In this document: in pieces, positions 1 through 37,809 of the stretch
Position numbering within the stretch: the stretch's first letter is position 1
How the letters are laid out: every line of letters begins with the position of its first letter
Assembly: GCF_045802625.1 (NCBI RefSeq)
Contig: NZ_JBJMQP010000096.1
Coordinates: 1-37,809, forward strand
Source of the DNA: Hyalangium sp.
GTDB taxonomy: Bacteria > Myxococcota > Myxococcia > Myxococcales > Myxococcaceae
Direction: 5' to 3'
Length of the DNA stretch: 37,809 nucleotides
Made by a program: the position numbers and the translations under genes
The notes under the pieces: model-generated
The model's database searches: none
Told to the model about the DNA's origin: nothing
The model's input: the letters and a program-made list of their open reading frames with translations, nothing else

Positions 1-1
1 C

Positions 2-202
2 GCCGTCTGCGTCATCCCGTCCGTGGTCAGCAACATCATGGGGGTGCGCTTCCAGTTCGGTGGCACCGCGCTCCTCATCGTCGTGGGCGTGGCGCTGGAC
101 ACGGTGCAGCAGATCGAAGGCCACCTCATCAGCCGCAACTACGAGGGCTTCGCCGGGCCTCGCGGTCCGCGCATCCGCGGCCGGGTCCGGGTGGCGGCCT
201 AG
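2..202 (+). CDS. secY: preprotein translocase SecY, C-terminal fragment (5' end outside window)
   Basis: Frame 2 reads ...[45 protein letters not shown]... to TAG at 200-202. This matches the conserved SecY C-terminus and sits upstream of adk, as in spc-alpha clusters. Confidence 0.85.
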
Positions 203-218
203 CCAGTAGGTTTTACCA

Positions 219-262
219 GGGCGCCTCTCTCCGGATGGCCGGGGAGGGGCGCCTTGTCGTTC
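219..262 (+). terminator. GC-rich hairpin between secY and adk, followed by a U-containing tail (attenuator or partial terminator)
   Basis: gggcgcctctctccgg (219-234) pairs with ccggggaggggcgcc (239-253), about 15 bp including 2 G-U pairs, with loop atgg. The tail is ttgtcgttc. Confidence 0.3.
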
Positions 263-351
263 AGGGGTAGTCAGACGTGCACGGGGAGCGAGTTCGAGGG
301 TTGGCGCTGCGGGCTTCCCGTGCGTTCCTTCGGAGGAGCTGAGAGGAGCAC

Positions 352-999
352 ATGAACCTGATCCTGTTGGGCCCGCCAAACGCGGGGAAGGGCACCCAGG
401 CGAAGAACCTGTTCCGGGACTATCAGATCCCGCAGATCTCCACTGGGGACATCCTCCGCAAGGCCGTGAAGGAGGGGACGGAGCTGGGCAAGATCGCCGG
501 GCCGCTGATGGCCTCCGGCGCCTACGTCCCCGACGACATCGTCATCGGCATCGTCGAGGAGCGCCTCAAGCAGCCGGACTGCGCCAACGGCTTCGTGCTG
601 GATGGCTTCCCTCGCACCACCCCCCAGGCCGATGCGCTGGAGCGGATGCTGGCGAAGAACGGCAAGAAGATCGACGCCGTCGTCTCGCTCGAGGTGCCGC
701 ACGCCAAGCTCATCGAGCGCGGCTCGGGGCGGCGCTCGTGCCCGGTGGACGGCAGCGTTTACCACGTCTACCAGAACCCCCCGAAGCGGGCGGGGTACTG
801 CGACAAGTGCGGCGCGGGGCTCGTCCAGCGCGAGGATGACCACCCCGAGGTCATCGAGAAGCGGCTCCAGAAGTATGACGCGGAGACGTCGCCCCTGAAG
901 GCCTACTACGCCAAGAAGGGCCTGCTGAAGAGCATCGACGGCGTGGGCACTCCGGACGGCATCTACGCCGAGATCCGGGCGGCCATCGGAAAGGCCTGA
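352..999 (+). CDS. adk: adenylate kinase
   Basis: P-loop GPPNAGKGTQ is present, with an NMP-binding region. The LID carries the Zn motif CPVD...CDKC. Length is 215 aa, in conserved position after secY. Confidence 0.95.
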   Translation: MNLILLGPPNAGKGTQAKNLFRDYQIPQISTGDILRKAVKEGTELGKIAGPLMASGAYVPDDIVIGIVEERLKQPDCANGFVLDGFPRTTPQADALERMLAKNGKKIDAVVSLEVPHAKLIERGSGRRSCPVDGSVYHVYQNPPKRAGYCDKCGAGLVQREDDHPEVIEKRLQKYDAETSPLKAYYAKKGLLKSIDGVGTPDGIYAEIRAAIGKA

Positions 1000-1089
1000 G
1001 TGGAGAGCGGGCGGGCAATGAGGGGCCGCGCTGGGAGTGGCGCCCCCTGGCCTGCGGGTTCTTCCTCGAACACGCCTGTGTAGAAGCCC

Positions 1090-1848
1090 ATGAGCTCCGT
1101 CGAGATCAAAAGCCCGGACGAGATCGCCCTCATGCGAGAGGCCGGCCGGATCGTGTGTGAGATCCTCGACGAGCTCGAGAAGGCCGTGGCCCCCGGCGTC
1201 ACCACGTGGGAGCTGGACGCCCTGGCCGAGAAGCTCATCTACGAGAAGGGGGCCAAGCCGGCGTTCAAGGGCTACCTCGGCTTCCCGTGCTGCCTGTGTG
1301 CGTCCATCAATGATGAAGTCGTACATGGTATCCCCTCGAAGAAGCGGAAGCTGGTCGAGGGCGACCTGATGAAGCTCGACTTTGGGGTGGTGTACCGGGG
1401 CTTCTTTGGGGACTCGGCGCGCACGGTGCCGGTGGGGAAGGTGGGCCAGGAGGCCCAGGCCCTGATTGACGCGACCCGGGAGTCGCTCCAGAAGGGCATC
1501 GCCGCCTCGGTGGCGGGCAACCGGATTGGGGACATTGGCCACGCGGTGCAGAGCTACGTGGAGGCCCGCGGCTACTCGGTGGCCGAGGGCTTCACCGGCC
1601 ACGGGATTGGCCGCAAGCTCCACGAGCAGCCCGATGTGCCCAACGTCGGCGAGCCCGGCTCCGGCATGAAGCTGCGCCCCGGCATGGTGCTGGCCATTGA
1701 ACCCATGGTGAACATGGGGACCTCTGAGGTAGCGCTACTGGAGGACGACTGGACGGCGGTGACGCTCGATCACAAGCTTTCCGCGCACTTCGAGCATACG
1801 GTGCTGATCACCGCCCATGGCCCCGAGGTGCTCACGCGCAGGTCCTGA
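1090..1848 (+). CDS. map: methionine aminopeptidase type I
   Basis: 252 aa with typical MetAP-I pita-bread fold motifs (DFGVVYRGFFGDSART, HGIGRKLHEQP, AIEPM...EHTVLIT). Confidence 0.95.
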   Translation: MSSVEIKSPDEIALMREAGRIVCEILDELEKAVAPGVTTWELDALAEKLIYEKGAKPAFKGYLGFPCCLCASINDEVVHGIPSKKRKLVEGDLMKLDFGVVYRGFFGDSARTVPVGKVGQEAQALIDATRESLQKGIAASVAGNRIGDIGHAVQSYVEARGYSVAEGFTGHGIGRKLHEQPDVPNVGEPGSGMKLRPGMVLAIEPMVNMGTSEVALLEDDWTAVTLDHKLSAHFEHTVLITAHGPEVLTRRS

Positions 1849-1996
1849 TAGGGCCTGACGCGGAGTGAAATACGTTGTTATCATGCGGGGTTGATAGAAG
1901 TTCGGAGTAAGCGCGACACGGTACTTGCCACTTCGGGACCAAAGTGCTATCCCGCCGCGCTTCCAAGAGTTCTGTGGTCCGGAAGAGGGTTTTCGA

Positions 1997-2215
1997 TTGC
2001 CGAAGGATGATTCGATCGAAGTTGAGGGGACCGTGATGGAGCCCCTGCCCAACGCGATGTTCCGTGTGGTGCTGGACAATGGCCACAAGGTGCTCGCGCA
2101 CATCTCCGGCAAGATGCGGATGCACTTCATCCGCATTCTTCCGGGGGACAAGGTCAAGGTCGAGCTGTCGCCCTATGATTTGACCCGTGGACGGATCACG
2201 TATCGGGCGAAGTAG
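1997..2215 (+). CDS. infA: translation initiation factor IF-1 (TTG start)
   Basis: The 72-aa product [72 protein letters not shown] aligns end-to-end with IF-1. SD GGAAGAGGG lies 7 nt upstream of TTG 1997. The track ORF (1925) and the ATG at 2036 give implausible lengths. Confidence 0.85.
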
Positions 2216-2286
2216 TCGGGTTGCCCTCGCGCCAGGCGGGGGAGCCCTAGCAGGCTTTTCTATTCACGAAGGAAGGAAGTAGCGCC

Positions 2287-2403
2287 ATGAAGGTGCGGGC
2301 GTCCGTCAAGAAGATCTGCGACAAGTGCAAGGTTATCCGCCGTAAGGGCATCGTGCGCGTGATCTGCGCCTCCAACCCTCGGCACAAGCAGCGCCAGGGC
2401 TAA
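2287..2403 (+). CDS. rpmJ: 50S ribosomal protein L36 (38 aa, absent from the ORF track because it is short)
   Basis: Translation is [38 protein letters not shown], with the C-x2-C...C...H zinc ribbon. SD GGAAGGAAG lies 7 nt upstream. Position between infA and rpsM is conserved. Confidence 0.9.
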
Positions 2404-2450
2404 CGGCCACCCCGTTGGCTCCAGACCAACTCAACTAGAAGGAACGAACG

Positions 2451-2837
2451 ATGGCTCGTATCGCCGGTGTCGATCTCCCGCCTGCCAAGCGCGCGGTGAT
2501 CTCGCTTCAGTACATCTACGGGATCGGTAACAAGACCGCCCATGACATCTGCGCCCACGCGGGGATCGAACTCGCCACGCGGACCAAGGACCTGACCGAT
2601 GAGCAGGCCCGCAAGATCCGCGAGTACATCGAGGCGAACCTCAAGGTCGAAGGCGATCTGCGGCGCGAAGTGACGATGAACATCAAGCGCCTGATGGACC
2701 TGGGCTGCTACCGGGGCCTGCGTCACCGCAAGGGCCTGCCCGTCCGCGGCCAGCGCACCCACACCAACGCCCGCACCCGCAAGGGCCCCAAGCGCGGCAT
2801 TGTGCGCGCCAAGCCGGCTGCTCCGGCGGGCCGCTAA
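2451..2837 (+). CDS. rpsM: 30S ribosomal protein S13
   Basis: [10 protein letters not shown]...[10 protein letters not shown]...[24 protein letters not shown] is canonical S13. Confidence 0.95.
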
Positions 2838-2910
2838 CCCGTTCCCCCACCTGCGCCGGTCCTTCACTGTGCCGGCGTCGATTACCTACTTCTGAGGAGC
2901 ACCGACTCTC

Positions 2911-3357
2911 ATGGCTGAAGAAGTCAACACCCCCGCCGCCGCTCCGGCCGCCCCCGAGGCTGGTGGTGAGACCGCCGCGGCGAAGAAGGCCAAGCGCAAG
3001 GGCAAGAAGAACATCCTCAACGGCGTGGTCCACATCCAGTCCACGTTCAACAACACCATCATCACGATCACGGACGTGTCCGGGAACGTGATCTCCTGGT
3101 CCTCCGCTGGCGCCCGTGGCTTCAAGGGCAGCCGCAAGTCGACGCCGTTCGCCGCGCAGGTTGCCGCCGGTGACGCCGCCGCCAAGGCCATGGAGCACGG
3201 GCTGAAGAACGTGACGGTGCTGGTGAAGGGCCCCGGCGCTGGCCGTGAGTCCGCGCTGCGCGCCCTGGCCGCCGCGGGCCTGAAGATCAACCTCATCCGC
3301 GACGTGACGCCCATCCCGCACAACGGCTGCCGTCAGCCCAAGCGCCGCCGCGTCTAA
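2911..3357 (+). CDS. rpsK: 30S ribosomal protein S11 (Ala/Lys-rich N-terminal extension)
   Basis: ...[29 protein letters not shown]...[12 protein letters not shown]...[18 protein letters not shown] is canonical S11. Confidence 0.95.
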
Positions 3358-3416
3358 TCCTCCCCCGGGCCGCTCCGCAAGGCGCGGCCCCAGACCACCT
3401 CTCGAAGGAGAAGTCC

Positions 3417-4043
3417 TTGGCTCGTTACACCGCCAGCGCCTGCCGCATCTGCCGGCGCGAGAACCTGAAGATGTACCTGAAGGGCGACCGCTGCTACACG
3501 GACAAGTGTGCCATCGAGCGCCGCCCCTATCCCCCCGGTCAGCACGGCCAGGGCCGCGTGAAGTTCTCCGGCTACGGCGTGCAGCTGCGCGAGAAGCAGA
3601 AGGTCAAGCGCATGTACGGCCTGCTCGAGAGCCAGTTCCGCGGGTACTACCACCGCGCGTCCGCGGCCAAGGGCAAGACGGGTGAGAACCTGCTGCAGCA
3701 GCTCGAGCTCCGCCTGGACAACGTGGTGTTCCGCATGGGCTTCGCGGACACGCGCGCCGAGGCTCGCCAGCTGGTGCGCCATGGCCACTTCACGGTGAAC
3801 GGCAAGCGGGTGAACATCCCGTCGTTCGGCGTGAAGCCGGGCAGCTCCGTCGAGGTGGCGGAGAAGAGCCGCAAGGTGCTCCGCATCTCCGAGGCGCTGG
3901 AGACGGTGGACCGCCGCGGCGTGCCGCAGTGGATCGACCTGGACAAGAAGGGCTTCAAGGGCACGGTGAAGACCGCCCCGAACCGTGAAGACCTGACCAT
4001 GCCGATCCAGGAGCAGCTCATCGTCGAGCTCTACTCCAAGTAA
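3417..4043 (+). CDS. rpsD: 30S ribosomal protein S4 (with N-terminal Cys4 zinc finger)
   Basis: [36 protein letters not shown]... followed by an S4 RNA-binding domain; 208 aa. Confidence 0.95.
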
Positions 4044-4080
4044 GGCGTGAGGCCCCTCGTGGGCCTGATGGCTTGCTTCA

Positions 4081-4121
4081 GGCGCCCTGGCGGCCACCGC
4101 CGGGGCGTCGTGCTTCTTTCT
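4081..4121 (+). terminator. intrinsic-terminator-like hairpin plus U-tract in the rpsD-rpoA spacer
   Basis: Stem ggcgccctggcgg/ccgccggggcgtc is about 13 bp with 2 G-U pairs. It is followed by gtgcttctttctgg. It is flanked by smaller hairpins aggccc-ctcgt-gggcct (4050-4066) and ggccgg-catgt-ccggcc (4122-4138). Confidence 0.35.
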
Positions 4122-4226
4122 GGCCGGCATGTCCGGCCCTGGCTATTTGTCGTACCCCCGCGTGTCCATCCTCCTGCCACCCTGGCGGGTAAGTCGGTGG
4201 TGGCGCACGCTCCGAGGAGCAACACC

Positions 4227-5273
4227 ATGGCTGATACGTTCATCGCGAAGAACTGGCGCGACCTCATCAAGCCTCGCCGGCTGGAAGTCGATCAGGACTC
4301 GCTCACCACCACTTACGGCAAGTTCGTCGCCGAGCCGCTCGAGCGCGGCTTTGGCACCACGCTGGGCAACTCGCTGCGCCGCGTGCTGCTGTCCTCGCTG
4401 CAGGGCTCGGCCATCACCTCGGTGAAGATCGAGGGCGTGGACCACGAGTTCACCACCATCCCCGAGGTGGCCGAGGACGTCACGGACATCGTGCTCAACC
4501 TGAAGGAAGTCCTCCTTCGGATGCACACGAACGAGACGAAGACCCTGCGCATCGAGGCGGAGGGCCCCAAGGAGATCAAGGCCGGTGACATCATCGCCGA
4601 CCAGGATGTGGAGATCCTCAACCCCGGCCACCACATCTGCACGGTGTCCGAGGGCGGCAAGGTGCGCATGGAGCTGTCGTGCCGCCGCGGCCGTGGCTAC
4701 GTGGCCGCCACCGTCAACAAGGTGGCTGGCGCGCCCATCGGCACCATCCCCATCGACTCGCTGTTCTCGCCCATCCGCAAGGTGAACTACCAGGTCACCA
4801 ACGCCCGCGTCGGCCAGGTCACTGACTTCGACAAGCTGGCGCTGGAGGTCTGGACGGACGGCTCCGTGACTCCGCAGGACGCGGTGGCGTACGCGGCGAA
4901 GATCATCAAGGAGCAGCTCACGGTCTTCGTGAACTTCGACGAGACCGAGGAGCCCGTGGTCGCGGAGGCCCCGAAGGAGGAGGCCAAGCTCAACGAGAAC
5001 CTCTTCCGCTCGGTGGATGAGCTGGAGCTCTCGGTGCGCTCGGCCAACTGCCTGCAGCAGGCCAACATCAAGACCATCGGCGATCTGGTGCAGCGCACCG
5101 AGGCCGAGATGCTCAAGACGAAGAACTTCGGCCGCAAGTCTCTGAAGGAGATCAAGGAGATCCTCGCGGAGATGGGCCTGTCGCTCGGCATGAAGCTGGA
5201 GAACTGGCCCCCGAAGCAGGCTCCGGTGGCGGCTCCGGCCGCTCCCGCCGCCAGCGCGGCGCCCAAGGCCTAG
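4227..5273 (+). CDS. rpoA: DNA-directed RNA polymerase alpha subunit
   Basis: Translation from ATG 4227 ([21 protein letters not shown]...) gives 348 aa with alpha NTD, alpha CTD and an Ala/Pro tail. SD GAGGAG lies 7 nt upstream. The track ORF starts 180 nt upstream in the spacer. Confidence 0.93.
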
Positions 5274-5447
5274 GCCTTCCCGTAGTGCCTCGATCCGCGC
5301 CGTGACACGGCCTCACGCGGCGCGGGCAGAGGGGGCCCCCAAAAAGGGCCCATTGGCAATGGCGAGCCTCGTGTCAGGCCCGCTCTTCCCACCCGGTACC
5401 TGATACGGCCGGAGTGGTGGAGCCCGAAAGGCTCCGGAGTCGCGGAC

Positions 5448-5855
5448 ATGCGTCACAAGATTGGACAGAGGAAGCTCCACCGCACCACGAGCCACCGGCT
5501 CGCGATGCTCAACAACATGGTCACCTCGCTGCTGGAGCACGAGGCCATCCGCACCACCGTCCCCAAGGCCAAGGAGGCCCGGAAGATGGCGGAGCGGATC
5601 ATCACCCTCGGCAAGCGCGGCGGTCTGGCCAATGTCCGGCTCGCGGCTCGCATCGTGAAGGACAAGAACGTCCTCCAGAAGGTGTTCAGCCAGTACAAGG
5701 ACCGCTACGCCACCCGCAACGGTGGCTACACCCGGATCATCAAGCTCGGCTTCCGCCGTGGTGACGCGGCCGAGATGGCCCTGCTGGAGCTGGTGGATCG
5801 CCCGGCGAAGGCCGCGGCCGCCGAGGGTGGCGAGGCCGAGGAGAAGAGCGAGTAG
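5448..5855 (+). CDS. rplQ: 50S ribosomal protein L17
   Basis: [37 protein letters not shown]... is canonical L17. A hairpin cggagcc-cgaaa-ggctccg lies about 25 nt upstream. Confidence 0.95.
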
Positions 5856-5935
5856 TCCGCGCTCTGAAGTGAAGTGCTCACGGAGCGTCCTTCCCAGCCG
5901 GGGAGGGCGCTCTCGTGCTTTGGGGGCCTGGAGCG

Positions 5936-6604
5936 CTACTCCAGCGGCTGGCCGTCCTTCACCAACTCCGCGTTGCCGTGCTTGGTGCGCATCTCCGCGC
6001 TGGTGAAGCGCTGATCGGCGGGCATGGACCCTTTGGAGCTCAGCAGGCTCTTGGGCGTGAGGGTGAAGATGCTGCCGGCGTCGATCTTCTCCACCGTCGC
6101 GCGGTACGAGCCATTCACCACGAAGACGACGTCCTCCCAGGGATCGTTGGTGGTGTTGGTGACGGTCAGGCTGGGCGCGGCCTTGGGGCGATCCGCGTTG
6201 GGCAGCACCGTGACGCGCGCGCCGAGATCCGCTGTCTTCACGCCCCGGCCCGGGCACGCGATGATGATGCTCACCAGGGAGATGAAGATCCAACCGCCGA
6301 CGATCCCCGCCTTGGCCTTGACGAACCAGTCCGAGCCGCGGAAGTCCTGGGCCAGCTCCTTGACGATGGAGAGGGCGTTGAGGAACTGGTTGGAGGCCTC
6401 GGAGGCGAGGCGCTTGCTCACCTTGCCGTCGGGCTTCTTCTCGACCGGGGCCGCGCGCGCGGCGCTGATCGCCCGCATGCCGCCTGGGTTCGTCACCGTG
6501 CGGGGGATGCCGGGGCTGGAGACCGTGCGCGGAGGAGCCCCGGAGGACTCGGGGCCCTCCGTCGGCGGAGCGCTCTGTTCAGGCACCTTGCGACCTTCGC
6601 TCAT
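5936..6604 (-). CDS. hypothetical single-pass membrane protein with a Pro-rich N-terminus
   Basis: ATG start at 6604 and high GC3. One TM helix, IVGGWIFISLVSIIIAC. Lies 36 nt downstream of the TPR gene on the same strand. Confidence 0.6.
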   Translation of the reverse strand: MSEGRKVPEQSAPPTEGPESSGAPPRTVSSPGIPRTVTNPGGMRAISAARAAPVEKKPDGKVSKRLASEASNQFLNALSIVKELAQDFRGSDWFVKAKAGIVGGWIFISLVSIIIACPGRGVKTADLGARVTVLPNADRPKAAPSLTVTNTTNDPWEDVVFVVNGSYRATVEKIDAGSIFTLTPKSLLSSKGSMPADQRFTSAEMRTKHGNAELVKDGQPLE

Positions 6605-6640
6605 CGGACACCGAGTGTAGAGGCGAGGAGCGCCCGGTGG

Positions 6641-8029
6641 CTACTCCTGAGCCTTGATCTGTTGCAGCGCCCGCGAGGCCAGGGCGTTGTCCGGCTGCTC
6701 CTCCAGGACCTTGAGGAGCCACTTCTCCGCCTCCTGGCGCGACGCCTTGCGCTCCTCCGGCTTGCGGGCCTTCAGCGTCTCCTCGGTGAAGAGCAGCCCC
6801 AGGCGCAGGGCGAACTCCATGTTCTCCGGGTCTTTTTCGACCACACGCCGCAGCTCGCGCTCGGCCGCCGGGAAGTCACCCTCCAACTGGTACACCATGG
6901 CCAGCTTGCCCCGAGGCGGGGCCGCCTCCGGCTGCAGCGAGGTGAGGACGCGGAAGGCCTCGCGGGCGGCGGGGATGTCCCGTCGATCCAGGCTCAGGTC
7001 TCCGAGCCGGGACCAGGCGTCGTCCAGCAGCGGGTTGAAGGCCACGGCCTTGGTGAAGGCCTCGCGGGCCGCGTCCGCGCGCTGGCGCGAGAGGTACAGC
7101 TCGCCCAGATAGAACTGGTTCTTGCCGTCCCGGGGCGCCAGCTCGATGGCCTGCTTGAACTCGTCCACGGCCCGGCCCGCGTCATCCAGCCGCTCGTAGG
7201 CCAGCCCCAGCAGCGCGTGCACCACGGCCAGGTCCGGGTAGTCGTGGAGGATCTCCTCGAAGGCGAGGATGGCCTGCTGCGGAACATCCATCTCCTGGAG
7301 GAAGCGCATGCCCTCCTCGAGCTTGCCCTGGGCCGCCTTCGGGAAGCCGGCGAACGGGTCGGCGATCTGGTTCATCAGCGCCCGGGCCGTCGTGACTTCA
7401 GCGGGAGTGGGAGAGGCTCGGACGACGGCGCTCAGCGCGGCCACGGCGCCCGCGCTGTCCCCGGTGCGGTGCAGCGCCTTGGCCAGCGGGAGCCGGATGG
7501 CGGCGCGATCCGGAGTCAGCTCGGCGGCGCGGCGCAGCGGGCCCAGCGCGGCGGCGTACTGCTCGGACTCCAGGTAGGCGATGCCGAGGCGGTAGTGGAA
7601 CTCGGCCTCGCTGGGGGCCATGGCGATGGCGCGCTCGAAGGCGGCCACCGCGGGCGCTCCGGCGTCCGAGGACCGGGAGAAGTAGGCCAGCCCGAGCATG
7701 TAGTGGTTCACCGCTCGCTCGGACTGGGCGTTGCGGCGCTGGAGCTCCGCGATCCACGCATCCGTGTGGCCCGCCTTCACCTGGGCCTCGGTGAGCGCCC
7801 GGGCGATGTCGAGATCCTCCGGGCTCTTCGCGTGCAGCTCCTGCAGCAACGGCAGGGCTTTGGCGGGCTGGTTCTCTTCCAGATAGACGTGGGCCTGCTC
7901 GCGAGGGCTGAGCACTCGCTCCATCGAGGAGCCATGGCTGCAGCCGGTGAGGAGGCTCCAGCCGAGCACGGCGGCCAGGGCTTGCCGGCGGAGCAGGGAG
8001 ACGCGGAGGGTCGGGAGCTTCACGTTCAA
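6641..8029 (-). CDS. TPR-repeat lipoprotein
   Basis: Signal peptide with lipobox LLTGC, then about 10 TPR repeats. The start is TTG 8029 or GTG 8023. plsC ends 2 nt upstream. Confidence 0.75.
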   Translation of the reverse strand: MNVKLPTLRVSLLRRQALAAVLGWSLLTGCSHGSSMERVLSPREQAHVYLEENQPAKALPLLQELHAKSPEDLDIARALTEAQVKAGHTDAWIAELQRRNAQSERAVNHYMLGLAYFSRSSDAGAPAVAAFERAIAMAPSEAEFHYRLGIAYLESEQYAAALGPLRRAAELTPDRAAIRLPLAKALHRTGDSAGAVAALSAVVRASPTPAEVTTARALMNQIADPFAGFPKAAQGKLEEGMRFLQEMDVPQQAILAFEEILHDYPDLAVVHALLGLAYERLDDAGRAVDEFKQAIELAPRDGKNQFYLGELYLSRQRADAAREAFTKAVAFNPLLDDAWSRLGDLSLDRRDIPAAREAFRVLTSLQPEAAPPRGKLAMVYQLEGDFPAAERELRRVVEKDPENMEFALRLGLLFTEETLKARKPEERKASRQEAEKWLLKVLEEQPDNALASRALQQIKAQE

Positions 8030-8031
8030 GG

Positions 8032-8826
8032 TCAGGAGGACTTCCGGGCGGGAGGGGACGGTTGGCCGATGCCTTCGTAACCCGCGGCGGCGACGGCGTC
8101 TTCAACGTCTCCGCCCAGGCCGCCGAGCTCCACGTTCTGCTGGATGATCTGCGCGCGGATGGCGCGAGCGAGCCCCTCGCGGTCATTCGCGGCGAAGCCC
8201 GAGGTGTCGATGGGCTTGCCGATCTTCACGTGCACGGGGCCGGGGACGATGTTCCAGGAGTTCTTGGGCATGATCTTCCGAGTGCCCTCGATGGTGACGG
8301 GGCAGATGGGCACGCGGGCCTCGAGGGCCAGCGCGAACGGCCCCTTCTTGAAGGGGAGGATGCGCCCGTCCGGCGAGCGGGTGCCCTCCGGGTAGAGGAA
8401 GATGCTGGTGCCGCCGCGGATCTTCCGCCCCGCCGCCTGCAGCGAGCTGATGGCCTTCTGCCGGTTGGAGCGGTTGACGAAGATGTGCCCGGCGATCCAG
8501 AGGTACCAGCCGATGAACGGCACCCACTTGAGCTGGCTCTTGGCCACGTAGCGGAAGTTGGCCGGCACGGCGACGAAGAGCGCGGGGATGTCCAGGGTGG
8601 ACTGGTGGTTGGCCACGTAGATGGTGGGCCGCTTCGGGTCCACGTGCTCCAGGCCCTCCACCACCATCTGGGCGCCGCCGGCCCACAGCAGCACGGGCGA
8701 CCACAGGTGACGGCAGATCCACAGCGTGGAGTCCCCGCCGAGCACGAGTGAAGTCAGGATGGTGAACGGGAAGAGGACCGCGGTCCACGCCCCCGCTATG
8801 AACATGCAGAAGAGCTTACGTCCCAT
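8032..8826 (-). CDS. plsC: 1-acyl-sn-glycerol-3-phosphate acyltransferase
   Basis: HxxxxD motif NHQSTLD, then FVAK, YPEGTRS and PICPVTIEG blocks; N-terminal TM helix. Start taken at ATG 8826 (MGRKLFCMF...). The 39-codon upstream extension in the track ORF has a non-protein-like composition. Confidence 0.8.
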   Translation of the reverse strand: MGRKLFCMFIAGAWTAVLFPFTILTSLVLGGDSTLWICRHLWSPVLLWAGGAQMVVEGLEHVDPKRPTIYVANHQSTLDIPALFVAVPANFRYVAKSQLKWVPFIGWYLWIAGHIFVNRSNRQKAISSLQAAGRKIRGGTSIFLYPEGTRSPDGRILPFKKGPFALALEARVPICPVTIEGTRKIMPKNSWNIVPGPVHVKIGKPIDTSGFAANDREGLARAIRAQIIQQNVELGGLGGDVEDAVAAAGYEGIGQPSPPARKSS

Positions 8827-9021
8827 GGGAGATCTTGAAGTGAGAGCCTGCCATACCCGGAGCGTGCGCGTGGGCTCGTTGATCGAGGTGCGCTCACGAA
8901 GCCTCCTTGGCGCCCCGGAGGGCTCCCGGGCGAGCAGAGGCATTCGGCGGGTTCTAGCATGGGTGGCCCCCGCCTTTGGTGCTGGTATGCGCCGCCCGGT
9001 GGGGCTACAAGCAGGGGTGGC

Positions 9022-9636
9022 GTGGCCAGGAAAAAGTTCATCGCCGTCGCGGGTAACATCGGCGCCGGCAAGACAGAGCTCACTTCGTTCCTCTGCCGCA
9101 AGTACGGGCTGACGCCGTACTTCGAGCCGAATGATCAGAACCCCTACCTGGCCGACTTCTACAAGGACATGAAGAAGTGGGCCTTCCGCTCACAGATCTT
9201 CTTCCTGACCCACAAGTTCCGGCTGCACCGGGAGATGGAGCGCCAGGCCGGCACGGTGCTGCAGGACCGCACCATCTACGAGGACGCGGAGATCTTCGCC
9301 AAGAACCTGCACCGCCAGCGCTTCATCGACCGGCGGGACTGGCAGATGTACCGGGAGCTGTACGAGACGATCTCGCAGGTGCTGACCCCACCGGACCTGA
9401 TGATCTACCTGCGCTGCCCGGTGCAGACGCTCAAGGAGCGCATCCGCCTGCGCGGCCGCTCCATGGAGAAGGACATCCCCACGCTCTACCTCAAGCGCCT
9501 CAACGCCCTGTATGAGGAATGGTTCAGTAACTACAAGATGTCCCCTGTGCTGGTTCTCCCGACGGACAAGCTGGACTACCTGACCAACCTGGTGGATCGC
9601 GTGGATCTGTTCCGCCAGATCGAGAAGCACCTGTGA
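9022..9636 (+). CDS. deoxynucleoside kinase (dAK/dGK/dCK family)
   Basis: P-loop VAGNIGAGKT occurs 5 aa after the GTG 9022 start; SD AGGGG. dNK-family blocks (ERS-like, RxxY, ...). ATG 8959 would add 21 W/G/P-rich residues, so it is less likely. Confidence 0.75.
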   Translation: MARKKFIAVAGNIGAGKTELTSFLCRKYGLTPYFEPNDQNPYLADFYKDMKKWAFRSQIFFLTHKFRLHREMERQAGTVLQDRTIYEDAEIFAKNLHRQRFIDRRDWQMYRELYETISQVLTPPDLMIYLRCPVQTLKERIRLRGRSMEKDIPTLYLKRLNALYEEWFSNYKMSPVLVLPTDKLDYLTNLVDRVDLFRQIEKHL

Positions 9637-10808
9637 ACGAGGTCTACGTCCTCGCCATCGAGTCGTCCGCTCCGGTGCCGCTGGCCGAGCTGCGCCAGAC
9701 GTTCGAGACGGATGACGTGCGCTTCTCCCCGCTCGAGCCGGGGGAGGGGTTCGCCGTCCACGCGGAGGGGACGCGGGTGGAGGTGCGCTTCGGCATCGAC
9801 GGGCCTTCCGCGTCCTGGGAGCCGCGCCTGCTGACGGGGAGCGAGGAGGCTCAGCAGGCCTTCCGGTCCGCCAAGGGGTTCTATCGCCTCTCCGTGGAGC
9901 CGGGCTCGGGGCCGCAGCCCACCGTGCCCGTGTTCGAGGCGCTGTGGTGCGCGCGCACGCTGATGGAGCACACCCAGGGGGTGCTGCTGGATCTCACCGC
10001 GTACAAGCTGCACGACGTGGCGGACGTGGTGGAGATCACCGAGCTGGACTTCGACATCCGCGATCACGTGAACCTGCACGCGGTGGCGGCCATCGAGGGT
10101 GACACGCCGCTGTGGGTGCACTCGCACGGGATGGAGAAGTTCGGCACGCGAGACCTGGAGATCTTCCACCTGGGCGAGGAGGATCTGCTGGCCGCGGAGA
10201 TGTTCCTCCACGAGCTGTGCACGGACATGGCCTTCGGGCAGGGGCCGGAGCTGCGCAAGGAGGTCCACACCAGCGAGGGCCAGTCCTTCATGCTGGTGCC
10301 CTCCGAGGAGGCGCGGGTGAACCTGCTCGGCGTGCCGCTGGACACCTTCGAGGGCCACGAGTCCCTGTTCCTCAGCGTGGTGTCGCCGCTGGGGCGGCAC
10401 AACACCGCGGAGCTGCTGCGCCCCTACCGCGAGCGCTTCGTCCCCGAGCCCGAGGAGCGCACCGAGTCGCTGCGGTTCGAGTCCCAGGCGCTGCTGCCCG
10501 CCTTCAAGGCGCGCTTTCAGCGCAAGGGGTTGATGGAGCCGCTCACCTTCCTGGTGCGCGCCCCCTTCGAGACGCACCCCGAGGGCCAGGAGGTGGAGGA
10601 GAACCTCTGGCTGGAGGTGGTGGGCTGGGAGGAGGGCACCGTGGTGGGCAAGCTGGTGGATGGCGCCGTCCACACCACGGAGTGGCGCAAGGGAGCCCAC
10701 GTCGAGGTGGACGAGGAGCACATCAACGCGCTGGCCATCAGCCGCGAGGGGCGCACGCTGGATGAAGAGGAGATGCGCGCCCTGCTGATCGCCGAACGGC
10801 CCATGTAG
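9633..10808 (+). CDS. hypothetical protein (C-terminal part resembles a DUF2314-like fold)
   Basis: The GTG start overlaps the dNK stop by 4 nt (GTGA). 391 aa with high GC3. No recognisable catalytic motif. Confidence 0.6.
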   Translation: MNEVYVLAIESSAPVPLAELRQTFETDDVRFSPLEPGEGFAVHAEGTRVEVRFGIDGPSASWEPRLLTGSEEAQQAFRSAKGFYRLSVEPGSGPQPTVPVFEALWCARTLMEHTQGVLLDLTAYKLHDVADVVEITELDFDIRDHVNLHAVAAIEGDTPLWVHSHGMEKFGTRDLEIFHLGEEDLLAAEMFLHELCTDMAFGQGPELRKEVHTSEGQSFMLVPSEEARVNLLGVPLDTFEGHESLFLSVVSPLGRHNTAELLRPYRERFVPEPEERTESLRFESQALLPAFKARFQRKGLMEPLTFLVRAPFETHPEGQEVEENLWLEVVGWEEGTVVGKLVDGAVHTTEWRKGAHVEVDEEHINALAISREGRTLDEEEMRALLIAERPM

Positions 10809-10820
10809 GCTGCGCGCCCC

Positions 10821-12521
10821 ATGCCCGCCCTGTTGCTGCTCACCGGCCCTTCCGCCGGCCGCCGGTTCGAGGTGGTCTCGGAGGTGACGATCGGCCGCAG
10901 CCCCTCGTGCGAGCTCCAGATCGACGACGACAAGGTGTCGCGGCGGCACGCGCGGATCTTCCTGCGCGAGGGCCAGGTGTGGCTGAGCGATCTGGGCTCG
11001 ATCAACGGCACGCTCGTCAACGGCCGGCGGGTGAAGGGCGAGGCTCGTCTGCTGCCGGGCGATCGCTTCCAGGTGGGGGAGACCACCGCCACCTACGAGC
11101 CGCTCCCCGAGCCAGTCCTCGCGGAGACGCAGCCGCTGGACGCCAGCCATGTGCCCATCGCGGAGGTGCTGCCCCACGTGGGGCCCGAGGCGGGGCTGTT
11201 CTCGGCGGCGGTGGCGCTGCTGGGGGCTACCAGTGAGGCCATGGTGCTGCGGCGGCTGGTGGTAGAGGCCCTTCACGCGCTCAACGCGGACCGGGCCGCG
11301 GCGCTGCTCGGCGGGCCGGAGGAGCTGCTCACCGCGGCGGTGTCCGGCGCGGCCTCCGTGGAGGTTCCCCGCTTCATGTCGAGCCTGGCGCTGGAGATGA
11401 AGGAGGTGGCCTCCACGGGCACCGCGCTGTGCGCTCCGCTGGTGGCCTCGGGGGGAATGCCCTTTGGGGTGCTGTATGCGGAGTGCAACGAGCCGCGGTT
11501 CTCCGCGCTGGAGGTTCAGCAGGTGGCGGCGCTCGGGCGTATGGGCGGGGAGGCGTATACGGCCCTGCGCTCGCGTGCGCGGGAGGAGCAGGCCCAGGTG
11601 GAGGTGGTGGGCACCTCCCGGCCGTTCCGCCGCATGGTGGAGCAGGCCCGGCGCGCGGCGGCCAGCACGGCGCCCGTGGTCATCTCCGGAGAGCCCGGGA
11701 CGGGGAAGAGCCTGCTGGCCCGGTACATCCACCTGCACTCCCCGCGAGGGCTCGGGCCGCTGGTGGCGGTGGACTGCCGGCAGCCGGCCGTGGAGGAGCA
11801 GCTCTTCGGTGGAGCCAGTGCTCCTGGGCTGCCGCCGCGCTCTTCGGCGCTCCTGCGCGCGGATGGGGGCACGTTGCTGCTCCAGCATGTGGAGGGGCTC
11901 TCGGGCGCTGTCGTCGAGCGGCTCACGCGGCTGCTCACGAGCAAGGTGGCTCCGGCGAGGCAGGGCGGTGAGGAGCCCGTGGATCTGCGCCTCATCGCAA
12001 CGGCGAGCGCGCCCGCTCAGCTCCTGGCGGCCCAGGGGGCGATGGACATGACCCTGGCGATGGCGCTGTCCGGGCTGGAGATCGAAGCGCCTCCACTGCG
12101 CGAGCGCCGGGCCGACGTGCTCGCGCTCTTCGAGCACTTCTCCCAGCGGAGCGCGGGAGAGACCCGAAAGCCTGCGCCTGTGCTGAGCCCGGGGGCCCGG
12201 CGCCTGCTGGCGGACTACACCTGGCCGCAGAACGTCCGCGAGCTGAAGCTGGTGAGCGAGCGGCTCGCGCGCGTGTACGCGGGCGGCGAGGTGTACGCGC
12301 TGCGGCTGCCCCCGGAGATCCAGGAGGGCGGGGTGGTGTCTGAGCCGAGCAGCTTGCCGCGGCTTGTGGAGCGCCTGGAGCGGGAGGCGATCATCGAGGC
12401 ACTCCAGGCCGCGGGCGGGAGGAAGAGCCGCGCGGCGGAGCGGCTGGGCATCAGCCGCCCCACGCTGGACAAGAAGATCGAGGAGTACGCCATCCGTGTG
12501 GAGCGCTCGCGGCGGAGCTGA
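10821..12521 (+). CDS. FHA-domain sigma54-interaction-domain transcriptional regulator with degenerate Walker B and GAFTGA motifs
   Basis: N-terminal FHA domain (GRSPSCELQIDDDKVSRRHARI...GSINGT), then an AAA+ bEBP core. Walker A is GEPGTGKS. GAFTGA is replaced by GASAPG, and Walker B reads TLLLQHVEGL where DE is expected. The R-finger PPLRER and WPQNVREL blocks are conserved. C-terminal Fis-type HTH. Confidence 0.85.
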   Translation: MPALLLLTGPSAGRRFEVVSEVTIGRSPSCELQIDDDKVSRRHARIFLREGQVWLSDLGSINGTLVNGRRVKGEARLLPGDRFQVGETTATYEPLPEPVLAETQPLDASHVPIAEVLPHVGPEAGLFSAAVALLGATSEAMVLRRLVVEALHALNADRAAALLGGPEELLTAAVSGAASVEVPRFMSSLALEMKEVASTGTALCAPLVASGGMPFGVLYAECNEPRFSALEVQQVAALGRMGGEAYTALRSRAREEQAQVEVVGTSRPFRRMVEQARRAAASTAPVVISGEPGTGKSLLARYIHLHSPRGLGPLVAVDCRQPAVEEQLFGGASAPGLPPRSSALLRADGGTLLLQHVEGLSGAVVERLTRLLTSKVAPARQGGEEPVDLRLIATASAPAQLLAAQGAMDMTLAMALSGLEIEAPPLRERRADVLALFEHFSQRSAGETRKPAPVLSPGARRLLADYTWPQNVRELKLVSERLARVYAGGEVYALRLPPEIQEGGVVSEPSSLPRLVERLEREAIIEALQAAGGRKSRAAERLGISRPTLDKKIEEYAIRVERSRRS

Positions 12522-12556
12522 AAGCCGCGGCTTCCACTCCCGCCACGGCCGGCTCC

Positions 12557-14218
12557 TCAGAGGGACTTGAGGAACTCGATCAGCTCCCACTTCTGGTCTT
12601 CACTCAACTCCCGAGTGCCGTACGCATGGCCCGCGTTCGAGTTGCCTGGGAGGGTGGTGTCGAACCGGAAGCCTCCGTCCCAGGGCTGAGTGTCGAAGCC
12701 CACGTTCTTGGGATCGAAGTCCCGGCTACCGACGTAGAACTGCTTGACCCGCTGCTCCGGAGGGACCAGCACCTGCCAGAGGTTCGGTACCGAGCCGTTG
12801 TGGAGATAGGGCGCCGTGGCCCAGATCCCATTGAGCGGCCGAGTCTTGTACACATTCAAGTCCTTGCCGTGCGATCTGGGCACCTTGAGGAACTCGCCGA
12901 TCGCCGCCGTCGTCGACTCAATGGGCTGAGAGAGGATGGAGCCCACCACGGCGTGCAGAAGGATGTCCCAGCCGCCCGCCGTGGGGCCGAACGGCTCCCC
13001 GACGAGGACGTATTCCCTGGCGCCCTCGAGCGGGCCCGTCTTCGCCACGCGGGTCGAGAAGTTGGTGGCCATCTTTGGATCCGTCCCCACCTCCGCGAGT
13101 GGCGTCAGGACCGCGGAGACTCGCCGGGCCGGGCTGGTCCGGTCGATGAACGCGTGGCACCTCACGCAATACTTCTCATAGTGTGCCTTGCCCCTGGCGG
13201 CCTTGAGGGGATCAATGGCTGGCAGGACTTCCGTGGGCCACTGGGGGGACCAGAGCTTCTCCAGCGACTTCTCCAGCTTGCCAATGTTCTCGAAGTCGAT
13301 GGAGTTCTCATATCCAGGCATGAGCCCGGACGGGGAGAGCGTGACCGACGCGAAGACTCCCAGCAGCTCGCCGGTGTTGCGGAGCAGCGGCCCCGGCGGA
13401 GTGTTCGAGGCCGAGCCGTTCCACTGCACCACGTCGTGCTGGGGAGTATCCCAGAGGAACGGGTAGGAGACCGGGGCGTCCGCGTTGGTCCGGTTCTCGG
13501 GAATGCCAAGGTCGTGAGCCAACACCATGTTCAGGATGTCCCCGAAGGCATCCAGCCGGGCGTAGCCGTACGCCACCGGAGAGGCATTGAGGTGCCGGCG
13601 AGCTTCCAACTGCGCGGTCGTCTCGAACAGGGCCTGGCGCAGCTCATTGGCACTGTCCAGGTCATAGGCGTCGCGGAGGATGGCCCGCGCGAAGCGCTCG
13701 AACTTCGCGGCATCCTTGCTGGTGGCGGCCAGCGCGGCGGCCAGCTCGTCGAAGAAGGTCGTGAAGTCCGCGAGCGTGGGGGCCCCGTCAATGCGGAGCC
13801 CCACCCCGTTGAAGTTGACCTGGCCGGTATGGCACGCGGCGCAGGTCAGCCCGATCCAGCTCTGGCCATGCTTGTCGACGTCCTTCACGAAGCCCACGGG
13901 CAGACCGTCCGGGTTCAACGGGCTCGGGTCGGCCGTGAGGTACCGGAAGCGCTCGAAGTTCGCGGTAGAGCGGAACAGGTGGGTGTTCGAGGCCTGCTCC
14001 AGGTTCAGGAACCACTCGTAGGGGAGGATCTGGGAGCCCTGGGTGGTGAACCAGAACCACTCTCGCTCCGCCTTGTTCCAGCCCTGGCTCAGGTTGACCA
14101 CTTTGATAGGGCCCCCCCGGGGCGCCTCATCCTTGGAGACGGAGTGGGAGGTGGCACAGCTCTCGAGAACCAGCATGAGGCACGCCATGGCGGCGGCCCT
14201 GGGCAAACATGTCTTCAT
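12557..14218 (-). CDS. secreted di-heme c-type cytochrome (DUF1111 / peroxidase-like family)
   Basis: Two CxxCH motifs (CAACHTG, CVRCHA) and a Sec signal peptide. Start ATG 14218 is preferred, with SD GGAAAGGA 6 nt upstream; TTG 14224 is the alternative. Confidence 0.75.
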   Translation of the reverse strand: MKTCLPRAAAMACLMLVLESCATSHSVSKDEAPRGGPIKVVNLSQGWNKAEREWFWFTTQGSQILPYEWFLNLEQASNTHLFRSTANFERFRYLTADPSPLNPDGLPVGFVKDVDKHGQSWIGLTCAACHTGQVNFNGVGLRIDGAPTLADFTTFFDELAAALAATSKDAAKFERFARAILRDAYDLDSANELRQALFETTAQLEARRHLNASPVAYGYARLDAFGDILNMVLAHDLGIPENRTNADAPVSYPFLWDTPQHDVVQWNGSASNTPPGPLLRNTGELLGVFASVTLSPSGLMPGYENSIDFENIGKLEKSLEKLWSPQWPTEVLPAIDPLKAARGKAHYEKYCVRCHAFIDRTSPARRVSAVLTPLAEVGTDPKMATNFSTRVAKTGPLEGAREYVLVGEPFGPTAGGWDILLHAVVGSILSQPIESTTAAIGEFLKVPRSHGKDLNVYKTRPLNGIWATAPYLHNGSVPNLWQVLVPPEQRVKQFYVGSRDFDPKNVGFDTQPWDGGFRFDTTLPGNSNAGHAYGTRELSEDQKWELIEFLKSL

Positions 14219-14320
14219 GAACAATCCTTTCCAGACTCCGAAGATCAGACATCCCCCCTCACGGGAGGTCTCGGGGGCTCTTCAAGGACTGCTCACGCCC
14301 TCTGTCTGTGAATCCAAGGC

Positions 14321-16273
14321 TCAGCCGACCCGGTACGAGAGATCGTGGAGGCGCAGCTCGTTCCACAACTGCTGGCACTTCTCCAGGGTCCAGCTCGCCG
14401 GGAGCGTGCGCTGCGCGTTCGAGCCACTGAGCAGCTCGCCGTGGAGGCCATGGTAGGCCGTGGTGTCGATGAAATGGACGGTGTAGCCGAGAGGCGTCAG
14501 CAACGCTTGCATGTAGCACTCCAGCACGTCCACGGCGTTGCTCGGGATCCAGACCCGATTGACTTCGGTGGGGCCGGTGTGCAGCTCGCCATGCTCGGAG
14601 AACTTCTGCGCGTTGTTCTCATGTTTGTGCAGCTCTTCCGGAGAGCAGCCGTGCTCCTGGGCGAGCTGGTTCACCTGGGTGCCTTTCCGGGCCCAGGTCC
14701 AGTAACCCACCCACTCCTTTGTCTCGATCTTCATCTGTTGGATGCCGGAGTCGCCCAGCTCTTGCAGCTGCTTCATGAGCTCGCTCTTCAGCTTCTCCTC
14801 CACCAAGGCCTCCTTCTTGCCCCAGGCTCCGTCCGCCTGATCGCCGGGCCAGGGCGGCTGGAGGCCCAGCTCCTCCAGGAGCTTCGACGCCCGGTGACGC
14901 TCCACGCGGGGCCCGAAGGGCTTCGGCACCAGGGCGTGGCCGTTGATGACTTGCAGGTTGACCAGGCCGGCCGTATGGGCGGTGCCCTGTCCGGGAACAG
15001 AGGTGTCGAACGCCACGGGGATCGGGATGAAGCTCTCGTCATCCAGCGCGAGCCCGGCCTTCAGCCGCTCCCGGAGATGAGCGAACTTCTCGCGCTGCAG
15101 CGTGGTGTTTGTCTCGCGGAACGTCCCCACCGAGAGCGAGGGGTAGCGAGCCGTGAGCTGATTCTGCTCCTTTGGCTCGAGGAGCTCATAGAGCCGGATC
15201 ATCAGTCCGGGATCCGCGATGAGCACTCGGGAGGAGCCCTCTTCGGGCTGGAGGAAGGCCACCAGCTCACTGACGTGCCCGACGGCAAGCCAGGAGGTGT
15301 CGATCGGGAGCAGGGGCTGGAGCCGCTGCGACGTCAACCACTGGCGCAGCCGCGGTTCCATGCGGCCCTGCTCGCTGTCCCCGACGACCAGCTTGCCGAG
15401 CGGCGCGGGCGGGTGCTCGGTGACGGCGGGACCGGACTCGTCTGCCGCGAGCGGCGCGGTCTTGCTCGGCACGGGGGGGCTGACGAGTACGTTGCCCCCA
15501 TAGCTCTGGTGGGACTCTCTGGCTCCCTTCTCGGCGAAGAAGACGTCGTTGCAGACGGGCAGCAGGCCCGGCAGCGTGGACAGGACAAGCTCGCTGAGCG
15601 AGCCCTTGGGCAGCCTCGGGAAGTGCAGGGCCACGGCCGTCTGGGTATGCTTGTCGAAGTCGCAGCAATAGCCTGCTTGGAACTGATCCTGGACCCGCGC
15701 GTTGTCTTTGAAGCCATCCTTGAGCGTGTTGAAGAGATACAGTCCATGAGCGCCGTTGCCGTGCACGAGCGCGCTGGTGCCGTGCGCGAGCGCCTGAGAC
15801 GCATCAGCGGGGGACTGCAGGGATTCAGGCCAGATTTGATGGCAGGCCAGCGAGAGATCGTAGACGAACGGGTGATTCTCAGCAGGATCGTAGTACGCGA
15901 AGAGCCTCTCGCAGTGGGCCCAGCCGGGGAGGGCGAGCCAGGGGCCCAGGAGCGTGCTGCCCCACGCGGTGGGCAGGAAGCCGGCGAAGGCCTCTCCTTG
16001 GAGACTGCCCGGCTGGAGCTTCAGGGTGCCGCGCGTCGCGTCGCTCAACACGAGGTTGGCAGGAGTGAGATCCGTGGCGTGGATGGGCTCCTGGCCGCTG
16101 GTGAGCCTCTGCTCGATGACGGTGTGGTGCACCTTGAAGAGAAACTTCGGGTCCAGGCCGCAGGCGCTCTGGAGATGATCGGCCAGGGCCTCCCCCGTCA
16201 GCTCCGCGTCGGGGAGATGTACCTTGGTTTTGAACCAGCGCCCCTGACTGAAGAAATAGACATCCGTATCCAT
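14321..16273 (-). CDS. protein-arginine deiminase (PAD) family homolog, with catalytic Cys to Ser and Asp to Ser substitutions
   Basis: Blocks match PAD catalytic-domain signatures: RVQDQFQAGY (PAD4 D350 region), LAVGHVSELVAFLQP (VGHVDEF), HALVPKPFGP (HLGIPKPFGP), VHFIDTTAYHGLHGELLSGSNA (TFINDF.YH..HGEVHCGTNV). Start ATG 16273 with SD GAGGAG. The track's GTG 16369 would overlap the NmrA gene. Confidence 0.75.
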   Translation of the reverse strand: MDTDVYFFSQGRWFKTKVHLPDAELTGEALADHLQSACGLDPKFLFKVHHTVIEQRLTSGQEPIHATDLTPANLVLSDATRGTLKLQPGSLQGEAFAGFLPTAWGSTLLGPWLALPGWAHCERLFAYYDPAENHPFVYDLSLACHQIWPESLQSPADASQALAHGTSALVHGNGAHGLYLFNTLKDGFKDNARVQDQFQAGYCCDFDKHTQTAVALHFPRLPKGSLSELVLSTLPGLLPVCNDVFFAEKGARESHQSYGGNVLVSPPVPSKTAPLAADESGPAVTEHPPAPLGKLVVGDSEQGRMEPRLRQWLTSQRLQPLLPIDTSWLAVGHVSELVAFLQPEEGSSRVLIADPGLMIRLYELLEPKEQNQLTARYPSLSVGTFRETNTTLQREKFAHLRERLKAGLALDDESFIPIPVAFDTSVPGQGTAHTAGLVNLQVINGHALVPKPFGPRVERHRASKLLEELGLQPPWPGDQADGAWGKKEALVEEKLKSELMKQLQELGDSGIQQMKIETKEWVGYWTWARKGTQVNQLAQEHGCSPEELHKHENNAQKFSEHGELHTGPTEVNRVWIPSNAVDVLECYMQALLTPLGYTVHFIDTTAYHGLHGELLSGSNAQRTLPASWTLEKCQQLWNELRLHDLSYRVG

Positions 16274-16326
16274 GGGTCTCCTCGAGCTTGTCGGCCTGGA
16301 CGAAGGTGCGCACGCGCGTGCCAGGG

Positions 16327-17277
16327 TTACGCCGCCCCCAGCAGGCGTGCCTTGTTGCGCGCGAGCCACTCGGAGAACGTCTGCAGCCCCGGGTTCAGCT
16401 CGCGCGCGAAGGCAGGGTCGCGGACAGCGCAGTACTCCTTCTCGAAGTCGCGCATGAACTGGAACATGTTCGCCAGGTCCTTGGCGCCGGGGAAGTTGAA
16501 CGTCCGGTACACCTCCGGCGGCATGTAGCCGTAGATGACCTCCTGGCCGAGCGCCTGTCTCAGCGTCGCGGCGATCTGCTCACCCGTCAGGTGCTCGCCG
16601 GCCAGGCCCACCGTCTTGCCGATCAGCTCGCGGCCCCGCTTGAAGATGCCGTAGGCACAGTCGCCGATGTCCTCGCTGGCGATGCCCGCGAGCTTCTTGT
16701 CCGCCATGGGCAGGACGAAGACGAGCTTGCCGTCGGGACCCTTCTTCGAGCCCATCCCGAAGCGCAGCAGGTTGTCCCAGGAGAATGTCGTGAGGAGGAA
16801 CGTGGTCGGCACGCCCAGCTCCGTGAAGTGGCGGTCGCTCTCGCCCTTCACGTCGAACTGGGGGACCTTGTACTTCCCCTTCAACGTCGGCATCCGCTCA
16901 TCCTCGAGCGGCATCAGGCGGCGCGTGTCCTCCAGCGTCGACCAGATGACGTGCTGCAGGCCCGCATCCTTGGCGGCCTGAGCCATTGTCCTGGCCTGGG
17001 CGAGCTCCTTCTCGGGAGCGGAGTTCTCCCAGAAGTTCGTGAGGCAGAAGGCCCCGTAGGCGCCCGCGAACGCCGCGCGCATGCTGCCCAGATCGTTCAC
17101 ATCGGCCGTGACGACCTCCGCGCCGAGCTTCGCCAGCTTGTGTGCCAGCTCGGAGTTTGACTTGCGCGTGAGGGCGCGCACCGCGAACTCGCCGCTGGGG
17201 TCCGCGAGGATGGCACGCGCAAGGCCTCCCCCCTGATCTCCCGTTGCTCCCACCACCGCGATGATCTTCTTGTTCAT
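16327..17277 (-). CDS. NmrA-family NAD(P)-binding protein
   Basis: Rossmann motif VVGATGDQGG with NmrA-like architecture; 316 aa. ATG start with SD GGAGA. Starts 21 nt downstream of the SET gene. Confidence 0.85.
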   Translation of the reverse strand: MNKKIIAVVGATGDQGGGLARAILADPSGEFAVRALTRKSNSELAHKLAKLGAEVVTADVNDLGSMRAAFAGAYGAFCLTNFWENSAPEKELAQARTMAQAAKDAGLQHVIWSTLEDTRRLMPLEDERMPTLKGKYKVPQFDVKGESDRHFTELGVPTTFLLTTFSWDNLLRFGMGSKKGPDGKLVFVLPMADKKLAGIASEDIGDCAYGIFKRGRELIGKTVGLAGEHLTGEQIAATLRQALGQEVIYGYMPPEVYRTFNFPGAKDLANMFQFMRDFEKEYCAVRDPAFARELNPGLQTFSEWLARNKARLLGAA

Positions 17278-17298
17278 GATTGTCTCCGCATCTCGTTG

Positions 17299-18609
17299 TC
17301 AGCCAACTCGTTGATCGCTCTGCGCGCTCGTGTCTTCGGGGCCAGGAGAGGCGCTGCGCAGCGTGGGAAGGAAAGTCCGCGCCAGGCCGGCGAACGCGTG
17401 GAGCAGCCGCTTCTCTCCGCGCCGCAGCAGGAGGCAGGTGCGCGCGTTGCGCGAGAGCTCCGCATCCCGGAGGAGCTGCTCGTCCTCCTCCAGCGTCGTC
17501 TCGAAGCCCGCGAGCCGCGCCTCGCAGAGCTCACCGAGCGTACGGAGGACCCGCTCCTCGTTGTCCACGCTCAAGGGCTCAATGACGCCCAGGCCCCCGC
17601 TGGCGTTGGCAGCGGAGGTGATGCTGGCGAGTTCCTCCTCGTTCGCATGGGCCACACGGAGGAAGGAGAACATCGCCGCGGTCGTTGCGTGATCGTAATA
17701 GAGGGGCACCTCGAAGCGGCGCAGCGCGGTGGGGCTGGACAGCCCCAGGAGCTCCCGCTTGACGAGCGCCAAGGGATCACTTTCGGGAATGCCCAGATGG
17801 AGCAACAGCTCATCCTGAGGGTTGTCCTCGGGCACGAAGCCGTAGTTGAGCAGGAAGCGGAAGTTGGACTTGACTCCGTAGCTGATGTGGAATTCCTCGC
17901 CTGCGGACACGGCCTCTCGCGCCACCAACACGAAGGCCGTCTCGTCCGCGGAGGGTCCCCACAGGCCATGGGGAGACTGCCGGTGGTTGAGCATGTCCGC
18001 CAGCGGCACGAAGCACCGGACGAGCTTTCCGCCCAGCTTCATGCCGAAGGTGCGGCTGACGAGCACGAGCTGCGCCCAGAGGAACGCGTCAGGAGTGAAG
18101 CGCGAGAATCCAGGAACACGCTCGCACAGGAAGGCATACTCGCCCAGCAGCAGCGCCCTCCATCTCGCGACCTCCCCCAGCATGGCGGAGCCCTTCAAGA
18201 AAGAGAGGTCGTGCTCGTCGAAGAAGAGGGGCAGGTGAGGGAAGGCGGCCGGCAAGGGATCGAGATAAGGCTTCCAGCAGGAGTTCTCTCGCGAGCGTTC
18301 CTGGAGGAGGAAGGCGGCCAGGCACGACTCCTCGCTCGCGGAAGGGGCATGAGCCGCGATACGGCGGCCGATGTCGGAGGCGCTGGCGACGTCGAACGTC
18401 AACAGGCACCCCCGTGGCACTCGGAGCACCTCCTCGCCCGGAGCAATATCGGCCCGGGCAAAGACGCCGCGCTCGCCGCCCTCCAAGTAGTCGATTCGCA
18501 GTTTGGGGAAGGAGGCTCCTGCCTGTTCAAGCCATTCCAGCGAGAAGGGCTCGTGCGCCGGATGACTGTCCTTTGGGGTACTTGGGTCTGCCTGAAAGTC
18601 GGTGCTCAT
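17299..18609 (-). CDS. SET-domain protein lysine methyltransferase (Rubisco-LSMT/SETD3-like)
   Basis: SET signatures VPLADMLNH and GEEFHISYG, post-SET LLNYGFVPEDNP, and a helical C-terminal substrate-binding-like domain. ATG 18609 is preferred over TTG 18675. Confidence 0.8.
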   Translation of the reverse strand: MSTDFQADPSTPKDSHPAHEPFSLEWLEQAGASFPKLRIDYLEGGERGVFARADIAPGEEVLRVPRGCLLTFDVASASDIGRRIAAHAPSASEESCLAAFLLQERSRENSCWKPYLDPLPAAFPHLPLFFDEHDLSFLKGSAMLGEVARWRALLLGEYAFLCERVPGFSRFTPDAFLWAQLVLVSRTFGMKLGGKLVRCFVPLADMLNHRQSPHGLWGPSADETAFVLVAREAVSAGEEFHISYGVKSNFRFLLNYGFVPEDNPQDELLLHLGIPESDPLALVKRELLGLSSPTALRRFEVPLYYDHATTAAMFSFLRVAHANEEELASITSAANASGGLGVIEPLSVDNEERVLRTLGELCEARLAGFETTLEEDEQLLRDAELSRNARTCLLLRRGEKRLLHAFAGLARTFLPTLRSASPGPEDTSAQSDQRVG

Positions 18610-18811
18610 TGGCTCCGCCGTGCGGCGTGGGTGCGCCAGGAAAGACGTGGCAGCGGAGGTGGTTGTGATTTCCAAGGCTCAGCGAGGCAGGTCCGTGGTG
18701 AAGCTCCAGAGCAGCGAGCCAGGAGGAGTGCGCTCACCCGCCTGTCAGCCAGAGCCCTCGTCCGCTCTCCTGGAGCTCACATCCCTGAAGGATGAGAGCC
18801 TTCTGCATTCC

Positions 18812-19381
18812 ATGCGAGTGCGCACCTGTGCCTGGAGGCACTGCCGGCGTGTCTTCTTCCTCTGCGCGCGCTGCAACCGGGGCAACCTGTACTGCTCGCG
18901 GAGCTGCGCGCAGAGGGCCCGGCGGGTGAGCCTGAGGGCCGCGGGGCAGCGCTACCAGCGCAGCCGCAGGGGCCGCTTCAAGCACGCGGCCCGTCAGGCC
19001 AGCTACCGGCAGCGGCGGAGGGCGCTGCAGAAAGTGACGCATCCCTCTACGCAGGAGCCGCCGACTCTCGGCAATGTGGTCTCTCCGACGGAGAACACGA
19101 AGCACACCCTCATACCGCTCTCCGCCGGGCGAGAACATGCAACGAAGCCTCAGGAGTTCGGGAGTGAACAGGCGGGGGCCGCTGCTCGAGCCACCCGGCA
19201 GGGCGCCTCGGCGGGCCTGTCCGGCCGCCTCATGGGTGCGTCTGGTGGCGAGGAAGGAGCGCGGGCCACCACCTCCCTGGAAAGCCCCCGGCCCGAGTGG
19301 CAGTGCATTCGCTGTCAGCGCTCGCTGAGCGCCCTGCGCCAGACCCTCCTGGCGGTGGCGCTCCCCTCAGACAGGGCCTAG
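18812..19381 (+). CDS. hypothetical Cys- and Arg-rich zinc-ribbon-like basic protein
   Basis: MRVRTCAWRHCRRVFFLCARCNRGNLYCSRSCAQRARR... carries C-x4-C, C-x2-C and C-x3-C, followed by an R/Q-rich tail and a C-terminal CIRC. GC3 is very high in the first 70 codons. Divergent from the SET operon. Confidence 0.45.
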   Translation: MRVRTCAWRHCRRVFFLCARCNRGNLYCSRSCAQRARRVSLRAAGQRYQRSRRGRFKHAARQASYRQRRRALQKVTHPSTQEPPTLGNVVSPTENTKHTLIPLSAGREHATKPQEFGSEQAGAAARATRQGASAGLSGRLMGASGGEEGARATTSLESPRPEWQCIRCQRSLSALRQTLLAVALPSDRA

Positions 19382-19479
19382 CGGCAGTCCATCACATCGG
19401 GTGACGCCGCCGCGTTGCCGCTCCAGTTCGAGACGAAAAGCCTCTCACCCGTGCGGGCGCTCCGCGGGTGGCGAGGGCT

Positions 19480-19560
19480 GATAGGGATTGAAATGTCTTC
19501 AGACGTTTGAGTGTGCCAGGTTGTGAATATTTCGTTTGAGTTTAAAGGCTTTTCACAAAC
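19480..19560 (+). promoter_or_regulatory. AT-rich putative promoter region of the ECF sigma gene, with two direct CGTTTGAGT repeats
   Basis: Local GC is far below the 70% background. Copies of CGTTTGAGT lie at 19504-19512 and 19533-19541, 29 bp apart. Confidence 0.3.
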
Positions 19561-19605
19561 AAAGGGCTGGTCCGTCTCCAGGGGGCACTTTCCGGCACAG
19601 GACCC

Positions 19606-20145
19606 GTGAAATCTCCCTCGAGCCCCTCTTCTTTTTGGCAGGTCTGGTTGCAGCACAAAGACCATTTGCATCAACAGAGCCTTCGTCTGATGGGAGGGAG
19701 TGAGCCCGATGCGGACGACGCGCTGAACACCGCCATGCTTCGCGCCTTGCAGCGGTTCTCTTCCTCGAGTGGAGAGATCCACAACGAGAAGGCCTGGCTG
19801 AGCCGGATCCTCTACAACGTCTGCATGGACCTTCACCGCGAGCGCCGGCGCCGGGTCGACCCGGAGGAGCTGCTCGAGGAGGCGGAGATCTCGTGGGGCG
19901 CGCCTCTGGAGGACTCACCGGATGAGGTGCTGCTCCAGCGCGAGCGGGCCGAGGAGATCCACGGCTGCATCGAGGCGCTGCCCCTCAACCTGCGCAAGCC
20001 CTTCACGATGCGCTTCCTGCAGGACATGTCCTATGCGGACATTGCCCTGCACCTGCAGCTGACCAACTGCAACGTGAGGAAGCGCATCCAGCTTGCCTAC
20101 GGCATCCTCCGCGTCACGCTGGCGGAGGTGCTCCTCGCGCGCTGA
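19606..20145 (+). CDS. ECF-type RNA polymerase sigma-70 factor
   Basis: Region 2 (DALNTAMLRALQRF, ILYNVCMDLHRERRR) and region 4 HTH (MSYADIALHLQLTNCNVRKRIQLAYGILR) are present. GTG start. GC is lower than in neighbouring genes. Confidence 0.85.
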   Translation: MKSPSSPSSFWQVWLQHKDHLHQQSLRLMGGSEPDADDALNTAMLRALQRFSSSSGEIHNEKAWLSRILYNVCMDLHRERRRRVDPEELLEEAEISWGAPLEDSPDEVLLQRERAEEIHGCIEALPLNLRKPFTMRFLQDMSYADIALHLQLTNCNVRKRIQLAYGILRVTLAEVLLAR

Positions 20146-20154
20146 GCCCAGGCT

Positions 20155-20179
20155 GGCGCCCGCCATGAGGCGAGGCGCC
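20155..20179. terminator. hairpin in the 51-bp convergent gap (candidate bidirectional terminator)
   Basis: ggcgcccgcc-atga-ggcgaggcgcc, about 10 bp with one bulge. Confidence 0.25.
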
Positions 20180-20196
20180 ACCGCCGTTCGTGAGGC

Positions 20197-21081
20197 TCAG
20201 GGGCGCGGATCACCGGCCGGGTCCTCCGGCCGTGGCTCCGGCTTCACCTCGCTGGGCCCAGGCCTCGACTCGAGCCCCGCCTCCATTCGCGCGACCAGAT
20301 CCTGGGCCAGCCGCTCGCTGAAGCCGGACACGAAGCACAGCGCGAGGAAGAAGAAGGACTCTTTGGGGCCGGGAGCTGGCCGCTCGAGGGGGATCAGCCC
20401 GGAGTTCAGCAACGCGATGGAGAAGATCGCGAAGCAGGCCCCCACCACCGGCTTGGAGAAGCCGGCCATCACCATCGAGGCCGGCGTGGTGCCTTGCAGC
20501 TCTTTGAAGTCCTGGATGCGTACCAGGATGCTCGTCACGCTCCCCACGGCGCCGCCCACCACGGCCAGCAGCAGCAGATGGAGGGGGATGCCGAAGAACG
20601 TTTCCCCCGAGGCCATGATCCATTGCTGGCCCAGCACCGCCAGCACCAGGACGACGGTGAGTGAGCCTCCCAGGCCGAGCATCACCTGGACGGAAGGGGA
20701 GTCCGTCTTCAGCACGGCCGCCAGGCGCAAGGGGTGCAACGCATCCGCCAACTGGGACGCGAGCCGCTTGCGCATGTCCCGGGCAAACCGCAGGTTGGGC
20801 TTTTCTCCCAGCAGCGCGATGATCCCCAACTCGAGGCAGTCGACCGCGGCGGGCCCGAGCGTGGACGCCGCCTGCTCGCGCAGGTAGAGCAGCAGCGCCA
20901 GCTCCTCCTGGATACGTGAGTCGAGGGGCTCGGCGAGGCGCTGGCGGAGCCGCGCGTTCAGATCCGAGTCTCCGGGAGGCAAGGGCGGCTCGTCTGGCGG
21001 CGCTTCAGGCTCGGGGAGGGGGGAGGGCGGGGCCAGAGACGAGGCGCCGTCCATAGGGAGCACCTGGAACTGCTCGCTCAT
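20197..21081 (-). CDS. hypothetical polytopic membrane protein downstream of phaC
   Basis: Pro-rich N-terminus and about 4 TM helices. ATG 21081. Lies 86 nt after the phaC stop on the same strand. Confidence 0.6.
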   Translation of the reverse strand: MSEQFQVLPMDGASSLAPPSPLPEPEAPPDEPPLPPGDSDLNARLRQRLAEPLDSRIQEELALLLYLREQAASTLGPAAVDCLELGIIALLGEKPNLRFARDMRKRLASQLADALHPLRLAAVLKTDSPSVQVMLGLGGSLTVVLVLAVLGQQWIMASGETFFGIPLHLLLLAVVGGAVGSVTSILVRIQDFKELQGTTPASMVMAGFSKPVVGACFAIFSIALLNSGLIPLERPAPGPKESFFFLALCFVSGFSERLAQDLVARMEAGLESRPGPSEVKPEPRPEDPAGDPRP

Positions 21082-21167
21082 ATGGGACCTTCTAGGACGA
21101 GAGATGAAAGGCTCTGAAGAAACGTCGCAAGCCTCGAGGCTGTGAACGCTCGCCCCGGGCCGGGCCC

Positions 21168-22931
21168 CTACTCCGGGAGGATGCGCGTCCGCACATAGCG
21201 GCCCGGAGCTGCTTCGATGGGGTGCAACGCTCCATCCCCTGGCGATCGGGCCGGGACACGCGGTCCCGAACGTTCAGACAGCCAGGCGTCCCAGTCGGTC
21301 CACCAGGAGCCCGGCCGCTCCACAGCGCCGGTGAGCCATGCGTCCGCATCCGGCGCCAGTGGCTCTGGCTCGGCCACCCAGTGACGGTACTTGTTCGCCG
21401 CTGGCGGGTTGATGACGCCGGCGACGTGACCGGAGCCCGCAAGGACGAACCGTTTAGGGCCGGAGAAGTGCCGCAGGCCCCGGTACACGGAGCGGAAGGG
21501 AGCGATGTGGTCCTCCCGGCAGGCCTGCACGTAGAGGGGGATGCGTACCCGGCCCAGGTCGAGCGGCGTCTCCCCGAAGCAGAGGGCTCCCGGCTGCACC
21601 AGCCGGTTGTGCAAGTACAGCTCTCGCAAGTAGGTGGCGTGCGCTCGCGCTGGCAGGTGCGTCGGGTCGGAGCTCCAGTACAGGAAGTCGCTCGGGGCTG
21701 GCTCCCGGCCGAGCAGGTAGTTGTTCACCACGAAAGGCCAGAACAGCTCCTTGGCCCGGAGCAGGTTGAAGGTGGTCATCATGTCGACCCCGTCGAGGTA
21801 TCCCCGCTGGCGCATGCTCGCCTCCAGGTGCTCGAGCTGGGGCCCGTCGATGAACGCGCCCAGATCGCCGGGCTCGCTGAAGTCCACCTGCGTGGTGAGC
21901 AGGGTGGCGCTCTGGATGCGCTCGTCTGCCTGGGCGGCCAGGTAGGCCAGCCCCGTTGCCAGCAAGGTGCCACCGATGCAGTAGCCCAGCGCGGACACCT
22001 GCTGCTCCCCGGTGGCCCGGGTGGTGGCCTCGAGCGCGGGCAGCAGCCCACGGAGCAGGTAGTGCTCCAGGTCCACGTGGGCGTGGCTCGCGTCCGGGTT
22101 CACCCAGGAGACGAGGAACACCGTATAGCCGCGCTCCACCGCCCAGCGGACGAAGGAGTTCTCCGGACGAAGATCCAGGATGTAGTACTTGTTGATCCAC
22201 GGAGGGATCACCAGCAACGGGCGCCGGTATACGGTGGCCGTGGTGGGCCGGTACTGGAGCAGCTGGAACAGGGTGTCCTCGTAGATGACCTCGCCCGGTG
22301 TGACGGCCAGGTTCTCTCCCAGCTTGAAGGTGCGGGTGTCCGTCATGCGAGGTGCGAGCCGGCCCTGGCCGCGCTCGAGATCCGTGAGCAGCGCCTCCAG
22401 TCCGGACCGCAGGGTGCGGCCGCCAGACTCCCGCGCGGCGCGGAGCACCTCCGGGTTGAGGACAGGGAGGTTCGAAGGGGCCAGGGCCTCGGTGAGCTGG
22501 CGGGTGTAGAAGCGGGCCTTGAGCGCCGTGGGCCTGTCCACCCCCTGGGCGTTGGCCACCACCTGCTGCAGCCAGTCCGCGCCCAGCAGGTACGAGCGGC
22601 GGGCGAAGTCGAAGAAGGGGTTCTCCGTCCACGCGGGATCGCGGAAGCGGCGGTCCTCTCGCGGCGGCGGCGCGGTCTCGCCAGGGCGCGCCAGGGTCTG
22701 ACAGAGGCTCGCGGAGCGCTCACACAGATCACTCCCCGCCGTCAGCAGCTGCTCGGGGTTCATCGCCGTCCGGAGGAGCACCTCCAGGAAGGCCCGCCGC
22801 ATGTGCCTCAGGGAAGCGTCCTCCGCCGCCTCACTGGCCCTGTGCTCGAGCCAACGCGCCAGCACCCCGCAGGCCCGGGCCATGGCTCGGACCTGCTCCA
22901 GCCGCTGTGCATCTCCATCGTCGGCATCCAT
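21168..22931 (-). CDS. phaC: class I poly(3-hydroxyalkanoate) synthase
   Basis: Lipase box GYCIGG and an alpha/beta-hydrolase core with conserved His/Asp; class I length (587 aa). ATG 22931 with SD AGGAAGGAG 9 nt upstream. The track start (TTG 22964) is less likely. Confidence 0.9.
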   Translation of the reverse strand: MDADDGDAQRLEQVRAMARACGVLARWLEHRASEAAEDASLRHMRRAFLEVLLRTAMNPEQLLTAGSDLCERSASLCQTLARPGETAPPPREDRRFRDPAWTENPFFDFARRSYLLGADWLQQVVANAQGVDRPTALKARFYTRQLTEALAPSNLPVLNPEVLRAARESGGRTLRSGLEALLTDLERGQGRLAPRMTDTRTFKLGENLAVTPGEVIYEDTLFQLLQYRPTTATVYRRPLLVIPPWINKYYILDLRPENSFVRWAVERGYTVFLVSWVNPDASHAHVDLEHYLLRGLLPALEATTRATGEQQVSALGYCIGGTLLATGLAYLAAQADERIQSATLLTTQVDFSEPGDLGAFIDGPQLEHLEASMRQRGYLDGVDMMTTFNLLRAKELFWPFVVNNYLLGREPAPSDFLYWSSDPTHLPARAHATYLRELYLHNRLVQPGALCFGETPLDLGRVRIPLYVQACREDHIAPFRSVYRGLRHFSGPKRFVLAGSGHVAGVINPPAANKYRHWVAEPEPLAPDADAWLTGAVERPGSWWTDWDAWLSERSGPRVPARSPGDGALHPIEAAPGRYVRTRILPE

Positions 22932-22979
22932 CCGAGGCCGCTCCTTCCTGGCAAAGCCGCGCAAGGTGCGCGTCCGCCC

Positions 22980-23708
22980 TCAGAACATGTGCTGCCCACC
23001 ATTGATGGTGAGCGTGGAGCCGGTGATGAAGCTGGCCTCGTCGGACGCGAGGAACACCACGGCCCGGCCGATCTCCTCGGCCCGGCCAAGCCTCCCCACC
23101 GGGATCCGGGAGCGGATCTGCGCCAGGACCTCTGGGGCAACGGCGCGCACCATGTCCGTCTCGATGTAGCCGGGGGCGATCATGTTCACGGTGATGCCGC
23201 GGGCCGCGCCCTCGCGCGCCAGGGCCAGGGTGAAGCCATGCATGCCCGCCTTGGCCGCCGCGTAGCTCGTCTGCCCGAGCTGGCCCGTCTGCCCATTGAT
23301 GGAGCCGATGTTGATGATGCGCCCGAAGCCGCGCTCGCGCATCGCGGGGAGGACCGACCAGCACATGTTGAAGCACGAGGTGAGGTTGGTCTGCAGGACG
23401 TCGTGCCAGTGCGCGGCGGTCATGCGGTGCAGCATGGCGTCCCGAGTGATGCCGGCGTTGTTCACGAGCACCTCGATGGGGCCGCAAGCCTCGGCGATCT
23501 TCTTCACCTCCTGTGCGCAGTGCTCCAGGTTGGACACGTCGAACTGGAACGCGGGGATGCCCGTGCGCTCGGAGAACTCTTTCGCCGACTGCTCGTTGGA
23601 CTTGTAGGTGACGGCCACGCGGTAGCCCTGCTGCTTCAGCGCCTCGGCGCTCGCGGCGCCAATGCCGCGCGTGCCACCCGTGACCAATGCCATGCGCCCG
23701 CTCATCAT
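22980..23708 (-). CDS. phaB: acetoacetyl-CoA reductase (SDR family)
   Basis: MMSGRMALVTGGTRGIG with SDR motifs NNAG and YAAAKAG; 242 aa. SD GAGG precedes ATG 23708. The track ORF adds 115 non-coding-like codons upstream. Confidence 0.9.
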   Translation of the reverse strand: MMSGRMALVTGGTRGIGAASAEALKQQGYRVAVTYKSNEQSAKEFSERTGIPAFQFDVSNLEHCAQEVKKIAEACGPIEVLVNNAGITRDAMLHRMTAAHWHDVLQTNLTSCFNMCWSVLPAMRERGFGRIINIGSINGQTGQLGQTSYAAAKAGMHGFTLALAREGAARGITVNMIAPGYIETDMVRAVAPEVLAQIRSRIPVGRLGRAEEIGRAVVFLASDEASFITGSTLTINGGQHMF

Positions 23709-23760
23709 CTTTCCTCGTTGCTGGGAGATCCGCGCCTGAAGACGGAGCAGCCCGCCGGTT

Positions 23761-23796
23761 TGTGAATCCGCCGGTGCGCGCCTCCACCGATTCACA
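23761..23796. promoter_or_regulatory. inverted repeat TGTGAATC-N20-GATTCACA in the phaB/patatin divergent promoter region
   Basis: Half-sites at 23761-23768 and 23789-23796. Confidence 0.25.
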
Positions 23797-23933
23797 GCCA
23801 GGTGGATCCAGCCGTCCCTCTGCTTGCTGTCCCGTGGAGAGGAGTCCTTGGAGGGTAGTGGTTGGGAGATGCCATCCCCCTCTCCGCGGGGCGGCACGAC
23901 ACGCGCACCGCGCTCACCCGTCAGAGGATGCAC

Positions 23934-25115
23934 ATGACGCAGCAATCCACAGGTCAACCTCAACCGCAGATCATCGCCGTCTTCCAGGGAGGAGGGGCCC
24001 TTGGGGCCTACCACGTCGGGGCCTACCACGCCCTGGAGGAAGCCGGGCTCCACCCGGATTGGATCTCAGGCATCTCCATTGGGGCCTTCACCGCCGCGCT
24101 CATCGCCGGCAACCGCCCGGAGAAGCGGCTGGAGCGGTTGGAGGAGTTCTGGCGGGAGATCTCCTGGCCTGGCACCGAGTGGGGAGCCGCGCTGAAGGGG
24201 CCCTACCGCCAGTTGTTCAACCTCGGCAGCCACATGACGAGTCTCCTGTTCGGCCAGCCGGGCTTCTTCGTCCCTCGGGTGGTTCCTCCCTCGATGGCCC
24301 TCCCAGGCTCGCTCGAGGCGCTGAGCTTCTGCAGCACGCGGCCCATGCGCACGACGCTGCAGCGGTTGGTGGACTTCGACTACATCAACTCCCGTGCGAC
24401 GCGGCTGAGCCTCGGGGCCACCCGGCTGAGTGATGGGCAGATGGTGTTCTTCGACAACACCCGCGAGGCCATTGGCCCGGAGCATGTGCTCGCCAGCGGA
24501 GCGCTCCCTCCGGCCTTCCCGCCGAGCCGCATCGACGGCGAGCTCTACTGGGACGGCGGCTGCGTCACCAACATGCCGCTCAACGCCATCCTCGATGATC
24601 CTCCTCGGCGGCGCACGATCATCTTCATGGTCGATCTGTTCGACGCCGCGGCAGAGCTGCCGCGCACCCAGGATGAGGCGCATTGGCGCATGAGGTCCAT
24701 TCAGTTCGCGGGTAGGACCGCCCACCATGTCGACCAGTTCGCCACCGTGTGGAACCTGCGTCGCGCGGCGACCCAGGCGGCGAGGCAGGCGTCGGCGTCT
24801 TCTCCTGTCTCCTTCAGCGACGCGCCCGCCGCGGAGCCCGCGCCGCGGCTGGACATCATCCACATCAGCTACCAGCGGGGCCGAGATCAGATCGCGGCCA
24901 GCGTTGGCGAGTTCTCACGGGCCTCCATCCAGGAGCGCCGGGCCGACGGTTACCGCGACATGAAGCAGGCCCTGGCGGCTGCCCCGTGGATGCAGGCCAG
25001 CCCCGAGGGGATGCCGCAGGCGTTCAGCGATTCGGAAACGGACCGCTCGGGCGAGGGCGCGGTCGTCCATCGCGTCAACGGCGGGAAGGTCCAGAGCAAG
25101 GTTCACATGCCGTAA
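23934..25115 (+). CDS. patatin-like phospholipase-family hydrolase (candidate PHA-granule lipase or depolymerase)
   Basis: Oxyanion GGGALGAYHVGAY, nucleophile elbow GISIGA and catalytic-Asp motif YWDGG. ATG 23934 with SD GAGG 6 nt upstream. The track start (TTG 23862) is less likely. Confidence 0.85.
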   Translation: MTQQSTGQPQPQIIAVFQGGGALGAYHVGAYHALEEAGLHPDWISGISIGAFTAALIAGNRPEKRLERLEEFWREISWPGTEWGAALKGPYRQLFNLGSHMTSLLFGQPGFFVPRVVPPSMALPGSLEALSFCSTRPMRTTLQRLVDFDYINSRATRLSLGATRLSDGQMVFFDNTREAIGPEHVLASGALPPAFPPSRIDGELYWDGGCVTNMPLNAILDDPPRRRTIIFMVDLFDAAAELPRTQDEAHWRMRSIQFAGRTAHHVDQFATVWNLRRAATQAARQASASSPVSFSDAPAAEPAPRLDIIHISYQRGRDQIAASVGEFSRASIQERRADGYRDMKQALAAAPWMQASPEGMPQAFSDSETDRSGEGAVVHRVNGGKVQSKVHMP

Positions 25116-25132
25116 CCCTGGAGAGAAGACCC

Positions 25133-25504
25133 ATGACCGAGAAGACCAAGAGACCCGAGTGGATGAAGGCGTTCTTCCCGCCCCCGAAGGAAGGCGAGGC
25201 CACGTACAGCGCTCTGTTTGACCTGGGGCGGGCGTCCCTGCTGCAGGCCGCCACCGCTCAGCGAACCGCGCTCGAGTTCTACCGGCAGTTCACGGAGGGC
25301 GATGGCGACGAGCGCTCGCTGCGCGCGTACCAGGAGGGGCTGCTGCGCAAGATGCTGGAGGCCATGGACCCCTTCTTCGCGATCGAGCAGCCGGTGCGCC
25401 AGCAGGCGCTGAAGGCGCAGGCCGCGCTGCTCGATCTGTGCGAGGAGAGCCTGCATGGCTTCCTGAGGTACAACGAGGAGCGGAACAGCTCCAAGTCCAC
25501 CTGA
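25133..25504 (+). CDS. small helical protein, phasin-like (PHA granule-associated), co-transcribed with the patatin gene
   Basis: 123 aa, predicted all-helical and amphipathic (MTEKTKRPEWMKAFF...ALEFYRQF...). SD GGAGAG lies 7 nt upstream of ATG 25133, 18 nt after the patatin stop. Confidence 0.5.
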   Translation: MTEKTKRPEWMKAFFPPPKEGEATYSALFDLGRASLLQAATAQRTALEFYRQFTEGDGDERSLRAYQEGLLRKMLEAMDPFFAIEQPVRQQALKAQAALLDLCEESLHGFLRYNEERNSSKST

Positions 25505-25522
25505 GCCTCGCATTCCATCATC

Positions 25523-25556
25523 ATGCCCCGGGCGAGTCTCCCTTCGCCCGGGGCAT
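25523..25556. terminator. perfect 13-bp GC hairpin between the convergent phasin-like and C25 genes
   Basis: atgccccgggcga-gtctccct-tcgcccggggcat, followed by cgtctttcg on the + strand. Confidence 0.45.
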
Positions 25557-25579
25557 CGTCTTTCGAGGGATGGACTCGC

Positions 25580-27277
25580 TCAGCTCTGCTTCGCGCCCGC
25601 GCGGGCCAACGCCTCGCGGCCTCCTGCCAGATAGAGCTGCTCCCATTGCAGGAGTTGCGTGGGAGTCACCCCCAGCTTTTGAGCGGACTCCAGCCGGCGC
25701 GCGGCCAGCTCCAGCACCGCACGCTCGAGCTCCTCGTGGCCCTGGGGCTTGCTCGGAGGAGTAGGGGCCGGTGGCGGCGCCGTCAGGGAGAGCAGCCCCA
25801 AGGTGGACGGGAGGGTGCTGGCCGGCGCCGGCTGTGCCAGCGGCAGCCGCACCGCGGGATCCCCAAGGAGGATGTAGCCGCCCAGATCCTGGCGGAGCAT
25901 CCACAGGTGGGCCCGCTGCAGCGGATCCACTGGTGAGGGCCGCCCGGCGCCCCGGGCCTCCTCTTCCTGATCATACAGCGTGGTCAGCTCGAGGTTGGCC
26001 TGGTGGCCCCCCCGCAGCAGCCACCCCAGGCCCACTCCGGCGCGGCGTCCCCGCGCGAACTGTTGCAGCGGCTCCAGGAAGCGGGAGGTCTTGCCGCGGC
26101 GGCTGTCGCGATCCTGGAAGCCATACGTCCAGGCCAGGTCCACGTGGCCGAAGACCGCCAGCGGCCCGTTCGGGTTGGCCAGCGCGGCCTGGGGCAGCGC
26201 GGCGACGAAGGGCCGCTCTCCGGGCTGCGGGAGCGAGGAGGTGATGGAGTCGAGCCTCCCGCTGAACTGCCCCCCTGCCTGGAGCTGCCGCAGCCAATGC
26301 TGGAACGCGCTCCGCGACGGAGTGCCCGCGCCGAAGCAGGCGAAGAGGAACCAGATGCCGCCCGGCAGGAAGGGCCGGCTGGCCAGGGAGGCGCCGTCCA
26401 GGTGTAGTCCTTCCCCCAGGTTCATCGCGCCCTGGAGCGCGAGCTTCTCGTCCGTGCTGCGCCAGCCGGCGCGCGGGCTGCCGAGCCCGTGGCTCATGCT
26501 GAAGAGGATCCCAGGCCGTGGCTGTGATGCCTGCTCGAGCAGCTCGGTCACACCGCCCTTTCCGGGCCCCCCGAGCTCTAGCAGCTCCCGCATGGGGAAT
26601 CTGCCCAGCTCACGGGCCTGCTGGGCGGCGACGAGGCCTGGCGCCACCAGCGCCTGGTAGCCCGTGGAGGTCGCCGCGGTGCCGTCATGGACCGTGAAGA
26701 AGAGCGCGCGTGCCTGCTCCTCGGTGGAGGGCTCGCGCTCCCAGCGGAGCACCTTCGCCACGTAGGACTCGTAGTCCTGCTCGCGCCGGAAGGCCAGCCG
26801 CCCGACGAAAGCACTGCTGGCCGCGCACTGCTGCAGCTCGAAGGGCACCTGGTCGAAGTCCCCGAGGAACAACAGGTAGCGCGGCCGATCCGCCACCGGC
26901 ACCGACTCGTCATCGAGCACGGTGCGCACCCAGCGGGAGAAGTGCTCCAGGCTCCGGGCCTCCGCGGCCAGCCCTGGCTTCACCCGGTAGATGCGGACAG
27001 GGTGACCGCCCTGATCCTCCTGCCGCCGCCGGCGCAGGGGCTCGATGAGGGCGAGCAGCCGGTCGCCTTCGGGCCCCTCGGGAGCGACGAGGCCCCAGCG
27101 CTGCGCGGGCAGTGAGTTGGGATCCTCGCCATCATCCCAGAGGTGGCTCTCCTCCCGGGCCTCCTGGGACTCGCTGGGAGGGGCCTGCGCGGCGGCTGCC
27201 GCTGGCACCCCTTGGGGGGTTACGGGTTCGTGGGAATCAGCGTGGACAAGTAACAGCTCCAGGTTCTCCGTGCTCAA
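25580..27277 (-). CDS. gingipain-like (peptidase C25, clan CD) cysteine peptidase with no signal peptide and a C-terminal HTH
   Basis: C25 blocks YLLFLGDFDQVPF, catalytic His ILFSMSHGLGS, catalytic Cys IWFLFACFGAGTP, and GGYILLGDPAVRLPL. After a Pro-rich linker the C-terminus reads LELAARRLESAQKLGVTPTQLLQWEQLYLAGGREALA, which resembles the IS3 OrfA HTH. TTG start at 27277. Confidence 0.7.
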   Translation of the reverse strand: MSTENLELLLVHADSHEPVTPQGVPAAAAAQAPPSESQEAREESHLWDDGEDPNSLPAQRWGLVAPEGPEGDRLLALIEPLRRRRQEDQGGHPVRIYRVKPGLAAEARSLEHFSRWVRTVLDDESVPVADRPRYLLFLGDFDQVPFELQQCAASSAFVGRLAFRREQDYESYVAKVLRWEREPSTEEQARALFFTVHDGTAATSTGYQALVAPGLVAAQQARELGRFPMRELLELGGPGKGGVTELLEQASQPRPGILFSMSHGLGSPRAGWRSTDEKLALQGAMNLGEGLHLDGASLASRPFLPGGIWFLFACFGAGTPSRSAFQHWLRQLQAGGQFSGRLDSITSSLPQPGERPFVAALPQAALANPNGPLAVFGHVDLAWTYGFQDRDSRRGKTSRFLEPLQQFARGRRAGVGLGWLLRGGHQANLELTTLYDQEEEARGAGRPSPVDPLQRAHLWMLRQDLGGYILLGDPAVRLPLAQPAPASTLPSTLGLLSLTAPPPAPTPPSKPQGHEELERAVLELAARRLESAQKLGVTPTQLLQWEQLYLAGGREALARAGAKQS

Positions 27278-27451
27278 TGCGTGTCCTCCGGCAAGGAGCG
27301 CCCAAGAGGTGGGCGCTTGCCAGGAGGACGCGGCAGGCCCTGGCCGTGTGAGTCATTGGAGGAGACATGGGTGAGACGCGCGAGCCCGGGTGATGGTGAA
27401 CTCCGCTCGCTGCCCTCATGGTGGGCAGCCGCGGTCACCGCCAGGCTTTGT

Positions 27452-27469
27452 GTGTGATCGCATTCACAC
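27452..27469. promoter_or_regulatory. CRP/FNR-type palindrome GTGTGA-tcgcat-TCACAC
   Basis: Perfect TGTGA-N6-TCACA. It lies in the divergent intergenic region, 73 bp upstream of ATG 27542. Confidence 0.4.
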
Positions 27470-27541
27470 CGTGGCGCTGTTTGGCGTCCTGGGAGCGTAG
27501 CACCCGGCACATGCCGGCAACTCAACCCCTAGGAGGAAGTC

Positions 27542-27853
27542 ATGTCATCCGCAGCCCAACTCTCTCATTACATCATCGCGTTCGCGGGCGCCGCGCGCAC
27601 CGCTCAGAAGCTCATGTCCTCGGGCATGGATCCGATGACGATCGCCGAGTACTACTTCGAGGTGAACATCACCTCGGACTTCGAGCTGAAGAGCGAGACG
27701 GACGTCACCCTCAACATCTGGCGCATGAGCATCAAGGAGAAGCTGACGCTCGACTACAAGGAGCACATGGGCATCACCGTGAAGTGCACCATCAAGCCCT
27801 CGGCCGTGCTCGCCGCCCAGGCCAGCGGTGGCGGCGGCGGCGCGGCGTCCTGA
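27542..27853 (+). CDS. small hypothetical protein A (103 aa)
   Basis: Perfect SD AGGAGG 5 nt upstream of the ATG and high GC3, but overall GC is lower than genome average. No known motif. Gly-rich C-terminus. Confidence 0.7.
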   Translation: MSSAAQLSHYIIAFAGAARTAQKLMSSGMDPMTIAEYYFEVNITSDFELKSETDVTLNIWRMSIKEKLTLDYKEHMGITVKCTIKPSAVLAAQASGGGGGAAS

Positions 27854-27962
27854 TAGGGCACGCCTCTCCCTGACAACCCAGATCTGACAATCAGCACCGC
27901 CGGTGTTCCCTCTGGGAGCGCCGGCGGTGCTGGCACGCCAGCTACCCCTCATTGGATCTCCC

Positions 27963-28409
27963 ATGGCAAAGCCTAACCAGACCACCGATCACGCCCAGGT
28001 TCTCATCCACGATCTCATCCTTGCCGTTCAGTCCTCGTTGGACATCGCTGAGGATACGGCCCGCAAGCACTATTCCTTCTCTGTCGCGGAGCTGGAGGTC
28101 TCCGCCAGCTTCGACTTCGAGATGACGGAGCAGGACAACGACATTCCGGACGACAAGCCGCAGCCCAAGCGCTGGTTCTCGCTCTTCGGCGGCAAGAAGG
28201 AGCCGGCCTCGCGCGCACGCACGCACGACTTCTCGGAGAAGGACTCCAGCAAGCTCACCGTCCGCATGCTGTTCCGGCCTGGCGGCAAGCTCCTGGTGTC
28301 TTCGACGCCGCCGCTGTCAGAGGGCTCGACCGCTCCGGCCGAGGATCCGCCCAGCCAGCCCGAGGCCGCCGAGCCCGCTCCTCCGCCGGCGGGAAAGCGC
28401 TCCAAGTAG
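27963..28409 (+). CDS. small hypothetical protein B (148 aa), paralog of protein A with an insertion and a Pro/Glu-rich tail
   Basis: Shares an N-terminal helix with A, plus HY.F.V / SFDFE / W / LTV blocks (A: YYFEVNITSDFELK..IWRMS..ITVKC; B: HYSFSVAELEVSASFDFEM..RWFSLF..LTVRM). ATG 27963 is preferred over the track start 27903. Confidence 0.55.
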   Translation: MAKPNQTTDHAQVLIHDLILAVQSSLDIAEDTARKHYSFSVAELEVSASFDFEMTEQDNDIPDDKPQPKRWFSLFGGKKEPASRARTHDFSEKDSSKLTVRMLFRPGGKLLVSSTPPLSEGSTAPAEDPPSQPEAAEPAPPPAGKRSK

Positions 28410-28421
28410 CACCCAGCAGAG

Positions 28422-28453
28422 GGAGCCCGCGGCGGAGGCTGGCCGCGGGCTCC
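28422..28453. terminator. perfect 12-bp GC hairpin between convergent genes
   Basis: ggagcccgcggc-ggaggctg-gccgcgggctcc. Confidence 0.45.
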
Positions 28454-28459
28454 GTGCCG

Positions 28460-29461
28460 TCACTTCGCCTGGAAGAGCTTGCGCTTCTCGAAGGCGTCCT
28501 TCACCGCGTCCGAGACCTGGTGCCCCCGCGCGGCCATCAGCCCCGCGACATCCACGGGCTTGGACACCGCGCAGACACCGGTGGGGTTGATCGCCGTCAT
28601 GTACCCATCCCCGCAGTCCGCGCCGTGAGCCTTCAGGATCGTGCCGAACTGCAGCTCCGCCATCAGCCGGAGCAGGTGGTGGGTCCGCTCGACCTCGAGC
28701 TCGGGCGACTCGCCGCGCACCTGATGATCCCAGTGGATGAAGCGCAGCGTGCCAACCGGCGTGTAGTTCCAGTGCATCAAGGCCTGGAAGCGCTTGCCGA
28801 TGTCAGGCACCTGGCGGAGCAGCTCGAGGAGCGATGTCGAGGGGGGCAGGTGCGGGACGGCGTCGTCCTGGAACTCGAAGCGCTGGTGGATGTTGTGGAA
28901 CGGGTAGGCCTTGGCGAACCCCACGTCACCACACTTGGGGGCGGCGAAGGTGAAGATGCCCGCGGGCTCGATGCCCTCGAGGCGGGCGAACCGCATGGCC
29001 GCGAGCGTGGCCATGGCCCCGCCCTTGTTGTGGCCCGTGAGGTAGAGGGGGAGCGTCTTGTCCCCAGCCTGGCGCAGCGCCCGGACCTGCGGCAGGAGCC
29101 GGGACCAGAGCGCATCGAGCGAGCCCCAGAACCCCGCGTGCAGCGCCCCGGGGATGCCAGGCACGGAGATGAGCTCGGCGTGGAAGTCGTTCATCCAGTC
29201 GAGCGCGGGGGCCATGCCTCGCTCCGTGGGAGGCAGGGTGCCGCGGAACGCGACGACCACGGCGTTGAGCGCGCTGCTGCGGCCCACCAGGCACGCGTCG
29301 ACGTGGGGCTTCCCGGCGCCTCCGACGATGGCGACAGGGGCGATGAGTCCGGAGGCGCTGTCATAGGGAGGATAGGAGGAGGAGAACGAGCCATTGGATT
29401 GGACGGCATAGCTGTAGACACTGGCACAGAGCATCTGGCCTTCGAGGGTGGGTGCGGGCAT
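28460..29461 (-). CDS. lipase class 3 / DUF2974 (Mbeg1-like) alpha/beta-hydrolase homolog with Asn replacing the nucleophilic Ser
   Basis: LYLTGHNKGGAMATLAA corresponds to G-H-S-[LK]-G-G in lipase_3/DUF2974. ATG 29461 with SD AGGAAG. No signal peptide. Confidence 0.7.
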   Translation of the reverse strand: MPAPTLEGQMLCASVYSYAVQSNGSFSSSYPPYDSASGLIAPVAIVGGAGKPHVDACLVGRSSALNAVVVAFRGTLPPTERGMAPALDWMNDFHAELISVPGIPGALHAGFWGSLDALWSRLLPQVRALRQAGDKTLPLYLTGHNKGGAMATLAAMRFARLEGIEPAGIFTFAAPKCGDVGFAKAYPFHNIHQRFEFQDDAVPHLPPSTSLLELLRQVPDIGKRFQALMHWNYTPVGTLRFIHWDHQVRGESPELEVERTHHLLRLMAELQFGTILKAHGADCGDGYMTAINPTGVCAVSKPVDVAGLMAARGHQVSDAVKDAFEKRKLFQAK

Positions 29462-29627
29462 GAGCGCTTCCTGTTTGGGGTTGAGATTGGGGGGAGCCCA
29501 ATCGCAGGGGAAGACGCCGCGGGAATGCACCTCGTGAAAGAGCGAGCCGCTTCACTGCGGGAGCCGGCCGCACGTCCTTCAGCACAGCCACCCATTGAAG
29601 GGGGCCTTTGCGCTGGAGAAGCCGCGG

Positions 29628-30350
29628 ATGCCATTGTCGACCAAGCCCGAATACCCTCACGACTACAACCCAGACAACACTTGGAAGAGCCTCGTACCCA
29701 GGGGTGGCAATCCCGCCGCCTGGTTCAAAGGGGCCGCTGGCATGGCCAGCCTCATCCAGGAGCGTCAGGGGGTGGGCTTCACCGAGGGCCCCATCTACCG
29801 GGTGCCCCTGGGCCGCTGTGTAGCGTGCCTGGTCCAGTTCCCGGTCGCCGCGCTGACGATCGAGAGCATCATCCATTACGACACCTACGCCGGGAAGGCG
29901 CTCGGGCCGCAGGATCTGGTGAACATGCACAACGACACGTCCAACCTGACGTTCCTGTGCAAGGGCTGCCACGCCAGCAAGGATCTCGAGCCGAGTACGC
30001 TCTATGACTGGATCATGGAGACCGTGCGGCTCGAGGAGCACGGGACGCGGCTGAGCCAGGTCCAGGTGGTGAGGCAGGCCTGGCTGGACATGGAGCGGGT
30101 CGCGGCGCAGCAGTTCCTCCACATGGACCTGACGGGCCTGCAGCACGTGCTGGCCGACCCCAACCTCAGCCCGAGATCCCAGGCGGCCGCGCGAATGGCT
30201 CGCATCAGCCTGGCGGGCCAGAAGGCGCTCAATGACGCGCACTTCCTGTTCGACTTTCATCTGGCGAAGGATGTGGAGCTGCTGGCCCACCAGCTCGAGG
30301 CCGAGGCCAAGCTCCACTTGCAGCCCGGTAAGTCCAAGCCCGTTCCGTAA
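29628..30350 (+). CDS. HNH endonuclease-domain protein
   Basis: GRCVAC...IIHYD...VNMHNDTSNLTFLCKGCHASKD fits the C-x2-C/H-N-H core, followed by a helical C-terminal domain. ATG 29628; the track gives TTG 29595. Confidence 0.7.
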   Translation: MPLSTKPEYPHDYNPDNTWKSLVPRGGNPAAWFKGAAGMASLIQERQGVGFTEGPIYRVPLGRCVACLVQFPVAALTIESIIHYDTYAGKALGPQDLVNMHNDTSNLTFLCKGCHASKDLEPSTLYDWIMETVRLEEHGTRLSQVQVVRQAWLDMERVAAQQFLHMDLTGLQHVLADPNLSPRSQAAARMARISLAGQKALNDAHFLFDFHLAKDVELLAHQLEAEAKLHLQPGKSKPVP

Positions 30351-30367
30351 GGGGCGCAGGGGCGGGT

Positions 30368-30396
30368 GGCCCTCCTCGCCGCGATGGAGGAGGGCC
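30368..30396. terminator. perfect 10-bp hairpin between the convergent HNH and GH19 genes
   Basis: ggccctcctc-gccgcgatg-gaggagggcc. Confidence 0.4.
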
Positions 30397-30406
30397 AGCC
30401 GGTGCT

Positions 30407-31006
30407 TCAGCGGCTCAGCAGCTTCAGCGCCTGCTGGTAGTACGCATCACGAGACGACTTGCCATTGTAGCCGCCGTTGATGCGGTAGGTGATTGCGTCG
30501 AGGTTGCCCTCGTCCGCGTACTTGTTGAGGTGATGGCTGGTCCAAAACCAGACGGCCGTGCGGAACCCCACCTCGGGCTCGGCGGCGCGGTTGGGGTTGT
30601 TCTCCAGATCGATGTCCAGTGCGGCCCCCGCGGCGCGGTAGTTGGCGCGGCCGGTGATCTGGATCGGACCGCGGCCCTTGTAGCGCACGCCGTCGCCCGG
30701 TTGGACGTTGCCCAGATCCCGCCGCCCCTCGTAGGCCTTCCCCGAGGCCAGCTCCTCGAAGTAGCGGAGCTCTCCGCTCTCGTGAGCGAGCTGCGCCAGG
30801 AACGCCGCCCGCCGGCGAGGGGTGTCGATCCCTCCCTCGGCCATGGCCGCATTCAGGTGGGGCAGCAGCGCGATGGCGTGCGCCTCGGGCAGCTTGCGCA
30901 TGAGGGCGCGGAGCTGCTCCAGCGTCACTCCTTGCGAAGTGCTCGTCGCGGGTGCTGCGGGGGGGATAGGCGTGTCGGGGGAGGGGGAGGAACCGGAGGA
31001 TGACAT
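30407..31006 (-). CDS. glycoside hydrolase family 19 (chitinase/endolysin-like) peptidoglycan hydrolase, with no signal peptide
   Basis: FLAQLAHESGELRYFEE carries both catalytic Glu, and YKGRGPIQITGRANY is present. A Pro/Ser linker lies N-terminal. ATG 31006; an alternative GTG 31111 would leave only 6 nt after the upstream gene. Confidence 0.8.
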   Translation of the reverse strand: MSSSGSSPSPDTPIPPAAPATSTSQGVTLEQLRALMRKLPEAHAIALLPHLNAAMAEGGIDTPRRRAAFLAQLAHESGELRYFEELASGKAYEGRRDLGNVQPGDGVRYKGRGPIQITGRANYRAAGAALDIDLENNPNRAAEPEVGFRTAVWFWTSHHLNKYADEGNLDAITYRINGGYNGKSSRDAYYQQALKLLSR

Positions 31007-31117
31007 GGGGAGCTCTCGGGCTTGGCGGCCACAGCAGAAGGTGGACCTGATGGATGCCTGGAAGACGCCTGGACCAGAGCGCTTGTGACTGGCGGACGGG
31101 GCCTGGAGCACTCTGCC

Positions 31118-34100
31118 TCAAGGCCGCGGGGCGGGCGGAGTCCGATCATGCGTCTGTTCGCACGAGGCGGACGCCTGCCGCGCCGGAGCTGGGAGATCGC
31201 CTAGATAATTCTGGCGCTCCCAGGCCGTCAGACAGGCCGAGCTGGCCGCCTGGAGCCGCTCCTGGAGTGAGTCCATGGGGAGGGGCTCGCGCGGGCGCCA
31301 GAGGCGGGCGCTCCCATCCGTGGAGCCGGTGAGGAGCTGCACGTCTTCCCCTTGGGGGCTGAACGCGGCCGATGTCACCTGGCCCTCGTGCGAGGAGAGG
31401 ACGAGGTGGGGCTCCCGGGTATCGCTGGCGAGCCAGAGGCGGACGCGCGCATCCGCGCAGGCGGTGACGAACCGGCTTCCATCCGGGCTCCAGGCGGCCC
31501 AGAGCACCGGGGCTTCGTGCCGGGCGACGAATTGGACCCCGTGGACCTTGCCCCCCTCCACGCGCCAGATGCGTGCCGTGCCATCCTGTGAGGCGGTGAG
31601 CACCCGCGTCGGATCCTGGGGATGGAAGGCCGCCGAGAGGACCCAGTCGTCGTGCCCGTAGAGCGTGGCGAGCAGGTTCCCCTCCGTGCTCCAGATGCGT
31701 GCCGTGCCATCCTGGGAGGCGGTGAGCACCCGGCGGCCATCCGCGCTGAAGGACACGGAGCGGACCTGGGCGCCATGTCCCTCGAGCAGGATGGCACGCC
31801 GCGGGTCGTCCACACGGACGATCCGGGTGGTGCTGGCGCCCGAGGCGAGCGCCACCCACTGTCCGTCGGGGCTGAACGCGGCGCCGAAGAGGGGCTCCTG
31901 CTGGGACACCAGGATGCGGCCCGCCGCGTGCCCATCCGAGGGCCAGATGCGCGCCGTTCCGTCCCGGGAGGCTGTCAGCAGCCACTTCCCATCCTGGCTG
32001 AAGGCCACCGAGAGCACATCCTGGGTGTGCCCCTGCAGCACGCGCATGTGCCGGCCGTCATCCGACCAGAGGCGCACCGCGCCATCCTGCGAGGCCGTGG
32101 CCACCCGCGCTCCGTCAGGGCTGAAGGCAACGGACCAGACGAAGCTGCCCTGCCCGGGCAGTGGGCGCGAGTCCCTCGGCTCGTCCATTCTCCAGACCCT
32201 CGCGGTGGCGTCGACGGAGCCCGTCACCATCTGCTTCCCATCCGGACCGAAGGCACCCCACAGGAGGGTGGAGCGGTGCCCTCGCAGGATCCGCGGGGGC
32301 TCGGAGTCGTGGACGGACCAGAGCCGCGCGGTGGTGTCCGAGGAGACGGTGAGGATCCGGTCTCCCAGCGGGCCGCTGAAGGTGGCCATGCGGACGGCAC
32401 CCTGGTGTCCGCGCAGCACCCGGGGCTCGCCGCTCCCGTCCGCCCTCCAGAGCCGGGCGGTGTTGTCCACGGAGGCCGTCACCACCCACTGCCCATCCGG
32501 GCTGAAGCGCGCGGTGGTGAGCTCCCCCTGGTGCCCCTTCAACAGCACGGGTCCTCCCAAGCCGCTGACAGGCCAGATGCGGGCGATGCCATCCCGCGCG
32601 ACCGTCAGCACGCGGGTCCCCTCCGGATCGAACAGGGCGGAGGTGACGGTGGCGGCATGAGGCAGTTCGCGGGGACTGGCTGGCGCATCGAAGGACAGGA
32701 TGCGCGCCTTGCCATCCTGCGAGGCGGTGACCAGCCTCTTCCCATCCGGGCTGAAGGCCACGGTGGAGACGGGGCCCTGATGACGCAGGACGAGCGGCTC
32801 GGCCACGGTCTCGAGCGACCACACCCGCGCCATTCCATCGCGCGAGGCGGTGGCGATCTGCCGTCCATCCGGACTGAAGGCGCCCCACTGGACCACGCCG
32901 CGGTGTCTGAACTCTCGCAGGAGGTGTCCATCCGAGGTCCGCCACAGGCGCGCCGTCCCATCGTGCGAGGAGGTGAGGACCAGCGCCCCGTCTGGAGGGC
33001 TGAAGGTGGCGTGGTAGACCGGCCCCTCGTGGCCCGCCAGCACGAGGGGATCCCCCTCGCCATCGGTCCGCCAGATCCGCGCCGTACCATCTCGCGACGC
33101 CGTCACCACACGCTGCCCGTCCGGGCTGACCTCGACGTAGACCACGGCCTCCTGGTGGCCTCGCAGCACGGCGCGGCTCAGAGGTTGTTGGAGGACCTCC
33201 GAGACATCCCTGTCCCAGCCCTGGAGCTGCGACGGCTCCTGGATCTCGCGCAGCGTGAGCAGGGCCAGCGTGGGGTTCTCGTGCAGCATCGTCCGGGCCA
33301 CGCCCAGCCGGATGAGATCCCTGGCGCGCAGGGCGTACCGCTGCGCCTCCTGCCGCTCCCGCTGCTCCTGGGCCTCGTGCCGCCTGGCGTTCCAGGCCAG
33401 CCCCGCCATCGCCGCGGCAACCCCTATCGCCGCGGCGAGCAGCCCCAGCAGGCGGCGGCGGGCGGCCTGCTGCCGGGATTCGGCGCTGGCCACACTGGCG
33501 TCGATGAGCTGGAGCACGTCCGCGCCAGGATCCTCGTCGTACCGCTCCAGGACACGCTGGGAATACCCGAGCCGGCTGCCAGAGAGCAGATAGGGGGCTC
33601 CTCCATCCGCGTCTTCCCGGTGCGCCAGCCACGAGCGAGCCCAGGCTTGGAGCTCTCGGAAGTGCTGGAGGCGCTCGCGGTCCGCCAACGCCCACTCCAC
33701 GAGGGCAGGCCAGGTGCGGATCAGCGACTCGTGGGAGAGCTGCAACCACTCTTCGCCCGCCTGGCCCTCCTCGCGGATGAGGAGCCGGGCGGTGAGCAGC
33801 GCCTCGAGGACCTGCTCGAACGCGTCGCGCGCCTCCTGCGCCGTGGGGCGTACGTGCTCGAGCATCGCCCGCCTGCGCGTGCCCGGGGAGGCGCCGTGCT
33901 GGAAGTCCACCAGCTCCACCAGGAGCCTGCGCGCCTGGCGCTGCTCGGCGGGGGACAGCGCCGCGTAGAGGCGATCCGCTGCCCGCGTCAGCGCCCCGGC
34001 TACCCCACCAATGGCTGCATAGGCGCGGTGGGTGAGCTGGCCGCCGTCACGCCCCTCCCACAGCTGATCCAGCGCGTATTGCAGCAACGGCAGCGAGCCG

Positions 34101-35860
34101 GGCTCCTGTCCCACGTCCTGGAGGAGCCGATCCACCAGCCCCGGCTCGAACGTCAGCCCCACCTTGTGCGCCGGGCCCACGATGGCGGCGCGGAGCTCCT
34201 CGCCTTGAAGCTCCGTGACGAAGAGGCGGTGAGCGTCGGAATACACCACCGCGTCCAGCCGCGTCCCGGCCTCATCCACCACCAGCTCTCCGCAGCGCCC
34301 GAGATAGTCCACCCGGAGCGTGGCGAGCACGATCACCTGCCGCTCTGGATCTCGCGACAGCTCCCAGAGCGTGGCGGCCAGGGCTCGGCGTGCCTCGGGC
34401 TCCGTCAGCTGGGTGAAGAGCTCCTCGAATGGATCCACGAGCAGCAGCTGGCGCGGACAGGAGGACTGGCGAAGCTGCTGGAGCGTCTCGGTGGGCCCTT
34501 GCCCCGGGCGAAGCACCCGGACCTCCCAGTCGGAGGCCGGGAGCGCATGGAGCAGTCCGGCGAGGGCGAGCGAGGACTTGCCGCTGCCCGAGGCTCCCGC
34601 CAGCACCTGGAAGCGCGGCCGCCGCCCGTCCAGTGACTCCTGGATGCGCTGGAGGAGCTCCTGTAGGAGCCGCTCGCGCCCGAAGAAGAACCGGCGATCG
34701 GTTTTCTGGAAGGGCAGCAGGCCGCGGTAGGGCCGGATTGCCACCGGGCGTGTATCACTCCCATCCTCCGCTCGGGCGTAGAGCTGCACGGAGGCGTAAT
34801 CCAACGACGAGCTGTCGCGTGCGAGCTCGCGCCGGGCCTGTCCCATGGCCTCCTCGAGCGAGCAGGGCTGCGCCAGCAGAGAGCGGTAGAGGCTCGCGGT
34901 GAGCACTGAAGAGCCCGCGATGGACAGGGGCAGACGGGAGGCCACCACCGCCTGGATGCCCGCGCGGTGGAGCGCCTGGGCCACGCTGCCCAGGTGGTTG
35001 CCCGCCAGGCCCGCGCCGCTCTGGCACGCGGCGAGCACCACCAGCCGCAGCGTCCCCGCATGGGGCGCCAGCAGGTGGCGCAGGGTGGCGCCGTCGATGA
35101 GCTCGGGCTCGCCCCCCTCCCACGAGGCATCCCAGAGCAGGCCATAGGTCTGGCCCCGCCGGCTGCCGTGACACAGCAGGTGGAGGATGGAGATGGGTTC
35201 TCCAGGACGGGCCAGCGCCTCCCCGAGCGCCGCGAGCGAGACGTTCGGCAGGACGTCGCGGGCGGGATCAAACGGATGATCGCCCTCCTCGCAAGCCTGG
35301 CTCAGTGCGCGCAGGTGGGGCTTGTCCGGGACATGGCCTCCCGCGGCGGACCAGGCGTAGAGGATGCGCCCGCCCCGCGGTGTCCCGGCCAGAGGCGCGG
35401 CGTGCGTGTCGGGCCACTCGTAACGGATGAGGACACCGGGGAGCTCGGCCAGCGCTTGCCCGGAGGTCCCCAGCGTCAGCAGCTCCCAGGGCAGCGCGTA
35501 AAGCTCGGCCGCGGCGAAGCGGAAGGTGAGGTGCACGGGGCGCCCTTGCTCCACCGCGGCGAGGATGTCGCGTGCGTGGGCATTCCAGCCCACCCCCTCC
35601 AGAAAGGTCCGGAGCCGGTCCCCCAGGCGCTGCACCACGCTTCGGTCTGGCTGGAGCCGCTCCAGCTCCGCCAGGTCCGCCAGCAGCGGGGGCTCCCAGG
35701 AGAGCGCCGCTCGCGCATAGCTCCCATGCGCCCGGCGCAGCAGGTACTCCTGGGGCTCGAGCCGGAAGTGGAAGGGATCTCCCGCATCCTGGCCGCGCAC
35801 CAGCTCCAGGAGCAGCTCGAGCGGGGCGGCCTTTCTGATCACCGGGGAGGACATGTTCAC
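31118..35860 (-). CDS. CHAT (caspase-like) protease-STAND NTPase-TM-WD40 multidomain protein (1580 aa)
   Basis: CHAT His/Cys dyad at ISILHLLCHG and LVVLAACQSG. P-loop GASGSGKSS, Walker B LLLVDPFEE. One hydrophobic helix LLGLLAAAIGVAAAMAGLAW at aa 803-822. About 14 WD40 repeats from aa 895 to the end. The GTG start overlaps the SBP stop (GTGA); ATG 35854 is the alternative. Confidence 0.85.
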   Translation of the reverse strand: MNMSSPVIRKAAPLELLLELVRGQDAGDPFHFRLEPQEYLLRRAHGSYARAALSWEPPLLADLAELERLQPDRSVVQRLGDRLRTFLEGVGWNAHARDILAAVEQGRPVHLTFRFAAAELYALPWELLTLGTSGQALAELPGVLIRYEWPDTHAAPLAGTPRGGRILYAWSAAGGHVPDKPHLRALSQACEEGDHPFDPARDVLPNVSLAALGEALARPGEPISILHLLCHGSRRGQTYGLLWDASWEGGEPELIDGATLRHLLAPHAGTLRLVVLAACQSGAGLAGNHLGSVAQALHRAGIQAVVASRLPLSIAGSSVLTASLYRSLLAQPCSLEEAMGQARRELARDSSSLDYASVQLYARAEDGSDTRPVAIRPYRGLLPFQKTDRRFFFGRERLLQELLQRIQESLDGRRPRFQVLAGASGSGKSSLALAGLLHALPASDWEVRVLRPGQGPTETLQQLRQSSCPRQLLLVDPFEELFTQLTEPEARRALAATLWELSRDPERQVIVLATLRVDYLGRCGELVVDEAGTRLDAVVYSDAHRLFVTELQGEELRAAIVGPAHKVGLTFEPGLVDRLLQDVGQEPGSLPLLQYALDQLWEGRDGGQLTHRAYAAIGGVAGALTRAADRLYAALSPAEQRQARRLLVELVDFQHGASPGTRRRAMLEHVRPTAQEARDAFEQVLEALLTARLLIREEGQAGEEWLQLSHESLIRTWPALVEWALADRERLQHFRELQAWARSWLAHREDADGGAPYLLSGSRLGYSQRVLERYDEDPGADVLQLIDASVASAESRQQAARRRLLGLLAAAIGVAAAMAGLAWNARRHEAQEQRERQEAQRYALRARDLIRLGVARTMLHENPTLALLTLREIQEPSQLQGWDRDVSEVLQQPLSRAVLRGHQEAVVYVEVSPDGQRVVTASRDGTARIWRTDGEGDPLVLAGHEGPVYHATFSPPDGALVLTSSHDGTARLWRTSDGHLLREFRHRGVVQWGAFSPDGRQIATASRDGMARVWSLETVAEPLVLRHQGPVSTVAFSPDGKRLVTASQDGKARILSFDAPASPRELPHAATVTSALFDPEGTRVLTVARDGIARIWPVSGLGGPVLLKGHQGELTTARFSPDGQWVVTASVDNTARLWRADGSGEPRVLRGHQGAVRMATFSGPLGDRILTVSSDTTARLWSVHDSEPPRILRGHRSTLLWGAFGPDGKQMVTGSVDATARVWRMDEPRDSRPLPGQGSFVWSVAFSPDGARVATASQDGAVRLWSDDGRHMRVLQGHTQDVLSVAFSQDGKWLLTASRDGTARIWPSDGHAAGRILVSQQEPLFGAAFSPDGQWVALASGASTTRIVRVDDPRRAILLEGHGAQVRSVSFSADGRRVLTASQDGTARIWSTEGNLLATLYGHDDWVLSAAFHPQDPTRVLTASQDGTARIWRVEGGKVHGVQFVARHEAPVLWAAWSPDGSRFVTACADARVRLWLASDTREPHLVLSSHEGQVTSAAFSPQGEDVQLLTGSTDGSARLWRPREPLPMDSLQERLQAASSACLTAWERQNYLGDLPAPARQASASCEQTHDRTPPAPRP

Positions 35861-37056
35861 CGGAGCGACTTCGGCTGGACGGTCTGGCCTTCCTGGCGCA
35901 CCAGCCTGCCATCCGGGTCGTAGATGGAGCTGGCCAGCTCCAGGAAGCGGAAGGGGATCTTCATGTCGAGCCGGCGGGCCTTGCGGAAGTGGATGGCGAG
36001 ATCCGGCGGCGAGATGATGCCCACGGGGAGCCGCGACGCCGGCAGCCTGCTGTCCAGGATGCTCTGCACATAGAGCGCGCCCAGCTGCCCGGCGCTCTTG
36101 AAGGGCACGCCGATGGACATCACCGCACTGGCATCCCCCTCGCGCACCACCTCCCGCACGGAGCCGAGCACGGGGATGCCGGCGGAGAGGCGGTCAATCC
36201 TCTCCAGCTCGTCGTACACGGTCGAGGAGGTGGTGATCCAGAACAGGCTGTGCCGGGCCCCCGGGTCGATCTGGCGCATCGCGCGAGCCATTTTTGGGAG
36301 CTGCTCCGAGAGGAGTGTGCTCGCGGTGGCCTTGCCATTCACGGCCAGCTCCAGGAGCTGGAATCCGTCGCGGGCCGCCATGCGGCGCATCCCCTCCGCT
36401 TCGACCTCGACGGCGCTCTGGTTGCGCCGATCGTAGAGCACCGTCATCACCTTGAGAGGCCCCATCAGCTCCTGCAGGTAGTGGAGCTGCGCCTCCGGGG
36501 GGATGCTCAGCGAGACGAAGGCCATGTTGGACGGCCGGGTCCGCTGGGAGGCTCGCTCCTCGAAGCCAAGCCACAGCTCCGGATCCTTGCAGAGCGCCAC
36601 CACCGGCGTGGGCTGGTTGCCGAAGCGGTTGTAGAAGAACCGCGCCGCGTCCGAGCCCATGGCGATGATCAGGTCGAACTGCCCGGAGTCCGCCAGCGCC
36701 AGCATCCGCTCGTACTCGTCCCGGCTGCTGTCGAGCTTGTACAGCGTGAGCTCCACCGGGACGCCCTTGTCCCGGAAGACGGGCAACATCCCCTCGAGGA
36801 TCCAGTTGAGGCTGCTCTGGGCCACGGTGAAGAGGACGAGCACCTCGCGCGCTGGCGTGTGAGGATCGGGAGAGGACTCGGGCGAGATGCGGATCCGTCC
36901 CCGGGACGCCTCCAGCTTCCAACCCTTGCTCGCTTCGCCGGGCAGGGTGAGCCAGTGCGAGAGATCCTCGGGCTGGGCCTGGACGGGACCGGAAGCCGCC
37001 AGTGCCAGGAGCAGCCCCAGCAGCCTCCAGCTTCGCGCAGGGGAGCATTCACGCAT
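35857..37056 (-). CDS. ABC-transporter-type periplasmic substrate-binding protein (ABC_sub_bind / COG2984-like)
   Basis: Sec signal peptide MRECSPARSWRLLGLLLALAASGPVQA, then a two-lobed SBP. ATG 37056 overlaps the MFS stop by 8 nt. Confidence 0.7.
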   Translation of the reverse strand: MRECSPARSWRLLGLLLALAASGPVQAQPEDLSHWLTLPGEASKGWKLEASRGRIRISPESSPDPHTPAREVLVLFTVAQSSLNWILEGMLPVFRDKGVPVELTLYKLDSSRDEYERMLALADSGQFDLIIAMGSDAARFFYNRFGNQPTPVVALCKDPELWLGFEERASQRTRPSNMAFVSLSIPPEAQLHYLQELMGPLKVMTVLYDRRNQSAVEVEAEGMRRMAARDGFQLLELAVNGKATASTLLSEQLPKMARAMRQIDPGARHSLFWITTSSTVYDELERIDRLSAGIPVLGSVREVVREGDASAVMSIGVPFKSAGQLGALYVQSILDSRLPASRLPVGIISPPDLAIHFRKARRLDMKIPFRFLELASSIYDPDGRLVRQEGQTVQPKSLR

Positions 37057-37809
37057 GATGCACCTCGTGTCCGTGCAGGCGCCGGCTCGCCCAGGTGAAC
37101 CCGGCGCCGAGCAGGAGCGCCATGACGCCAAGCCACCCAAAGGCCTGGAACCGGTTCGGGTAGATGAGCAGCAGGGCGCTGACGAGCATGGGCCCCAGGC
37201 ACTGCCCGAGTCTGCTGATGAAGCGATGGAGGGCCAGGGACGTCCGCTCCTCTCCGCCCCCTTCCTGAGAGCGGGTGAGATGGCGCTCGAGGGGCGCGTG
37301 GATGAGTCCGTGAGACAGCCCCAGCAGCCCCAGCGCCAGGGCGCACAGCGCCTCTTCGCTCAGCCAACTCCCGAGTGCGGGCAGGGAGTCCACGAACCCG
37401 AGCGCGAGCAACCCCAGCCCAGTCCCCGCCATGCCAGCTTGGAGCAGCCTCCGCGGCCGGCCGGGCCCGCTGGGGAGCACGGTGAGCAGGTGATGGGACA
37501 GCATCACGCCCAGCGCATAGATCGCGAGCAGCTGACCGATCCGATCCAGGTCATAGCCCCTGCGCGTCAGCACCAGAGGCAACGCGAAGGAGAGGAGTCC
37601 GCTGCGGATGAGCAGGGTGGGTATTCCCACGAGCAGGGTCGCTCCGTGGAACCCTGGAGCCTTCCACGCCCGTGCCAACCCGGAGAGGGACGAAGGAGGA
37701 CGGGAGCGGCGAAGCACGGGGGGAGTGGGTCTGCTCCGAGGCGGGAGAGGAGGCAGAAGCACCAGCGCGTACGCCAGCGCAAGCAGGCCCGCGAGGCCGC
37801 TCAGCAGGA
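37049..37809 (-). CDS. MFS-type transporter, C-terminal half (5' end beyond window)
   Basis: At least 6 TM helices, with an MFS-like loop LTRRGYDLDRIGQ. The reading frame stays open to the window edge. Confidence 0.6.
   Translation of the reverse strand, partial: LLSGLAGLLALAYALVLLPPLPPRSRPTPPVLRRSRPPSSLSGLARAWKAPGFHGATLLVGIPTLLIRSGLLSFALPLVLTRRGYDLDRIGQLLAIYALGVMLSHHLLTVLPSGPGRPRRLLQAGMAGTGLGLLALGFVDSLPALGSWLSEEALCALALGLLGLSHGLIHAPLERHLTRSQEGGGEERTSLALHRFISRLGQCLGPMLVSALLLIYPNRFQAFGWLGVMALLLGAGFTWASRRLHGHEVHHA

Follow-up and report, generated by a model that had tools for sequence, protein, structure and literature searches.

Rubisco LSMT and SETD6, which methylate protein lysine, and SETD3, which methylates actin histidine, are eukaryotic SET-domain enzymes. 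They differ in their target pockets: SETD3 has N255 and W273 where SETD6 and LSMT carry Phe and Ala (PMC6684798). Among the protein-arginine deiminases (PADs), all PADI homologs were described as having fully conserved catalytic and substrate-binding residues (Cummings et al. 2021, PMC8826395), and the cyanobacterial cyanoPADI is an active, Ca-dependent enzyme (PMC8826395). Mammalian PADI6 lacks the catalytic Cys and is considered enzymatically dead, yet it is essential by virtue of a structural role (PMC9174705); the title of its PDB entry is 'Inactive protein-arginine deiminase type-6'. In the literature searched we found no described bacterial pairing of SET with NmrA or of SET with PAD.

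Homologs of both families lie close together, with an NmrA-like gene between them, on a 37,809-nt stretch of DNA from Hyalangium sp., which we call the window. A first-pass annotation of this window had described three minus-strand genes with gaps of 21 and 53 nt, followed about 100 nt downstream by a di-heme cytochrome. This layout is reproduced in full, with the cytochrome gene, whose product has two CxxCH motifs, starting 102 nt past the PAD-like stop:

17299-18609, minus strand: SET plus Rubisco-LSMT substrate-binding gene, 436 aa (Pfam SET and Rubis-subs-bind)
17278-17298, minus strand: SET-NmrA spacer, 21 nt
16327-17277, minus strand: NmrA-like NAD(P)-binding gene, 316 aa (Pfam NmrA, PDB match)
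16274-16326, minus strand: NmrA to PAD-like spacer, 53 nt
14321-16273, minus strand: PAD-family (pentein-fold) gene, 650 aa (Pfam PAD, AF2/Foldseek, residue alignments)
14219-14320, minus strand: PAD-like to cytochrome spacer, 102 nt
12557-14218, minus strand: di-haem cytochrome c peroxidase-family gene, 553 aa (NCBIfam, Pfam)
19606-20145, plus strand: gene for an ECF sigma factor, transcribed away from SET (Pfam and NCBIfam)

GC3 by frame favours the frames of the SET, NmrA, PAD-like and cytochrome genes over many overlapping spurious ORFs. The family assignments made earlier are borne out by Pfam, with SET (PF00856), NmrA (PF05368) and PAD (PF03068) all significant and over threshold, and so is the eukaryote-like character of the proteins, whose best matches among solved structures are human SETD3, NMRAL1/HSCARG and PAD3/PAD4. 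Recent horizontal transfer was also judged by composition; since the four genes resemble the rest of the window in GC and GC3, composition gives a signal neither for nor against it.

The SET gene product scores 31.8 bits against Pfam SET (cutoff 22.4) and 84 bits against the Rubisco-LSMT substrate-binding domain (Rubis-subs-bind, PF09273), the same architecture of SET and helical substrate-binding domains as in Rubisco LSMT, SETD6 and SETD3. It aligns over its full length with SETD3, its best PDB match (6e-40), and with LSMT, which follows (2e-32). The NH motif is kept (DMLNH, aligned with DMCNH of SETD3), as is the active-site Tyr, with Y244 (17878-17880) in the sequence HISYG being equivalent to Y312 of SETD3. 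It is a predicted cytoplasmic protein methyltransferase of the LSMT/SETD6/SETD3 class. Its target pocket comprises F188 (18046-18048), A204 (17998-18000), I242 and Y244, of which F188 and A204 align with N255 and W273 of SETD3. The Asn255/Trp273 histidine pocket of SETD3, sought in this alignment, is absent, with Phe188/Ala204 in its stead, and the top hit is the engineered SETD3 N255F/W273A mutant (6V62). The Phe/Ala pocket is common to LSMT, SETD6 and the SET protein, and the F-A-x-Y pattern recurs in 109 of 120 SET homologs. For one SET homolog, P0014 from Vitiosangium, no contig is on record. Although SETD3 is nearest in overall sequence, the lack of its pocket makes the name actin-histidine methyltransferase unsuitable, and the lysine-type pocket (Phe188/Ala204/Ile242/Tyr244) suggests that the enzyme most likely methylates lysine on some bacterial protein. 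The earlier description as Rubisco-LSMT/SETD3-like agrees with the class and the best match.

The NmrA protein (PF05368, 181.6 bits, 3e-53) matches human NMRAL1/HSCARG (PDB 2wm3/2exx) over its full length at 3e-49, and shares with this NADPH-sensor NmrA-like protein a GxxGxxG-type dinucleotide-binding motif, present as GATGDQGG at the N-terminus. Its PDB matches also include enzymes, namely the KstA11-type monooxygenase 5f5l and CtdP, and the sensor role of NMRAL1/HSCARG applies to the bacterial protein as an analogy only. We infer that this HSCARG-like partner may bind NAD(P)(H) and couple or modulate SET activity.

SET and NmrA form a conserved two-gene unit, which has an ECF sigma factor gene next to it in divergent orientation and is common to Archangiaceae/Myxococcaceae-type myxobacteria. 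Four SET-NmrA ortholog loci made up the synteny sample, namely those of Cystobacter fuscus (L002) and Corallococcus sp. EGB (L003) and two metagenomic contigs (L089 and L090), with no sister Hyalangium genome among them. SET is directly followed by an NmrA ortholog (66-77% identity) in all four, with spacers of 4-39 nt, and ECF sigma factor orthologs adjoin SET in L002, L003 and L090. More distant SET paralogs are paired with GNAT acetyltransferases, not with NmrA. The gene 3' of NmrA is a different one at each of the four loci, and at none of them is it a PAD-like sequence. Synteny thus upholds the SET-NmrA part of the three-gene operon proposed by the first-pass annotation (4/4 loci) but not its PAD-like part (0/4). 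LSMT, SETD6 and SETD3 are eukaryotic, whereas the SET protein here is bacterial and paired with NmrA, a pairing for which we know of no described eukaryotic equivalent. This conserved myxobacterial pair of a lysine-type SETD3/LSMT-like methyltransferase and an HSCARG-like protein, adjoining an ECF sigma factor, offers a small, testable entry point to the methylation of protein lysines in bacteria.

The PAD-like protein matches Pfam PAD (PF03068) at 92.8 bits (gathering cutoff 25; 3e-26) and PAD3/PAD4 at 1e-18 to 1e-15 in phmmer searches, and is about 20% identical to mammalian PADs. Its AF2 model (pTM 0.71) matches PAD4, PAD3 and PAD2 in Foldseek at E ~1e-20, with all of the top 50 hits being PAD1-4, at probability 1.0 and with E between about 1e-20 and 1e-17. 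The PAD catalytic-domain fold is hence predicted with confidence, with AF2 confidence being low at residues 610-614, next to S616. Neither PAD_N nor PAD_M, accessory domains that animal and late-cyanobacterial PADIs possess, was detected by Pfam, although the first-pass annotation had proposed a check for PAD_M; PAD_M is detected in one of 16 close relatives. The N-terminal ~108 residues are unique, and residues ~458-582 constitute an insertion common to this bacterial subfamily, whose occupancy across the 60 top-ranked relatives is about 0.6. Two features back the start codon: a Shine-Dalgarno sequence, GAGGAG, lies 5 nt ahead of the ATG, and an orthologous fragment, P0154, begins at the same Met. 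No signal peptide was found in the PAD-like protein, unlike in the cytochrome.

The departures of this protein from its family are concentrated in the active site. By the numbering established in the literature, D350 and D473 of PAD4 are the guanidinium-binding Asp residues, H471 is the catalytic His, and C645 (C646 in PAD3) is the nucleophile. In the PAD-like protein, S616 (14426-14428, AGT) takes the place of the catalytic Cys, in a column that holds Cys in wild-type PAD3 and Ala in PAD3 C646A, S335 (15269-15271, AGT) that of a guanidinium-binding Asp, and L615 (14429-14431) that of the flanking His; R193 (15695-15697) is found where relatives have Trp or Phe, while D196, H333 and R220 are kept. 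The Asp of the GHVDE motif is present in 121 of 122 aligned relatives, and both the His and the Cys of the HCGTN motif in 71 of 71. A deviation at a catalytic position occurs in only one of 39 well-covered relatives, and there at a single position. The QDE region of the Ca site reads QDQFQ as against QDEFE in many relatives, with Gln and other residues being common in bacterial relatives. Given the loss of the Cys, one Asp, the flanking His and the aromatic pocket wall, the canonical thiouronium route of arginine deimination would be closed to the protein, which is most likely a pseudo-deiminase, non-catalytic and with a binding or scaffold role. That D196, H333 and R220 persist and R193 has been gained could point to a different ligand or a changed chemistry rather than mere inactivation.

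Were it a matter of new chemistry, the protein might still be an enzyme, with a Ser616/His333 nucleophile-base pair acting on a non-arginine substrate such as a ureido, amidino or ester-type small molecule, in line with the small-molecule tailoring once suggested for this locus. The intact ORF, the confident fold, the retention of H333 and D196 and the fact that both replacements are Ser, a potential nucleophile, rather than Ala or Gly, would fit such a role. However, enzymes of the pentein superfamily need a thiolate to attack the guanidinium carbon, and a Cys-to-Ala PAD serves as the inactive form in the PAD3 C646A entries. Moreover, two further catalytic elements, the second guanidinium-binding Asp and the flanking His, are gone, the Ser/Leu/Ser configuration is found in the PAD-like protein alone among the best 150 family members, and no small-molecule biosynthetic genes lie nearby. 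We regard this possibility as very improbable.

Searching 5.8 billion proteins by word index recovered the PAD-like protein itself and a single 28% match (P0002, with PAD_M and PAD), whose context, WD40 proteins and hypothetical genes, is unrelated. The best non-self match in an exhaustive HMMER search with the PAD-like query has 40% identity. The orthologous fragment P0154 (119 aa) comes from the soil read catalogue SRR5689334 and covers the N-terminus only, with 67% identity over residues 1-124; two metagenome scans and an exact look-up for its contig or further copies found none. In the protein collections searched the gene is full length in this genome only, while its relatives are sporadic across many bacterial phyla, including Myxococcota. 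Among 79 bacterial loci with PAD genes from many phyla, none has a homolog of SET, NmrA or the cytochrome within 8 kb.

The cytochrome scores 630 bits against NCBIfam NF040606 (cutoff 150) and 66.8 bits against Pfam RoxA-like_Cyt-c (PF21419); it has a lipoprotein-like signal peptide and the haem motifs CAACH (residue 126) and CVRCH (residue 351). With the NF040606/RoxA-like family it shares its pair of CxxCH motifs and a C-terminal module of the RoxA-like kind, but the equivalog cutoffs of RoxA, RoxB and RoxC (900-1000) are far above its scores of 57-67 bits, and it is therefore not a rubber oxygenase. Of its more than 7900 homologs, the closest (67-69% identity) have unrelated neighbourhoods, being located beside PLD-like, amidase, kinase or Cas genes and not beside PAD, SET or NmrA, and the cytochrome was accordingly discarded as a partner of the PAD-like protein. 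Its sequence marks it as a predicted periplasmic di-haem peroxidase-family lipoprotein, evolutionarily independent of the upstream genes.

The first-pass annotation had linked SET and PAD in one chemistry module. This link is not borne out by the four SET-NmrA loci or the 79 PAD loci, nor by the PAD-like protein with its missing Cys and Asp; given that the PAD-like gene is not conserved and its catalytic residues are lost, a combined methylation/citrullination module is unlikely. We consider it probable instead that the locus is a composite of a SET-NmrA unit, a divergent non-catalytic PAD-like gene and an unrelated cytochrome. Its conserved core would be the SET-NmrA cassette divergent to the ECF sigma factor gene, while the slot 3' of NmrA carries a different gene in each genome examined, in this case a highly divergent PAD-family gene whose transcription may come about through read-through out of SET-NmrA. 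The product of that gene would be a maintained pseudoenzyme that keeps the fold and most scaffold residues, a bacterial counterpart of PADI6, while the cytochrome would be related to neither.

A pseudoenzyme of this kind has to be set against a functionless relic, i.e. a horizontally acquired PAD that is heading to pseudogenisation and happens still to be uninterrupted. Such a fate would agree with the lost catalytic residues, the restriction of the gene to this metagenome-assembled genome at a synteny breakpoint, a Pfam match poorer than its relatives reach (3e-26 vs best 1e-67), and the use of AGT for both Ser codons, which is unusual with a genome GC3 near 0.9. Yet the ORF runs uninterrupted through 650 codons; its GC3 (0.86) is in line with the genome, and its GC2 is low. 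Furthermore, 46 of 51 family-conserved columns are kept, within the range of active relatives, the average among relatives being 2.7 deviations, and four of the five deviations fall within the two active-site motifs. Finally, the lineage-specific N-terminal domain has its ortholog in a soil metagenome, and at 67% identity this implies persistence across a speciation event. We accordingly hold decay to be unlikely, and prefer the maintained pseudoenzyme.

The spacer between NmrA and the PAD-like gene holds the palindrome GCACGCGCGTGC and no significant terminator hairpin (fold z = +0.98 vs shuffles), whereas a hairpin follows NmrA in Corallococcus L003 (z = -2.3); the PAD-like to cytochrome spacer has a moderate CCTCCC/GGGGGG hairpin (z = -1.5). 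Scans of 12300-19700 gave no promoter-like σ70 sites and one site resembling an intrinsic terminator, on the wrong strand, which is fewer than in shuffles. A candidate σ54 promoter (TGGCAC...TGC) within the 53 nt that separate NmrA from the PAD-like gene, next to an FHA-σ54 activator gene, was rejected, as the window has 37 matches with <=2 mismatches vs 40 by chance, the candidate is not among these 37, and an alternative spacing gave 0. Because no hairpin follows NmrA, co-transcription of SET, NmrA and the PAD-like gene is possible in this genome, and in combination with the short same-strand spacing this makes a lineage-specific functional link conceivable. In such a module SET-NmrA would act as writer and the co-expressed PAD-like protein as a non-catalytic reader or adaptor that binds the SET substrate at arginine, at citrulline or at a residue that is methylated or anionic. 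The 53-nt gap and good Shine-Dalgarno sequence are in keeping with it, as is the contrast with the strong hairpin of Corallococcus; so are the changes clustered in the pocket of a conserved scaffold, including the basic R193, which resemble remodelling rather than decay, and the persistence of the gene in a second organism, as attested by the soil fragment. Against this, the SET-NmrA-PAD-like linkage is conserved nowhere else examined, and since unrelated genes follow NmrA in each genome examined, chance insertion is the simpler account of the adjacency. A writer-reader module therefore appears to us as doubtful as decay of the gene. The most specific form of the idea, in which this is the first prokaryotic pseudo-PAD, with its pocket remodelled into a ligand- or residue-binding module in a writer-reader/adaptor cassette under ECF-sigma control, we regard as a long shot.

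With the methylation-citrullination operon unsupported, bacterial citrullination should not be inferred from the annotation of the PAD-like gene. If the composite reading is confirmed, the conservation of PADI catalytic residues would have a natural exception in bacteria, and the protein, as an independent parallel to PADI6, would be of use in asking what a non-deiminating PAD fold does. Like the PADI homologs of bacteria, fungi and cyanobacteria, it belongs to the Pfam PAD_C family and has the pentein fold, and it is without PAD_N as in the non-cyanobacterial PADI type, but it breaks the rule of PADI conservation (PMC8826395) at three catalytic-motif positions. A close parallel is mammalian PADI6, a PAD fold in which the catalytic Cys is lost and Ca-site residues are altered, and which is presumed to be non-enzymatic. 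The bacterial case would be an independent one, without PAD_N and PAD_M; unlike PADI6, it has the ~125-aa subfamily insertion and the unique N-terminal ~108 residues, and it goes beyond PADI6 in having lost the equivalents of D473 of PAD4 and of H644 and in having gained Arg193.

The window is high-GC (~67%) myxobacterial DNA, in which real genes were told from many spurious ORFs by an analysis of GC3 by frame. Its PAD-like, SET and cytochrome proteins each match, at 100% identity, proteins encoded on a 101.8-kb contig of a Hyalangium sp. MAG. On its minus strand lie four successive genes, each assigned to a family using Pfam:

17299-18609, minus strand: SET, a 436-aa methyltransferase of the LSMT/SETD6/SETD3 class
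16327-17277, minus strand: NmrA, a 316-aa NAD(P)-binding protein
14321-16273, minus strand: PAD-like protein, a 650-aa homolog of the PAD family (pentein fold)
12557-14218, minus strand: di-haem cytochrome c

The spacers are 21 nt (SET-NmrA), 53 nt (NmrA-PAD-like) and 102 nt (PAD-like-cytochrome). The first-pass annotation had described three minus-strand genes of the SET, NmrA and PAD families with gaps of 21 and 53 nt, and a di-haem cytochrome about 100 nt downstream; this was correct, because each named family scores above its Pfam gathering threshold and the layout agrees in its coordinates. The left end of the window is occupied by a canonical adk-map-(infA/rpmJ region)-rpsM-rpsK-rpsD-rpoA-rplQ block (343-5855, plus strand), so ~8 kb separates the SET-NmrA-PAD-like locus from the point where the ribosomal protein cluster ends. 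Elsewhere, a gene of ~1580 aa (31118-35857, minus strand) encodes an nSTAND1 NTPase with at least ~14 WD40 repeats behind it, a STAND-type architecture of the signalling or defence-like sort; the gene after it is GH19 chitinase/lysozyme-like (30407-31006).

The conserved unit of the locus is the SET-NmrA cassette. Close SET orthologs (64-71% identity) are found in Cystobacter, Corallococcus and uncultured relatives, and in all four ortholog loci inspected, those of Cystobacter fuscus (L002), Corallococcus sp. EGB (L003) and two metagenomic contigs (L089 and L090), SET is directly followed by an NmrA ortholog (66-77% identity) across a gap of 4-39 nt. As in the window, a divergent ECF sigma factor gene lies upstream in 3/3 loci whose upstream region is visible:

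19606-20145, plus strand: ECF sigma factor gene of the window
6377-7027: ECF sigma factor gene of the Cystobacter fuscus locus
7304-7990: ECF sigma factor gene of the Corallococcus sp. EGB locus
187-642: ECF sigma factor gene of metagenomic contig L090

With such a divergent neighbor, SET and NmrA may be members of an ECF regulon. In Cystobacter and Corallococcus the upstream gene order shared with the window reaches PhaC, PhaB, a patatin and a C25-like gene. The window's version of the last (25580-27277, minus strand) joins a weak Peptidase_C25 match and a C-terminal HTH_28 domain in one protein, and adjoins patatin-PhaB-PhaC in both of these genomes too. Between SET and the sigma factor gene, on the strand of the latter, we also noted a Cys-rich, Arg-rich ORF of 189 aa (18812-19381, plus strand; MRVRTCAWRHCRRVFFLCARCNRGNLYCSRSC...), which has no match in Pfam or NCBIfam and is 60% identical to an uncalled stretch at the equivalent position in Cystobacter fuscus (7140-7640). 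Its product could be either a zinc-ribbon regulator or a partner of the anti-sigma type. SET paralogs at a greater distance (41-54% identity) are joined to GNAT acetyltransferases, as neighbors or in a fusion, and not to NmrA. Myxobacterial SET/LSMT-like paralogs adjoin GNAT genes in Archangium lansingense and Minicystis rosea (with a 4-nt overlap in the latter), and a 709-aa protein (P0064) fuses SET, Rubis-subs-bind and Acetyltransf_1 domains; the methyltransferase-acetyltransferase association is a recurrent one.

The top PDB match of the SET protein is SETD3. Among individual entries 6V62 ranks first, a form of this enzyme engineered to carry N255F/W273A; it does so because Phe188 and Ala204 occupy the mutated positions in the native SET protein. 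SETD6 and LSMT, both lysine methyltransferases, have Phe and Ala at these two pocket positions (PMC6684798). Given this pocket, and an F-A-x-Y pattern in 109/120 SET homologs, the protein is predicted to be a protein-lysine methyltransferase rather than a SETD3-type histidine methyltransferase. Its partner resembles human NMRAL1/HSCARG over its full length (E = 3e-49) and possesses the dinucleotide-binding glycine motif; it may serve as a sensor or regulator, or else as an enzyme.

The PAD-like gene sits where synteny breaks off, in a hypervariable position, since different genes follow NmrA at every locus and none is PAD-like: a Stv-domain protein in Cystobacter fuscus, hypotheticals in Corallococcus sp. 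EGB, hypotheticals and an MCP in L089, and a hydrolase, SnoaL and a P450 in L090. Searches of these four loci with tblastn recovered no PAD-like or cytochrome sequence. An exhaustive HMMER search yielded 796 relatives of the PAD-like protein, the best non-self match having 40% identity. A genome scan with the family alignment gathered 79 PAD-bearing loci, whose sources include Acidobacteriota, Nitrospirota, Salinivenus, Nonomuraea and Myxococcota. Across these 79 loci, tblastn queries with SET, NmrA and cytochrome from the window gave no match in the ±8 kb around any PAD gene. As synteny is lacking from both directions, the gene-neighbourhood conservation on which the first-pass annotation had staked its operon fails for the PAD component. 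A separate observation concerns an uncultured Salinivenus MAG (CAYOWD01), in which PAD-family genes number at least eight, spread as separate copies over different contigs (L009, L012, L013, L015, L017, L018, L020 and L024), an unusual paralog expansion.

A scan of the region found neither a σ70-like promoter nor a canonical terminator. Transcription could plausibly read through into the PAD-like gene, since the spacer after NmrA forms no significant hairpin (z = +0.98); the equivalent position in Corallococcus has a strong hairpin (z = -2.3). A σ54 element considered in this spacer did not exceed chance expectation.

The cytochrome gene is independent of, and unrelated to, the SET-NmrA and PAD-like genes. 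Its product is a member of NF040606, the di-haem cytochrome c peroxidases (630 bits), with a lipoprotein-like signal peptide and two CxxCH motifs; a rubber oxygenase was ruled out, its score being far under the cutoffs for that group. Its homologs number in the thousands and the nearest occur in unrelated neighbourhoods. Converging on it is a gene for an FHA-GAF-σ54-activator-HTH_8 enhancer-binding protein (10821-12521, plus strand), with the stop codons ~35 nt apart and a stable hairpin there (z = -1.8).

The AF2 model of the PAD-like protein (pTM 0.71, with a confident core) clearly has a predicted PAD fold, with Foldseek retrieving PAD4, PAD3 and PAD2 at E ~1e-20. Its active site departs from the family: an alignment with PAD3/PAD4, followed by comparison over 150 relatives, revealed that GHVDE has become GHVSE (S335) and HGEVHCGTN has become HGELLSGSN (L615, S616). 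The relatives have Asp in 121/122, His in 71/71 and Cys in 71/71 cases, and the PAD-like protein is the sole exception at all three positions. The S616 column is the one that separates wild-type PAD3 from its C646A mutant. The aromatic pocket wall, Trp/Phe in 36/39 relatives, is Arg193; D196 and H333 are retained. Overall, 46/51 columns with at least 85% conservation are preserved and four of the five deviations fall within the two catalytic motifs; relatives deviate at a mean of 2.7 of 51 columns, and only 1/39 well-covered ones does so at a catalytic position, a single one. Sequencing noise does not account for the substitutions, since they take five nucleotide changes or more (the AGT codon of S335 lies two changes from GAT or GAC); the ORF is uninterrupted, with a GC3 of 0.86 typical of the genome. 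Both active-site Ser codons are AGT (14426-14428 and 15269-15271, minus strand), an A/T-ending form uncommon at this GC3, and are consistent with TGT (Cys) having changed in one step and GAT (Asp) in two. Residues 1-~108 have a single detectable homolog, a 119-aa soil-read fragment (67% identity by HMMER), and are modeled with low confidence except for a short β-hairpin and helix; compared with mammalian PADs, the protein has an insertion at residues 458-582, which ~60% of the closest bacterial relatives also have.

Catalysis by penteins runs via a Cys-thiouronium intermediate, with the guanidinium group held by two Asp residues. Since the Cys nucleophile and one Asp, both needed in this chemistry, are replaced, deimination by the PAD-like protein is predicted to be very unlikely. 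The locus comprises three components: a conserved SET-NmrA cassette, predicted to be lysine-type, a lineage-specific PAD homolog that is probably disabled, and an unrelated gene of the cytochrome c peroxidase family. The first-pass interpretation is partly supported: the linkage of SET to NmrA stands, but the methylation/citrullination operon proposed earlier is not a conserved system, its PAD-like member having neither conserved synteny nor the full set of catalytic residues. That a writer-reader cassette was built on a re-purposed PAD fold strikes us as improbable. Judged by its residues, the window's pseudo-PAD is probably a lineage-specific, catalytically disabled homolog within a known family. 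In this it differs from what Cummings et al. report, namely that every PADI homolog conserves all the catalytic residues; their work also showed cyanoPADI to be active (PMC8826395). Mammalian PADI6 is the known exception. Like the PAD-like protein it has lost the catalytic Cys; it is regarded as enzymatically dead, with a structural role that is essential (PMC9174705), and the PAD-like protein seems to be its independent counterpart in bacteria.

Follow-up and report, generated by a model that had tools for sequence, protein, structure and literature searches.

A 37,809-nucleotide stretch of Hyalangium sp. DNA (the window) encodes a protein of the protein-arginine deiminase (PAD) family which, judging from its sequence and its modelled structure, is probably a pseudoenzyme, a PAD-fold protein unable to deiminate arginine that derives from a divergent subclade of bacterial PADs. 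In the list of open reading frames its gene is a complete coding sequence of 650 codons plus a stop codon, preceded by a Shine-Dalgarno-like GAGGAG ca. 5 nt upstream of the ATG, and its codon-position GC (0.67/0.45/0.86) matches that of typical real genes of the window. The ATG start is preferred because a longer, GTG-started frame reaching to 16369 overlaps the upstream NmrA gene; a 727-aa open reading frame on the opposite strand (14345-16528, +) was rejected as a gene, its codon-position GC not being of coding type. The product is identical to WP_407738935.1/MFL5346619.1, which NCBI names "protein-arginine deiminase family protein" and which comes from a Hyalangium sp. MAG. A cytoplasmic location belongs to the same probable reading. 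The coordinates of all features are collected in Table 1.

The PAD homology put forward in a preliminary description of this DNA was confirmed, far beyond chance. Pfam PF03068 matched the protein at 92.8 bits (curated cut-off 25; E = 3e-26), a phmmer search of the PDB returned PADI3 (1.3e-18) and PADI4 (1.2e-15), aligning VGHVSE on VGHVDE and YHGLHGELLSGSNAQR on YHMLHGEVHCGTNVCR, and 796 family relatives were found at E < 1e-3. Structure prediction agrees in so far as the MSA-based AlphaFold (AF2) model (pLDDT 74.8, pTM 0.75; mostly 85-97 in the catalytic domain) was matched by Foldseek to PAD3 and PAD4 structures (E ~1e-20, probability 1.0, TM 0.46-0.50), and the predicted catalytic domain is an alpha/beta-propeller (pentein) fold superposable on solved PADs. 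A single-sequence AlphaFold model of the same protein had a pLDDT of 36. Across Pfam, phmmer and Foldseek the homology is to PADs alone. With human PAD4 and PAD3 (PDB 1WDA, 7DAN) the protein shares the catalytic fold and the motifs QD, GGN-xx-SPP, WL-VGH-x-E, PKPFGP and YH-x3-GE, whereas it is only 18-24% identical to them, lacks their Ig-like N-terminal domains and Ca sites and has two of the four catalytic-tetrad residues.

Residues were mapped in a MAFFT alignment with PAD4, in which D350 and H471 are kept (D196 and H333 in the PAD-like protein), as is the equivalent of H640, whereas D473 and C645 are both serine (S335 and S616); the preliminary description had read these four positions in the same way and the phmmer alignment places them identically. 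The Asp350/His471/Asp473 triad is therefore incomplete through the loss of D473, and the nucleophilic Cys of the G-E-x-H-C-G-T-N motif is absent, with Ser616 of GELLSGSN in its place. The preceding residue, H644, an invariant His before the Cys in PADs, is Leu615, and T647 is S618. Neither substrate-channel residue is kept: W347, the pocket-wall Trp, is R193, and R374 has Pro or no residue opposite it, within a loop that aligns with less certainty. The losses at H644, W347, R374 and E411 had been overlooked in the preliminary description.

Table 1. Position of the PAD-like gene, its domains and its active-site motifs in the window.
Feature	Position	Strand	Basis or remarks
PAD-family CDS	14321..16273	-	ORF list; Pfam PF03068 E = 3e-26; identity to P0001; codon-position GC; SD-like GAGGAG
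N-terminal region, aa 1-108	15950..16273	-	beta-beta-alpha start; fold unassigned to family; pLDDT <50
PAD catalytic (alpha/beta-propeller, pentein) domain (predicted), aa 109-650	14324..15949	-	phmmer domains from ~aa 108; pLDDT; Foldseek
RVQDQFQAGYC motif, aa 193-203 (PAD4 W347-MQDEMEIGY)	15665..15697	-	D196, Q195 kept; W347 to R193; E351, E353 to Q197, Q199
R220-L-P, aa 220-222	15608..15616	-	R372 kept; Pro or gap at the substrate-backbone-binding R374; loop alignment less certain
VGHVSE, aa 331-336	15266..15283	-	H333 (= H471) kept; D473 to S335, codon AGT at 15269-15271
Spacer subdomain, aa 458-575, between PKPFGPR block and C-terminal motif	14549..14902	-	alignment, AF2 model
HGELLSGSN, aa 611-619 (PAD4 H640-GEVHCGTN)	14417..14443	-	H644 to L615, codon CTC; C645 to S616, codon AGT at 14426-14428; T647 to S618

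Among the representatives of 50%-identity clusters (150 of the 796 family matches) taken together with PAD4, 145 of the 147 sequences aligned at D473 have Asp, one has Asn and the PAD-like protein alone has Ser, the column of H644 contains His in 144 and Leu in this one protein, and the column of C645 contains Cys in 142 and Ser in two, the PAD-like protein and P0088. Of 104 sequences comparable at W347 two have Arg, and these are also the two with Ser at C645. The closest subclade (P0003, P0017, P0019, P0021 and P0035) retains the His, the Asp and the Cys, the loss is therefore specific to the lineage of the PAD-like protein. Its sole source is one metagenome-assembled contig, and an error in the sequencing, assembly or binning of the MAG, with a canonical PAD as the true gene, would be one explanation; we consider it highly implausible, since codons 335, 615 and 616 would need at least four separate nucleotide changes (GAY to AGT being two steps), further changes would be required at W347, R374, E411 and T647, and all are in frame; errors falling at random would not single out catalytic codons.

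No cysteine aligns with the nucleophile position. Cys543 of EHGCSPEE, which the preliminary description had singled out as a possible occupant, is in a variable segment of the spacer that is not aligned with the nucleophile, and Cys202/203 is in GYC, a clade-wide motif which in the alignment lies far from the nucleophile strand; both were rejected as substitute nucleophiles.

The family-wide conservation pattern is otherwise largely intact. The PAD-like protein matches 45 of the 54 columns that are conserved in at least 85% of the family, and of the nine from which it departs four are in the catalytic motifs; when all sequences were scored uniformly it kept 47 of 54, compared with a family median of 50 and with 46 in active human PAD4. 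Loss that was selective at the active site, not general decay, would be the best explanation of these counts.

Two other features of the protein had been offered as signs of altered function, the loss of Ca ligands and a long insertion, and both are discounted here as evidence, being common to its relatives. The Ca1/Ca2 ligands (Q349, E353 and E411; E351, D369, S370 and N373) are lost except for Q349, the others being Q199 and L263, and Q197, His, Phe and a gap, respectively. The exchange of Glu for Gln reported previously is thus present, but it is not peculiar to this protein: Gln for a Ca-site Glu is frequent among bacterial relatives, and loss of Ca1/Ca2 ligands is found in many that have the full catalytic tetrad. 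Similarly, an insertion of ~100 residues is real when measured against PAD4, in which ca. 120 fewer residues separate the PKPFGP block from the C-terminal motif, yet in the alignment most bacterial PADs possess it as a conserved subdomain, and it is not a private insertion. This spacer is 107-227 aa long in 100 of 109 relatives (median 145), 162 in the PAD-like protein and 42 in PAD4. Its second half (aa 520-575) is confidently folded in the model and holds the family-conserved W527 and N554, its first half is predicted as a low-confidence helix.

We define here a grouping, the long-spacer bacterial PADs, by a 107-227 aa spacer after PxPxGP together with W527 and N554, features that the PAD-like protein possesses. 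The other members (P0003-P0035) share with it the PF03068 family, the catalytic fold and the spacer, and likewise tend to lack the Ca1/Ca2 ligands, but all of them keep D350, H471, D473 and C645, where the PAD-like protein has Ser for both of the last two and in addition Leu615 and Arg193. Its best identity is ~37% over trimmed columns, and the first 108 aa bear no relation to the N-termini of these relatives; the nearest characterised bacterial members of the family are the citrulassin PAD of Streptomyces albulus and the cyanoPADI of Cyanothece. No match to PF08526 or PF08527 was found, hence the PAD_N/PAD_M Ig-like N-terminal half of three-domain PADs is absent, and neither the N-terminal region nor the spacer matched a Pfam or PDB family. 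The N-terminal region stands in place of the longer N-terminal regions of the relatives and shares 61-67% identity with P0034, a fragment of 119 aa from a soil metagenome (SRR5689334).

The preliminary description raised three options, a pseudoenzyme, a Ser-nucleophile variant and a Ca-independent enzyme of new specificity. Of these a pseudoenzyme is the best fit, as D473, H644, C645 and T647 are lost together, along with W347 and R374, while the fold signature is kept. With C645S and D473S the protein has lost the thiolate nucleophile and one of the two guanidinium-binding Asp residues, and the canonical covalent mechanism through an S-alkylthiouronium should not run in their absence, so that any retained function would be non-catalytic. 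Such a role would consist in binding, scaffolding or partnering an active paralogue, as PADI6 does structurally. Speculatively, the acidic pocket (D196/H333), now under-used, may take up Arg193 as a pseudo-substrate from within the protein. A precedent is the neighbouring 'gatekeeper' Arg, which does so in apo-PADI2 and in PADI6.

To our knowledge all characterised catalytic members of the superfamily (ADI, DDAH, AgDI, PAD, AstB and the amidinotransferases) use Cys. An active hydrolase of altered chemistry is improbable here; it would employ either Ser616, together with His333 and Asp196, or else a water that has been activated, on a guanidino, ureido, amidino or non-guanidino substrate, and Arg193 would let it recognise a new substrate, for instance by an anionic group. 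The retained equivalents of D350, H471, R372 and H640 are compatible with it, as are the recurrence of Ser for Cys with Arg for Trp in the independent lineage of P0088 and the precedent of NnhA, which shows that the superfamily can take on new substrates, as it hydrolyses 2-nitroimidazole and has Trp where the second Asp would be (PMC11659421). However, both C357S and C357A inactivate NnhA, so that an exchange of Cys for Ser kills activity in this tested member of the superfamily, and the His base of these enzymes, at ~5 A from the nucleophilic residue, is not believed to take its proton, which would leave a Ser unactivated (PMC11659421); in the PAD-like protein the invariant His644 is Leu and D473 is gone as well. 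The Ser-nucleophile option of the preliminary description is accordingly weak.

Loss of catalysis in a PAD has a parallel in mammalian PADI6 of the oocyte cytoplasmic lattices, which has lost the nucleophilic Cys at its canonical position and the Ca-binding residues, folds without Ca, shows no detectable deiminase activity and has R355 in its pocket (PMC10542454; bioRxiv 10.1101/2024.06.10.598250). The two differ in several respects. PADI6 keeps both Asp and the His and has an Ala flanked by Cys, whereas the PAD-like protein has also lost D473 and H644 and has Arg for Trp, and PADI6 has three domains where the PAD-like protein has a short unrelated N-terminus and the bacterial spacer subdomain. 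PADI6 chains were the weakest PADs among the PDB matches (E = 2e-6 to 1e-4, against 1e-18 for PADI3), and the nearest relatives of the PAD-like protein are bacterial; the loss is independent, the two are not orthologues, and the likeness is one of analogy only.

A closer counterpart to part of the change is P0088 (918 aa, GCA_031415375.1), the only other representative among the 150 of 796 that has Arg at W347 together with Ser at C645. QDQFQ-x-GYC is present in it as well, and R374 and E411 are absent. With 32% identity it falls in another clade, its sister P0139 being canonical (W, C), and it differs from the PAD-like protein in keeping D473 and H644 and in its N-terminal architecture and gene context. 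The co-occurrence of W347R and C645S in both proteins (hypergeometric p ~2e-4) points to correlated remodelling of the pocket. A bolder proposal, which we regard as doubtful, is that the pair marks a recurrent route by which bacterial PADs are converted either into a scaffold or reader with a self-plugged arginine pocket, whose ligand is left unmodified, or into a Ser/water hydrolase of a non-arginine and possibly anionic substrate that the new Arg recognises; if the latter were true, the guanidino-modifying superfamily would gain its first catalytic member that does not use Cys.

Searches for homologous proteins, run both from the single sequence and from a profile of 28 sequences, yielded only the PAD-like protein itself and one canonical PAD, and no full-length orthologue was found in the collections of genome and metagenome contigs that were scanned, including with the DNA pattern T-x-W-L-x-V-G-H-V-[not Asp]-E. 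The gene lies at a synteny breakpoint and is missing from the equivalent locus of Cystobacter fuscus and from two metagenome contigs. Its neighbour-joining terminal branch is 0.33 (median 0.25), T-ending codons are enriched, with GAT and CAT commoner than in neighbouring genes and GC3 slightly lower, and the two Ser residues of the catalytic site are each encoded by AGT, a rare codon that differs from TGT by a single step and from GAT by two. The long branch and the T-ending codons fit relaxed selection and a gene heading to decay, and the AGT codons hint that the changes are recent. These observations favour a recently inactivated gene drifting towards a pseudogene with no function, in which the catalytic residues of a formerly active PAD from the F-for-W subclade would have gone not long before the sample was taken, with decay yet to reach the remainder of the sequence. 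We judge this unlikely on balance: the 650-codon frame is intact, 45-47 of the 54 conserved positions are kept, as many as in active PAD4, and at least six changes clustered at the active site resemble remodelling more than random drift. Furthermore, the W347R and C645S pair arose independently in P0088 and the N-terminal region is kept in a second organism (P0034). The probable pseudoenzyme reading itself has one full-length sequence behind it.

The catalytic residues have been reported as fully conserved across all PADI homologues (PMC8826395), the PAD-like protein is a clear bacterial exception to that surveyed conservation and P0088 a partial one. This means that the PAD fold has been repurposed or inactivated outside mammals too, whose PADI6 was the sole case known before. 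If stable and expressed, the protein would provide a simple bacterial model of a non-catalytic PAD fold, an experiment of nature on the replacement of Cys by Ser in the superfamily and a handle on the correlated W347R change. Its practical weight is limited, the case being a single sequence of a single MAG with uninformative gene surroundings.

The gene context gave no pointer to function: PADLOC found no defence-system match at the locus, and no RiPP or BGC context was found in the window, a core chromosomal region with rpoA. A scan for promoters and terminators likewise gave nothing informative. An operon with the neighbouring SET-domain methyltransferase was rejected, as the SET-NmrA pair is conserved in Cystobacter, Corallococcus and two metagenome contigs with no PAD-like gene beside it, and as relatives of the PAD-like gene lie in unrelated contexts. 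Diverse, non-operonic contexts are those reported for bacterial PADs (bioRxiv 10.1101/2020.07.16.207027; PMC8826395).

The coordinates that the preliminary description gave for the gene of a peptidylarginine deiminase (PAD)-like protein proved to be the right gene model, since the longer mechanical open-reading frame, which reaches a GTG at 16369, overlaps the upstream NmrA-family gene and a GAGGAG lies ~5 nt upstream of the ATG. Its codon-position G+C (0.67/0.45/0.86) matches that of genuine genes in the window (~67% G+C), and the coding-type pattern was not seen in the long opposite-strand frame over the gene. The protein is identical to WP_407738935.1, NCBI 'MAG: protein-arginine deiminase family protein [Hyalangium sp.]', is carried by a single contig of 101.8 kb and shares its 90% cluster with no other protein.

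Coordinates of the PAD-like gene, its parts and other genes of the window
Feature	Position	Strand	Remarks
PAD-like gene	14321-16273	-	650 aa; ATG at 16273, stop codon 14321-14323
N-terminal 108 residues	15950-16273	-	
Codon of S335	15269-15271	-	AGT
Codon of S616	14426-14428	-	AGT
rpoA	4047-5273	+	
FHA/sigma-54 activator	10821-12521	+	
RoxA-like dihaem cytochrome c	12557-14224	-	apparently a lipoprotein
NmrA-like	16327-17277	-	
SETD3-like methyltransferase	17299-18675	-	SET + Rubisco-LSMT-substrate-binding
PhaC	21168-22964	-	
565-aa protein	25580-27277	-	weak Peptidase_C25 and HTH_28 matches
1580-aa open-reading frame	31118-35860	-	coding-type composition

The PF03068 (PAD) profile of Pfam recognises the protein with 92.8 bits (cut-off 25; E = 3e-26); NCBIfam offers no corresponding model. 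In a phmmer search of PDB sequences it matched PADI3 (1.3e-18), PADI4 (1.2e-15), PADI1 and PADI2 (about 1e-13) and PADI6 (2e-6), with WLAVGHVSE opposite WLAVGHVDE and YHGLHGELLSGSNAQR opposite YHMLHGEVHCGTNVCR of the PAD. AlphaFold reached pLDDT 36 from the single sequence and pLDDT 74.8 (pTM 0.75, residues 110-645 mostly >85) when seeded with a 28-sequence alignment, and the top Foldseek matches of this model in the PDB were PADs only (PAD3 and PAD4, E about 1e-20, probability 1.0, TM 0.46-0.50). Homology and predicted fold both place the protein in PF03068, its matches being PADs and not the other family for which the preliminary description had allowed. No cysteine aligns at the nucleophile position; Cys543 (in EHGCSPEE), raised there as a possible substitute, falls where the spacer between the PxPxGP (PKPFGP) block and the C-terminal motif is variable.

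When 1.84 billion cluster representatives were searched exhaustively with HMMER, 796 relatives emerged (E < 1e-3), the top one ~40% identical over the matched stretches. Catalytic columns were read from an alignment of the best 150 of these and human PAD4, the numbering of which was checked at 18 landmark residues.

Catalytic columns in the best 150 of 796 relatives (human PAD4 numbering) and in the PAD-like protein (own numbering)
Column	Relatives	PAD-like protein
D350	Asp in 109, Leu in one other	D196, kept
H471	His in 146	H333, kept
D473	Asp in 145, Asn in 1 (P0105)	S335, sole Ser
H644	His in 144	L615, sole Leu
C645	Cys in 142	S616; Ser also in P0088
T647	Thr in 131	S618
W347	Trp in 91, Phe in 16	R193; Arg also in P0088
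R374	mostly Arg	Pro or gap
E411	mostly Glu	L263

The catalytic residues are likewise conserved in the Streptomyces PAD (Harris et al., bioRxiv 10.1101/2020.07.16.207027), and column counts and published conservation together therefore bear out the loss of the catalytic motifs as real and rare. For PAD specialists the protein is a noteworthy exception to the 'universally conserved' catalytic residues. Active-site loss recurs in about 2% of cluster representatives among the best 150, and the relative P0105 carries H471R together with D473N.

Two further features that had been singled out as peculiar turned out to be shared with relatives. Gln is the commonest residue in the E351 column (49 Gln vs 25 Glu) and is frequent at E353, and His is the majority state at D369, all among the best 150 of 796; the missing Ca1/Ca2 ligands are a clade feature, found alongside an intact tetrad. 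The '~100-aa insertion' is equally a property of the clade: of 109 relatives, 100 have a spacer of 107-227 aa (median 145), and it measures 162 aa in the PAD-like protein and 161 aa in its closest relative, P0003, whilst a short spacer of 42-45 aa occurs in PAD4, P0002, P0125, P0127 and three more relatives. Within the spacer W527 and N554 are conserved in at least 125 relatives, several relatives align over residues 521-629, and the second half is confidently folded in the AlphaFold model (pLDDT 88-95). Within PF03068 the protein thus falls in a long-spacer bacterial clade without Ca ligands and is distinct from the Ca-dependent three-domain PADs.

Conservation was scored over the 54 columns that reach 85% or more in no fewer than 100 relatives. 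The protein retains 45 of the 54, the nine deviations including D335S, H615L, C616S and T618S in the catalytic motifs and, elsewhere, a two-column loop deletion near residue 371, D191N and W571V. When all sequences were scored uniformly it reached 47/54, against a family median of 50 and 46 for catalytically active human PAD4, so that its fold signature is no less intact than that of working enzymes and the damage clusters at the active site. AGT is the codon of both active-site serines (4 of 39 Ser codons in this gene vs 3.7%, a rare codon, across 22 further window genes); a single mutation separates it from TGT (Cys) and two from GAT (Asp), which weakly hints that the substitutions are fairly recent. 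A recently inactivated gene with no function is considered unlikely. In a neighbour-joining tree the protein has a moderately long terminal branch (0.33 vs median 0.25) and groups with its closest relatives P0003, P0017, P0019, P0021 and P0035. This divergent subclade has Phe at W347, a hydrophobic residue at the Ca1 ligand E411 and, in many members, His at R372, but retains H471, D473 and C645. The substrate specificity of this subclade may differ from that of classical PADs.

In PADs and other guanidino-modifying enzymes a Cys thiolate attacks the guanidinium carbon; in PADs the guanidinium is held by D350 and D473 and the hydrolytic water is activated by His471. With Cys changed to Ser, the adjacent His to Leu and D473 to Ser, and with no Trp wall, the canonical reaction would be unable to run, and Ser616 would have no activating base. 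An active PAD has four tetrad residues, of which the PAD-like protein has two, so that it fails the defining features. In the superfamily member NnhA both C357S and C357A are inactive, and the His base, at ~5 A, is not regarded as deprotonating the nucleophile (PMC11659421). A new hydrolase that relies on Ser or water and has changed specificity, akin to the Ser-nucleophile variant first proposed, appears improbable. The sequence comes from a single MAG, but an assembly artefact would require at least four targeted in-frame base changes and is very improbable indeed. The protein is probably a fold-retaining, catalytically dead PAD, and judged from its sequence is best described as a candidate bacterial PAD-family pseudoenzyme. 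PADI6 likewise has no Cys at the canonical position and no detectable activity, and its pocket is closed with a 'gatekeeper' Arg355 inside, a role that R347 plays in apo-PADI2 (PMC10542454; bioRxiv 10.1101/2024.06.10.598250). Arg193 may conceivably occupy the residual D196/H333 pocket; the protein is not a PADI6 orthologue, and the likeness is by analogy only.

The sole other Ser645 protein among the best 150 of 796, P0088 (a 918-aa PAD-family protein; NCBI GCA_031415375.1, locus L001, 8001-10757), also has Arg at the W347 position, but keeps D473 and H644. It belongs to a different clade and its sister P0139 (51% identical) is canonical, with Trp and Cys; W347R and C645S therefore arose together twice (naive hypergeometric p = 1.9e-4 over 104 sequences), a pairing of note to PAD specialists.

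Only one relative is closer, P0034, a 119-aa fragment from a soil metagenome (SRR5689334) which is 61-67% identical to residues 1-124 and stops at a contig edge ahead of any catalytic motif. The N-terminal 108 residues, which have no Pfam or PDB family match and are predicted at low confidence with a beta-beta-alpha start, are therefore a domain present in at least one other organism. No orthologue came from two scans of GTDB species genomes or from two of JGI metagenomes, one of the latter using a DNA pattern that required a non-Asp residue in the VGHVxE motif. A word-indexed protein search, even with the 28-sequence profile, found just the protein itself and one canonical PAD; such an index evidently misses the PAD family at 30-40% identity, where the exhaustive search succeeded.

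Synteny (C25-like, patatin, SDR, PhaC, ECF sigma factor, SET, NmrA) is conserved and stops right after NmrA, exactly at the position of the PAD-like gene. The SET-NmrA pair is kept in Cystobacter fuscus and two metagenome contigs, with SET orthologues also in Corallococcus, and at these syntenic loci in C. fuscus and the two contigs the PAD-like and RoxA-like genes are absent, with no remnants by tblastn. The PAD-like gene is a lineage-specific addition at a variable spot. Its relatives lie in unrelated gene contexts, in agreement with a published remark that bacterial PAD neighbourhoods are diverse, and PADLOC gave no hits; these contexts and the synteny break therefore provide no functional clue. 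The SETD3-like protein, encoded directly upstream of the NmrA-like gene, is a eukaryote-type protein methyltransferase. Immediately downstream of the PAD-like gene, the RoxA-like gene (PF21419) has two CxxCH motifs, probably starts at an ATG near 14217 and encodes a lipoprotein-like signal (…LVLESC). The 565-aa protein is conserved and adjoins the patatin gene in C. fuscus.

Follow-up and report, generated by a model that had tools for sequence, protein, structure and literature searches.

The window analysed here is a 37,809-nucleotide stretch of DNA from Hyalangium sp., which carries a block of six genes, all supported as ORFs by GC3 and arranged in the order and on the strands listed in Table 1. 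They encode the products anticipated in the original prediction, namely a gingipain-fold peptidase, two small proteins (sm1 and sm2), a Lipase_3 protein with a Ser→Asn replacement, a zinc-finger HNH protein and a GH19 enzyme; the expected absence of signal peptides was also confirmed, as none of the six proteins (0/6) exhibits an N-terminal signal-like hydrophobic segment. The flanks are occupied by housekeeping genes (PHA synthesis, ribosomal protein genes). Hairpins were found in all three convergent gaps, which had been thought to contain perfect GC hairpins, but the arms are perfectly complementary in only two of them. The whole gap that holds the hairpin between the phasin-like and C25-like genes folds with -36.9 kcal/mol, and this hairpin is likely to be a bidirectional terminator.

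Table 1. Features of the locus, with positions numbered from the first nucleotide of the window
Feature	Position	Strand	Description
Hairpin	25523..25556		13-nt arms, 100% complementary; convergent gap between phasin-like gene and C25-like gene
C25-like gene	25580..27277	-	gingipain-fold (clan CD) cysteine peptidase, 565 aa, cytoplasmic
Divergent intergenic region, C25-like/sm1	27278..27541		alignment of four orthologous spacers
sm1	27542..27853	+	103 aa; N-terminal helix, three strongly amphipathic beta segments
Intercistronic stem-loop, sm1/sm2	27892..27932	+	~20 bp, conserved
sm2	27963..28409	+	148 aa; divergent Trypco2/"Pepco"-like; N-terminal helix, beta strands
Hairpin after sm2	28422..28453		12-nt arms, 100% complementary
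Lipase_3 gene	28460..29461	-	alpha/beta-hydrolase, 333 aa counted from Met24
HNH gene	29595..30350	+	zinc-finger HNH-motif protein, 251 aa; helical C-terminal half
GC hairpin after GH19 gene	30363..30401		15-nt arms, 93%
GH19 gene	30407..31006	-	endolysin-type muramidase, 199 aa, no signal peptide
CHAT–nSTAND1–WD40 gene	31118..35860	-	1580 aa; outside the six-gene block
ABC_sub_bind-type periplasmic binding protein (SBP) gene	35857..37056	-	Sec signal peptide

The lower GC content of the small-protein genes and of parts of the block had been taken as a sign of horizontal acquisition. The deficit itself is genuine (0.625 in sm1, 0.653 in sm2 and 0.649 in the HNH gene), but it is located in codon positions 1 and 2 and thus reflects amino-acid composition. 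GC3 amounts to 0.86–0.91 across the genes of the block and the synonymous-codon z-scores fall within ±1 SD of the window's other 26 genes, so that composition provides no evidence for recent foreign acquisition, and this argument for a foreign origin is refuted.

The His/Cys motifs are retained in both proteases of the locus: the C25-like peptidase possesses His263 in SMSHG (26486-26500) and Cys314 in FACFGAG (26324-26344), and the CHAT–nSTAND1–WD40 protein exhibits the CHAT dyad motifs LLCHGS (35162-35179) and LAACQSG (35015-35035). The C25-like gene is monocistronic, and its product ends with a helical hairpin that gives a borderline match to HTH_28. In the alignment of the four orthologous spacers that separate this gene from sm1, CATTCACAC at 27461-27469 is invariant; a ribosome-binding site, AGGAGGAA, precedes sm1. 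In each of the five other contexts examined, a paralog of the C25-like gene has a CHAT or CHAT-nSTAND1 gene as its neighbour; about four of these contexts are independent, as loci L030 and L031 represent one arrangement in two genera. In three loci (L030, L031 and L033) the C25-like gene is also adjoined by ECF sigma genes.

The GH19 gene is the last in the string MFS–SBP–CHAT-STAND–GH19, in which the MFS gene lies upstream of the SBP gene, with an overlap of 4 nt between the stop codon of the latter and the start of the STAND gene. A start of the GH19 gene at 31111 was rejected as an ORF artefact; orthologs support Met36 (31006), and the gap to the STAND gene is therefore 111 bp, not 6 bp. 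This 111-nt spacer is unstructured (z +0.85) and contains no terminator-like structure. The GH19 protein matches PF00182 (E=7e-14), and phage endolysins are its best matches among both solved structures and PHROG families (E 4e-35 with the PWe2 endolysin and 1.6e-59 with the phrog_181 endolysin); its motif AHESGELRYFEE includes two catalytic-type Glu residues, nine residues apart, and is accompanied by GRGPIQITGRANY and FRTAVWFW.

The order PhaC–PhaB–patatin–small gene–C25–sm1–sm2–GH19–CHATSTAND–SBP(–MFS) is kept in three full syntenic loci, from Cystobacter fuscus (L002), Corallococcus (L005) and a Logan assembly contig (L032), with amino-acid identity of 70-89%. The Vitiosangium locus (L033) is arranged differently, with an ECF sigma gene, a gene for a 268-aa protein, the C25-like gene, a full-length CHAT-nSTAND1-WD40 gene 7 bp downstream of it and, after a further 91 bp, a gene for a GH25 lysozyme. 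The Vitiosangium STAND protein is 41% identical to that of the window (residues 9-1563), and since the two STAND genes are orthologous, a non-homologous lysozyme occupies the slot of GH19; the two lysozymes are alike in matching families of phage endolysins and in lacking a signal peptide. Judged by these sequence comparisons, the C25-like, CHAT–nSTAND1–WD40 and GH19 genes appear to constitute a conserved NLR-like system (unit A), of which the CHAT–nSTAND1–WD40 protein is the core. Unit A by itself does not explain how a cytoplasmic lysozyme would reach the wall; the upstream MFS and periplasmic binding-protein genes also have no place in this model. PADLOC recognised only the CHAT-STAND protein, and reported no known defence system beyond domain-level matches on it.

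The block, which had been treated as a whole, splits when sister genomes are compared: the C25-like, sm1, sm2, GH19 and CHAT-STAND genes are kept, whereas Lipase_3 and HNH occur in this genome only and are absent from the three full syntenic loci, which cover the site. The hairpin after sm2 is homologous to the post-sm2 hairpin of the C. fuscus locus and marks the left edge of the insertion, and at the right edge stands the hairpin that follows the GH19 gene, a homolog of the second one in the same locus. On this comparison, Lipase_3 and HNH are a 1.9-kb strain-specific insertion of native codon usage between the sm2 and GH19 terminators (unit C). The Lipase_3 domain (E=4e-19) keeps the catalytic Asp (DDAVPH) and His (KAHGAD), but its nucleophile motif is GHNKGG instead of the expected GHS.GG, with Ser replaced by Asn145, whose AAC codon (29027-29029) differs from AGC by a single transition; in the plasmid collection, the closest homolog, from Kovacikia (43.5% identity), has GHSKGG. 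The protein has probably been inactivated by a single transition, or else S145N is an assembly error. The HNH profile match is sub-threshold (17.4 bits, cutoff 21.4), and the motif CxxC…HN…N…CxxCH is present (CVAC at 29817-29828; HN…N…CKGCH at 29925-29972); no relatives were found in the phage and plasmid collections. Nothing ties this pair to the NTPase, and it may play a role in the system despite its absence in relatives.

No sm1 family exists in Pfam, NCBIfam, PHROG or PADLOC, and only 30 representative clusters were found among 1.84e9 proteins. Its conservation is extreme, with 73% identity to gammaproteobacterial homologs. The AlphaFold2 monomer model is poor (pLDDT 51), and the sequence contains 19 beta-amphipathic windows, compared to 1.0±2.1 in shuffles. 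In hhalign, sm1 matches sm2-like, Trypco2-hitting proteins with a probability of 74-79% (E 1.5e-5 to 2.8e-5), against 0.5% in a control comparison. In sm2, FRPGGK (28272-28289) is invariant and precedes a tail of 39 aa, with 26% Pro and 21% charged residues. The window's own sm2 has no direct Trypco2 match; members of its family reach the full Pfam Trypco2 model with 25.5 bits (cutoff 24.2), a link that is transitive, through jackhmmer on a small ORF set, and the direct comparison of profiles A2 and A6 gives a probability of only 28% (E 6e-4). The stem-loop between the two genes folds with z=-4.7, which none of 200 shuffles equals, and shows compensatory changes in six pairs across four orthologs.

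In an iterative search, at least 18 loci, in assemblies of 25–68% GC, had an sm2-like gene next to an sm1 homolog. The pair is present in several bacterial phyla, usually with housekeeping neighbours and without a nearby protease or NTPase, and the recurrent third genes encode a PD-(D/E)xK-like or a TPR protein. It was also found next to the tail genes of a viral contig and, on a plasmid-like contig, next to ParDE and a restriction enzyme, settings typical of mobile defence or toxin cassettes. From their sequences, sm1 and sm2 seem to be paralogous to each other and akin to Trypco2/"Pepco", and most likely form a two-subunit membrane beta-barrel (pore) module (unit B).

Taken together, the effector "island" is best explained as a mosaic of three independent units lying side by side, i.e. 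the conserved NLR-like set, the portable small-protein pair and the strain-specific insertion; we assign a probability of about 0.6 to this explanation, jointly for units A, B and C. The proposal of one NTPase-centred system accordingly holds for the C25-like peptidase and the cell-wall hydrolase, which are recurrent partners of the CHAT-nSTAND1-WD40 gene, but not for Lipase_3 and HNH or for the self-contained sm1–sm2 cassette.

It is possible, but rather unlikely, that all these genes form one integrated suicide-lysis system, in which activated CHAT and/or the gingipain-like protease would remove the Pro-rich tail of sm2 (e.g. after RPGGK), tail loss would open a beta-barrel pore formed by sm1 and sm2 in the inner membrane, and this holin-like pore would give the cytoplasmic GH19 endolysin access to peptidoglycan, with Lipase_3 and HNH as extra effectors. 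Gingipain-type and many other clan-CD proteases cut after Arg or Lys, and the invariant RPGGK is located at the domain/tail junction of sm2. Pepco/Trypco2 proteins have been reported as protease-activated pores with a cleavable Pro/charged tail, and the action of a cytoplasmic endolysin requires a membrane lesion. Moreover, sm1–sm2 is placed exactly between the genes of two clan-CD proteases, next to an endolysin without a signal peptide, an order kept in four loci (the window and three others); however, these loci share the synteny of the housekeeping flanks, and the order may represent a single inherited event. The pair is also missing from five other C25/CHAT loci, including that of Vitiosangium with the same protease–STAND–lysozyme trio, and occurs in other phyla without a nearby protease, and Lipase_3 and HNH are confined to this genome.

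[quoted passage not shown]

Unit A of the mosaic resembles the SAVED-CHAT/PCaspase proteolytic cascade of Haliangium ochraceum, a type III-B CRISPR/CBASS hybrid (bioRxiv 10.1101/2023.06.23.546230), in that a myxobacterium encodes a sensor-fused CHAT and a separate second clan-CD cysteine protease, with sigma-factor genes in the cluster (here the ECF sigma genes by the C25-like gene), and the proposed logic, CHAT activation and then a second protease, would be the same. It differs in that the sensor is an nSTAND1 NTPase with WD40 propellers instead of a cyclic-oligoadenylate-binding SAVED domain, the operon ends in a muramidase gene, and no CRISPR or cyclase genes were found here. The CHAT/nSTAND1 "conflict systems" predicted by Kaur et al. 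in multicellular bacteria (PMC7159879, PMC8195603) share the NTPase core, the N-terminal caspase-superfamily peptidase, the C-terminal repeat sensors and the enrichment in myxobacteria, and peptidoglycan-attacking effectors are predicted in related systems (PMC7159879). However, no shared effector-associated adaptor domain (EAD), which had been suspected in the block, was detected here, the N-terminus of the STAND protein being the CHAT protease itself. The pairing of the caspase-superfamily domain with a neighbouring alpha/beta-hydrolase gene, presented as invariable in that work, is not a conserved feature of this locus, as the Lipase_3 gene is confined to one strain. The available portions of PMC7159879 and PMC8195603 mention neither a partner of the gingipain type nor a terminal gene for an endolysin-type enzyme.

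Pepco (Trypco1/Trypco2) modules with a protease belong to Avs/STAND defence systems (bioRxiv 10.1101/2025.11.14.688446; PMC7159879). With them, sm1 and sm2 share a small size (~100-150 aa), an amphipathic helix at the N-terminus, beta strands and a C-terminal tail of the Pro/charged type; the sm2 family reaches Trypco2, and the pair lies here between two protease genes. In contrast to Trypco1 and Trypco2, described as mutually exclusive single genes, sm1 and sm2 are two apparently paralogous subunits, always paired, with sm1 far more conserved and matched by no Pfam model, and both pore and cleavage are predictions here. Described Pepco proteins adjoin proteases; most sm1–sm2 pairs do not. The endolysin-type GH19/GH25 enzyme, which lacks a signal peptide and requires a membrane lesion, also recalls phage holin–endolysin cassettes, but no holin with transmembrane helices is present, and the enzyme is encoded chromosomally, in native codon usage, downstream of a STAND NTPase gene; a pore function of sm1–sm2 is a conjecture.

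By analogy with these systems, the WD40 propellers of unit A would bind a trigger, and NTP-driven oligomerisation would switch on the N-terminal CHAT protease, whose target or partner may be the second clan-CD protease, that of the gingipain fold; the co-transcribed endolysin-type muramidase would serve as the terminal cell-wall effector. In unit B, the barrel subunit would be sm1, which evolves slowly, and regulation would fall to the fast-evolving sm2, whose Pro-rich tail would be removable. The pair would be self-sufficient in most genomes, and may have come to lie inside unit A by chance in the Hyalangium/Cystobacter/Corallococcus lineage.

The six-gene block next to the CHAT–nSTAND1–WD40 gene (STAND below) is, judged from the comparison of sequences, a mosaic composed of a conserved unit A (the C25-like peptidase, STAND and the GH19 lysozyme), a portable unit B (the small-protein genes sm1 and sm2) and a private insertion, unit C (Lipase_3 and HNH). 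Syntenic loci were retrieved with the patatin gene as an anchor, and those of Cystobacter fuscus (L002), Corallococcus (L005) and a Logan assembly contig (L032) share the order PhaC–PhaB–patatin–small gene–C25–sm1–sm2–GH19–CHATSTAND–SBP(–MFS) at 70-89% identity; at this site Archangium (L003) and Vitiosangium (L004) have nothing of the block from C25 to SBP. The original prediction had suggested that the six genes may belong to one NTPase-centred system; the C25-like protein and the muramidase are indeed conserved companions of STAND, but the small proteins and the Lipase_3/HNH pair are not. The locus is a variation on CHAT-STAND conflict systems, two-protease cascades and Pepco toxins, and not a new category.

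Coordinates of genes and other features in the window and in the comparison loci
Feature	Sequence	Position	Strand
L17 ribosomal-protein leader (RF03132)	window	5361-5417	
ORF behind the L17 leader	window	5448-5855	
Protein-arginine-deiminase-like gene (PF03068)	window	14321-16369	
SET/Rubisco-LSMT substrate-binding gene	window	17299-18675	
ORF with the most atypical codon usage	window	18602-19381	
PhaC	window	21168-22964	-
SDR/PhaB-like gene	window	22980-24053	-
Patatin	window	23934-25115	+
Phasin-like gene, 123 aa	window	25133-25504	+
C25-like peptidase	window	25580-27277	-
CATTCACAC element	window	27461-27469	
sm1	window	27542-27853	+
sm1–sm2 stem-loop	window	27892-27932	
sm2	window	27963-28409	+
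Unit C insertion	window	28453-30359	
Lipase_3	window	28460-29461	-
Lipase_3 Asn codon	window	29027-29029	
HNH	window	29595-30350	+
GH19	window	30407-31006	-
CHAT–nSTAND1–WD40	window	31118-35860	-
ABC_sub_bind stop/STAND start overlap	window	35857-35860	
ABC_sub_bind protein, signal peptide-bearing	window	35857-37056	-
MFS gene end, beyond ABC_sub_bind gene	window		
sm1–sm2 stem-loop	L002	~13806-13848	
sm1–sm2 stem-loop	L005	~13566-13606	
sm1–sm2 stem-loop	L032	~8925-8965	
Region of the MFS/binding-protein gene overlap	L032	14973-16178	
Lipase_3 homolog behind 223-aa gene	L029	5251-6876	
Six RebB genes	L033	18406-21641	
~180-aa protein	L006	10436-10960	
~180-aa protein	L013	613-1380	
~180-aa protein	L023	264-806	
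~180-aa protein	L024	3796-4338	
~180-aa protein	L025	654-1196	
~180-aa protein	L028	4368-4931	

Gene frames were chosen by GC3, one frame per gene in DNA of 67-68% GC. The domain calls made earlier for Lipase_3, the HNH motif and GH19 were confirmed, as were the lack of signal peptides (a signal-like N-terminus in 0 of 6 proteins; the adjoining binding protein has one) and the presence of a perfect or near-perfect GC hairpin in each of the three convergent gaps. Total GC is reduced in sm1, sm2 and HNH, in agreement with the original prediction, but their GC3 (0.86-0.91) is that of native genes, and the horizontal acquisition deduced from GC does not hold: GC3 and synonymous codon use of all six genes are normal for the window, and in a leave-one-out likelihood of synonymous codons they deviate from its other genes by less than one SD. 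The window contains no tRNA genes and its scanned ORFs no integrase domain, and Rfam and sigma-70 promoter scans returned nothing relevant inside the block. A weak TRADD_N match (E 0.01) of the phasin-like protein was put down to chance. The most atypical synonymous codon usage of the window (z -2.8, GC3 0.81) is that of an ORF outside the block, without a Pfam match and with a 56%-identical counterpart in C. fuscus. Farther to the left, an Rfam L17 leader (39.9 bits) ahead of an ORF identifies that part of the window as core chromosome, and upstream of the PHA cluster there are two genes for eukaryote-type protein-modifying enzymes, one protein-arginine-deiminase-like and one of the SET type, the latter syntenic in L002, L005 and L032.

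Unit C is absent from L002, L005 and L032. The terminator hairpins that flank Lipase_3–HNH in the window lie ~35 bp apart in L002, and the two divergently transcribed genes are therefore a window-specific insertion of 1.9 kb. Lipase_3 (PF01764, E 4e-19) was rightly called a pseudo-lipase: it has Asn145 (GHNKGG) in place of the nucleophile Ser in GHSLGG of Rhizomucor lipase, so that the Ser-Asp-His triad is incomplete, with the catalytic Asp and His kept. The Asn codon, AAC, is one transition away from AGC, and the closest homolog in the plasmid collection, from Kovacikia (43.5% identity), reads GHSKGG; the substitution may be a recent point mutation, a population variant or an assembly/consensus error in this metagenome-assembled genome. 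On Kovacikia plasmid pA (L029) the homolog follows a 223-aa gene at a distance of 49 bp, and less than 3 kb away a 1008-aa WD40-repeat protein is encoded on the opposite strand. The HNH protein scores 17.4 bits against PF01844, below the cutoff of 21.4, with the motif CVAC…MHNDTSNLTFLCKGCH present, and has no relatives in the PDB or, by tblastn, in the phage and plasmid collections. Lipase_3 is a tempting partner for the NTPase, because in the systems of Kaur et al. a caspase-superfamily peptidase is always accompanied by a neighbouring α/β-hydrolase gene (PMC7159879), and one such hydrolase is a caspase-activated zymogen (bioRxiv 10.1101/2025.11.14.688446). Lipase_3, however, belongs to another hydrolase family, occurs in this genome only and has lost its nucleophile, and in the window and the syntenic loci nothing was found that ties it or HNH to the NTPase.

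The C25-like protein of unit A, a clan CD peptidase, has the gingipain catalytic-domain fold. Its own PF01364 match is limited to short stretches (26.3 bits, cutoff 23), and many of its homologs carry a precomputed match to the same family. Among 38 homologs His263 never varies and at least 90% have Cys314; this catalytic dyad, placed after consecutive β strands, presumably corresponds to His211/Cys244 of RgpB. Characterized gingipains and PorU are secreted or surface proteins with a signal peptide and a type IX C-terminal domain. The C25-like protein has no hydrophobic N-terminal segment and ends in a helical hairpin, which makes it a cytoplasmic relative and no gingipain proper. A borderline HTH_28 match on this hairpin was dismissed, as it is under the cutoff and the region is missing in the Corallococcus orthologs. 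The family is large, with more than 1696 matches and several paralogs per myxobacterial genome.

A CHAT gene was found within a few genes of a C25-like gene in all five other contexts inspected. In Hyalangium versicolor (L011) it occurs with two adjoining C25-like paralogs, and in Minicystis (L012) a C25-like gene, a 432-aa gene and a CHAT-nSTAND1 gene are flanked by DUF4157/eCIS_core proteins. In Myxococcus (L030) and Cystobacter ferrugineus (L031) CHAT-nSTAND1(-WD40) is divergent from a series comprising an ECF sigma factor, a zf-HC2/CHAT anti-sigma factor, a ~250-aa gene and a C25-like gene, while a second Vitiosangium locus (L033) has the order ECF sigma – 268-aa gene – C25-like – CHAT-nSTAND1-WD40 – GH25. 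The Vitiosangium STAND is 41% identical to that of the window over the full length, CHAT dyad included, and the next gene encodes a GH25 without a signal peptide that matches endolysin PHROGs. The strongest evidence that a cell-wall hydrolase belongs to the system is that muramidases of different folds, GH19 in the window and GH25 in Vitiosangium, fill the same slot ~90-110 nt 3' of STAND; in the window the STAND–GH19 spacer contains no terminator-like structure (z +0.85). GH19 (PF00182, 52.6 bits, cutoff 25.5) retains the motifs AHESGELRYFEE, GRGPIQITGRANY and FRTAVWFW, from which we presume its two catalytic Glu residues, and its best matches are phage endolysins (PDB, E 4e-35; PHROGs phrog_181, E 1.6e-59).

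No EAD or Death-like domain was detected at the Pfam level on any of the six proteins, so the coupling described by Kaur et al., in which the NTPase shares an effector-associated domain with the effector proteins encoded beside it, was not found in that search; the N-terminus of STAND is a CHAT domain. PADLOC-DB 2.0 gave domain-level matches to SAVED_CHAT and HEAT-ARM on STAND and a marginal endonuclease match on HNH (E 0.008), but no defined system, and had no match for sm1, sm2, the C25-like protein, the lipase or GH19. Among the papers searched, none combines gingipain, a CHAT domain and STAND. The nearest studied analogue of unit A is the SAVED-CHAT→PCaspase cascade of the myxobacterium Haliangium, whose cluster contains a sigma factor gene, and in which activated CHAT cleaves and activates a second caspase-like protease (bioRxiv 10.1101/2023.06.23.546230); the present locus differs in its sensor, an NTPase carrying WD40 propellers, and in the gingipain fold of its second protease. 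By analogy we infer every step of a mechanism in which the CHAT–nSTAND1–WD40 sensor would drive an executioner protease of the gingipain fold, and the cell would be killed from within by a phage-type endolysin of family GH19 or GH25.

Two further observations concern the surroundings of STAND. In Vitiosangium the GH25 lysozyme gene is closely followed by six genes for RebB (R-body, "killing trait"); R-bodies are membrane-rupturing polymers, and their presence beside a cytoplasmic lysozyme is suggestive. In the window, the gene for the periplasmic ABC_sub_bind protein runs with its stop codon 4 nt into the gene for the cytoplasmic CHAT-STAND protein, and L032 shows the same kind of overlap between a 775-aa MFS gene and the binding-protein gene. 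Why a membrane/periplasmic pair should be coupled in translation to an NLR-like protein is not evident.

Unit B has a different distribution. Conservation of sm1 is remarkable, with identities of 87-95% among myxobacteria, 71-73% against the named Gammaproteobacteria Pleionea and Spartinivicinus, and 53% against a contig from Rickettsiales, yet when 1.84 billion representative proteins were searched exhaustively by HMM, only 30 clusters came up; sm2 evolves much faster, with only 16 relatives in a word-indexed search. Neither small protein of the window matches any family in Pfam, NCBIfam, PADLOC or PHROGs, and tblastn with sm1 found no match in the phage and plasmid collections. The sm1 neighbourhoods inspected came from one viral contig, four contigs reached through protein look-ups and fifteen metagenome contigs. 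Wherever a locus was long enough for a judgement, iterative searches showed in essentially every case that sm1 has an sm2-like gene as its immediate neighbour, and the GC of these loci runs from 25% to 68%. A protease neighbour (C25-like, with CHAT flanking) accompanies the pair in the window and in L002, L005 and L032, and in none of at least 12 other loci; most of these pairs lie among housekeeping genes or next to a PD-(D/E)xK-like or TPR gene, one on a plasmid-like contig near Eco47II and ParDE, and one on the viral contig near a tape-measure-like gene. Two findings speak for an independence of the pair from unit A: elsewhere sm1–sm2 occurs without a protease, and both genes are absent from all five other C25/CHAT loci.

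Six loci have, next to the pair, a recurrent ~180-aa protein without a Pfam, PADLOC or PHROG match; its motif 'GGWEVW … D … (E/V)ELK' resembles that of PD-(D/E)xK nucleases and makes it a putative member of that group. A ~230-aa TPR protein replaces it in four others. Between the sm1 stop and the sm2 start lies a stem-loop of ~20 bp (z -4.7, 0 of 200 shuffles as stable), kept in the four orthologous loci with six pairs altered on both sides; it may be an attenuator or a processing/stability element controlling the ratio of sm1 to sm2. In all four myxobacterial orthologous spacers an invariant CATTCACAC precedes sm1 by about 75 nt; it is followed by a conserved CGTCCT…ACGTAG…CCCGGC and may be a promoter or operator. 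At its C25-proximal end the window's C25–sm1 spacer has an extra 85 bp.

The relation of unit B to the Pepco proteins (Trypco1/Trypco2) emerges from remote members. The window's sm1 and sm2 do not match Trypco2 (PF19631) even at E<=10, but three sm1-adjacent sm2 relatives align to the full model with 25.5, 23.8 and 20.6 bits, one of them above the cutoff of 24.2. In hhalign comparisons, a diverse sm1 alignment matched the sm2-like family profile over 89 collinear columns (probability 79%, E 1.5e-5) and the non-myxobacterial Trypco2-hitting subset alone with 74%, against 0.5% for an unrelated control; low-diversity sm1 and sm2 alignments had given 0.3% and 8.6%, and the signal appeared after remote members were added. 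The window's sm2 profile reaches that subset directly with 28% only, and its link to Trypco2 is transitive, by iterative jackhmmer, so its membership in Trypco2/Pepco is probable and not proven. Pepco proteins permeabilize membranes once an associated protease removes a Pro/charged C-terminal tail (bioRxiv 10.1101/2025.11.14.688446). Traits of the group are a stable β-barrel oligomer and a neighbouring gene for a trypsin-like or caspase-like protease, which is usually fused to a sensor. In sm1 there are three strongly amphipathic β segments (19 windows, 1.0±2.1 in shuffles), and sm2 has an invariant FRPGGK followed by a tail of 39 aa, of which 26% are Pro. Because of the Trypco2 relation, the amphipathic strands and the Pro-rich tail we read sm1–sm2 as a predicted, paired Pepco-like membrane-barrel module. 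An AlphaFold2 monomer of sm1 (pLDDT 51) was unusable for fold searches.

Given these parts, it is attractive to regard the locus as one integrated lysis system, in which the protease opens the Pepco pore and thereby frees the endolysin; the basis for this is the gene order of one lineage, and we regard it as unlikely. The joint reading, to which we assign a probability of roughly one in five, is that a widespread, undescribed myxobacterial NLR-like module has a gingipain-fold executioner and an endolysin, and that sm1–sm2, a new, phylum-spanning Pepco-like pore toxin of two subunits, would have been recruited as its "holin" in the Hyalangium/Cystobacter/Corallococcus lineage.

Genes that look like effectors and line up beside an NTPase can thus form a mosaic; here only two of the six are conserved partners of the NTPase. 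The sm1–sm2 pair, a small two-gene cassette that is easy to test, would add a paired form, independent of proteases, to the newly characterized Pepco pore toxins. Should the trio of protease, STAND and lysozyme work as a unit, it would give bacterial NLR-like systems a new output, hydrolysis of peptidoglycan from inside the cell, and a second example of a two-protease cascade, with a gingipain-fold enzyme. If the joint reading is true, a bacterial immune pathway would rebuild the phage holin–endolysin lysis device under the control of a protease.

Follow-up and report, generated by a model that had tools for sequence, protein, structure and literature searches.

A predicted cytoplasmic gingipain-fold protease of Hyalangium sp. 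with a conserved HTH-type tail and recurrent genomic links of its family to CHAT-nSTAND1 sensors

Introduction

To our knowledge, nearly all that is known of family C25 peptidases concerns virulence factors secreted by Bacteroidota. The protein described here, encoded in a 37,809-nt stretch of DNA from Hyalangium sp. (contig NZ_JBJMQP010000096.1; hereafter the window), shows ~13% identity to the gingipains RgpB and Kgp of Porphyromonas gingivalis (MEROPS C25, PF01364). In contrast to gingipains, it lacks a signal peptide, the ~200-aa N-terminal prodomain, the Ig-like domain and the T9SS C-terminal domain, while ~50 residues precede its catalytic domain and a linker and HTH tail follow it. Moreover, its family is found in Myxococcota instead of Bacteroidota, possesses an N-terminal linear motif and is tied genomically to NLR-like sensors, not to secretion machinery.

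A further comparison is offered by the apoptosome of Apaf-1, caspase-9 and caspase-3, which unites a STAND NTPase with WD40 repeats, an initiator caspase-fold protease and a second caspase-fold protease. The likeness is an analogy only, a STAND–WD40 sensor, a protease and a second protease being present in both, whereas in the present case the initiator-like CHAT domain forms one polypeptide with the sensor, a gingipain-like enzyme is the putative second protease, CARD or Death adaptors are absent and the arrangement is predicted from gene sequences.

The closest working model is the type III-B CRISPR-CBASS system of Haliangium ochraceum, where SAVED-CHAT, activated by oligomerization, turns on a co-encoded second protease of clan CD, PCaspase, by cleaving it, and where the targets of SAVED-CHAT/PCaspase include a sigma factor (Steens et al., bioRxiv 10.1101/2023.06.23.546230). 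Both cases combine a myxobacterial sensor-CHAT with a second clan-CD protease. However, PCaspase is a C14 caspase (PF00656) whereas the window protease is C25-like, and the SAVED-CHAT sensor is a cA3-binding SAVED domain whereas the window sensor combines an nSTAND1 NTPase and WD40 repeats. CHAT-nSTAND1/caspase conflict systems of multicellular bacteria have also been described (Kaur, Burroughs, Iyer and Aravind, eLife 2020, PMC7159879; eLife 2021, PMC8195603). The window sensor resembles them in its caspase-superfamily head, nSTAND1 NTPase and WD40/TPR repeats, and the protease family shares with them a bias towards multicellular bacteria and accessory effectors that vary, calcineurin-like phosphoesterases and alpha/beta-hydrolases among them. 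In contrast to those systems, the coupling here does not operate via a shared effector-associated domain, the partners being devoid of the tail; gingipain or C25 proteins have 0 occurrences in PMC7159879 and PMC8195603. A literature search retrieved no experimental study of the family, which comprises 1,340 clusters at E<=1e-30 (50%-identity clusters) and is centred on Myxococcota.

Table 1. Coordinates of the features discussed, in window positions
Feature	Position	Strand	Details
C25-like protease gene with HTH tail, complete	25580..27277	minus	565 aa; from the ORF list; stop TGA 25580-25582
Shine-Dalgarno GGAGGA	27284..27289	minus	6-nt spacer to TTG start; sequence read directly
Conserved N-terminal linear motif	27203..27262	minus	residues 6-25; family consensus LxLLLxHADDxxPVLxxGLP
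Gingipain-fold protease domain (clan CD, C25-like)	25823..27127	minus	residues ~51-485
Catalytic His263 codon	26489..26491	minus	in SHG, residues 262-264; codon verified
Catalytic Cys314 codon	26336..26338	minus	in FAC, residues 312-314; codon verified
Ala/Pro-rich disordered linker	25745..25822	minus	residues 486-511; pLDDT <50
HTH_28/HTH_Tnp_1-like helical C-terminal tail	25583..25744	minus	residues 512-565
Perfect hairpin	25525..25554		arms 11 bp, GCCCCGGGCGA (25525-25535) and TCGCCCGGGGC (25544-25554); loop 8 nt
Two small genes, 103 aa and 168/148 aa	27542..28409	plus	divergent from the protease gene, kept beside orthologues
CHAT-nSTAND1-WD40 NLR-like protein, 1580 aa	31118..35860	minus	Pfam; syntenic in loci L001 and L010-L014

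The protease and its gene

The codon usage of the protease gene (GC3 0.87) indicates a real ORF, which starts with the TTG at 27275-27277. A 100% identical protein from a Hyalangium sp. MAG is annotated 23 codons shorter (542 aa); the 565-aa start is preferred over this deposited call because a Shine-Dalgarno sequence lies upstream of the TTG, and homologues conserve the N-terminus of the longer form. The deposited start codon is set too far downstream.

Judged from its sequence, the product is predicted to be a catalytically competent, cytoplasmic cysteine protease with the gingipain (C25, clan CD) fold. The assignment to C25, already proposed in the first-pass annotation, is borne out by a match to the PF01364 profile at 26.3 bits (cutoff 23; E 5.3e-6), precomputed matches to this profile being common among homologues, and by the fold itself, a gingipain-type catalytic domain that resembles gingipains more closely than it does other families of clan CD and has secreted gingipains as nearest structural relatives. 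The catalytic His and Cys lie in the SHG and FAC motifs where they had been placed, and they are kept in 108/108 and 106/108 family ORFs, respectively, with both Cys-less ORFs also being tail-less. In addition, D198, R160, H378 and D380 are invariant in the family ORFs and constitute candidate pocket residues. A whole-protein sequence search against the PDB gave nothing significant, and NCBIfam and PADLOC searches with the protease itself returned no match, PADLOC having no model for the protein.

The first-pass prediction of an intracellular protein without a signal peptide also stands: the first 12 residues carry a charge of -2, which makes the N-terminus acidic, and neither a signal peptide nor a transmembrane segment was found, the maximum Kyte-Doolittle 19-residue score being 1.19. 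The N-terminal linear motif falls within residues 1-50, a region modelled as disordered (pLDDT <50), and is conserved across the 108 ORFs at L8 (107), L9 (102), L10 (99), A13 (85), D14 (91), P18 (97), L20 (97), G23 (95) and L24 (97). This motif may represent a docking or processing site. The idea that a shared N-terminal 'LELLL' motif pairs the protease with the STAND protein is unproven, the likeness being limited to a strand-like pattern of 5-6 residues that does not clearly covary within loci.

Downstream, the protease gene is separated from a convergent gene by exactly 75 bp (25505-25579), as first reported, without an IS body or IS-like terminal repeats. The perfect hairpin in this gap is probably a bidirectional terminator and not an IS end; a consensus terminator scan found no T-run terminator, as is often the case in high-GC DNA, and orthologues likewise have equivalent hairpins 3' of the gene. 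On the other side, the two small divergent orphan genes gave no match in Pfam or PADLOC searches and have only 16 homologues, domainless and all within one synteny group. Their interpretation as Trypco2-like was dropped, given that Pfam, NCBIfam-type and PADLOC searches gave no support. Hydrolase genes (Lipase_3, patatin, GH19-like) are also located near the protease gene, and ECF sigma genes are repeated neighbours of family loci. A weak tail-HMM match at 10821..12521 was considered as a second family member and discarded, this gene encoding an unrelated FHA-GAF-sigma54 activator with a Fis-type HTH.

Linker and tail

The standard architecture of the family consists of the N-terminal motif, the protease domain, an Ala/Pro linker and a ~50-aa tail of the HTH_28/IS3-OrfA type. 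Family-wide, the linker ranges from 0 to 111 aa (median 35) and contains 21% Ala and 19% Pro. The tail is present in 84/108 family ORFs (~78%); it also occurs in the majority of the 120 best homologues, among them paralogues of 45-55% identity from different myxobacterial suborders, and is under purifying selection.

The likeness of the tail to the HTH of IS3-family OrfA, noticed initially by eye, is real: marginal on the window protein alone, it is robust across the family. The window tail scores 24.3-24.8 bits against HTH_28 (PF13518; cutoff 25; residues 532-558) and 13.5-18 bits against HTH_Tnp_1 (PF01527; cutoff 24.1), whereas among 36 diverse family tails HTH_28 is matched by 22 (best 1e-10) and HTH_Tnp_1 by 19 (best 5.5e-7) at E<=0.01. 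The profile likeness covers helices 2-3 and the next helix (xxGVSxxxLxxWxxxYxxxGxxAL). However, the OrfA HTH is N-terminal and the family tail C-terminal, without a leucine zipper, OrfB, DDE domain or IS ends. A further difference is that the family tails are charge-neutral, and the clade of the window protein has lost 3 residues between tail helices 1 and 2, a tail-only AF2 model (pLDDT 93) giving a two-helix hairpin formed by helices 5-26 and 30-55. These neutral tails and the helical-hairpin model of the window clade weaken a simple DNA-binding reading; a DNA-binding regulatory domain, one of the two options of the first-pass annotation, may still be correct. The most likely role of the tail is to tether the protease or to keep it in position, be it on DNA, on a protein partner or on itself.

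Other interpretations of the tail were tried. A homotypic adaptor shared with neighbours (EAD type) was rejected since no partner protein carries a tail match, and the tail HMM had no significant match among the non-family ORFs of 88 loci. The best matches of the tail profile to PDB sequences were designed repeat proteins, an artefact, and a tail-only fold search retrieved generic helical hairpins and nothing more.

Linkage to CHAT-nSTAND1 sensors

The family repeatedly neighbours or fuses with NLR-type NTPases composed of CHAT (caspase-like), nSTAND1 and WD40/TPR modules. In the window, the product of 31118..35860 matches CHAT with 74 bits (residues 110-351), nSTAND1 with 316 bits (residues 377-751) and WD40 repeats in Pfam, as well as a PADLOC SAVED_CHAT-type model with 110 bits, and it is likely to be a functional partner of the protease. 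This gene lies 3.8 kb from the protease gene and is not adjacent to it, five genes of mixed orientation being located between them; thus, co-regulation in the window is unproven.

Seven distinct loci were hand-picked at the start, namely the window, L001-L005 and the L006 group, and all of them have a CHAT-nSTAND1 gene within ~0.1-5 kb. An unbiased survey of 80 species-representative loci yielded a strong same-type match in 28 and a directly adjacent gene on the same strand in 16, the latter with P ~5e-12 even with 100 such genes per genome, for loci that are not phylogenetically independent. CHAT/STAND genes are abundant in myxobacterial genomes, which, like this lack of independence, weighs against the proposed partnership. 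When loci with full flanks are considered, a CHAT-type gene is present in 42/55 and a recurrent module partner in 50/55, with about a quarter (13/55) having no CHAT-type neighbour. Recurring gene orders are STAND>C25H>, TPR-CHAT>U250>C25H>STAND> and CHAT2>STAND>MPE>U546>C25H>C25H>. A bacterial gasdermin was considered for the ~250-aa gene that precedes certain paralogues and rejected, as searches of PDB, Pfam and PADLOC showed no similarity; the ~546-aa recurrent neighbour likewise resembles nothing in these three resources.

Moreover, six independent fusions occur in both orders: C25-CHAT-nSTAND1-WD40 (three cases), C25-CHAT-AAA_16, C25-CHAT and CHAT-nSTAND1-C25. These fusion proteins are metagenome gene calls, in which read-through artefacts are possible. 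The tail is missing from 6/6 fusions and mostly kept in unfused adjacent protease/sensor pairs.

Proposed function and alternatives

The first-pass annotation had considered an in-frame relic of an IS insertion. Such a relic would stem from an IS3-family element that had recently inserted into the 3' end of a C25 peptidase gene of the ordinary kind. The matches to the transposase-type families HTH_28 and HTH_Tnp_1, the database naming of one homologue after the IS150 InsJ HTH and the lack of a tail in close Corallococcus orthologues would fit such an event. Nevertheless, the tail is conserved family-wide after a linker of variable length, even in paralogues with 45-55% identity, and neither a transposase nor an IS end nor a target duplication lies nearby, the terminator-like hairpin being all that the 75-bp gap holds. 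The Corallococcus/Myxococcus orthologues (L010-L015) end cleanly and lack the tail, the syntenic Corallococcus ones also lacking the linker; inspected for an adjacent IS3 element, they show neither an IS nor a tail remnant, which fits clean loss. Furthermore, 72,556 plasmids searched with the tail by tblastn gave no match. The relic is thereby refuted as far as these data reach, and we give it almost no credence. As judged by sequence comparison, the tail is an old, conserved, ancestral family domain and not IS debris, and the IS150 InsJ naming of some homologues is a misannotation. The family may have acquired its tail when it arose, by capturing a transposase HTH; so ancient an event would be domain recruitment and not a relic.

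The recurrent genomic and fusion partnership with CHAT-nSTAND1-WD40/TPR NTPases points to a role of the protease in conflict or programmed-cell-death systems. Overall, the best explanation, in which modest confidence is placed, is that the predicted cytoplasmic protease acts as a second protease in CHAT-STAND conflict/cell-death systems, with the tail as a tether or regulatory module. Under this proposal, the CHAT-nSTAND1 sensor would oligomerize and its CHAT domain would thereby become active; the gingipain-like protease would then be recruited and/or processed, the N-terminal motif and the linker being candidate sites, and would cut downstream targets. Covalent fusion of protease and sensor would make the tail dispensable. 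A more specific version, an apoptosome-like two-protease pathway, is doubtful and advanced only tentatively: once triggered, the CHAT-nSTAND1-WD40 sensor of myxobacteria would recruit and process a cytoplasmic gingipain-fold 'executioner', whose transposase-derived HTH tail would serve as an anchor on the nucleoid or on invading DNA, or would be cleaved off and reprogram transcription. A self-contained, protease-coupled DNA-binding regulator, with the HTH on an operator and the protease controlling its own or a partner's release or turnover, would reduce the proximity of STAND genes to the sharing of variable islands. It would accommodate the genuine HTH-clan character of the tail and the purifying selection on it, a window gene that forms a transcription unit of its own, complete with Shine-Dalgarno sequence and terminator hairpin, at a distance of 3.8 kb from the STAND gene, the loci devoid of a CHAT-type neighbour and the recurrence of ECF sigma genes nearby. 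However, the same-strand adjacency in 16/80 loci and the six CHAT(-nSTAND1) fusions are hard to reconcile with island co-residence, the tails are not basic, and the protease is kept while the tail is lost in all six fusions and in the Corallococcus orthologues, so that the constant element is the protease and not the HTH; this regulator is considered improbable. Finally, the structural closeness to secreted gingipains and the presence of Lipase_3, patatin and GH19-like genes nearby could suggest a degradative protease that a predatory myxobacterium exports by non-classical secretion, e.g., in outer-membrane vesicles, in the manner of other gingipain-type enzymes, a reading that is very unlikely for this predicted cytoplasmic protein.

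Significance

The earlier interpretation of this gene stands in part, namely as a predicted cytoplasmic C25 protease with an intact dyad and a transposase-type HTH, and falls with respect to the IS relic. The linkage to CHAT-nSTAND1 genes by neighbourhood and fusion, the most informative feature, was absent from it; the window itself contains one sensor gene. The finding also mends database annotation, both in the position of the start codon and in the IS150 InsJ names. Beyond this, the family represents a large, uncharacterized intracellular branch of C25 in social, multicellular bacteria. If the partnership with the sensors is true, these proteins would constitute a new protease class in bacterial cell-death and immunity cascades, and a sensor-CHAT together with a gingipain-like protease would provide a tractable two-component pair for studying how such cascades are wired. 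Moreover, if the apoptosome-like pathway is true, it would give C25 proteases their first role inside the cell that is linked to immunity or cell death.

The Protease Gene and Its Surroundings

The protease of the window, a member of the C25/gingipain-like family studied here (C25H), retains an intact active site (His263 and Cys314) and a gingipain fold and is predicted to be cytoplasmic, and a flexible linker joins it to a C-terminal tail of the HTH type that is ancestral to the family. Both the predicted cytoplasmic location and the fusion to an HTH, as proposed in the first-pass annotation, stand. A database protein from a Hyalangium sp. MAG (P0001, 542 aa) is 100% identical to it; relative to the likely TTG start, its deposited start leaves out the first 23 codons. 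This database start lies too late, since the N-terminus of the 565-aa protein (MSTENLELLLVHAD...) matches the N-termini of homologues in the alignment and a GGAGGA precedes the TTG. Therefore, the linear N-terminal motif LxLLLxHADDxxPVLxxGLP, strongly conserved in the family and located in a disordered segment, is missing from the public record.

At its 3' end, the protease gene converges with a small plus-strand gene ending at 25504, which is kept downstream of protease orthologues and whose weak TRADD_N match may be due to chance; TRADD-N is a known conflict-system domain. The 75-bp gap separating both genes holds one perfect hairpin (arms 25525-25535 / 25544-25554), and no IS-end-like sequence was found in it. 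The PHA-synthesis cluster and the patatin-like phospholipase on this flank are syntenic in relatives and are probably housekeeping genes. The window also encodes two eukaryote-like enzymes, a protein-arginine deiminase and a SET-domain protein.

Features of the window around the C25-like protease gene
Feature	Position	Strand	Remarks
Protein-arginine deiminase (PAD)	14321-16369	-	92 bits
SET-domain protein with Rubisco-LSMT substrate-binding domain	17299-18675	-	
PHA-synthesis cluster (PhaC, PhaB-like SDR) and patatin-like phospholipase	21168-25115		other flank of protease gene
Convergent downstream gene	25130-25504	+	124 aa; weak TRADD_N match, 16.3 bits vs cutoff 25
C25-like protease ORF	25580..27277	-	565 aa; coding-type composition, GC3 0.87
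TTG start	27275-27277	-	GGAGGA upstream, 6-nt spacer
Orphan gene 1	27542-27853	+	103 aa; divergent from protease gene
Orphan gene 2	27903-28409	+	168/148 aa; divergent from protease gene
Lipase_3 gene (-) and 251-aa gene with weak HNH motif (+)	28460-30350	-/+	
CHAT-nSTAND1-WD40 NLR-like protein (sensor)	31118..35860	-	1580 aa; about two beta-propellers
ABC_sub_bind-like gene	35857-37140		precedes sensor gene

Origin and Nature of the Tail

The protease domain is followed by a disordered, Ala/Pro-rich linker (residues 486-511; 0-111 aa across the family, median 35) and by the ~50 helical residues of the tail. The resemblance of this tail to the HTH of IS3-family OrfA, noticed at first reading, is marginal on the single window sequence (HTH_28 scores 24.8 bits, just under its cutoff of 25, and HTH_Tnp_1 13.5-18 bits) and is nevertheless real, as drawn from individual scans of 36 diverse tails, which matched HTH_28 in 22 cases (best 1e-10), HTH_Tnp_1 (IS3 OrfA family) in 19, HTH_29 in 18 and HTH_23 in 15.

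Such a resemblance had suggested either a regulatory domain or an in-frame relic of an IS insertion. The tail is ancestral to the family, given how widely it is spread: it occurs in 84 of 108 family ORFs, drawn from 84 loci, and in most of the 120 top-ranking database homologues, among them paralogues of Cystobacterineae, Sorangiineae and Nannocystineae that share 45-55% identity. The closest orthologues of Corallococcus and Myxococcus (~80% identity, full synteny) lack it and stop just past the protease domain. A relic could have shown itself by an IS beside such tail-less orthologues; their 3' side holds a hairpin and then the same convergent gene as in the window, with no IS or tail remnant, and the absence of the tail reads as a clean loss. 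The relic explanation is, thus, rejected. Possibly, a transposase-type HTH was recruited long ago at the origin of the family. In other members, different C-terminal modules take the place of the tail behind the same linker. They occur in L041, L044 and L061, where about 320-600 aa follow the protease, and in L051, L054, L057 and L060. One of them is a large domain marked by the conserved motif ...STAAINTYDxQIVTWGTGWGGLG..., and another is a long acidic stretch of low complexity that closes with the conserved motif ...PIRVRWRFSW.

DNA binding by the tail is no more than plausible, since the average charge of family tails is neutral, the subclade of the window gene has lost 3 residues between helices 1 and 2, and the window-tail model (pLDDT 93) consists of two long helices that matched only generic hairpins in a fold search. 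The tail is not a shared homotypic adaptor, because its HMM gave no significant match on the neighbouring proteins.

Linkage to CHAT Sensors

In the window, the sensor gene, whose start overlaps the ABC_sub_bind-like gene by 4 bp (a pairing also found in the orthologous locus of Cystobacter fuscus, L001), lies 3.8 kb from the protease gene, with two small orphans, the Lipase_3 and weak-HNH genes and a GH19-like gene in between. The orphan proteins have no domain matches, and their 16 homologues among 5.8 billion proteins are confined to the Hyalangium/Cystobacter/Corallococcus synteny group. The Lipase_3 and weak-HNH genes, absent from the C. fuscus locus, are effector-like and make up a small insertion separating sensor from protease. 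The three genera share the gene order STAND - GH19-like - two orphans - protease, which is compatible with linkage and also with plain synteny among relatives. The C25H and CHAT-nSTAND1 protein families open with a similar strand-like h-x-L-L-L element of only a few residues (for example, residues 6-14 of both window proteins, LELLLVHAD in the protease and LELLLELVR in the sensor), for which no clear covariation was seen.

Across the family, the protease is linked to NLR-like CHAT sensors both statistically and by fusion. A CHAT-nSTAND1 gene lies within about 0.1-5 kb in 7/7 distinct loci of the first set (orthologue, paralogues, Minicystis, Pyxidicoccus and an environmental lineage, with L006-L008 counted as one place and the window included). 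In an unbiased survey that took 80 loci from species-representative genomes, the linkage was less marked but held up, with a strong same-type match in 28 loci and a directly adjacent, same-strand CHAT-nSTAND1 gene in 16; these adjacencies correspond to P about 5e-12 even assuming 100 sensor genes per genome, with loci not all independent and an assumed background. Full 10-kb flanks surround 55 of the loci; a CHAT-type protein is encoded in 42 of these, and one or more recurrent partners in 50. Over 84 non-redundant clustered loci, these partners are CHAT-nSTAND1 (35), a ~470-aa Metallophos-like protein (21), a separate ~690-aa CHAT family (16), an uncharacterised ~546-aa protein (10), TPR-CHAT (7) and an uncharacterised ~250-aa protein (5). 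In Vitiosangium and Archangium (L016 and L017), arrays of 5-7 small genes, paralogous to one another and arranged in tandem (cluster c29), lie downstream of the C25H>STAND> pair.

A second, tandem C25H member, also one of the recurrent partners, occurs in 21/80 surveyed loci. Such pairs are commonly about 25 bp apart (L002:6330-9671, L004:6312-9677, Sorangium L046, L049, L050, L066, L075), and the catalytic dyad is kept in both copies, as the tail usually is. Together with double-protease fused proteins (P0141, P0145), they hint at a hetero-dimeric function.

An exhaustive profile search at E<=1e-30 yielded 1,340 clusters (50% identity), and the best 150 of them include six protease-CHAT(-nSTAND1-WD40) fusions, in both orders, as well as tandem fusions of two proteases and a single lipase-protease fusion. 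Because all six CHAT fusions lack the tail and join the protease, through a 70-90-aa linker, to a complete sensor N-terminal region, the protease and the CHAT-STAND sensor together appear to form the constant, functionally coupled unit. Either the tail would be required only where both are separate polypeptides, or it was lost in the fusion event itself.

Proposed Function and Known Systems

We infer that the protein is a second protease of CHAT-STAND systems. Oligomerisation of the sensor would lead to recruitment and/or processing of the C25-like protease, which would in turn cleave downstream targets, while the tail may tether the protease to DNA, a partner or itself. Among systems characterised by experiment, the nearest analogue, likewise myxobacterial, is found in Haliangium ochraceum, where SAVED-CHAT forms filaments and activates PCaspase by cleaving it, and PCaspase in turn cuts a sigma factor and an inhibitor (bioRxiv 10.1101/2023.06.23.546230). 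The likeness is one of analogy, not membership, because PCaspase is a C14 enzyme and the window protease is C25-like. Gingipain/C25 components are not mentioned in the Aravind-lab surveys defining nSTAND1 and related conflict systems, and literature searches found no studies of this C25H family. The protease represents a branch of the gingipain family that is predicted to be intracellular and is associated with sensors, and demonstration of a protease cascade or of a DNA-tethering role would raise its significance considerably.

Follow-up and report, generated by a model that had tools for sequence, protein, structure and literature searches.

Two adjacent small genes of Hyalangium sp., here called A and B, may encode a two-subunit, Pepco-like beta-barrel death effector that is gated by a protease. 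We place the probability of this reading at about 0.5. A and B are real genes under purifying selection; A is a new family, and its pairing with B is obligatory across phyla. Protease-activated pore formers (gasdermins, Pepco, and EACC1) represent an emerging major logic of bacterial immunity, one that parallels pyroptosis. The A/B locus would add a two-subunit version, where A is almost invariant from myxobacteria to Paenibacillus, B is fast-evolving and tail-bearing, and the associated protease is a clan-CD C25-like enzyme, not a trypsin-like one. No family library annotates either A or B, which leaves modules of this kind unseen by current defence-finder tools. If the link to Pepco (family Trypco2) is wrong, A/B would constitute a compact and easily testable orphan system. 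The window, that is, the whole stretch of DNA that was analysed, spans 37,809 nucleotides and contains the following features:

25580..27277, reverse strand: C25-like (clan CD) cysteine peptidase with a C-terminal HTH (Pfam, conserved dyad, synteny)
27461..27518, forward strand: conserved 5' region of A (aligned upstream regions of five myxobacteria)
27531..27536, forward strand: AGGAGG ribosome-binding site of A, 5 nt before the ATG (read from the sequence)
27542..27853, forward strand: gene A, 103 aa (coding signal, homologues)
27963..28409, forward strand: gene B, 148 aa (coding signal, homologues, weak Trypco2 matches at the level of its superfamily)
28281..28406, forward strand: C-terminal tail region of B, residues 107-148, GGKLLVSSTPP...PPPAGKRSK
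31118..35860, reverse strand: CHAT (caspase-like)-STAND NTPase-WD40/TolB propeller protein, 1580 aa (PADLOC, orthologue, synteny)

The initial annotation had proposed two small genes at 27542-28409, and both proved genuine: GC3 is 0.91 in A and 0.83 in B (the window DNA is 68% GC), and dN/dS against the Cystobacter and Corallococcus orthologues is 0.20-0.34. Their GC content is lower, as had been noted, if modestly so (A 0.625 and B 0.651, against 0.682 for the window); because GC3 stays high, this reflects amino-acid composition, not foreign origin. The strong ribosome-binding site attributed to the pair belongs to A, where the GGAG core of the AGGAGG is kept in the myxobacterial orthologous regions; no obvious Shine-Dalgarno sequence was seen upstream of B. 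We place the start of B at the ATG at 27963, since its homologues all open with MAKPNP; a longer GTG start at 27903 is unsupported by them. Upstream of A, the blocks CATTCACAC (27461-69), CGTCCT (27485-90), and an inverted repeat, CCCGGC..GCCGG (27503-27518), are invariant in the five aligned myxobacterial upstream regions and probably mark a promoter and leader. A scan for sigma-70 consensus promoters and intrinsic terminators found none.

Gene A encodes a helix (residues ~2-25), an invariant loop (M25-S-S/T-G-x-D-P-M-T/V-I34), a long beta-hairpin (residues 32-58 and 61-86), and a short Gly-rich tail of 17 aa (residues 87-103). The AF2 model, of low confidence (pLDDT 55), consists of the helix and the hairpin. 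Along strand 1 (28 residues, z = 4.3) and strand 2 (26 residues, z = 4.5) the dyad repeat is never interrupted; the polar face, as read from the sequence, is acidic on strand 1 and basic on strand 2. Homologues of A (n=40) are 51-95% identical to it, and the family alignment holds 18 invariant and 15 near-invariant positions. The gene is rare, being present in only 20 of 185,579 species genomes, and across Myxococcota, Bacteriovoracaceae, Desulfobacteraceae, Gamma- and Zetaproteobacteria, Paenibacillaceae, and Anaerolineae it remains 44-90% identical. Conservation this extreme is unusual for a defence effector and counts against the reading that we favour.

Gene B encodes a helix (residues ~6-36), a strand at 39-49 (..SFSVAELEVSASFDFE..), an insertion at the hairpin tip (~55-95), a second strand at 97-106 (KLTVRMLFRP), a conserved PGGK, and a disordered tail; the insertion and the Pro/acidic tail (107-148) are real, as had been described. 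Its AF2 model, also of low confidence (pLDDT 59), is again a helix plus a hairpin, and in both models the N-terminal helix is predicted best. The tail spans 42 aa (24% Pro, 21% charged), is predicted to be disordered, and is a candidate protease-removable latch. In myxobacteria, Bacteriovoracaceae, and the L009 type, B ends in a tail of 19-32 aa, and two Paenibacillaceae B proteins have short tails; B proteins associated with TPR genes are mostly tail-less (0-3 aa), with one exception of 22 aa (L028). B is 100% identical to a protein of a Hyalangium sp. MAG and has 16 close homologues; among 1.84 billion representatives there are only 23 clusters.

Wherever A occurs, so does B: a B-type gene adjoins A in 30 of 30 fetched loci, ~22 of them distinct, from at least 7 phyla or classes. 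The claim that the two are paralogues holds at the profile level. BLASTP of A against B gives no match, and hhalign of A against a narrow myxobacterial B alignment gives a probability of 0.2%; against the 27-member B superfamily alignment, 90 collinear columns align (P = 4.2e-4, score 27.0; column-shuffled controls 9.4 +/- 2.2, maximum 18.0; reversed 18.2), a contrast that overstates the case for homology since shuffling loses the periodicity of secondary structure. The signal emerged only once the B family had been widened. The shared blocks S.DFE, W, (L/I)TV, and (R/K)P that had been picked out by eye recur in this alignment. Pleionea has two mirror-image cassettes, one headed by A and the other by B, whose Zn-ribbon-TPR genes are paralogous (43% identity); this points to duplication of a [small protein + TPR] unit. 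A and B appear to be diverged paralogues, detectable at the profile level only, whose rates differ: over the loci where A stays 44-90% identical, B falls below 20%.

The window's A and B match nothing in Pfam, NCBIfam, PADLOC, or PHROGs, and A has no match among viral contigs or plasmid sequences. A broader view of both families yields only weak Trypco2, OmpW, and scattered matches in Pfam, and for 27 B-family members in NCBIfam scattered noise only. The earlier statement that no family motif could be recognised thus stands for A, which is still without a family, and is qualified for B, whose superfamily has sub-threshold matches to Trypco2 (PF19631). This family, Pepco/Trypco2, was first named by Kaur et al. 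(eLife 2020, PMC7159879). The mechanism of one member, SsPepco (WP_069919158.1), has been described (bioRxiv 10.1101/2025.11.14.688446): Pepco is a bacterial "mini-perforin" that forms a constitutive SDS- and heat-resistant 9-10-mer beta-barrel, becomes toxic upon an exact C-terminal truncation, and is activated by a neighbouring protease, whereupon the infected cell is killed.

Trypco2 is the top Pfam family of the B superfamily, matched by 9 of 27 members (best E = 0.0042); other Pfam families match at most 2 of the 27 each. No match reaches the gathering score of 24.2 bits, the best among those listed in detail being 17.5 bits; the positive control, SsPepco, scores 65.6 bits. Two of the matches listed in detail keep the register of the helix and the first strand: residues 19-66 of P0059 align to PF19631 positions 2-47, and residues 16-56 of the L005 B protein to positions 4-45. 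Neither the window's A and B (at E <= 0.1) nor any A-family member matches PF19631. Profile comparison of the B superfamily with a shallow alignment of 4 Streptomyces Trypco2 proteins gives a probability of 7.9% (P = 0.0044, 92 columns, score 22.4; shuffled null 8.8 +/- 1.6, reversed 14.4), and real Trypco2 proteins outscore at least 99.7% of 4000 shuffles with B-family HMMs; here too, shuffled controls make homology look better supported than it is. For A against the same shallow alignment, hhalign gives P = 0.15, and the A HMM scores them no better than shuffles. In sequence, the tie of the pair to Trypco2 is weak; homology is possible, and A is joined to the family only via B. Metagenome and viral scans found no further Trypco2 homologues, plasmid tblastn returned 7 Streptomyces records only, and the profiles of A, B, and Trypco2 matched no sequence in the PDB.

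Architecture extends the likeness. Like Pepco, A and B are non-enzymatic proteins of ~100-150 aa, whose N-terminal helix leads into amphipathic beta-strands that bear charged faces; the helix and the charged/hydrophobic-faced hairpin are present in both (AF2 at low pLDDT; dyad pattern from the sequence). Helix amphipathicity is modest in A (z = 1.1) and B (z = 2.1), and is 0.8 in SsPepco. Of the two, only B has a Pro/charged C-terminal tail that is predicted to be disordered (24% Pro and 21% charged, compared with 20% and 35% in the cleaved SsPepco tail). In genomic setting, the myxobacterial pair adjoins a cysteine protease, and Pepco has as neighbours serine or cysteine proteases that are joined to a STAND-type sensor by fusion or linkage; added to this are the weak in-register matches of the B superfamily. 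The differences are also substantial: A/B are two obligatorily paired paralogues where Pepco is a single gene; B has a ~40-residue hairpin-tip insertion; A is much more conserved than typical, and its Gly-rich tail is short or absent; most A/B lineages have Zn-ribbon-TPR partners and no protease; no score rises above the Pfam cut-off, and A matches nothing of the family directly. The phyletic ranges differ as well, with A/B in Myxococcota, Proteobacteria, and Paenibacillaceae and Pepco mainly in Actinobacteria and Cyanobacteria.

Two proteins of the window are candidate proteases for the pair. The C25-like peptidase (Peptidase_C25 E = 5.3e-6, HTH_28 E = 2.4e-5) is transcribed divergently from A, with which it shares an intergenic region of 264 bp; its His262 (SHG) and Cys313 (FACFG) are kept in annotated C25-family peptidases of Planktothrix, Sinorhizobium, and Nostoc plasmids, and its homologues elsewhere adjoin CHAT, WD40, or ATP-binding giant proteins. 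The larger protein matches PADLOC SAVED_CHAT (E = 3e-32), and its Cystobacter orthologue comprises CHAT, nSTAND1, and WD40 domains. Both proteins accompany A/B here and at five further myxobacterial loci; the C25-like peptidase is syntenic with the pair in 6 of 6 myxobacterial loci, a synteny that lies within one family-level clade, and the CHAT-STAND-WD40 protein is likewise syntenic in myxobacteria. The former is a candidate activating protease; the latter is a candidate sensor-protease of the same island, which may be linked to A/B.

For A and B, we infer oligomerisation, formation of a hetero-oligomer, a cleavage site, pore formation, and a role in defence, in the following order of events. 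The two proteins would come together, probably in one ring made of both, as a small beta-barrel oligomer that is hydrophobic on the outside; its lumen would be charged, an acidic and a basic strand forming the lining. In myxobacteria, the disordered Pro/acidic tail of B would hold the assembly harmless. When a threat is sensed, an adjacent cysteine peptidase (the divergent C25-like enzyme and/or the CHAT domain of the STAND-WD40 sensor) would cut near the conserved PGGK boundary or inside the tail; once processed, the barrel would make the cytoplasmic membrane permeable, leading to cell death as abortive infection or a conflict response. Among the four functions offered by the initial annotation (adaptors, immunity proteins, substrates of the adjacent peptidases, or small pore-forming effectors), the third and fourth taken together fit the evidence best.

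Protease gating is not general, because other lineages have a tail-less B and Zn-ribbon-TPR partners, and no proteases. Pairing of homologues with CHAT or C25 peptidases is found in the six myxobacterial loci; most lineages lack a neighbouring protease. Gammaproteobacterial and Desulfobacteraceae loci combine a tail-less B with no protease within 7 kb, none was seen at the Paenibacillaceae loci, and in protease-less loci the pair is accompanied by Zn-ribbon-TPR proteins or by nothing recognisable. The commonest third partner, seen at 9 distinct loci in three phyla, is a CxxC..CxC + TPR protein of ~230 aa. These TPR-associated, protease-less relatives provide a natural experiment on barrel control. 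In Bacteriovoracaceae, whose B bears a tail, the neighbour is a retropepsin-like Asp_protease_2 (E = 8.5e-6). A 541-aa protein encoded after B in this group has a CFGAG motif in common with the C25 peptidase (BLAST); we rejected it as a homologue, since it has neither the catalytic His nor the Cys when the two are aligned. The downstream 457-aa (L009) and 541-aa (L005) proteins are mutually unrelated.

This distribution allows for a module that works independently of proteases, in which A and B form a ring, barrel, or filament regulated or targeted via the Zn-ribbon-TPR protein, and the myxobacterial peptidases are neighbours by synteny only. We consider this possible, if rather unlikely. The A-B pair is the sole universally conserved unit, its most widespread third partner is the TPR protein, B is tail-less in most TPR-associated loci, several loci have no recognisable partner at all, and the very strong conservation of A suggests a constrained structural assembly. 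The module could be a toxin regulated in another manner, or a non-lethal membrane or envelope structure. In an evolutionary version that we hold just as tentatively, A/B would be an undescribed, phylum-spanning two-subunit beta-hairpin assembly with Zn-ribbon-TPR proteins as its ancestral partners, the peptidases having been wired in secondarily in some lineages, the myxobacteria among them; it would then represent a new regulated membrane pore or ring, and the near-invariance of A would reflect a conserved cellular target or an exceptionally constrained hetero-oligomer. Two observations pull back toward the protease-gated effector: a tail-bearing B coincides with protease neighbours both in myxobacteria (C25-like, CHAT) and in Bacteriovoracaceae (Asp_protease_2), and the resemblance to Trypco2 points to a protease-gated family.

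The asymmetry in rates (A 44-90% identical, B <20% at the same loci), together with strict co-occurrence and adjacency and a disordered tail on B only, would also suit a membrane-active toxin (A) and its inhibitor (B), where loss of B, for example via its tail, frees A. We judge this unlikely: the common architecture and 90-column alignment favour co-assembling paralogues, and the divergent transcription of A and B in gammaproteobacteria, each with its own TPR gene, is atypical of toxin-antitoxin operons. Less probable still, A and B could serve the peptidase/STAND system as scaffolds, adaptors, or mere substrates and form no pore, for instance as helix-mediated recruitment modules resembling effector-associated domains. 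Their small size, their non-enzymatic nature, their position beside the C25-like peptidase and the CHAT-STAND-WD40 protein, and their well-predicted helices fit such a role; it leaves the long, perfectly amphipathic hairpins unexplained, and the pair is kept in many genomes without a STAND or peptidase neighbour. We give hardly any credence to an OmpW-like outer-membrane beta-strand protein or to spurious ORFs, and reject both. Weak matches to the last two barrel strands of OmpW (PF03922) occur in 8 of 26 A-family members (best E = 0.0038), all of them below the cut-off of 24 bits; A has no visible signal peptide, its family occurs in the monoderm Paenibacillus and Cohnella, and a barrel is impossible from two strands. 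Coding statistics and conservation exclude the spurious-ORF reading.

Other known systems share parts of the proposed logic. Bacterial gasdermins are protease-released pore-forming death effectors encoded near caspase-like or CHAT peptidases, and are held in check by a C-terminal inhibitory peptide. A and B had been called too short for gasdermins, and they are: 103 and 148 aa, with a single hairpin, against ~240 aa or more (~240-270 aa) and a distinct alpha/beta fold. Pfam and PADLOC give no gasdermin match, and there is no sequence similarity. EACC1 is likewise activated by one cleavage and makes membrane pores through beta-strand interactions; unlike A/B, with their helix, hairpin, and tail, it is a monomer that inhibits itself, and the cut falls inside it, at Asp49, giving an N-terminal and a C-terminal fragment. 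Foldseek searches of the PDB with the AF2 models, a check that had been proposed for both proteins, returned no match for B; the best matches of the low-confidence A model were the stems of beta-barrel pore toxins, at a non-significant E = 0.017. The bicomponent leukocidins differ in being large and secreted and in having a cap and a rim domain, and neither A nor B has a signal peptide; as in those toxins, two paralogous subunits could alternate in one barrel, each contributing one amphipathic hairpin.

We propose that the small proteins A and B form a two-subunit, Pepco-like beta-barrel effector, whose myxobacterial form would be unlatched by a neighbouring clan-CD peptidase; we place the probability of this reading at about 0.5. 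The mechanism is directly testable. The genes concerned lie in the window as follows:

27542-27853, + strand: A, 103 aa
27963-28409, + strand: B, 148 aa
28460-29530, - strand: Lipase_3 alpha/beta-hydrolase, between B and the GH19 gene
29595-30350, + strand: HNH-like ORF, between B and the GH19 gene
30407-31111, - strand: GH19 lysozyme-like gene, beside the CHAT-STAND-WD40 gene
31118-35860, - strand: CHAT-STAND(nSTAND1)-WD40/TolB giant protein, 1580 aa

Both small ORFs are genuine, as the initial annotation had held. In this DNA of 68% GC, GC3 is 0.91 in A and 0.83 in B, with GC2 of 0.46-0.48 in both frames; this third-position bias is that of real genes in the host genome. Comparison with the orthologues of Cystobacter and Corallococcus gives dN/dS values of 0.22-0.34 (A) and 0.20-0.32 (B). 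A is 83% identical to its homologue in a Bacteriovoracaceae genome and 74% to that of Pleionea, despite saturated synonymous sites, and B is 100% identical to a Hyalangium sp. MAG protein. GC3 bias, dN/dS, and conservation together thus sustain the original call. The strong ribosome-binding site ascribed to the pair belongs to A (AGGAGG, 5 nt before the ATG); B has none, and starts at ATG 27963, common to all homologues, the upstream GTG at 27903 being unused by them. The lower GC is real and modest (A 0.625 and B 0.651 versus 0.682 for the window).

A is an unannotated family. Its homologues form 40 clusters in a 5.8-billion-protein collection, all 40 of them devoid of Pfam domains, and only 20 of 185,579 species genomes encode it (44-90% identity). 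It is found in Myxococcota (Corallococcus, Cystobacter), Bacteriovoracaceae, Desulfobacteraceae, Pleionea, Kangiellaceae, Sedimenticolaceae, Thiodiazotropha, Zetaproteobacteria, Paenibacillus, Cohnella, and Anaerolineae. The family alignment has 18 invariant and 15 near-invariant positions; among them are those of the small-residue helix (A)FAGAA..AQ and of the loop MS(S/T)GxDPM(T/V)I. An ORF matching the B-superfamily HMM adjoins A in 30 of 30 fetched A-encoding loci (about 22 distinct), whether downstream, upstream, or divergent, and B identity across these loci is below 20%. Both this pairing and the conservation of A are unusual.

In some A-encoding loci, A is present twice or is joined by a third, degenerate paralogue. 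In Sedimenticolaceae/Thiodiazotropha, one of two A paralogues is followed by a TPR gene and the other by B (6001-6294 and 8492-8785 in locus L006; 7932-8282 and 10771-11064 in L024). On a metagenomic contig (L009), A and B flank a third, degenerate A-like ORF of 112 aa (6491-6829, + strand), whose helix resembles that of A and which also has a weak hairpin and a Pro/charged tail of its own. In a Rickettsiales locus (L004), the contig carrying A/B is plasmid-like and also encodes RepA_C, ParD/ParE, and an Eco47II-type restriction enzyme; in Cohnella kolymensis (L026), the neighbours of A/B are a tape-measure-like ORF of 1046 aa and further phage-tail-like ORFs. These contexts point to a mobile module. 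With A as query, no A/B was found in viral contigs or plasmid records.

The initial annotation described A and B as paralogues. BLASTP yields no alignment between them, and a profile comparison with myxobacterial B sequences only was negative. The B family was then widened with B-type partners adjoining A in other phyla and with the matches of an exhaustive HMM search, which recovered only 23 clusters among 1.84 billion representatives. Against the widened family, hhalign aligns A over 90 collinear columns, from the helix to the last strand (probability 34%, P = 4.2e-4, score 27.0; column-shuffled controls 9.4 +/- 2.2, maximum 18.0 in 150 runs; reversed control 18.2), and recovers the S.DFE, W, (L/I)TV, and (R/K)P blocks noted earlier. 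Gene order supports the relationship independently: Pleionea and its relatives encode B and A divergently, with a gene for a Zn-ribbon-TPR protein of about 230 aa after each, the two TPR genes are paralogues (43% identical), and this mirror-image order is expected from duplication of a cassette of small protein plus TPR gene. A and B are likely, though not proven, to be distant paralogues.

AF2 monomers from family alignments are of low confidence (pLDDT 55 for A, 59 for B) and alike in topology. A is modelled as a helix (2-25) and a hairpin (32-58 and 61-86), and B as a helix (6-36) and strands (39-49 and 97-106), its insert and tail being disordered. By our own reasoning, such low confidence would fit a fold that exists only in the oligomer. 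In the strands of A, residues alternate without a break for 28 positions in the first and 26 in the second (dyad hydrophobic moment z = 4.3 and 4.5, respectively). Opposite a hydrophobic face lies a charged one, to which strand 1 contributes acidic residues (E, E, D, E, E, D) and strand 2 basic residues (R, K, K, K, H, K, K); this acid-then-base pattern recurs in B. The best Foldseek matches of the A model are non-significant (best E = 0.017), and are hairpin stems of beta-barrel pores: anthrax PA pore, CDTb, iota Ib, beta-toxin, VCC, lysenin, and aerolysin.

The only family recurring for B-type proteins is Trypco2 (PF19631). Trypco1 and Trypco2 are small proteins that co-occur with trypsin-like peptidases in NTPase conflict systems (Kaur et al., PMC7159879); both are renamed Pepco in a 2025 preprint (10.1101/2025.11.14.688446). 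The characterised SsPepco (117 aa) assembles into 9-10-mer beta-barrels that resist SDS; they are hydrophobic outside, their lumen is charged, and amphipathic helices lie at the base. SsPepco is lethal once the adjacent protease removes its C-terminal tail, 20% Pro and 40% charged (10.1101/2025.11.14.688446). Trypco2 matches 2 of 16 close B homologues and 9 of 27 B superfamily members (best E 0.0042; any other family, at most 2 members), the window's own B not among them; the matches listed in detail begin at the helix and extend through strand 1, in register. The SsPepco sequence, taken from the preprint supplement, was confirmed as PF19631 (E = 5e-18). Comparing the B superfamily with a small Trypco2 alignment from Streptomyces plasmids, hhalign gives 92 in-register columns (P = 0.0044, score 22.4; shuffled null 8.8 +/- 1.6, reversed 14.4), and real Trypco2 proteins score above at least 99.7% of 4000 shuffles with B-family HMMs. 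Since no B-superfamily match reaches the 24.2-bit threshold and A has no direct link to Trypco2 by hhalign or HMM scoring, membership is unproven. In architecture, context, and the composition of B's tail, A/B strongly resembles Pepco.

Across a 264-bp intergenic region, A faces away from a gene for a 565-aa Peptidase_C25-matching protein with a C-terminal HTH, whose His262 (SHG) and Cys313 (FACFG) are kept in annotated C25-family peptidases (Planktothrix, Sinorhizobium, and Nostoc plasmid peptidases). The block of C25-HTH, A, B, GH19, and CHAT-STAND-WD40 has syntenic counterparts in Cystobacter and four Corallococcus genomes, with the GH19 and CHAT genes kept in all myxobacterial loci. The plasmid homologues have giant proteins (WD40, ATP-binding, or CHAT) as neighbours, a pattern suggestive of a recurrent C25 plus CHAT-NTPase system. 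In myxobacteria, the neighbouring clan-CD peptidase would remove the tail of B and so unlatch the barrel. The Lipase_3 and HNH-like insertion is particular to this window, Cystobacter and Corallococcus having neither. Caspase-type peptidases are known to pair with alpha/beta-hydrolase zymogen effectors, and a weak Abhydrolase_8 protein precedes the Sinorhizobium C25 homologue; on these grounds, the lipase could be a second substrate or effector.

The remaining readings are all less likely than the Pepco-like effector. The main one, an A/B assembly that is independent of proteases and under the control of other partners, is a tentative possibility.

Two types of B set a limit to the protease model. 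Type 1, known from myxobacteria, Bacteriovoracaceae, and some metagenomic lineages, extends beyond a conserved PGG(K/R) motif into a tail of 19-32 aa that is acidic, Ser-rich, or Pro-rich. Its protease neighbours are the C25-like peptidase and CHAT of myxobacteria and, in the Bacteriovoracaceae locus, a retropepsin-like Asp_protease_2. Type 2 ends 0-3 residues past the last strand and usually accompanies Zn-ribbon-TPR proteins (9 distinct loci) or nothing recognisable. In Paenibacillus thermotolerans (L028), the TPR-associated B keeps a 22-aa tail; no protease is seen in the Paenibacillaceae A/B loci either. The most frequent third partner is the protein of about 230 aa, whose N-terminal region is zinc-ribbon-like (CxxC...CxC) and whose C-terminal part carries TPRs (L001 6598-7293, - strand, and 8333-9025, + strand; also L002, L006, L016, L018-L020, L024, and L028), present in gammaproteobacteria in two copies (43% identity), behind A and behind B.

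That A and B are a toxin and its inhibitor is doubtful. An adaptor role is improbable. Least credible is an OmpW-like or spurious-ORF reading; A-family members weakly match the last two OmpW strands, the same signal as the Foldseek stem matches, and the coding evidence covers both ORFs.

In Paenibacillaceae, the ORF directly upstream of A on the same strand is about 184 aa long and matches no family (L025 7374-7928; L026 7368-7931; L028 7400-7951). Upstream of A in the window (27461-27518), the blocks CATTCACAC and, 15 nt further on, CGTCCT are invariant in five myxobacterial genomes, and an inverted repeat, CCCGGC..GCCGG, of conserved stem and variable spacer directly precedes A's ribosome-binding site; these may be an ECF-type promoter and a hairpin in the leader. 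Synteny includes an ECF sigma gene (19606-20145). Behind the patatin gene, next to PhaC/SDR genes, lies a conserved small ORF of about 108 aa (window about 25120-25504, + strand; L003 5712-6038); it has no Pfam match in Cystobacter, may be phasin-like, and is probably unrelated to A/B.

Follow-up and report, generated by a model that had tools for sequence, protein, structure and literature searches.

A substrate-binding protein gene joined to a CHAT-nSTAND1-WD40 gene in one myxobacterial lineage: a composite chromosomal locus with a possible transmembrane STAND transducer

Many caspase-bearing proteins carry transmembrane (TM) helices, and some combine a TM helix with an extracellular PBP domain (Kaur, Burroughs, Iyer & Aravind, eLife 2020, PMC7159879; eLife 2021, PMC8195603). 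Periplasmic binding proteins (SBPs) are known to stimulate transmembrane receptors, and the solved members of the PF04392 family bind Trp, Tyr or Phe (PMC10443332). In the locus described here, an SBP gene of this family overlaps the gene of a 1580-aa caspase-like STAND protein, referred to below as the giant protein. The window, the whole stretch of DNA analysed, comprises 37,809 nt from Hyalangium sp. On its minus strand the genes for an MFS protein, the SBP and the giant protein are co-directional with overlapping reading frames, and a GH19 gene follows. The features are as follows:

37049..37809, minus strand: 3' part of the MFS gene, 252 codons, cut by the window end (from frame and stop)
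35857..37056, minus strand: SBP, 399 aa, PF04392, with signal peptide (Pfam match, E=3e-10)
31118..35860, minus strand: giant protein, 1580-aa CHAT-nSTAND1-TM-WD40 (NLR-like STAND NTPase with a caspase-like effector domain)
34808..35533, minus strand: CHAT domain (clan CD, caspase-like), aa 110-351 (E=1.7e-20)
33608..34732, minus strand: nSTAND1 NTPase module, aa 377-751 (E=6.6e-94, 316 bits)
33395..33451, minus strand: hydrophobic segment LLGLLAAAIGVAAAMAGLA, aa 804-822, predicted signal-anchor TM helix (Kyte-Doolittle 2.25)
31298..33178, minus strand: WD40 region, aa 895-1521, followed by a short helical C-terminus (Pfam and AlphaFold model)
31064..31088, minus strand: promoter-like motif of ECF-sigma type, TCACAA-N15-CGTC, in the giant-GH19 spacer (conservation and window scan)
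30407..31006, minus strand: GH19 endolysin-type muramidase, 199 aa (PF00182 match)
30368..30396, minus strand: GC-rich hairpin (GGCCCTCCTC ... GAGGAGGGCC), starting 11 nt past the GH19 stop

An earlier note on this DNA had described overlaps of 8 and 4 nt and a GH19 gene at most 111 nt away, and the ORF coordinates bear this layout out. The MFS and SBP frames overlap by 8 nt (ATGCGTGA; MFS TGA at 37049-37051, SBP ATG at 37054-37056) and the SBP and giant frames by 4 nt (GTGA; SBP stop at 35857-35859, giant GTG at 35858-35860), while the giant ORF including its stop codon ends at 31118, 111 nt from the GH19 ATG at 31006. The range given there for the four genes, 31006-37809, holds the MFS, SBP and giant genes but leaves the GH19 body (30407-31006) outside, because 31006 is the GH19 start codon. 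As to a four-gene operon, the first three genes overlap, and the giant-GH19 spacer carries a conserved promoter-like motif and no terminator detectable by consensus scan; read-through from the giant gene and a promoter of GH19's own are both possible. The hairpin after GH19 likely marks the end of the transcription unit. Neighbours of the locus include adk, map, rpsM/K/D, rpoA, rplQ, PhaC, SDR and patatin genes, among others. With ribosomal-protein, rpoA and PhaC genes adjoining it, the locus lies in the core chromosome, in a block that is syntenic across genera, and neither the neighbour genes nor the synteny fit a defence island or mobile element.

The CHAT domain of the giant protein (PF12770) scored 74.1 bits against a cutoff of 24 and also matched the PADLOC SAVED_CHAT model (E=3e-32). 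The nSTAND1 module (PF20703) scored 316 bits against a cutoff of 27.1 and covers profile positions 1-378 of 379. The catalytic dyad of CHAT, His231 (in an HG pair) and Cys279, is intact in the sequence, and among 119 aligned family members the His is kept in 115 and the Cys in 117. Walker A (GASGSGKSS, K428) and Walker B (LLLVD, D476) are also intact and are conserved in 117-118/119 family members. Pfam marks 12 WD40 stretches, and the AlphaFold model of aa 700-1580 (pLDDT 91) has 60 strands forming 15 four-stranded blades, which would be enough for two beta-propellers. Structural matches to the WD40 region were 2YMU and Apaf-1 (3SFZ, TMq 0.42), and DNA-level tandem repeats were not found in it. 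The protein therefore has the tripartite STAND layout of an N-terminal CHAT effector, nSTAND1 and 15 C-terminal WD40 blades. Pfam profiles and aligned residues thus uphold the architecture proposed in the earlier note (CHAT with an intact dyad, STAND P-loop NTPase and WD40), and the modelled blades suffice for the two propellers it had counted. Its assignment to conflict systems fared less well: PADLOC returned only the domain-level matches SAVED_CHAT and HEAT-ARM_XIII, with no Avs or other system model, and nothing for the SBP, GH19 or MFS proteins. Myxobacteria have more than 1000 CHAT-nSTAND1 paralogs, of which the giant protein is one, and comparison showed it to belong to a very large family in which most members have, between NTPase module and repeats, a predicted signal-anchor-like helix.

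The 252-aa MFS fragment in the window contains five hydrophobic segments and gave no Pfam match itself; it was identified by 61% identity to the C-terminus of the 787-aa Cystobacter fuscus MFS_A, an MFS_1 protein. MFS orthologues are 773-787 aa long; their N-terminal extension, which precedes the MFS core, contains two inter-helix loops of ~120-135 aa, and a full-length orthologue matches MFS_1 with E=1.5e-21. The SBP (PF04392, 40.3 bits against a cutoff of 25.9) carries an N-terminal signal peptide read from the sequence (…LALAASGPVQA/QP) and matches a protein from a Hyalangium sp. MAG at 100%; the best structural matches of its model are the PF04392 members 3LKV, 6HNI and 3LFT. It had earlier been called an orphan. 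This is correct in that ABC permease and ATPase genes are absent within +/-10 kb in Cystobacter and Corallococcus and from the window parts examined, but the SBP is consistently paired with an MFS gene. Its conserved partners are a long MFS and an ATP-grasp enzyme, also in Alphaproteobacteria and Chloroflexota; all relatives outside Myxococcota have the arrangement ATP-grasp-MFS-SBP and none has a STAND neighbour. Wherever the sequence of a non-myxobacterial locus extends far enough, the gene directly downstream of the SBP encodes a membrane protein with a periplasmic dCache domain: a dCache-cyclase in some, and in others a dCache-HAMP protein accompanied by a ParA-like ATPase. The comparison across loci showed the MFS and SBP genes to be the myxobacterial copy of an ATP-grasp/MFS/SBP module found in three phyla. 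The ATP-grasp and Cache-like genes lie in the divergent sister operon. It encodes a small Cache-like protein of 251 aa (dCache_1, E=6e-6, below the Pfam cutoff), which could be the real transducer.

The promoter-like motif, in its general form TCACA-N15-17-CGTC, sits 57 nt upstream of the GH19 ATG. The spacer motif precedes GH19 in 6 species, with the invariant blocks TCACAA and CGTCTTCCAG.CA.CC. The window contains 9 matches where 0.73 are expected; 8 are intergenic, of which seven lie 29-57 nt upstream of start codons, one of these ahead of the ECF sigma gene. At least 7 neighbouring genes in the window have the motif upstream. In relatives it is found ahead of the MFS_A-SBP-giant operon and also of the divergent porin operon; the position of the MFS-operon promoter falls outside the window, and the motif there is seen only in relatives. 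Since the same motif stands before the MFS-SBP-giant operon in those relatives, GH19 is probably co-regulated with the operon and not unrelated to it. By the earlier note's own account, a GH19 gene under an independent promoter and unrelated would refute its proposal, and this applies in part: the spacer does hold a conserved promoter-like motif, but one that is common to the operon. As a putative promoter, the motif would delimit a local regulon that includes, with the operon and GH19, the ECF sigma gene, SET, SDR-PhaC, patatin, a C25-like protease and orf103.

Pairing of the SBP with a giant protein was found only in the orthologous Cystobacter/Corallococcus/Hyalangium locus. There the coupling is as tight as the earlier note had supposed, the ATGA/GTGA start/stop overlap being kept in 7/7 myxobacterial loci examined (three genera). 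None of 84 paralog loci has an SBP, an MFS of this type or GH19 near the giant's relative, and no non-myxobacterial SBP locus has the pairing. The search for recurrent SBP and CHAT-STAND co-occurrence thus ended at a single orthologous locus, and the four-gene system that had been proposed does not recur as a gene association in independent lineages. Identity to orthologues is 72-81% for the giant protein, 73-79% for the SBP and 73-83% for flanking genes, and the whole +/-10 kb block is syntenic among the orthologous loci. Because flanking and cluster genes have diverged to the same extent, the conservation of the pairing represents one evolutionary event, and the +/-10 kb synteny means that conservation cannot separate function from inheritance. 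Judged from these sequence comparisons, the myxobacterial block is vertically inherited and the coupling arose once in one lineage. The compared loci show the giant gene to have been placed directly behind the SBP gene, with the start/stop overlap, in the ancestor of the Cystobacter/Hyalangium/Corallococcus locus, the join being retained since.

We tentatively favor, at slightly short of an even chance, the reading of this locus as a composite, chromosomal and vertically inherited one, in which one lineage-specific operon belongs to an ECF-type regulon, the STAND protein is a possible transmembrane transducer and GH19 is co-regulated. The main alternative, which we consider possible but doubtful, is that the join is incidental: an autonomous conflict or defence sensor would have landed behind the SBP in one ancestor, co-transcription would be accidental, and the sister operon, through its ATP-grasp and Cache-like genes, would supply the sole functional partners of the MFS-SBP pair. 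Paralogs of the giant protein do occur stand-alone or beside unrelated genes, such as a lipoxygenase or a TIR_2-AAA_35 gene with a ~1200-1260-aa protein without a Pfam match, and the 84 related loci without SBP, MFS or GH19 agree with this; the 4-nt overlap, however, has been kept in all seven loci of the three genera. An autonomous defence sensor would also be at odds with the core chromosomal site among ribosomal-protein, rpoA and PhaC genes, which is no defence island, with the lack of any defence system recognised by PADLOC, and with divergence of the giant protein at the rate of its housekeeping flanks without the repeat hypervariability of arms-race sensors. Cytoplasmic phage proteins would further be out of reach for a sensor domain in the periplasm. 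The universally conserved SBP neighbours are nevertheless the MFS and the ATP-grasp enzyme, and a Cache-like gene is already present in the divergent sister operon, both of which speak for incidental juxtaposition.

The GH19 protein (PF00182, 53 bits, cutoff 25.5) retains the catalytic HES...FEE residues and the GRGPIQITGRANY signature, with the catalytic Glu residues E76 and E84/E85 and GRGPIQ.TGR.NY invariant in 11 sequences. Over 86% of the protein, it shares 61.6% identity with the endolysin of Myxococcus phage Mx1. Homologues in the range of 62-74% identity comprise a myxophage endolysin, one gene in a prophage lysis cassette and one that stands alone; more than 7000 homologues exist, many fused to LysM or PG-binding domains. 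No export signal or hydrophobic segment was found in GH19, SAR and signal sequences are absent, and no holin-like neighbour was found. The N-terminal leader of ~35 aa is Ser/Pro-rich, and orthologues share a Ser/Pro/Lys-rich leader. The stand-alone homologue lacks the leader, and the Archangium prophage homologue has a hydrophobic N-terminus instead, with small flanking ORFs. GH19 looks like a separately promoted phage-type endolysin. The full model of the earlier note, in which the SBP and WD40 propellers sense a ligand, the STAND module responds and CHAT cuts the GH19 leader to cause lysis as abortive infection or programmed death, appears unlikely. GH19 follows the giant gene in every orthologous locus and shares its operon's promoter type, yet its promoter-like element is conserved and its own, and in 84 loci no other CHAT-nSTAND1 family member has GH19 as a neighbour. 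The missing terminator between the two genes, the hairpin after the second, the lack of an export signal and the leader common to orthologues but not to the stand-alone homologue are all consistent with the model; against these, equally close homologues are a phage endolysin, a prophage gene and a stand-alone gene, and a cytoplasmic muramidase needs a route across the inner membrane, for which no holin was found.

The topology of the giant protein was assessed from its only strongly hydrophobic 19-mer, aa 804-822, which has a Kyte-Doolittle mean of 2.25 and is the sole segment at or above 1.6 in 1580 aa. The segment is Ala/Gly-rich, and in the AlphaFold model it is helical, of low pLDDT and unpacked against any domain. 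A segment at the equivalent position occurs in 90/120 paralogs, with hydrophobicity conserved and sequence not, and is absent from the other 30. Given this distribution the helix is a family trait, so that the one TM helix proposed earlier stands as a TM-like anchor after the NTPase but not as a peculiarity of the locus. Among 89 paralogs, flanking K+R is higher on the N side (5.6) than on the C side (3.3), and the N side exceeds the C side in 77 (Wilcoxon p ~1e-11); the giant's own flanks have equal K+R, 4 and 4, and net charges of +3 (N) and +1 (C). The positive-inside bias fits a predicted cytoplasmic CHAT-NTPase and periplasmic WD40 region. That all domains are instead cytoplasmic, the segment being a peripheral membrane tether or buried helix and the WD40 region sensing a cytoplasmic protein in an Apaf-1-like or Avs-like manner, is very unlikely: characterised STAND sensors are cytoplasmic (PMC13581612), and the Ala/Gly content, the balanced K+R and the quarter of paralogs without the segment (30/120) would suit this, but the strength and uniqueness of the hydrophobic stretch, its conservation as hydrophobicity at the same position in 75% of paralogs, the strong family-wide charge bias and the unpacked helix argue against it.

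Under the favored reading of a composite, lineage-specific operon, the giant protein would reside in the inner membrane with CHAT and NTPase on its cytoplasmic side and the 15-blade WD40 region on its periplasmic side, and would stand in for the dCache transducer. Gene position suggests that the WD40 propellers may sense the ligand-loaded SBP or the ligand itself, which is probably amino-acid-like and possibly an ATP-grasp product moved by the MFS protein. NTP-dependent oligomerisation would then activate the caspase-like protease on the cytoplasmic side, and GH19 would probably be co-induced with the operon from its own conserved ECF-sigma-type promoter. We regard as quite improbable the bolder form of this idea, a ligand-gated transmembrane "apoptosome-like" switch inside the ECF-sigma regulon, in which a small amino-acid-derived signal made by the ATP-grasp enzyme would be moved by the long MFS, captured in the periplasm by the SBP and read by WD40 to fire the cytoplasmic caspase-like domain. 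The regulon would on this view also encode signal-less degradative enzymes, namely the GH19 muramidase, the patatin phospholipase and the C25-like protease. If true, the locus would encode a myxobacterial programme of lysis or differentiation under the control of self or kin signals, and the giant protein would be the first NLR-type protein to read an extracytoplasmic signal through a binding protein.

Several known systems share part of this arrangement. In SBP-dependent transmembrane signalling (LuxP-LuxQ, PruR-DcpA, chemoreceptors and kinases; PMC10443332, PMC11194511), a secreted SBP gene likewise lies beside that of a membrane protein with a periplasmic domain and cytoplasmic output, and the non-myxobacterial SBP relatives adjoin a dCache-cyclase or dCache-HAMP gene. 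The receptor proposed here differs in being a STAND NTPase-protease with a WD40 ectodomain, a type for which we found no description in the literature, and its contact with the SBP is suggested only by gene position. SBP-dependent secondary transporters (TRAP, TTT) also couple an SBP gene tightly to a secondary-transporter gene, a pairing that here extends across three phyla. Their membrane partner, however, is here an MFS protein with a long N-terminal extension and the SBP is of the ABC-type PF04392 family; a literature text search found no SBP-dependent MFS transporter. The GH19 protein resembles phage endolysins such as that of Mx1 (OR576727) in its identity (61.6%), catalytic Glu residues and GH19 signature, but is chromosomal, has no holin, SAR or signal sequence, and carries a Ser/Pro-rich leader and an ECF-type promoter motif common to host genes.

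Apaf-1 and bacterial Apaf-1-like STANDs (PMC13581612) also place a tandem WD40 double propeller behind a STAND NTPase and have a caspase-type output; the 15 blades of the giant protein fit a 7+8 arrangement, and 3SFZ had the best TM-score of the listed matches. Unlike Apaf-1, the giant protein has an NTPase of the nSTAND1 clade and not an AP-ATPase, and its caspase-like domain is fused and not recruited. Because the TM helix separates NTPase and propellers, Apaf-1's intramolecular autoinhibition between WD40 and NOD cannot operate here in the same form. The predicted periplasmic sensor argues against membership in Avs or bNACHT-like STAND defence. In the EACC1 two-gene conflict system (Kaur 2020, System 4), the 3' gene similarly encodes an N-terminal caspase domain, often with TM helices and with variable C-terminal domains, but the 5' gene here is a 399-aa PF04392 SBP with a signal peptide in place of the small single-TM EACC1, and no small TM gene can lie between SBP and giant genes because these overlap. 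The closest likeness is to the caspase/CHAT-STAND-repeat proteins (PMC7159879, PMC8195603), which share the N-terminal caspase-superfamily effector, central nSTAND1 and C-terminal superstructure-forming repeats, as well as lineage-specific expansion in a multicellular bacterium (>1000 relatives of the giant protein). Here, in contrast, the locus is core-chromosomal, slowly evolving and tied to an MFS/ATP-grasp module, and the PBP is not a fused domain but a separate gene that overlaps, and is translationally coupled to, that of the giant protein.

The locus lies on the minus strand of the window and comprises four genes, two of which encode a PF04392 periplasmic solute-binding protein (SBP) and a 1580-aa CHAT-nSTAND1-TM-WD40 protein, hereafter the giant. 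The SBP matches a protein from the MAG of a myxobacterium, Hyalangium sp., at 100% identity.

37049-37809 (-), MFS gene, 3' 252 codons, truncated by the window end
35857-37056 (-), SBP, 399 aa
31118-35860 (-), giant, 1580 aa
30407-31006 (-), GH19 protein, 199 aa

The tight spacing claimed in the earlier note was confirmed: the MFS and SBP genes overlap by 8 nt (ATGCGTGA), the SBP and giant genes overlap by 4 nt (GTGA), and the giant and GH19 genes, placed at most 111 nt apart, are separated by a spacer of 111 nt. The interval assigned to the cluster in that note began at 31006; this is the GH19 start codon, so the body of the GH19 gene lies outside it. The surrounding genes in the window (adk, map, rpsM/K/D, rpoA, rplQ and PhaC) belong to the core chromosome and not to a defence island. 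Between GH19 and orf168, in this genome only, are a class-3 lipase gene (28460-29530, minus strand) and an ORF of 251 aa that Pfam does not match (29595-30350, plus strand). Neither has a tblastn match in Cystobacter or Corallococcus, and the pair is a window-specific insertion beside the cluster. The window also encodes a eukaryote-like protein-arginine deiminase (PAD) homologue of 682 aa (14321-16369, minus strand).

We tentatively favor a composite reading of this locus, a little short of an even chance in our estimation, in which the STAND protein would serve as a membrane transducer beside the SBP, inside an ECF-type regulon and with a co-regulated GH19. The SBP carries a signal peptide, matches PF04392, and yields a structure model (pLDDT 69) whose closest structures are the PF04392 members 3LKV, 6HNI and 3LFT. 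PF04392 proteins with solved structures bind Trp, Tyr or Phe (PMC10443332). There is no ABC permease or ATPase gene near the SBP gene. The SBP subfamily is rare, with nine matches in a large protein collection and 12 loci from a scan of 185,579 species genomes; three ENA contigs completed the SBP-side sample, to which a scan of JGI metagenomes with the aligned SBPs added no relative.

Half of the 12 genome loci come from myxobacteria, namely four Corallococcus species, Cystobacter fuscus and a Cystobacter MAG, and all six contain the MFS-SBP-giant series. GH19 follows in each of the four whose contigs reach far enough, at 70-82% identity. A further locus in Corallococcus macrosporus, on a contig that begins inside the giant gene, has the giant and GH19 only. 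The other six genome loci, from Alphaproteobacteria and Chloroflexota, and the three ENA contigs carry an ATP-grasp gene, an MFS gene of ~775-800 aa and the SBP gene, with no CHAT-STAND and no GH19. The module of D-Ala-D-Ala-ligase-like ATP-grasp, MFS and PF04392 SBP genes was located in five relatives' loci.

L003 (Beijerinckiaceae-like metagenome contig), 6511-11185
L012, 6362-11095
L013, 5931-11083
L015, 4205-9416
L016, about 6493-11077

Myxobacteria also have a divergent sister operon that encodes a porin, a 251-aa Cache-like protein, a second long MFS, an ATP-grasp enzyme and a second PF04392 SBP. This pattern across loci argues for the MFS/ATP-grasp module as the primary, ancient partner of the SBP. 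The long MFS has an N-terminal extension that contains two loops of ~120-135 aa between TM helices. The only hints of Cache folds came from the 251-aa protein, which is encoded separately (dCache_1, E=6e-6, below cutoff), and from MFS_B (sCache_3_2, E=0.02); the extension itself has no significant Pfam match, and we do not assign it as a Cache domain. A literature text search for SBP-dependent MFS transporters found nothing usable, so the module, present in three phyla, could represent a new system for secondary transport or signalling linked to an SBP. In L003 it follows genes for a PALP enzyme, a luciferase-like monooxygenase, an AMP-binding enzyme, a carrier protein and a PPTase (578-5422), a small biosynthetic set that hints at a self-made amino-acid derivative as the ligand transported or sensed.

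All non-myxobacterial loci with enough sequence have a dCache gene next to the SBP gene. In the alphaproteobacterial loci this is a convergent dCache-adenylate/guanylate cyclase gene directly after it, and in the Chloroflexota loci a co-directional dCache-HAMP gene together with a ParA-like ATPase gene. Under the composite reading, the giant would take the functional slot that these dCache transducers hold beside the SBP elsewhere.

The main alternative is that the giant and the SBP are juxtaposed incidentally, which we consider less likely. An alignment covering the first 800 residues of the giant, used to scan metagenomes, yielded 80 loci (711 kb), and four giant paralogs in complete genomes have unrelated neighbors: a lipoxygenase, a TIR_2-AAA_35 protein with a ~1200-1260-aa protein lacking a Pfam match, or none. 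The SBP, this MFS, ATP-grasp and GH19 were absent from 84 giant-relative loci by tblastn and SBP HMM, with both positive controls found. The recurrent pairing of SBP and CHAT-STAND genes for which the earlier note proposed a co-occurrence search was thus not borne out, with 0/84 giant-relative loci and no non-myxobacterial SBP locus having it, and the result points to a single evolutionary event. On the other side stand the stop/start overlap between the SBP and giant genes, ATGA or GTGA in all seven myxobacterial loci with the junction present, and a divergence of the cluster genes from their orthologues (identities of 72-81% for the giant, 73-79% for the SBP and 69-77% for GH19) that is like that of the flanking genes (patatin, 73-75%; C25-like, 78-83%; PhaC, 79%). 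The pairing, though a single event, is stable. If it is incidental, the locus represents one more member of a known, very large family beside a domesticated endolysin. In L019 (1627-11671) and L021 (1809-11653), loci of two relatives, WD40 paralogs of the giant directly follow the TIR_2-AAA_35 and ~1200-1260-aa proteins with gaps of ~17 nt, which is a different, conflict-system-like context for the family.

The ECF component of the composite reading comes from the spacer between the giant and GH19 genes. Alignment of this spacer from six species revealed two invariant blocks, TCACAA and CGTCTTCCAG.CA.CC, amid diverged DNA; this cross-species alignment was the sole source of the promoter-like motif, and a sigma-70 scan of the spacer gave nothing relevant. 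The derived pattern TCACA-N15-17-CGTC occurs nine times in the window against 0.73 expected, a count never reached in shuffles. Of the eight intergenic sites, seven sit 29-57 nt ahead of a start codon in the matching orientation.

18644-18668 (-), TCACA-N15-17-CGTC site
19502-19526 (-), TCACA-N15-17-CGTC site, no obvious downstream gene
19553-19576 (+), TCACA-N15-17-CGTC site
23741-23765 (-), TCACA-N15-17-CGTC site
23792-23816 (+), TCACA-N15-17-CGTC site
27327-27351 (-), TCACA-N15-17-CGTC site
27464-27488 (+), TCACA-N15-17-CGTC site
31064-31088 (-), TCACA-N15-17-CGTC site

The genes preceded by the motif are GH19, the divergent pairs C25-like/orf103 and SDR(-PhaC)/patatin, the SET-domain gene and an ECF sigma gene (19606-20145). 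Two back-to-back copies of the motif separate the porin and MFS-SBP-giant operons of Cystobacter and Corallococcus (in the relative's locus L001 at 7572-7596 on the minus and 7612-7636 on the plus strand, with equivalent sites in L002 and L009-L011). By the general features of ECF promoters, an AAC-like -35 block, a CGTC -10 block and a copy before the ECF sigma gene would fit an autoregulated ECF regulon, and the set, which spans ~25 kb, looks like one such regulon under which the sigma factor would control the locus. A literature search for the motif in Myxococcus found nothing usable. The 565-aa C25-like protein (25580-27277, minus strand; conserved at 78-83% identity across genera) has a weak Peptidase_C25 match, a C-terminal HTH_28 match and the same promoter-like motif. 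Peptidase_C25 shares the caspase-like fold of clan CD, which would give the putative regulon a second protein of this fold. The SET-domain protein (17299-18609, minus strand) is eukaryote-like, with a Rubisco-LSMT substrate-binding domain. The gap between the SET and ECF sigma genes is ~930 bp in the window versus 163 bp in Corallococcus macrosporus and contains a Cys-rich ORF with Zn-finger-like CxxC motifs (18602-19381, plus strand), along with the motif site at 19502-19526.

As to the four-gene operon of the earlier note, the MFS, SBP and giant genes overlap, a scan found no terminator in the giant-GH19 spacer, and the spacer contains the conserved promoter-like motif. Given these features and the shared motif before the operon, GH19 probably has its own putative promoter, may also receive read-through from the giant gene, and is probably co-regulated with the operon; a GC-rich hairpin follows its stop codon. 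GenBank annotates only a 164-aa product from Met36; the stretch in question is 30899-31006. The 35 codons before Met36 are in frame, orthologues conserve the residues immediately ahead of it, and with a start at 31006 the motif lies 57 nt upstream; the conserved stretch and this distance make the 199-aa form the more likely one.

That GH19 is a lytic effector activated by the CHAT domain, as the earlier note proposed, we consider improbable. The caspase-like CHAT dyad of the giant is intact (His231/Cys279), as claimed, and the two genes are close. GH19 matches PF00182 and has no hydrophobic segment, and its orthologues at the locus share a Ser/Pro/Lys-rich leader of ~35 aa with no export signal. 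Among more than 7000 homologues, many with fused LysM or PG-binding domains, the endolysin of Myxococcus phage Mx1 is the best match from a phage (61.6% identity). An Archangium violaceum homologue (72%; L022, 8804-10028) belongs to a prophage-like cassette that also encodes an integrase; its N-terminus is hydrophobic (SAR- or signal-like), and its gene overlaps small flanking ORFs. The chromosomal GH19 probably evolved from this element. Another homologue (74%) is stand-alone.

The CHAT-STAND-TM-WD40 architecture proposed for the giant was borne out, with CHAT at aa 110-351 (74 bits), nSTAND1 at aa 377-751 (316 bits), a single strongly hydrophobic 19-mer at aa 804-822 (Kyte-Doolittle 2.25) and WD40 repeats thereafter. 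The giant retains the dyad together with Walker A K428 and Walker B D476, residues kept in 115-118 of the 119 family members aligned. In an AlphaFold model spanning aa 700-1580 (pLDDT 91.3), helices are followed by a break of low confidence at the hydrophobic segment, then by one long helix and 60 strands forming 15 blades, which makes the proposed two propellers plausible; its closest PDB structures are the Nostoc tandem propeller 2YMU and Apaf-1 (3SFZ, TMq 0.42). Tandem Repeats Finder detected no DNA-level repeats in the WD40 region, on which ground we rejected a model of rapidly diversifying WD40 repeats with high internal conservation.

The CHAT-nSTAND1 part has more than 1000 relatives (E < 1e-10), mostly myxobacterial and 44-51% identical, with WD40, TPR or short unknown ends at their C-termini. 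A hydrophobic 19-mer occurs at the equivalent site in 90 of the 120 best matches, its sequence not itself conserved, and the predicted TM helix is a family trait. Lys plus Arg around the segment average 5.6 in the N flank and 3.3 in the C flank across 89 relatives, with N exceeding C in 77 of them (Wilcoxon p ~1e-11, which overstates independence, the sequences being related). This bias fits a cytoplasmic N-terminus and extracytoplasmic repeats. A wholly cytoplasmic giant, with which the equal K+R counts around the protein's own segment (4 and 4; net charge +3 N-terminally and +1 C-terminally) would agree, is highly improbable beside the family-wide anchor. Under the composite reading, the giant would thus sit N-in/C-out, its WD40 repeats might sense the SBP or its ligand, and NTP could drive CHAT activation.

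Work on bacterial STAND/NLR-like proteins has so far dealt almost entirely with cytoplasmic sensors of phage proteins. This locus, together with about three-quarters of the giant's large paralog family, points to STANDs with extracytoplasmic repeat sensors, and here conserved translational coupling and a shared promoter type tie the giant to an SBP/transporter module. Should the coupling prove functional, NLR-type signalling would reach extracytoplasmic small-molecule cues, and the SBP ligand would be a tractable handle for activating a bacterial caspase-like STAND. The ATP-grasp/extended-MFS/PF04392 module of three phyla and the local ECF-type regulon are by-products perhaps worth separate study.

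PADLOC gave domain-level matches only for the giant and none for the SBP, GH19 or MFS; it recognizes no system here, and the locus was rejected as a known defence system. An NCBIfam search returned only sub-threshold matches, such as TolB-like and TrpX-like. By their membership tests, it differs from the EACC1 two-gene system and from known defence systems. For the operonic link between the giant and the MFS-SBP module, which is based on one lineage, we found no earlier description. Bacterial STAND or NACHT proteins with TM segments, possibly sensing periplasmic signals, have been noted earlier (PMC7159879), and the giant clearly belongs to the published caspase-nSTAND1-repeat class (PMC7159879, PMC8195603).
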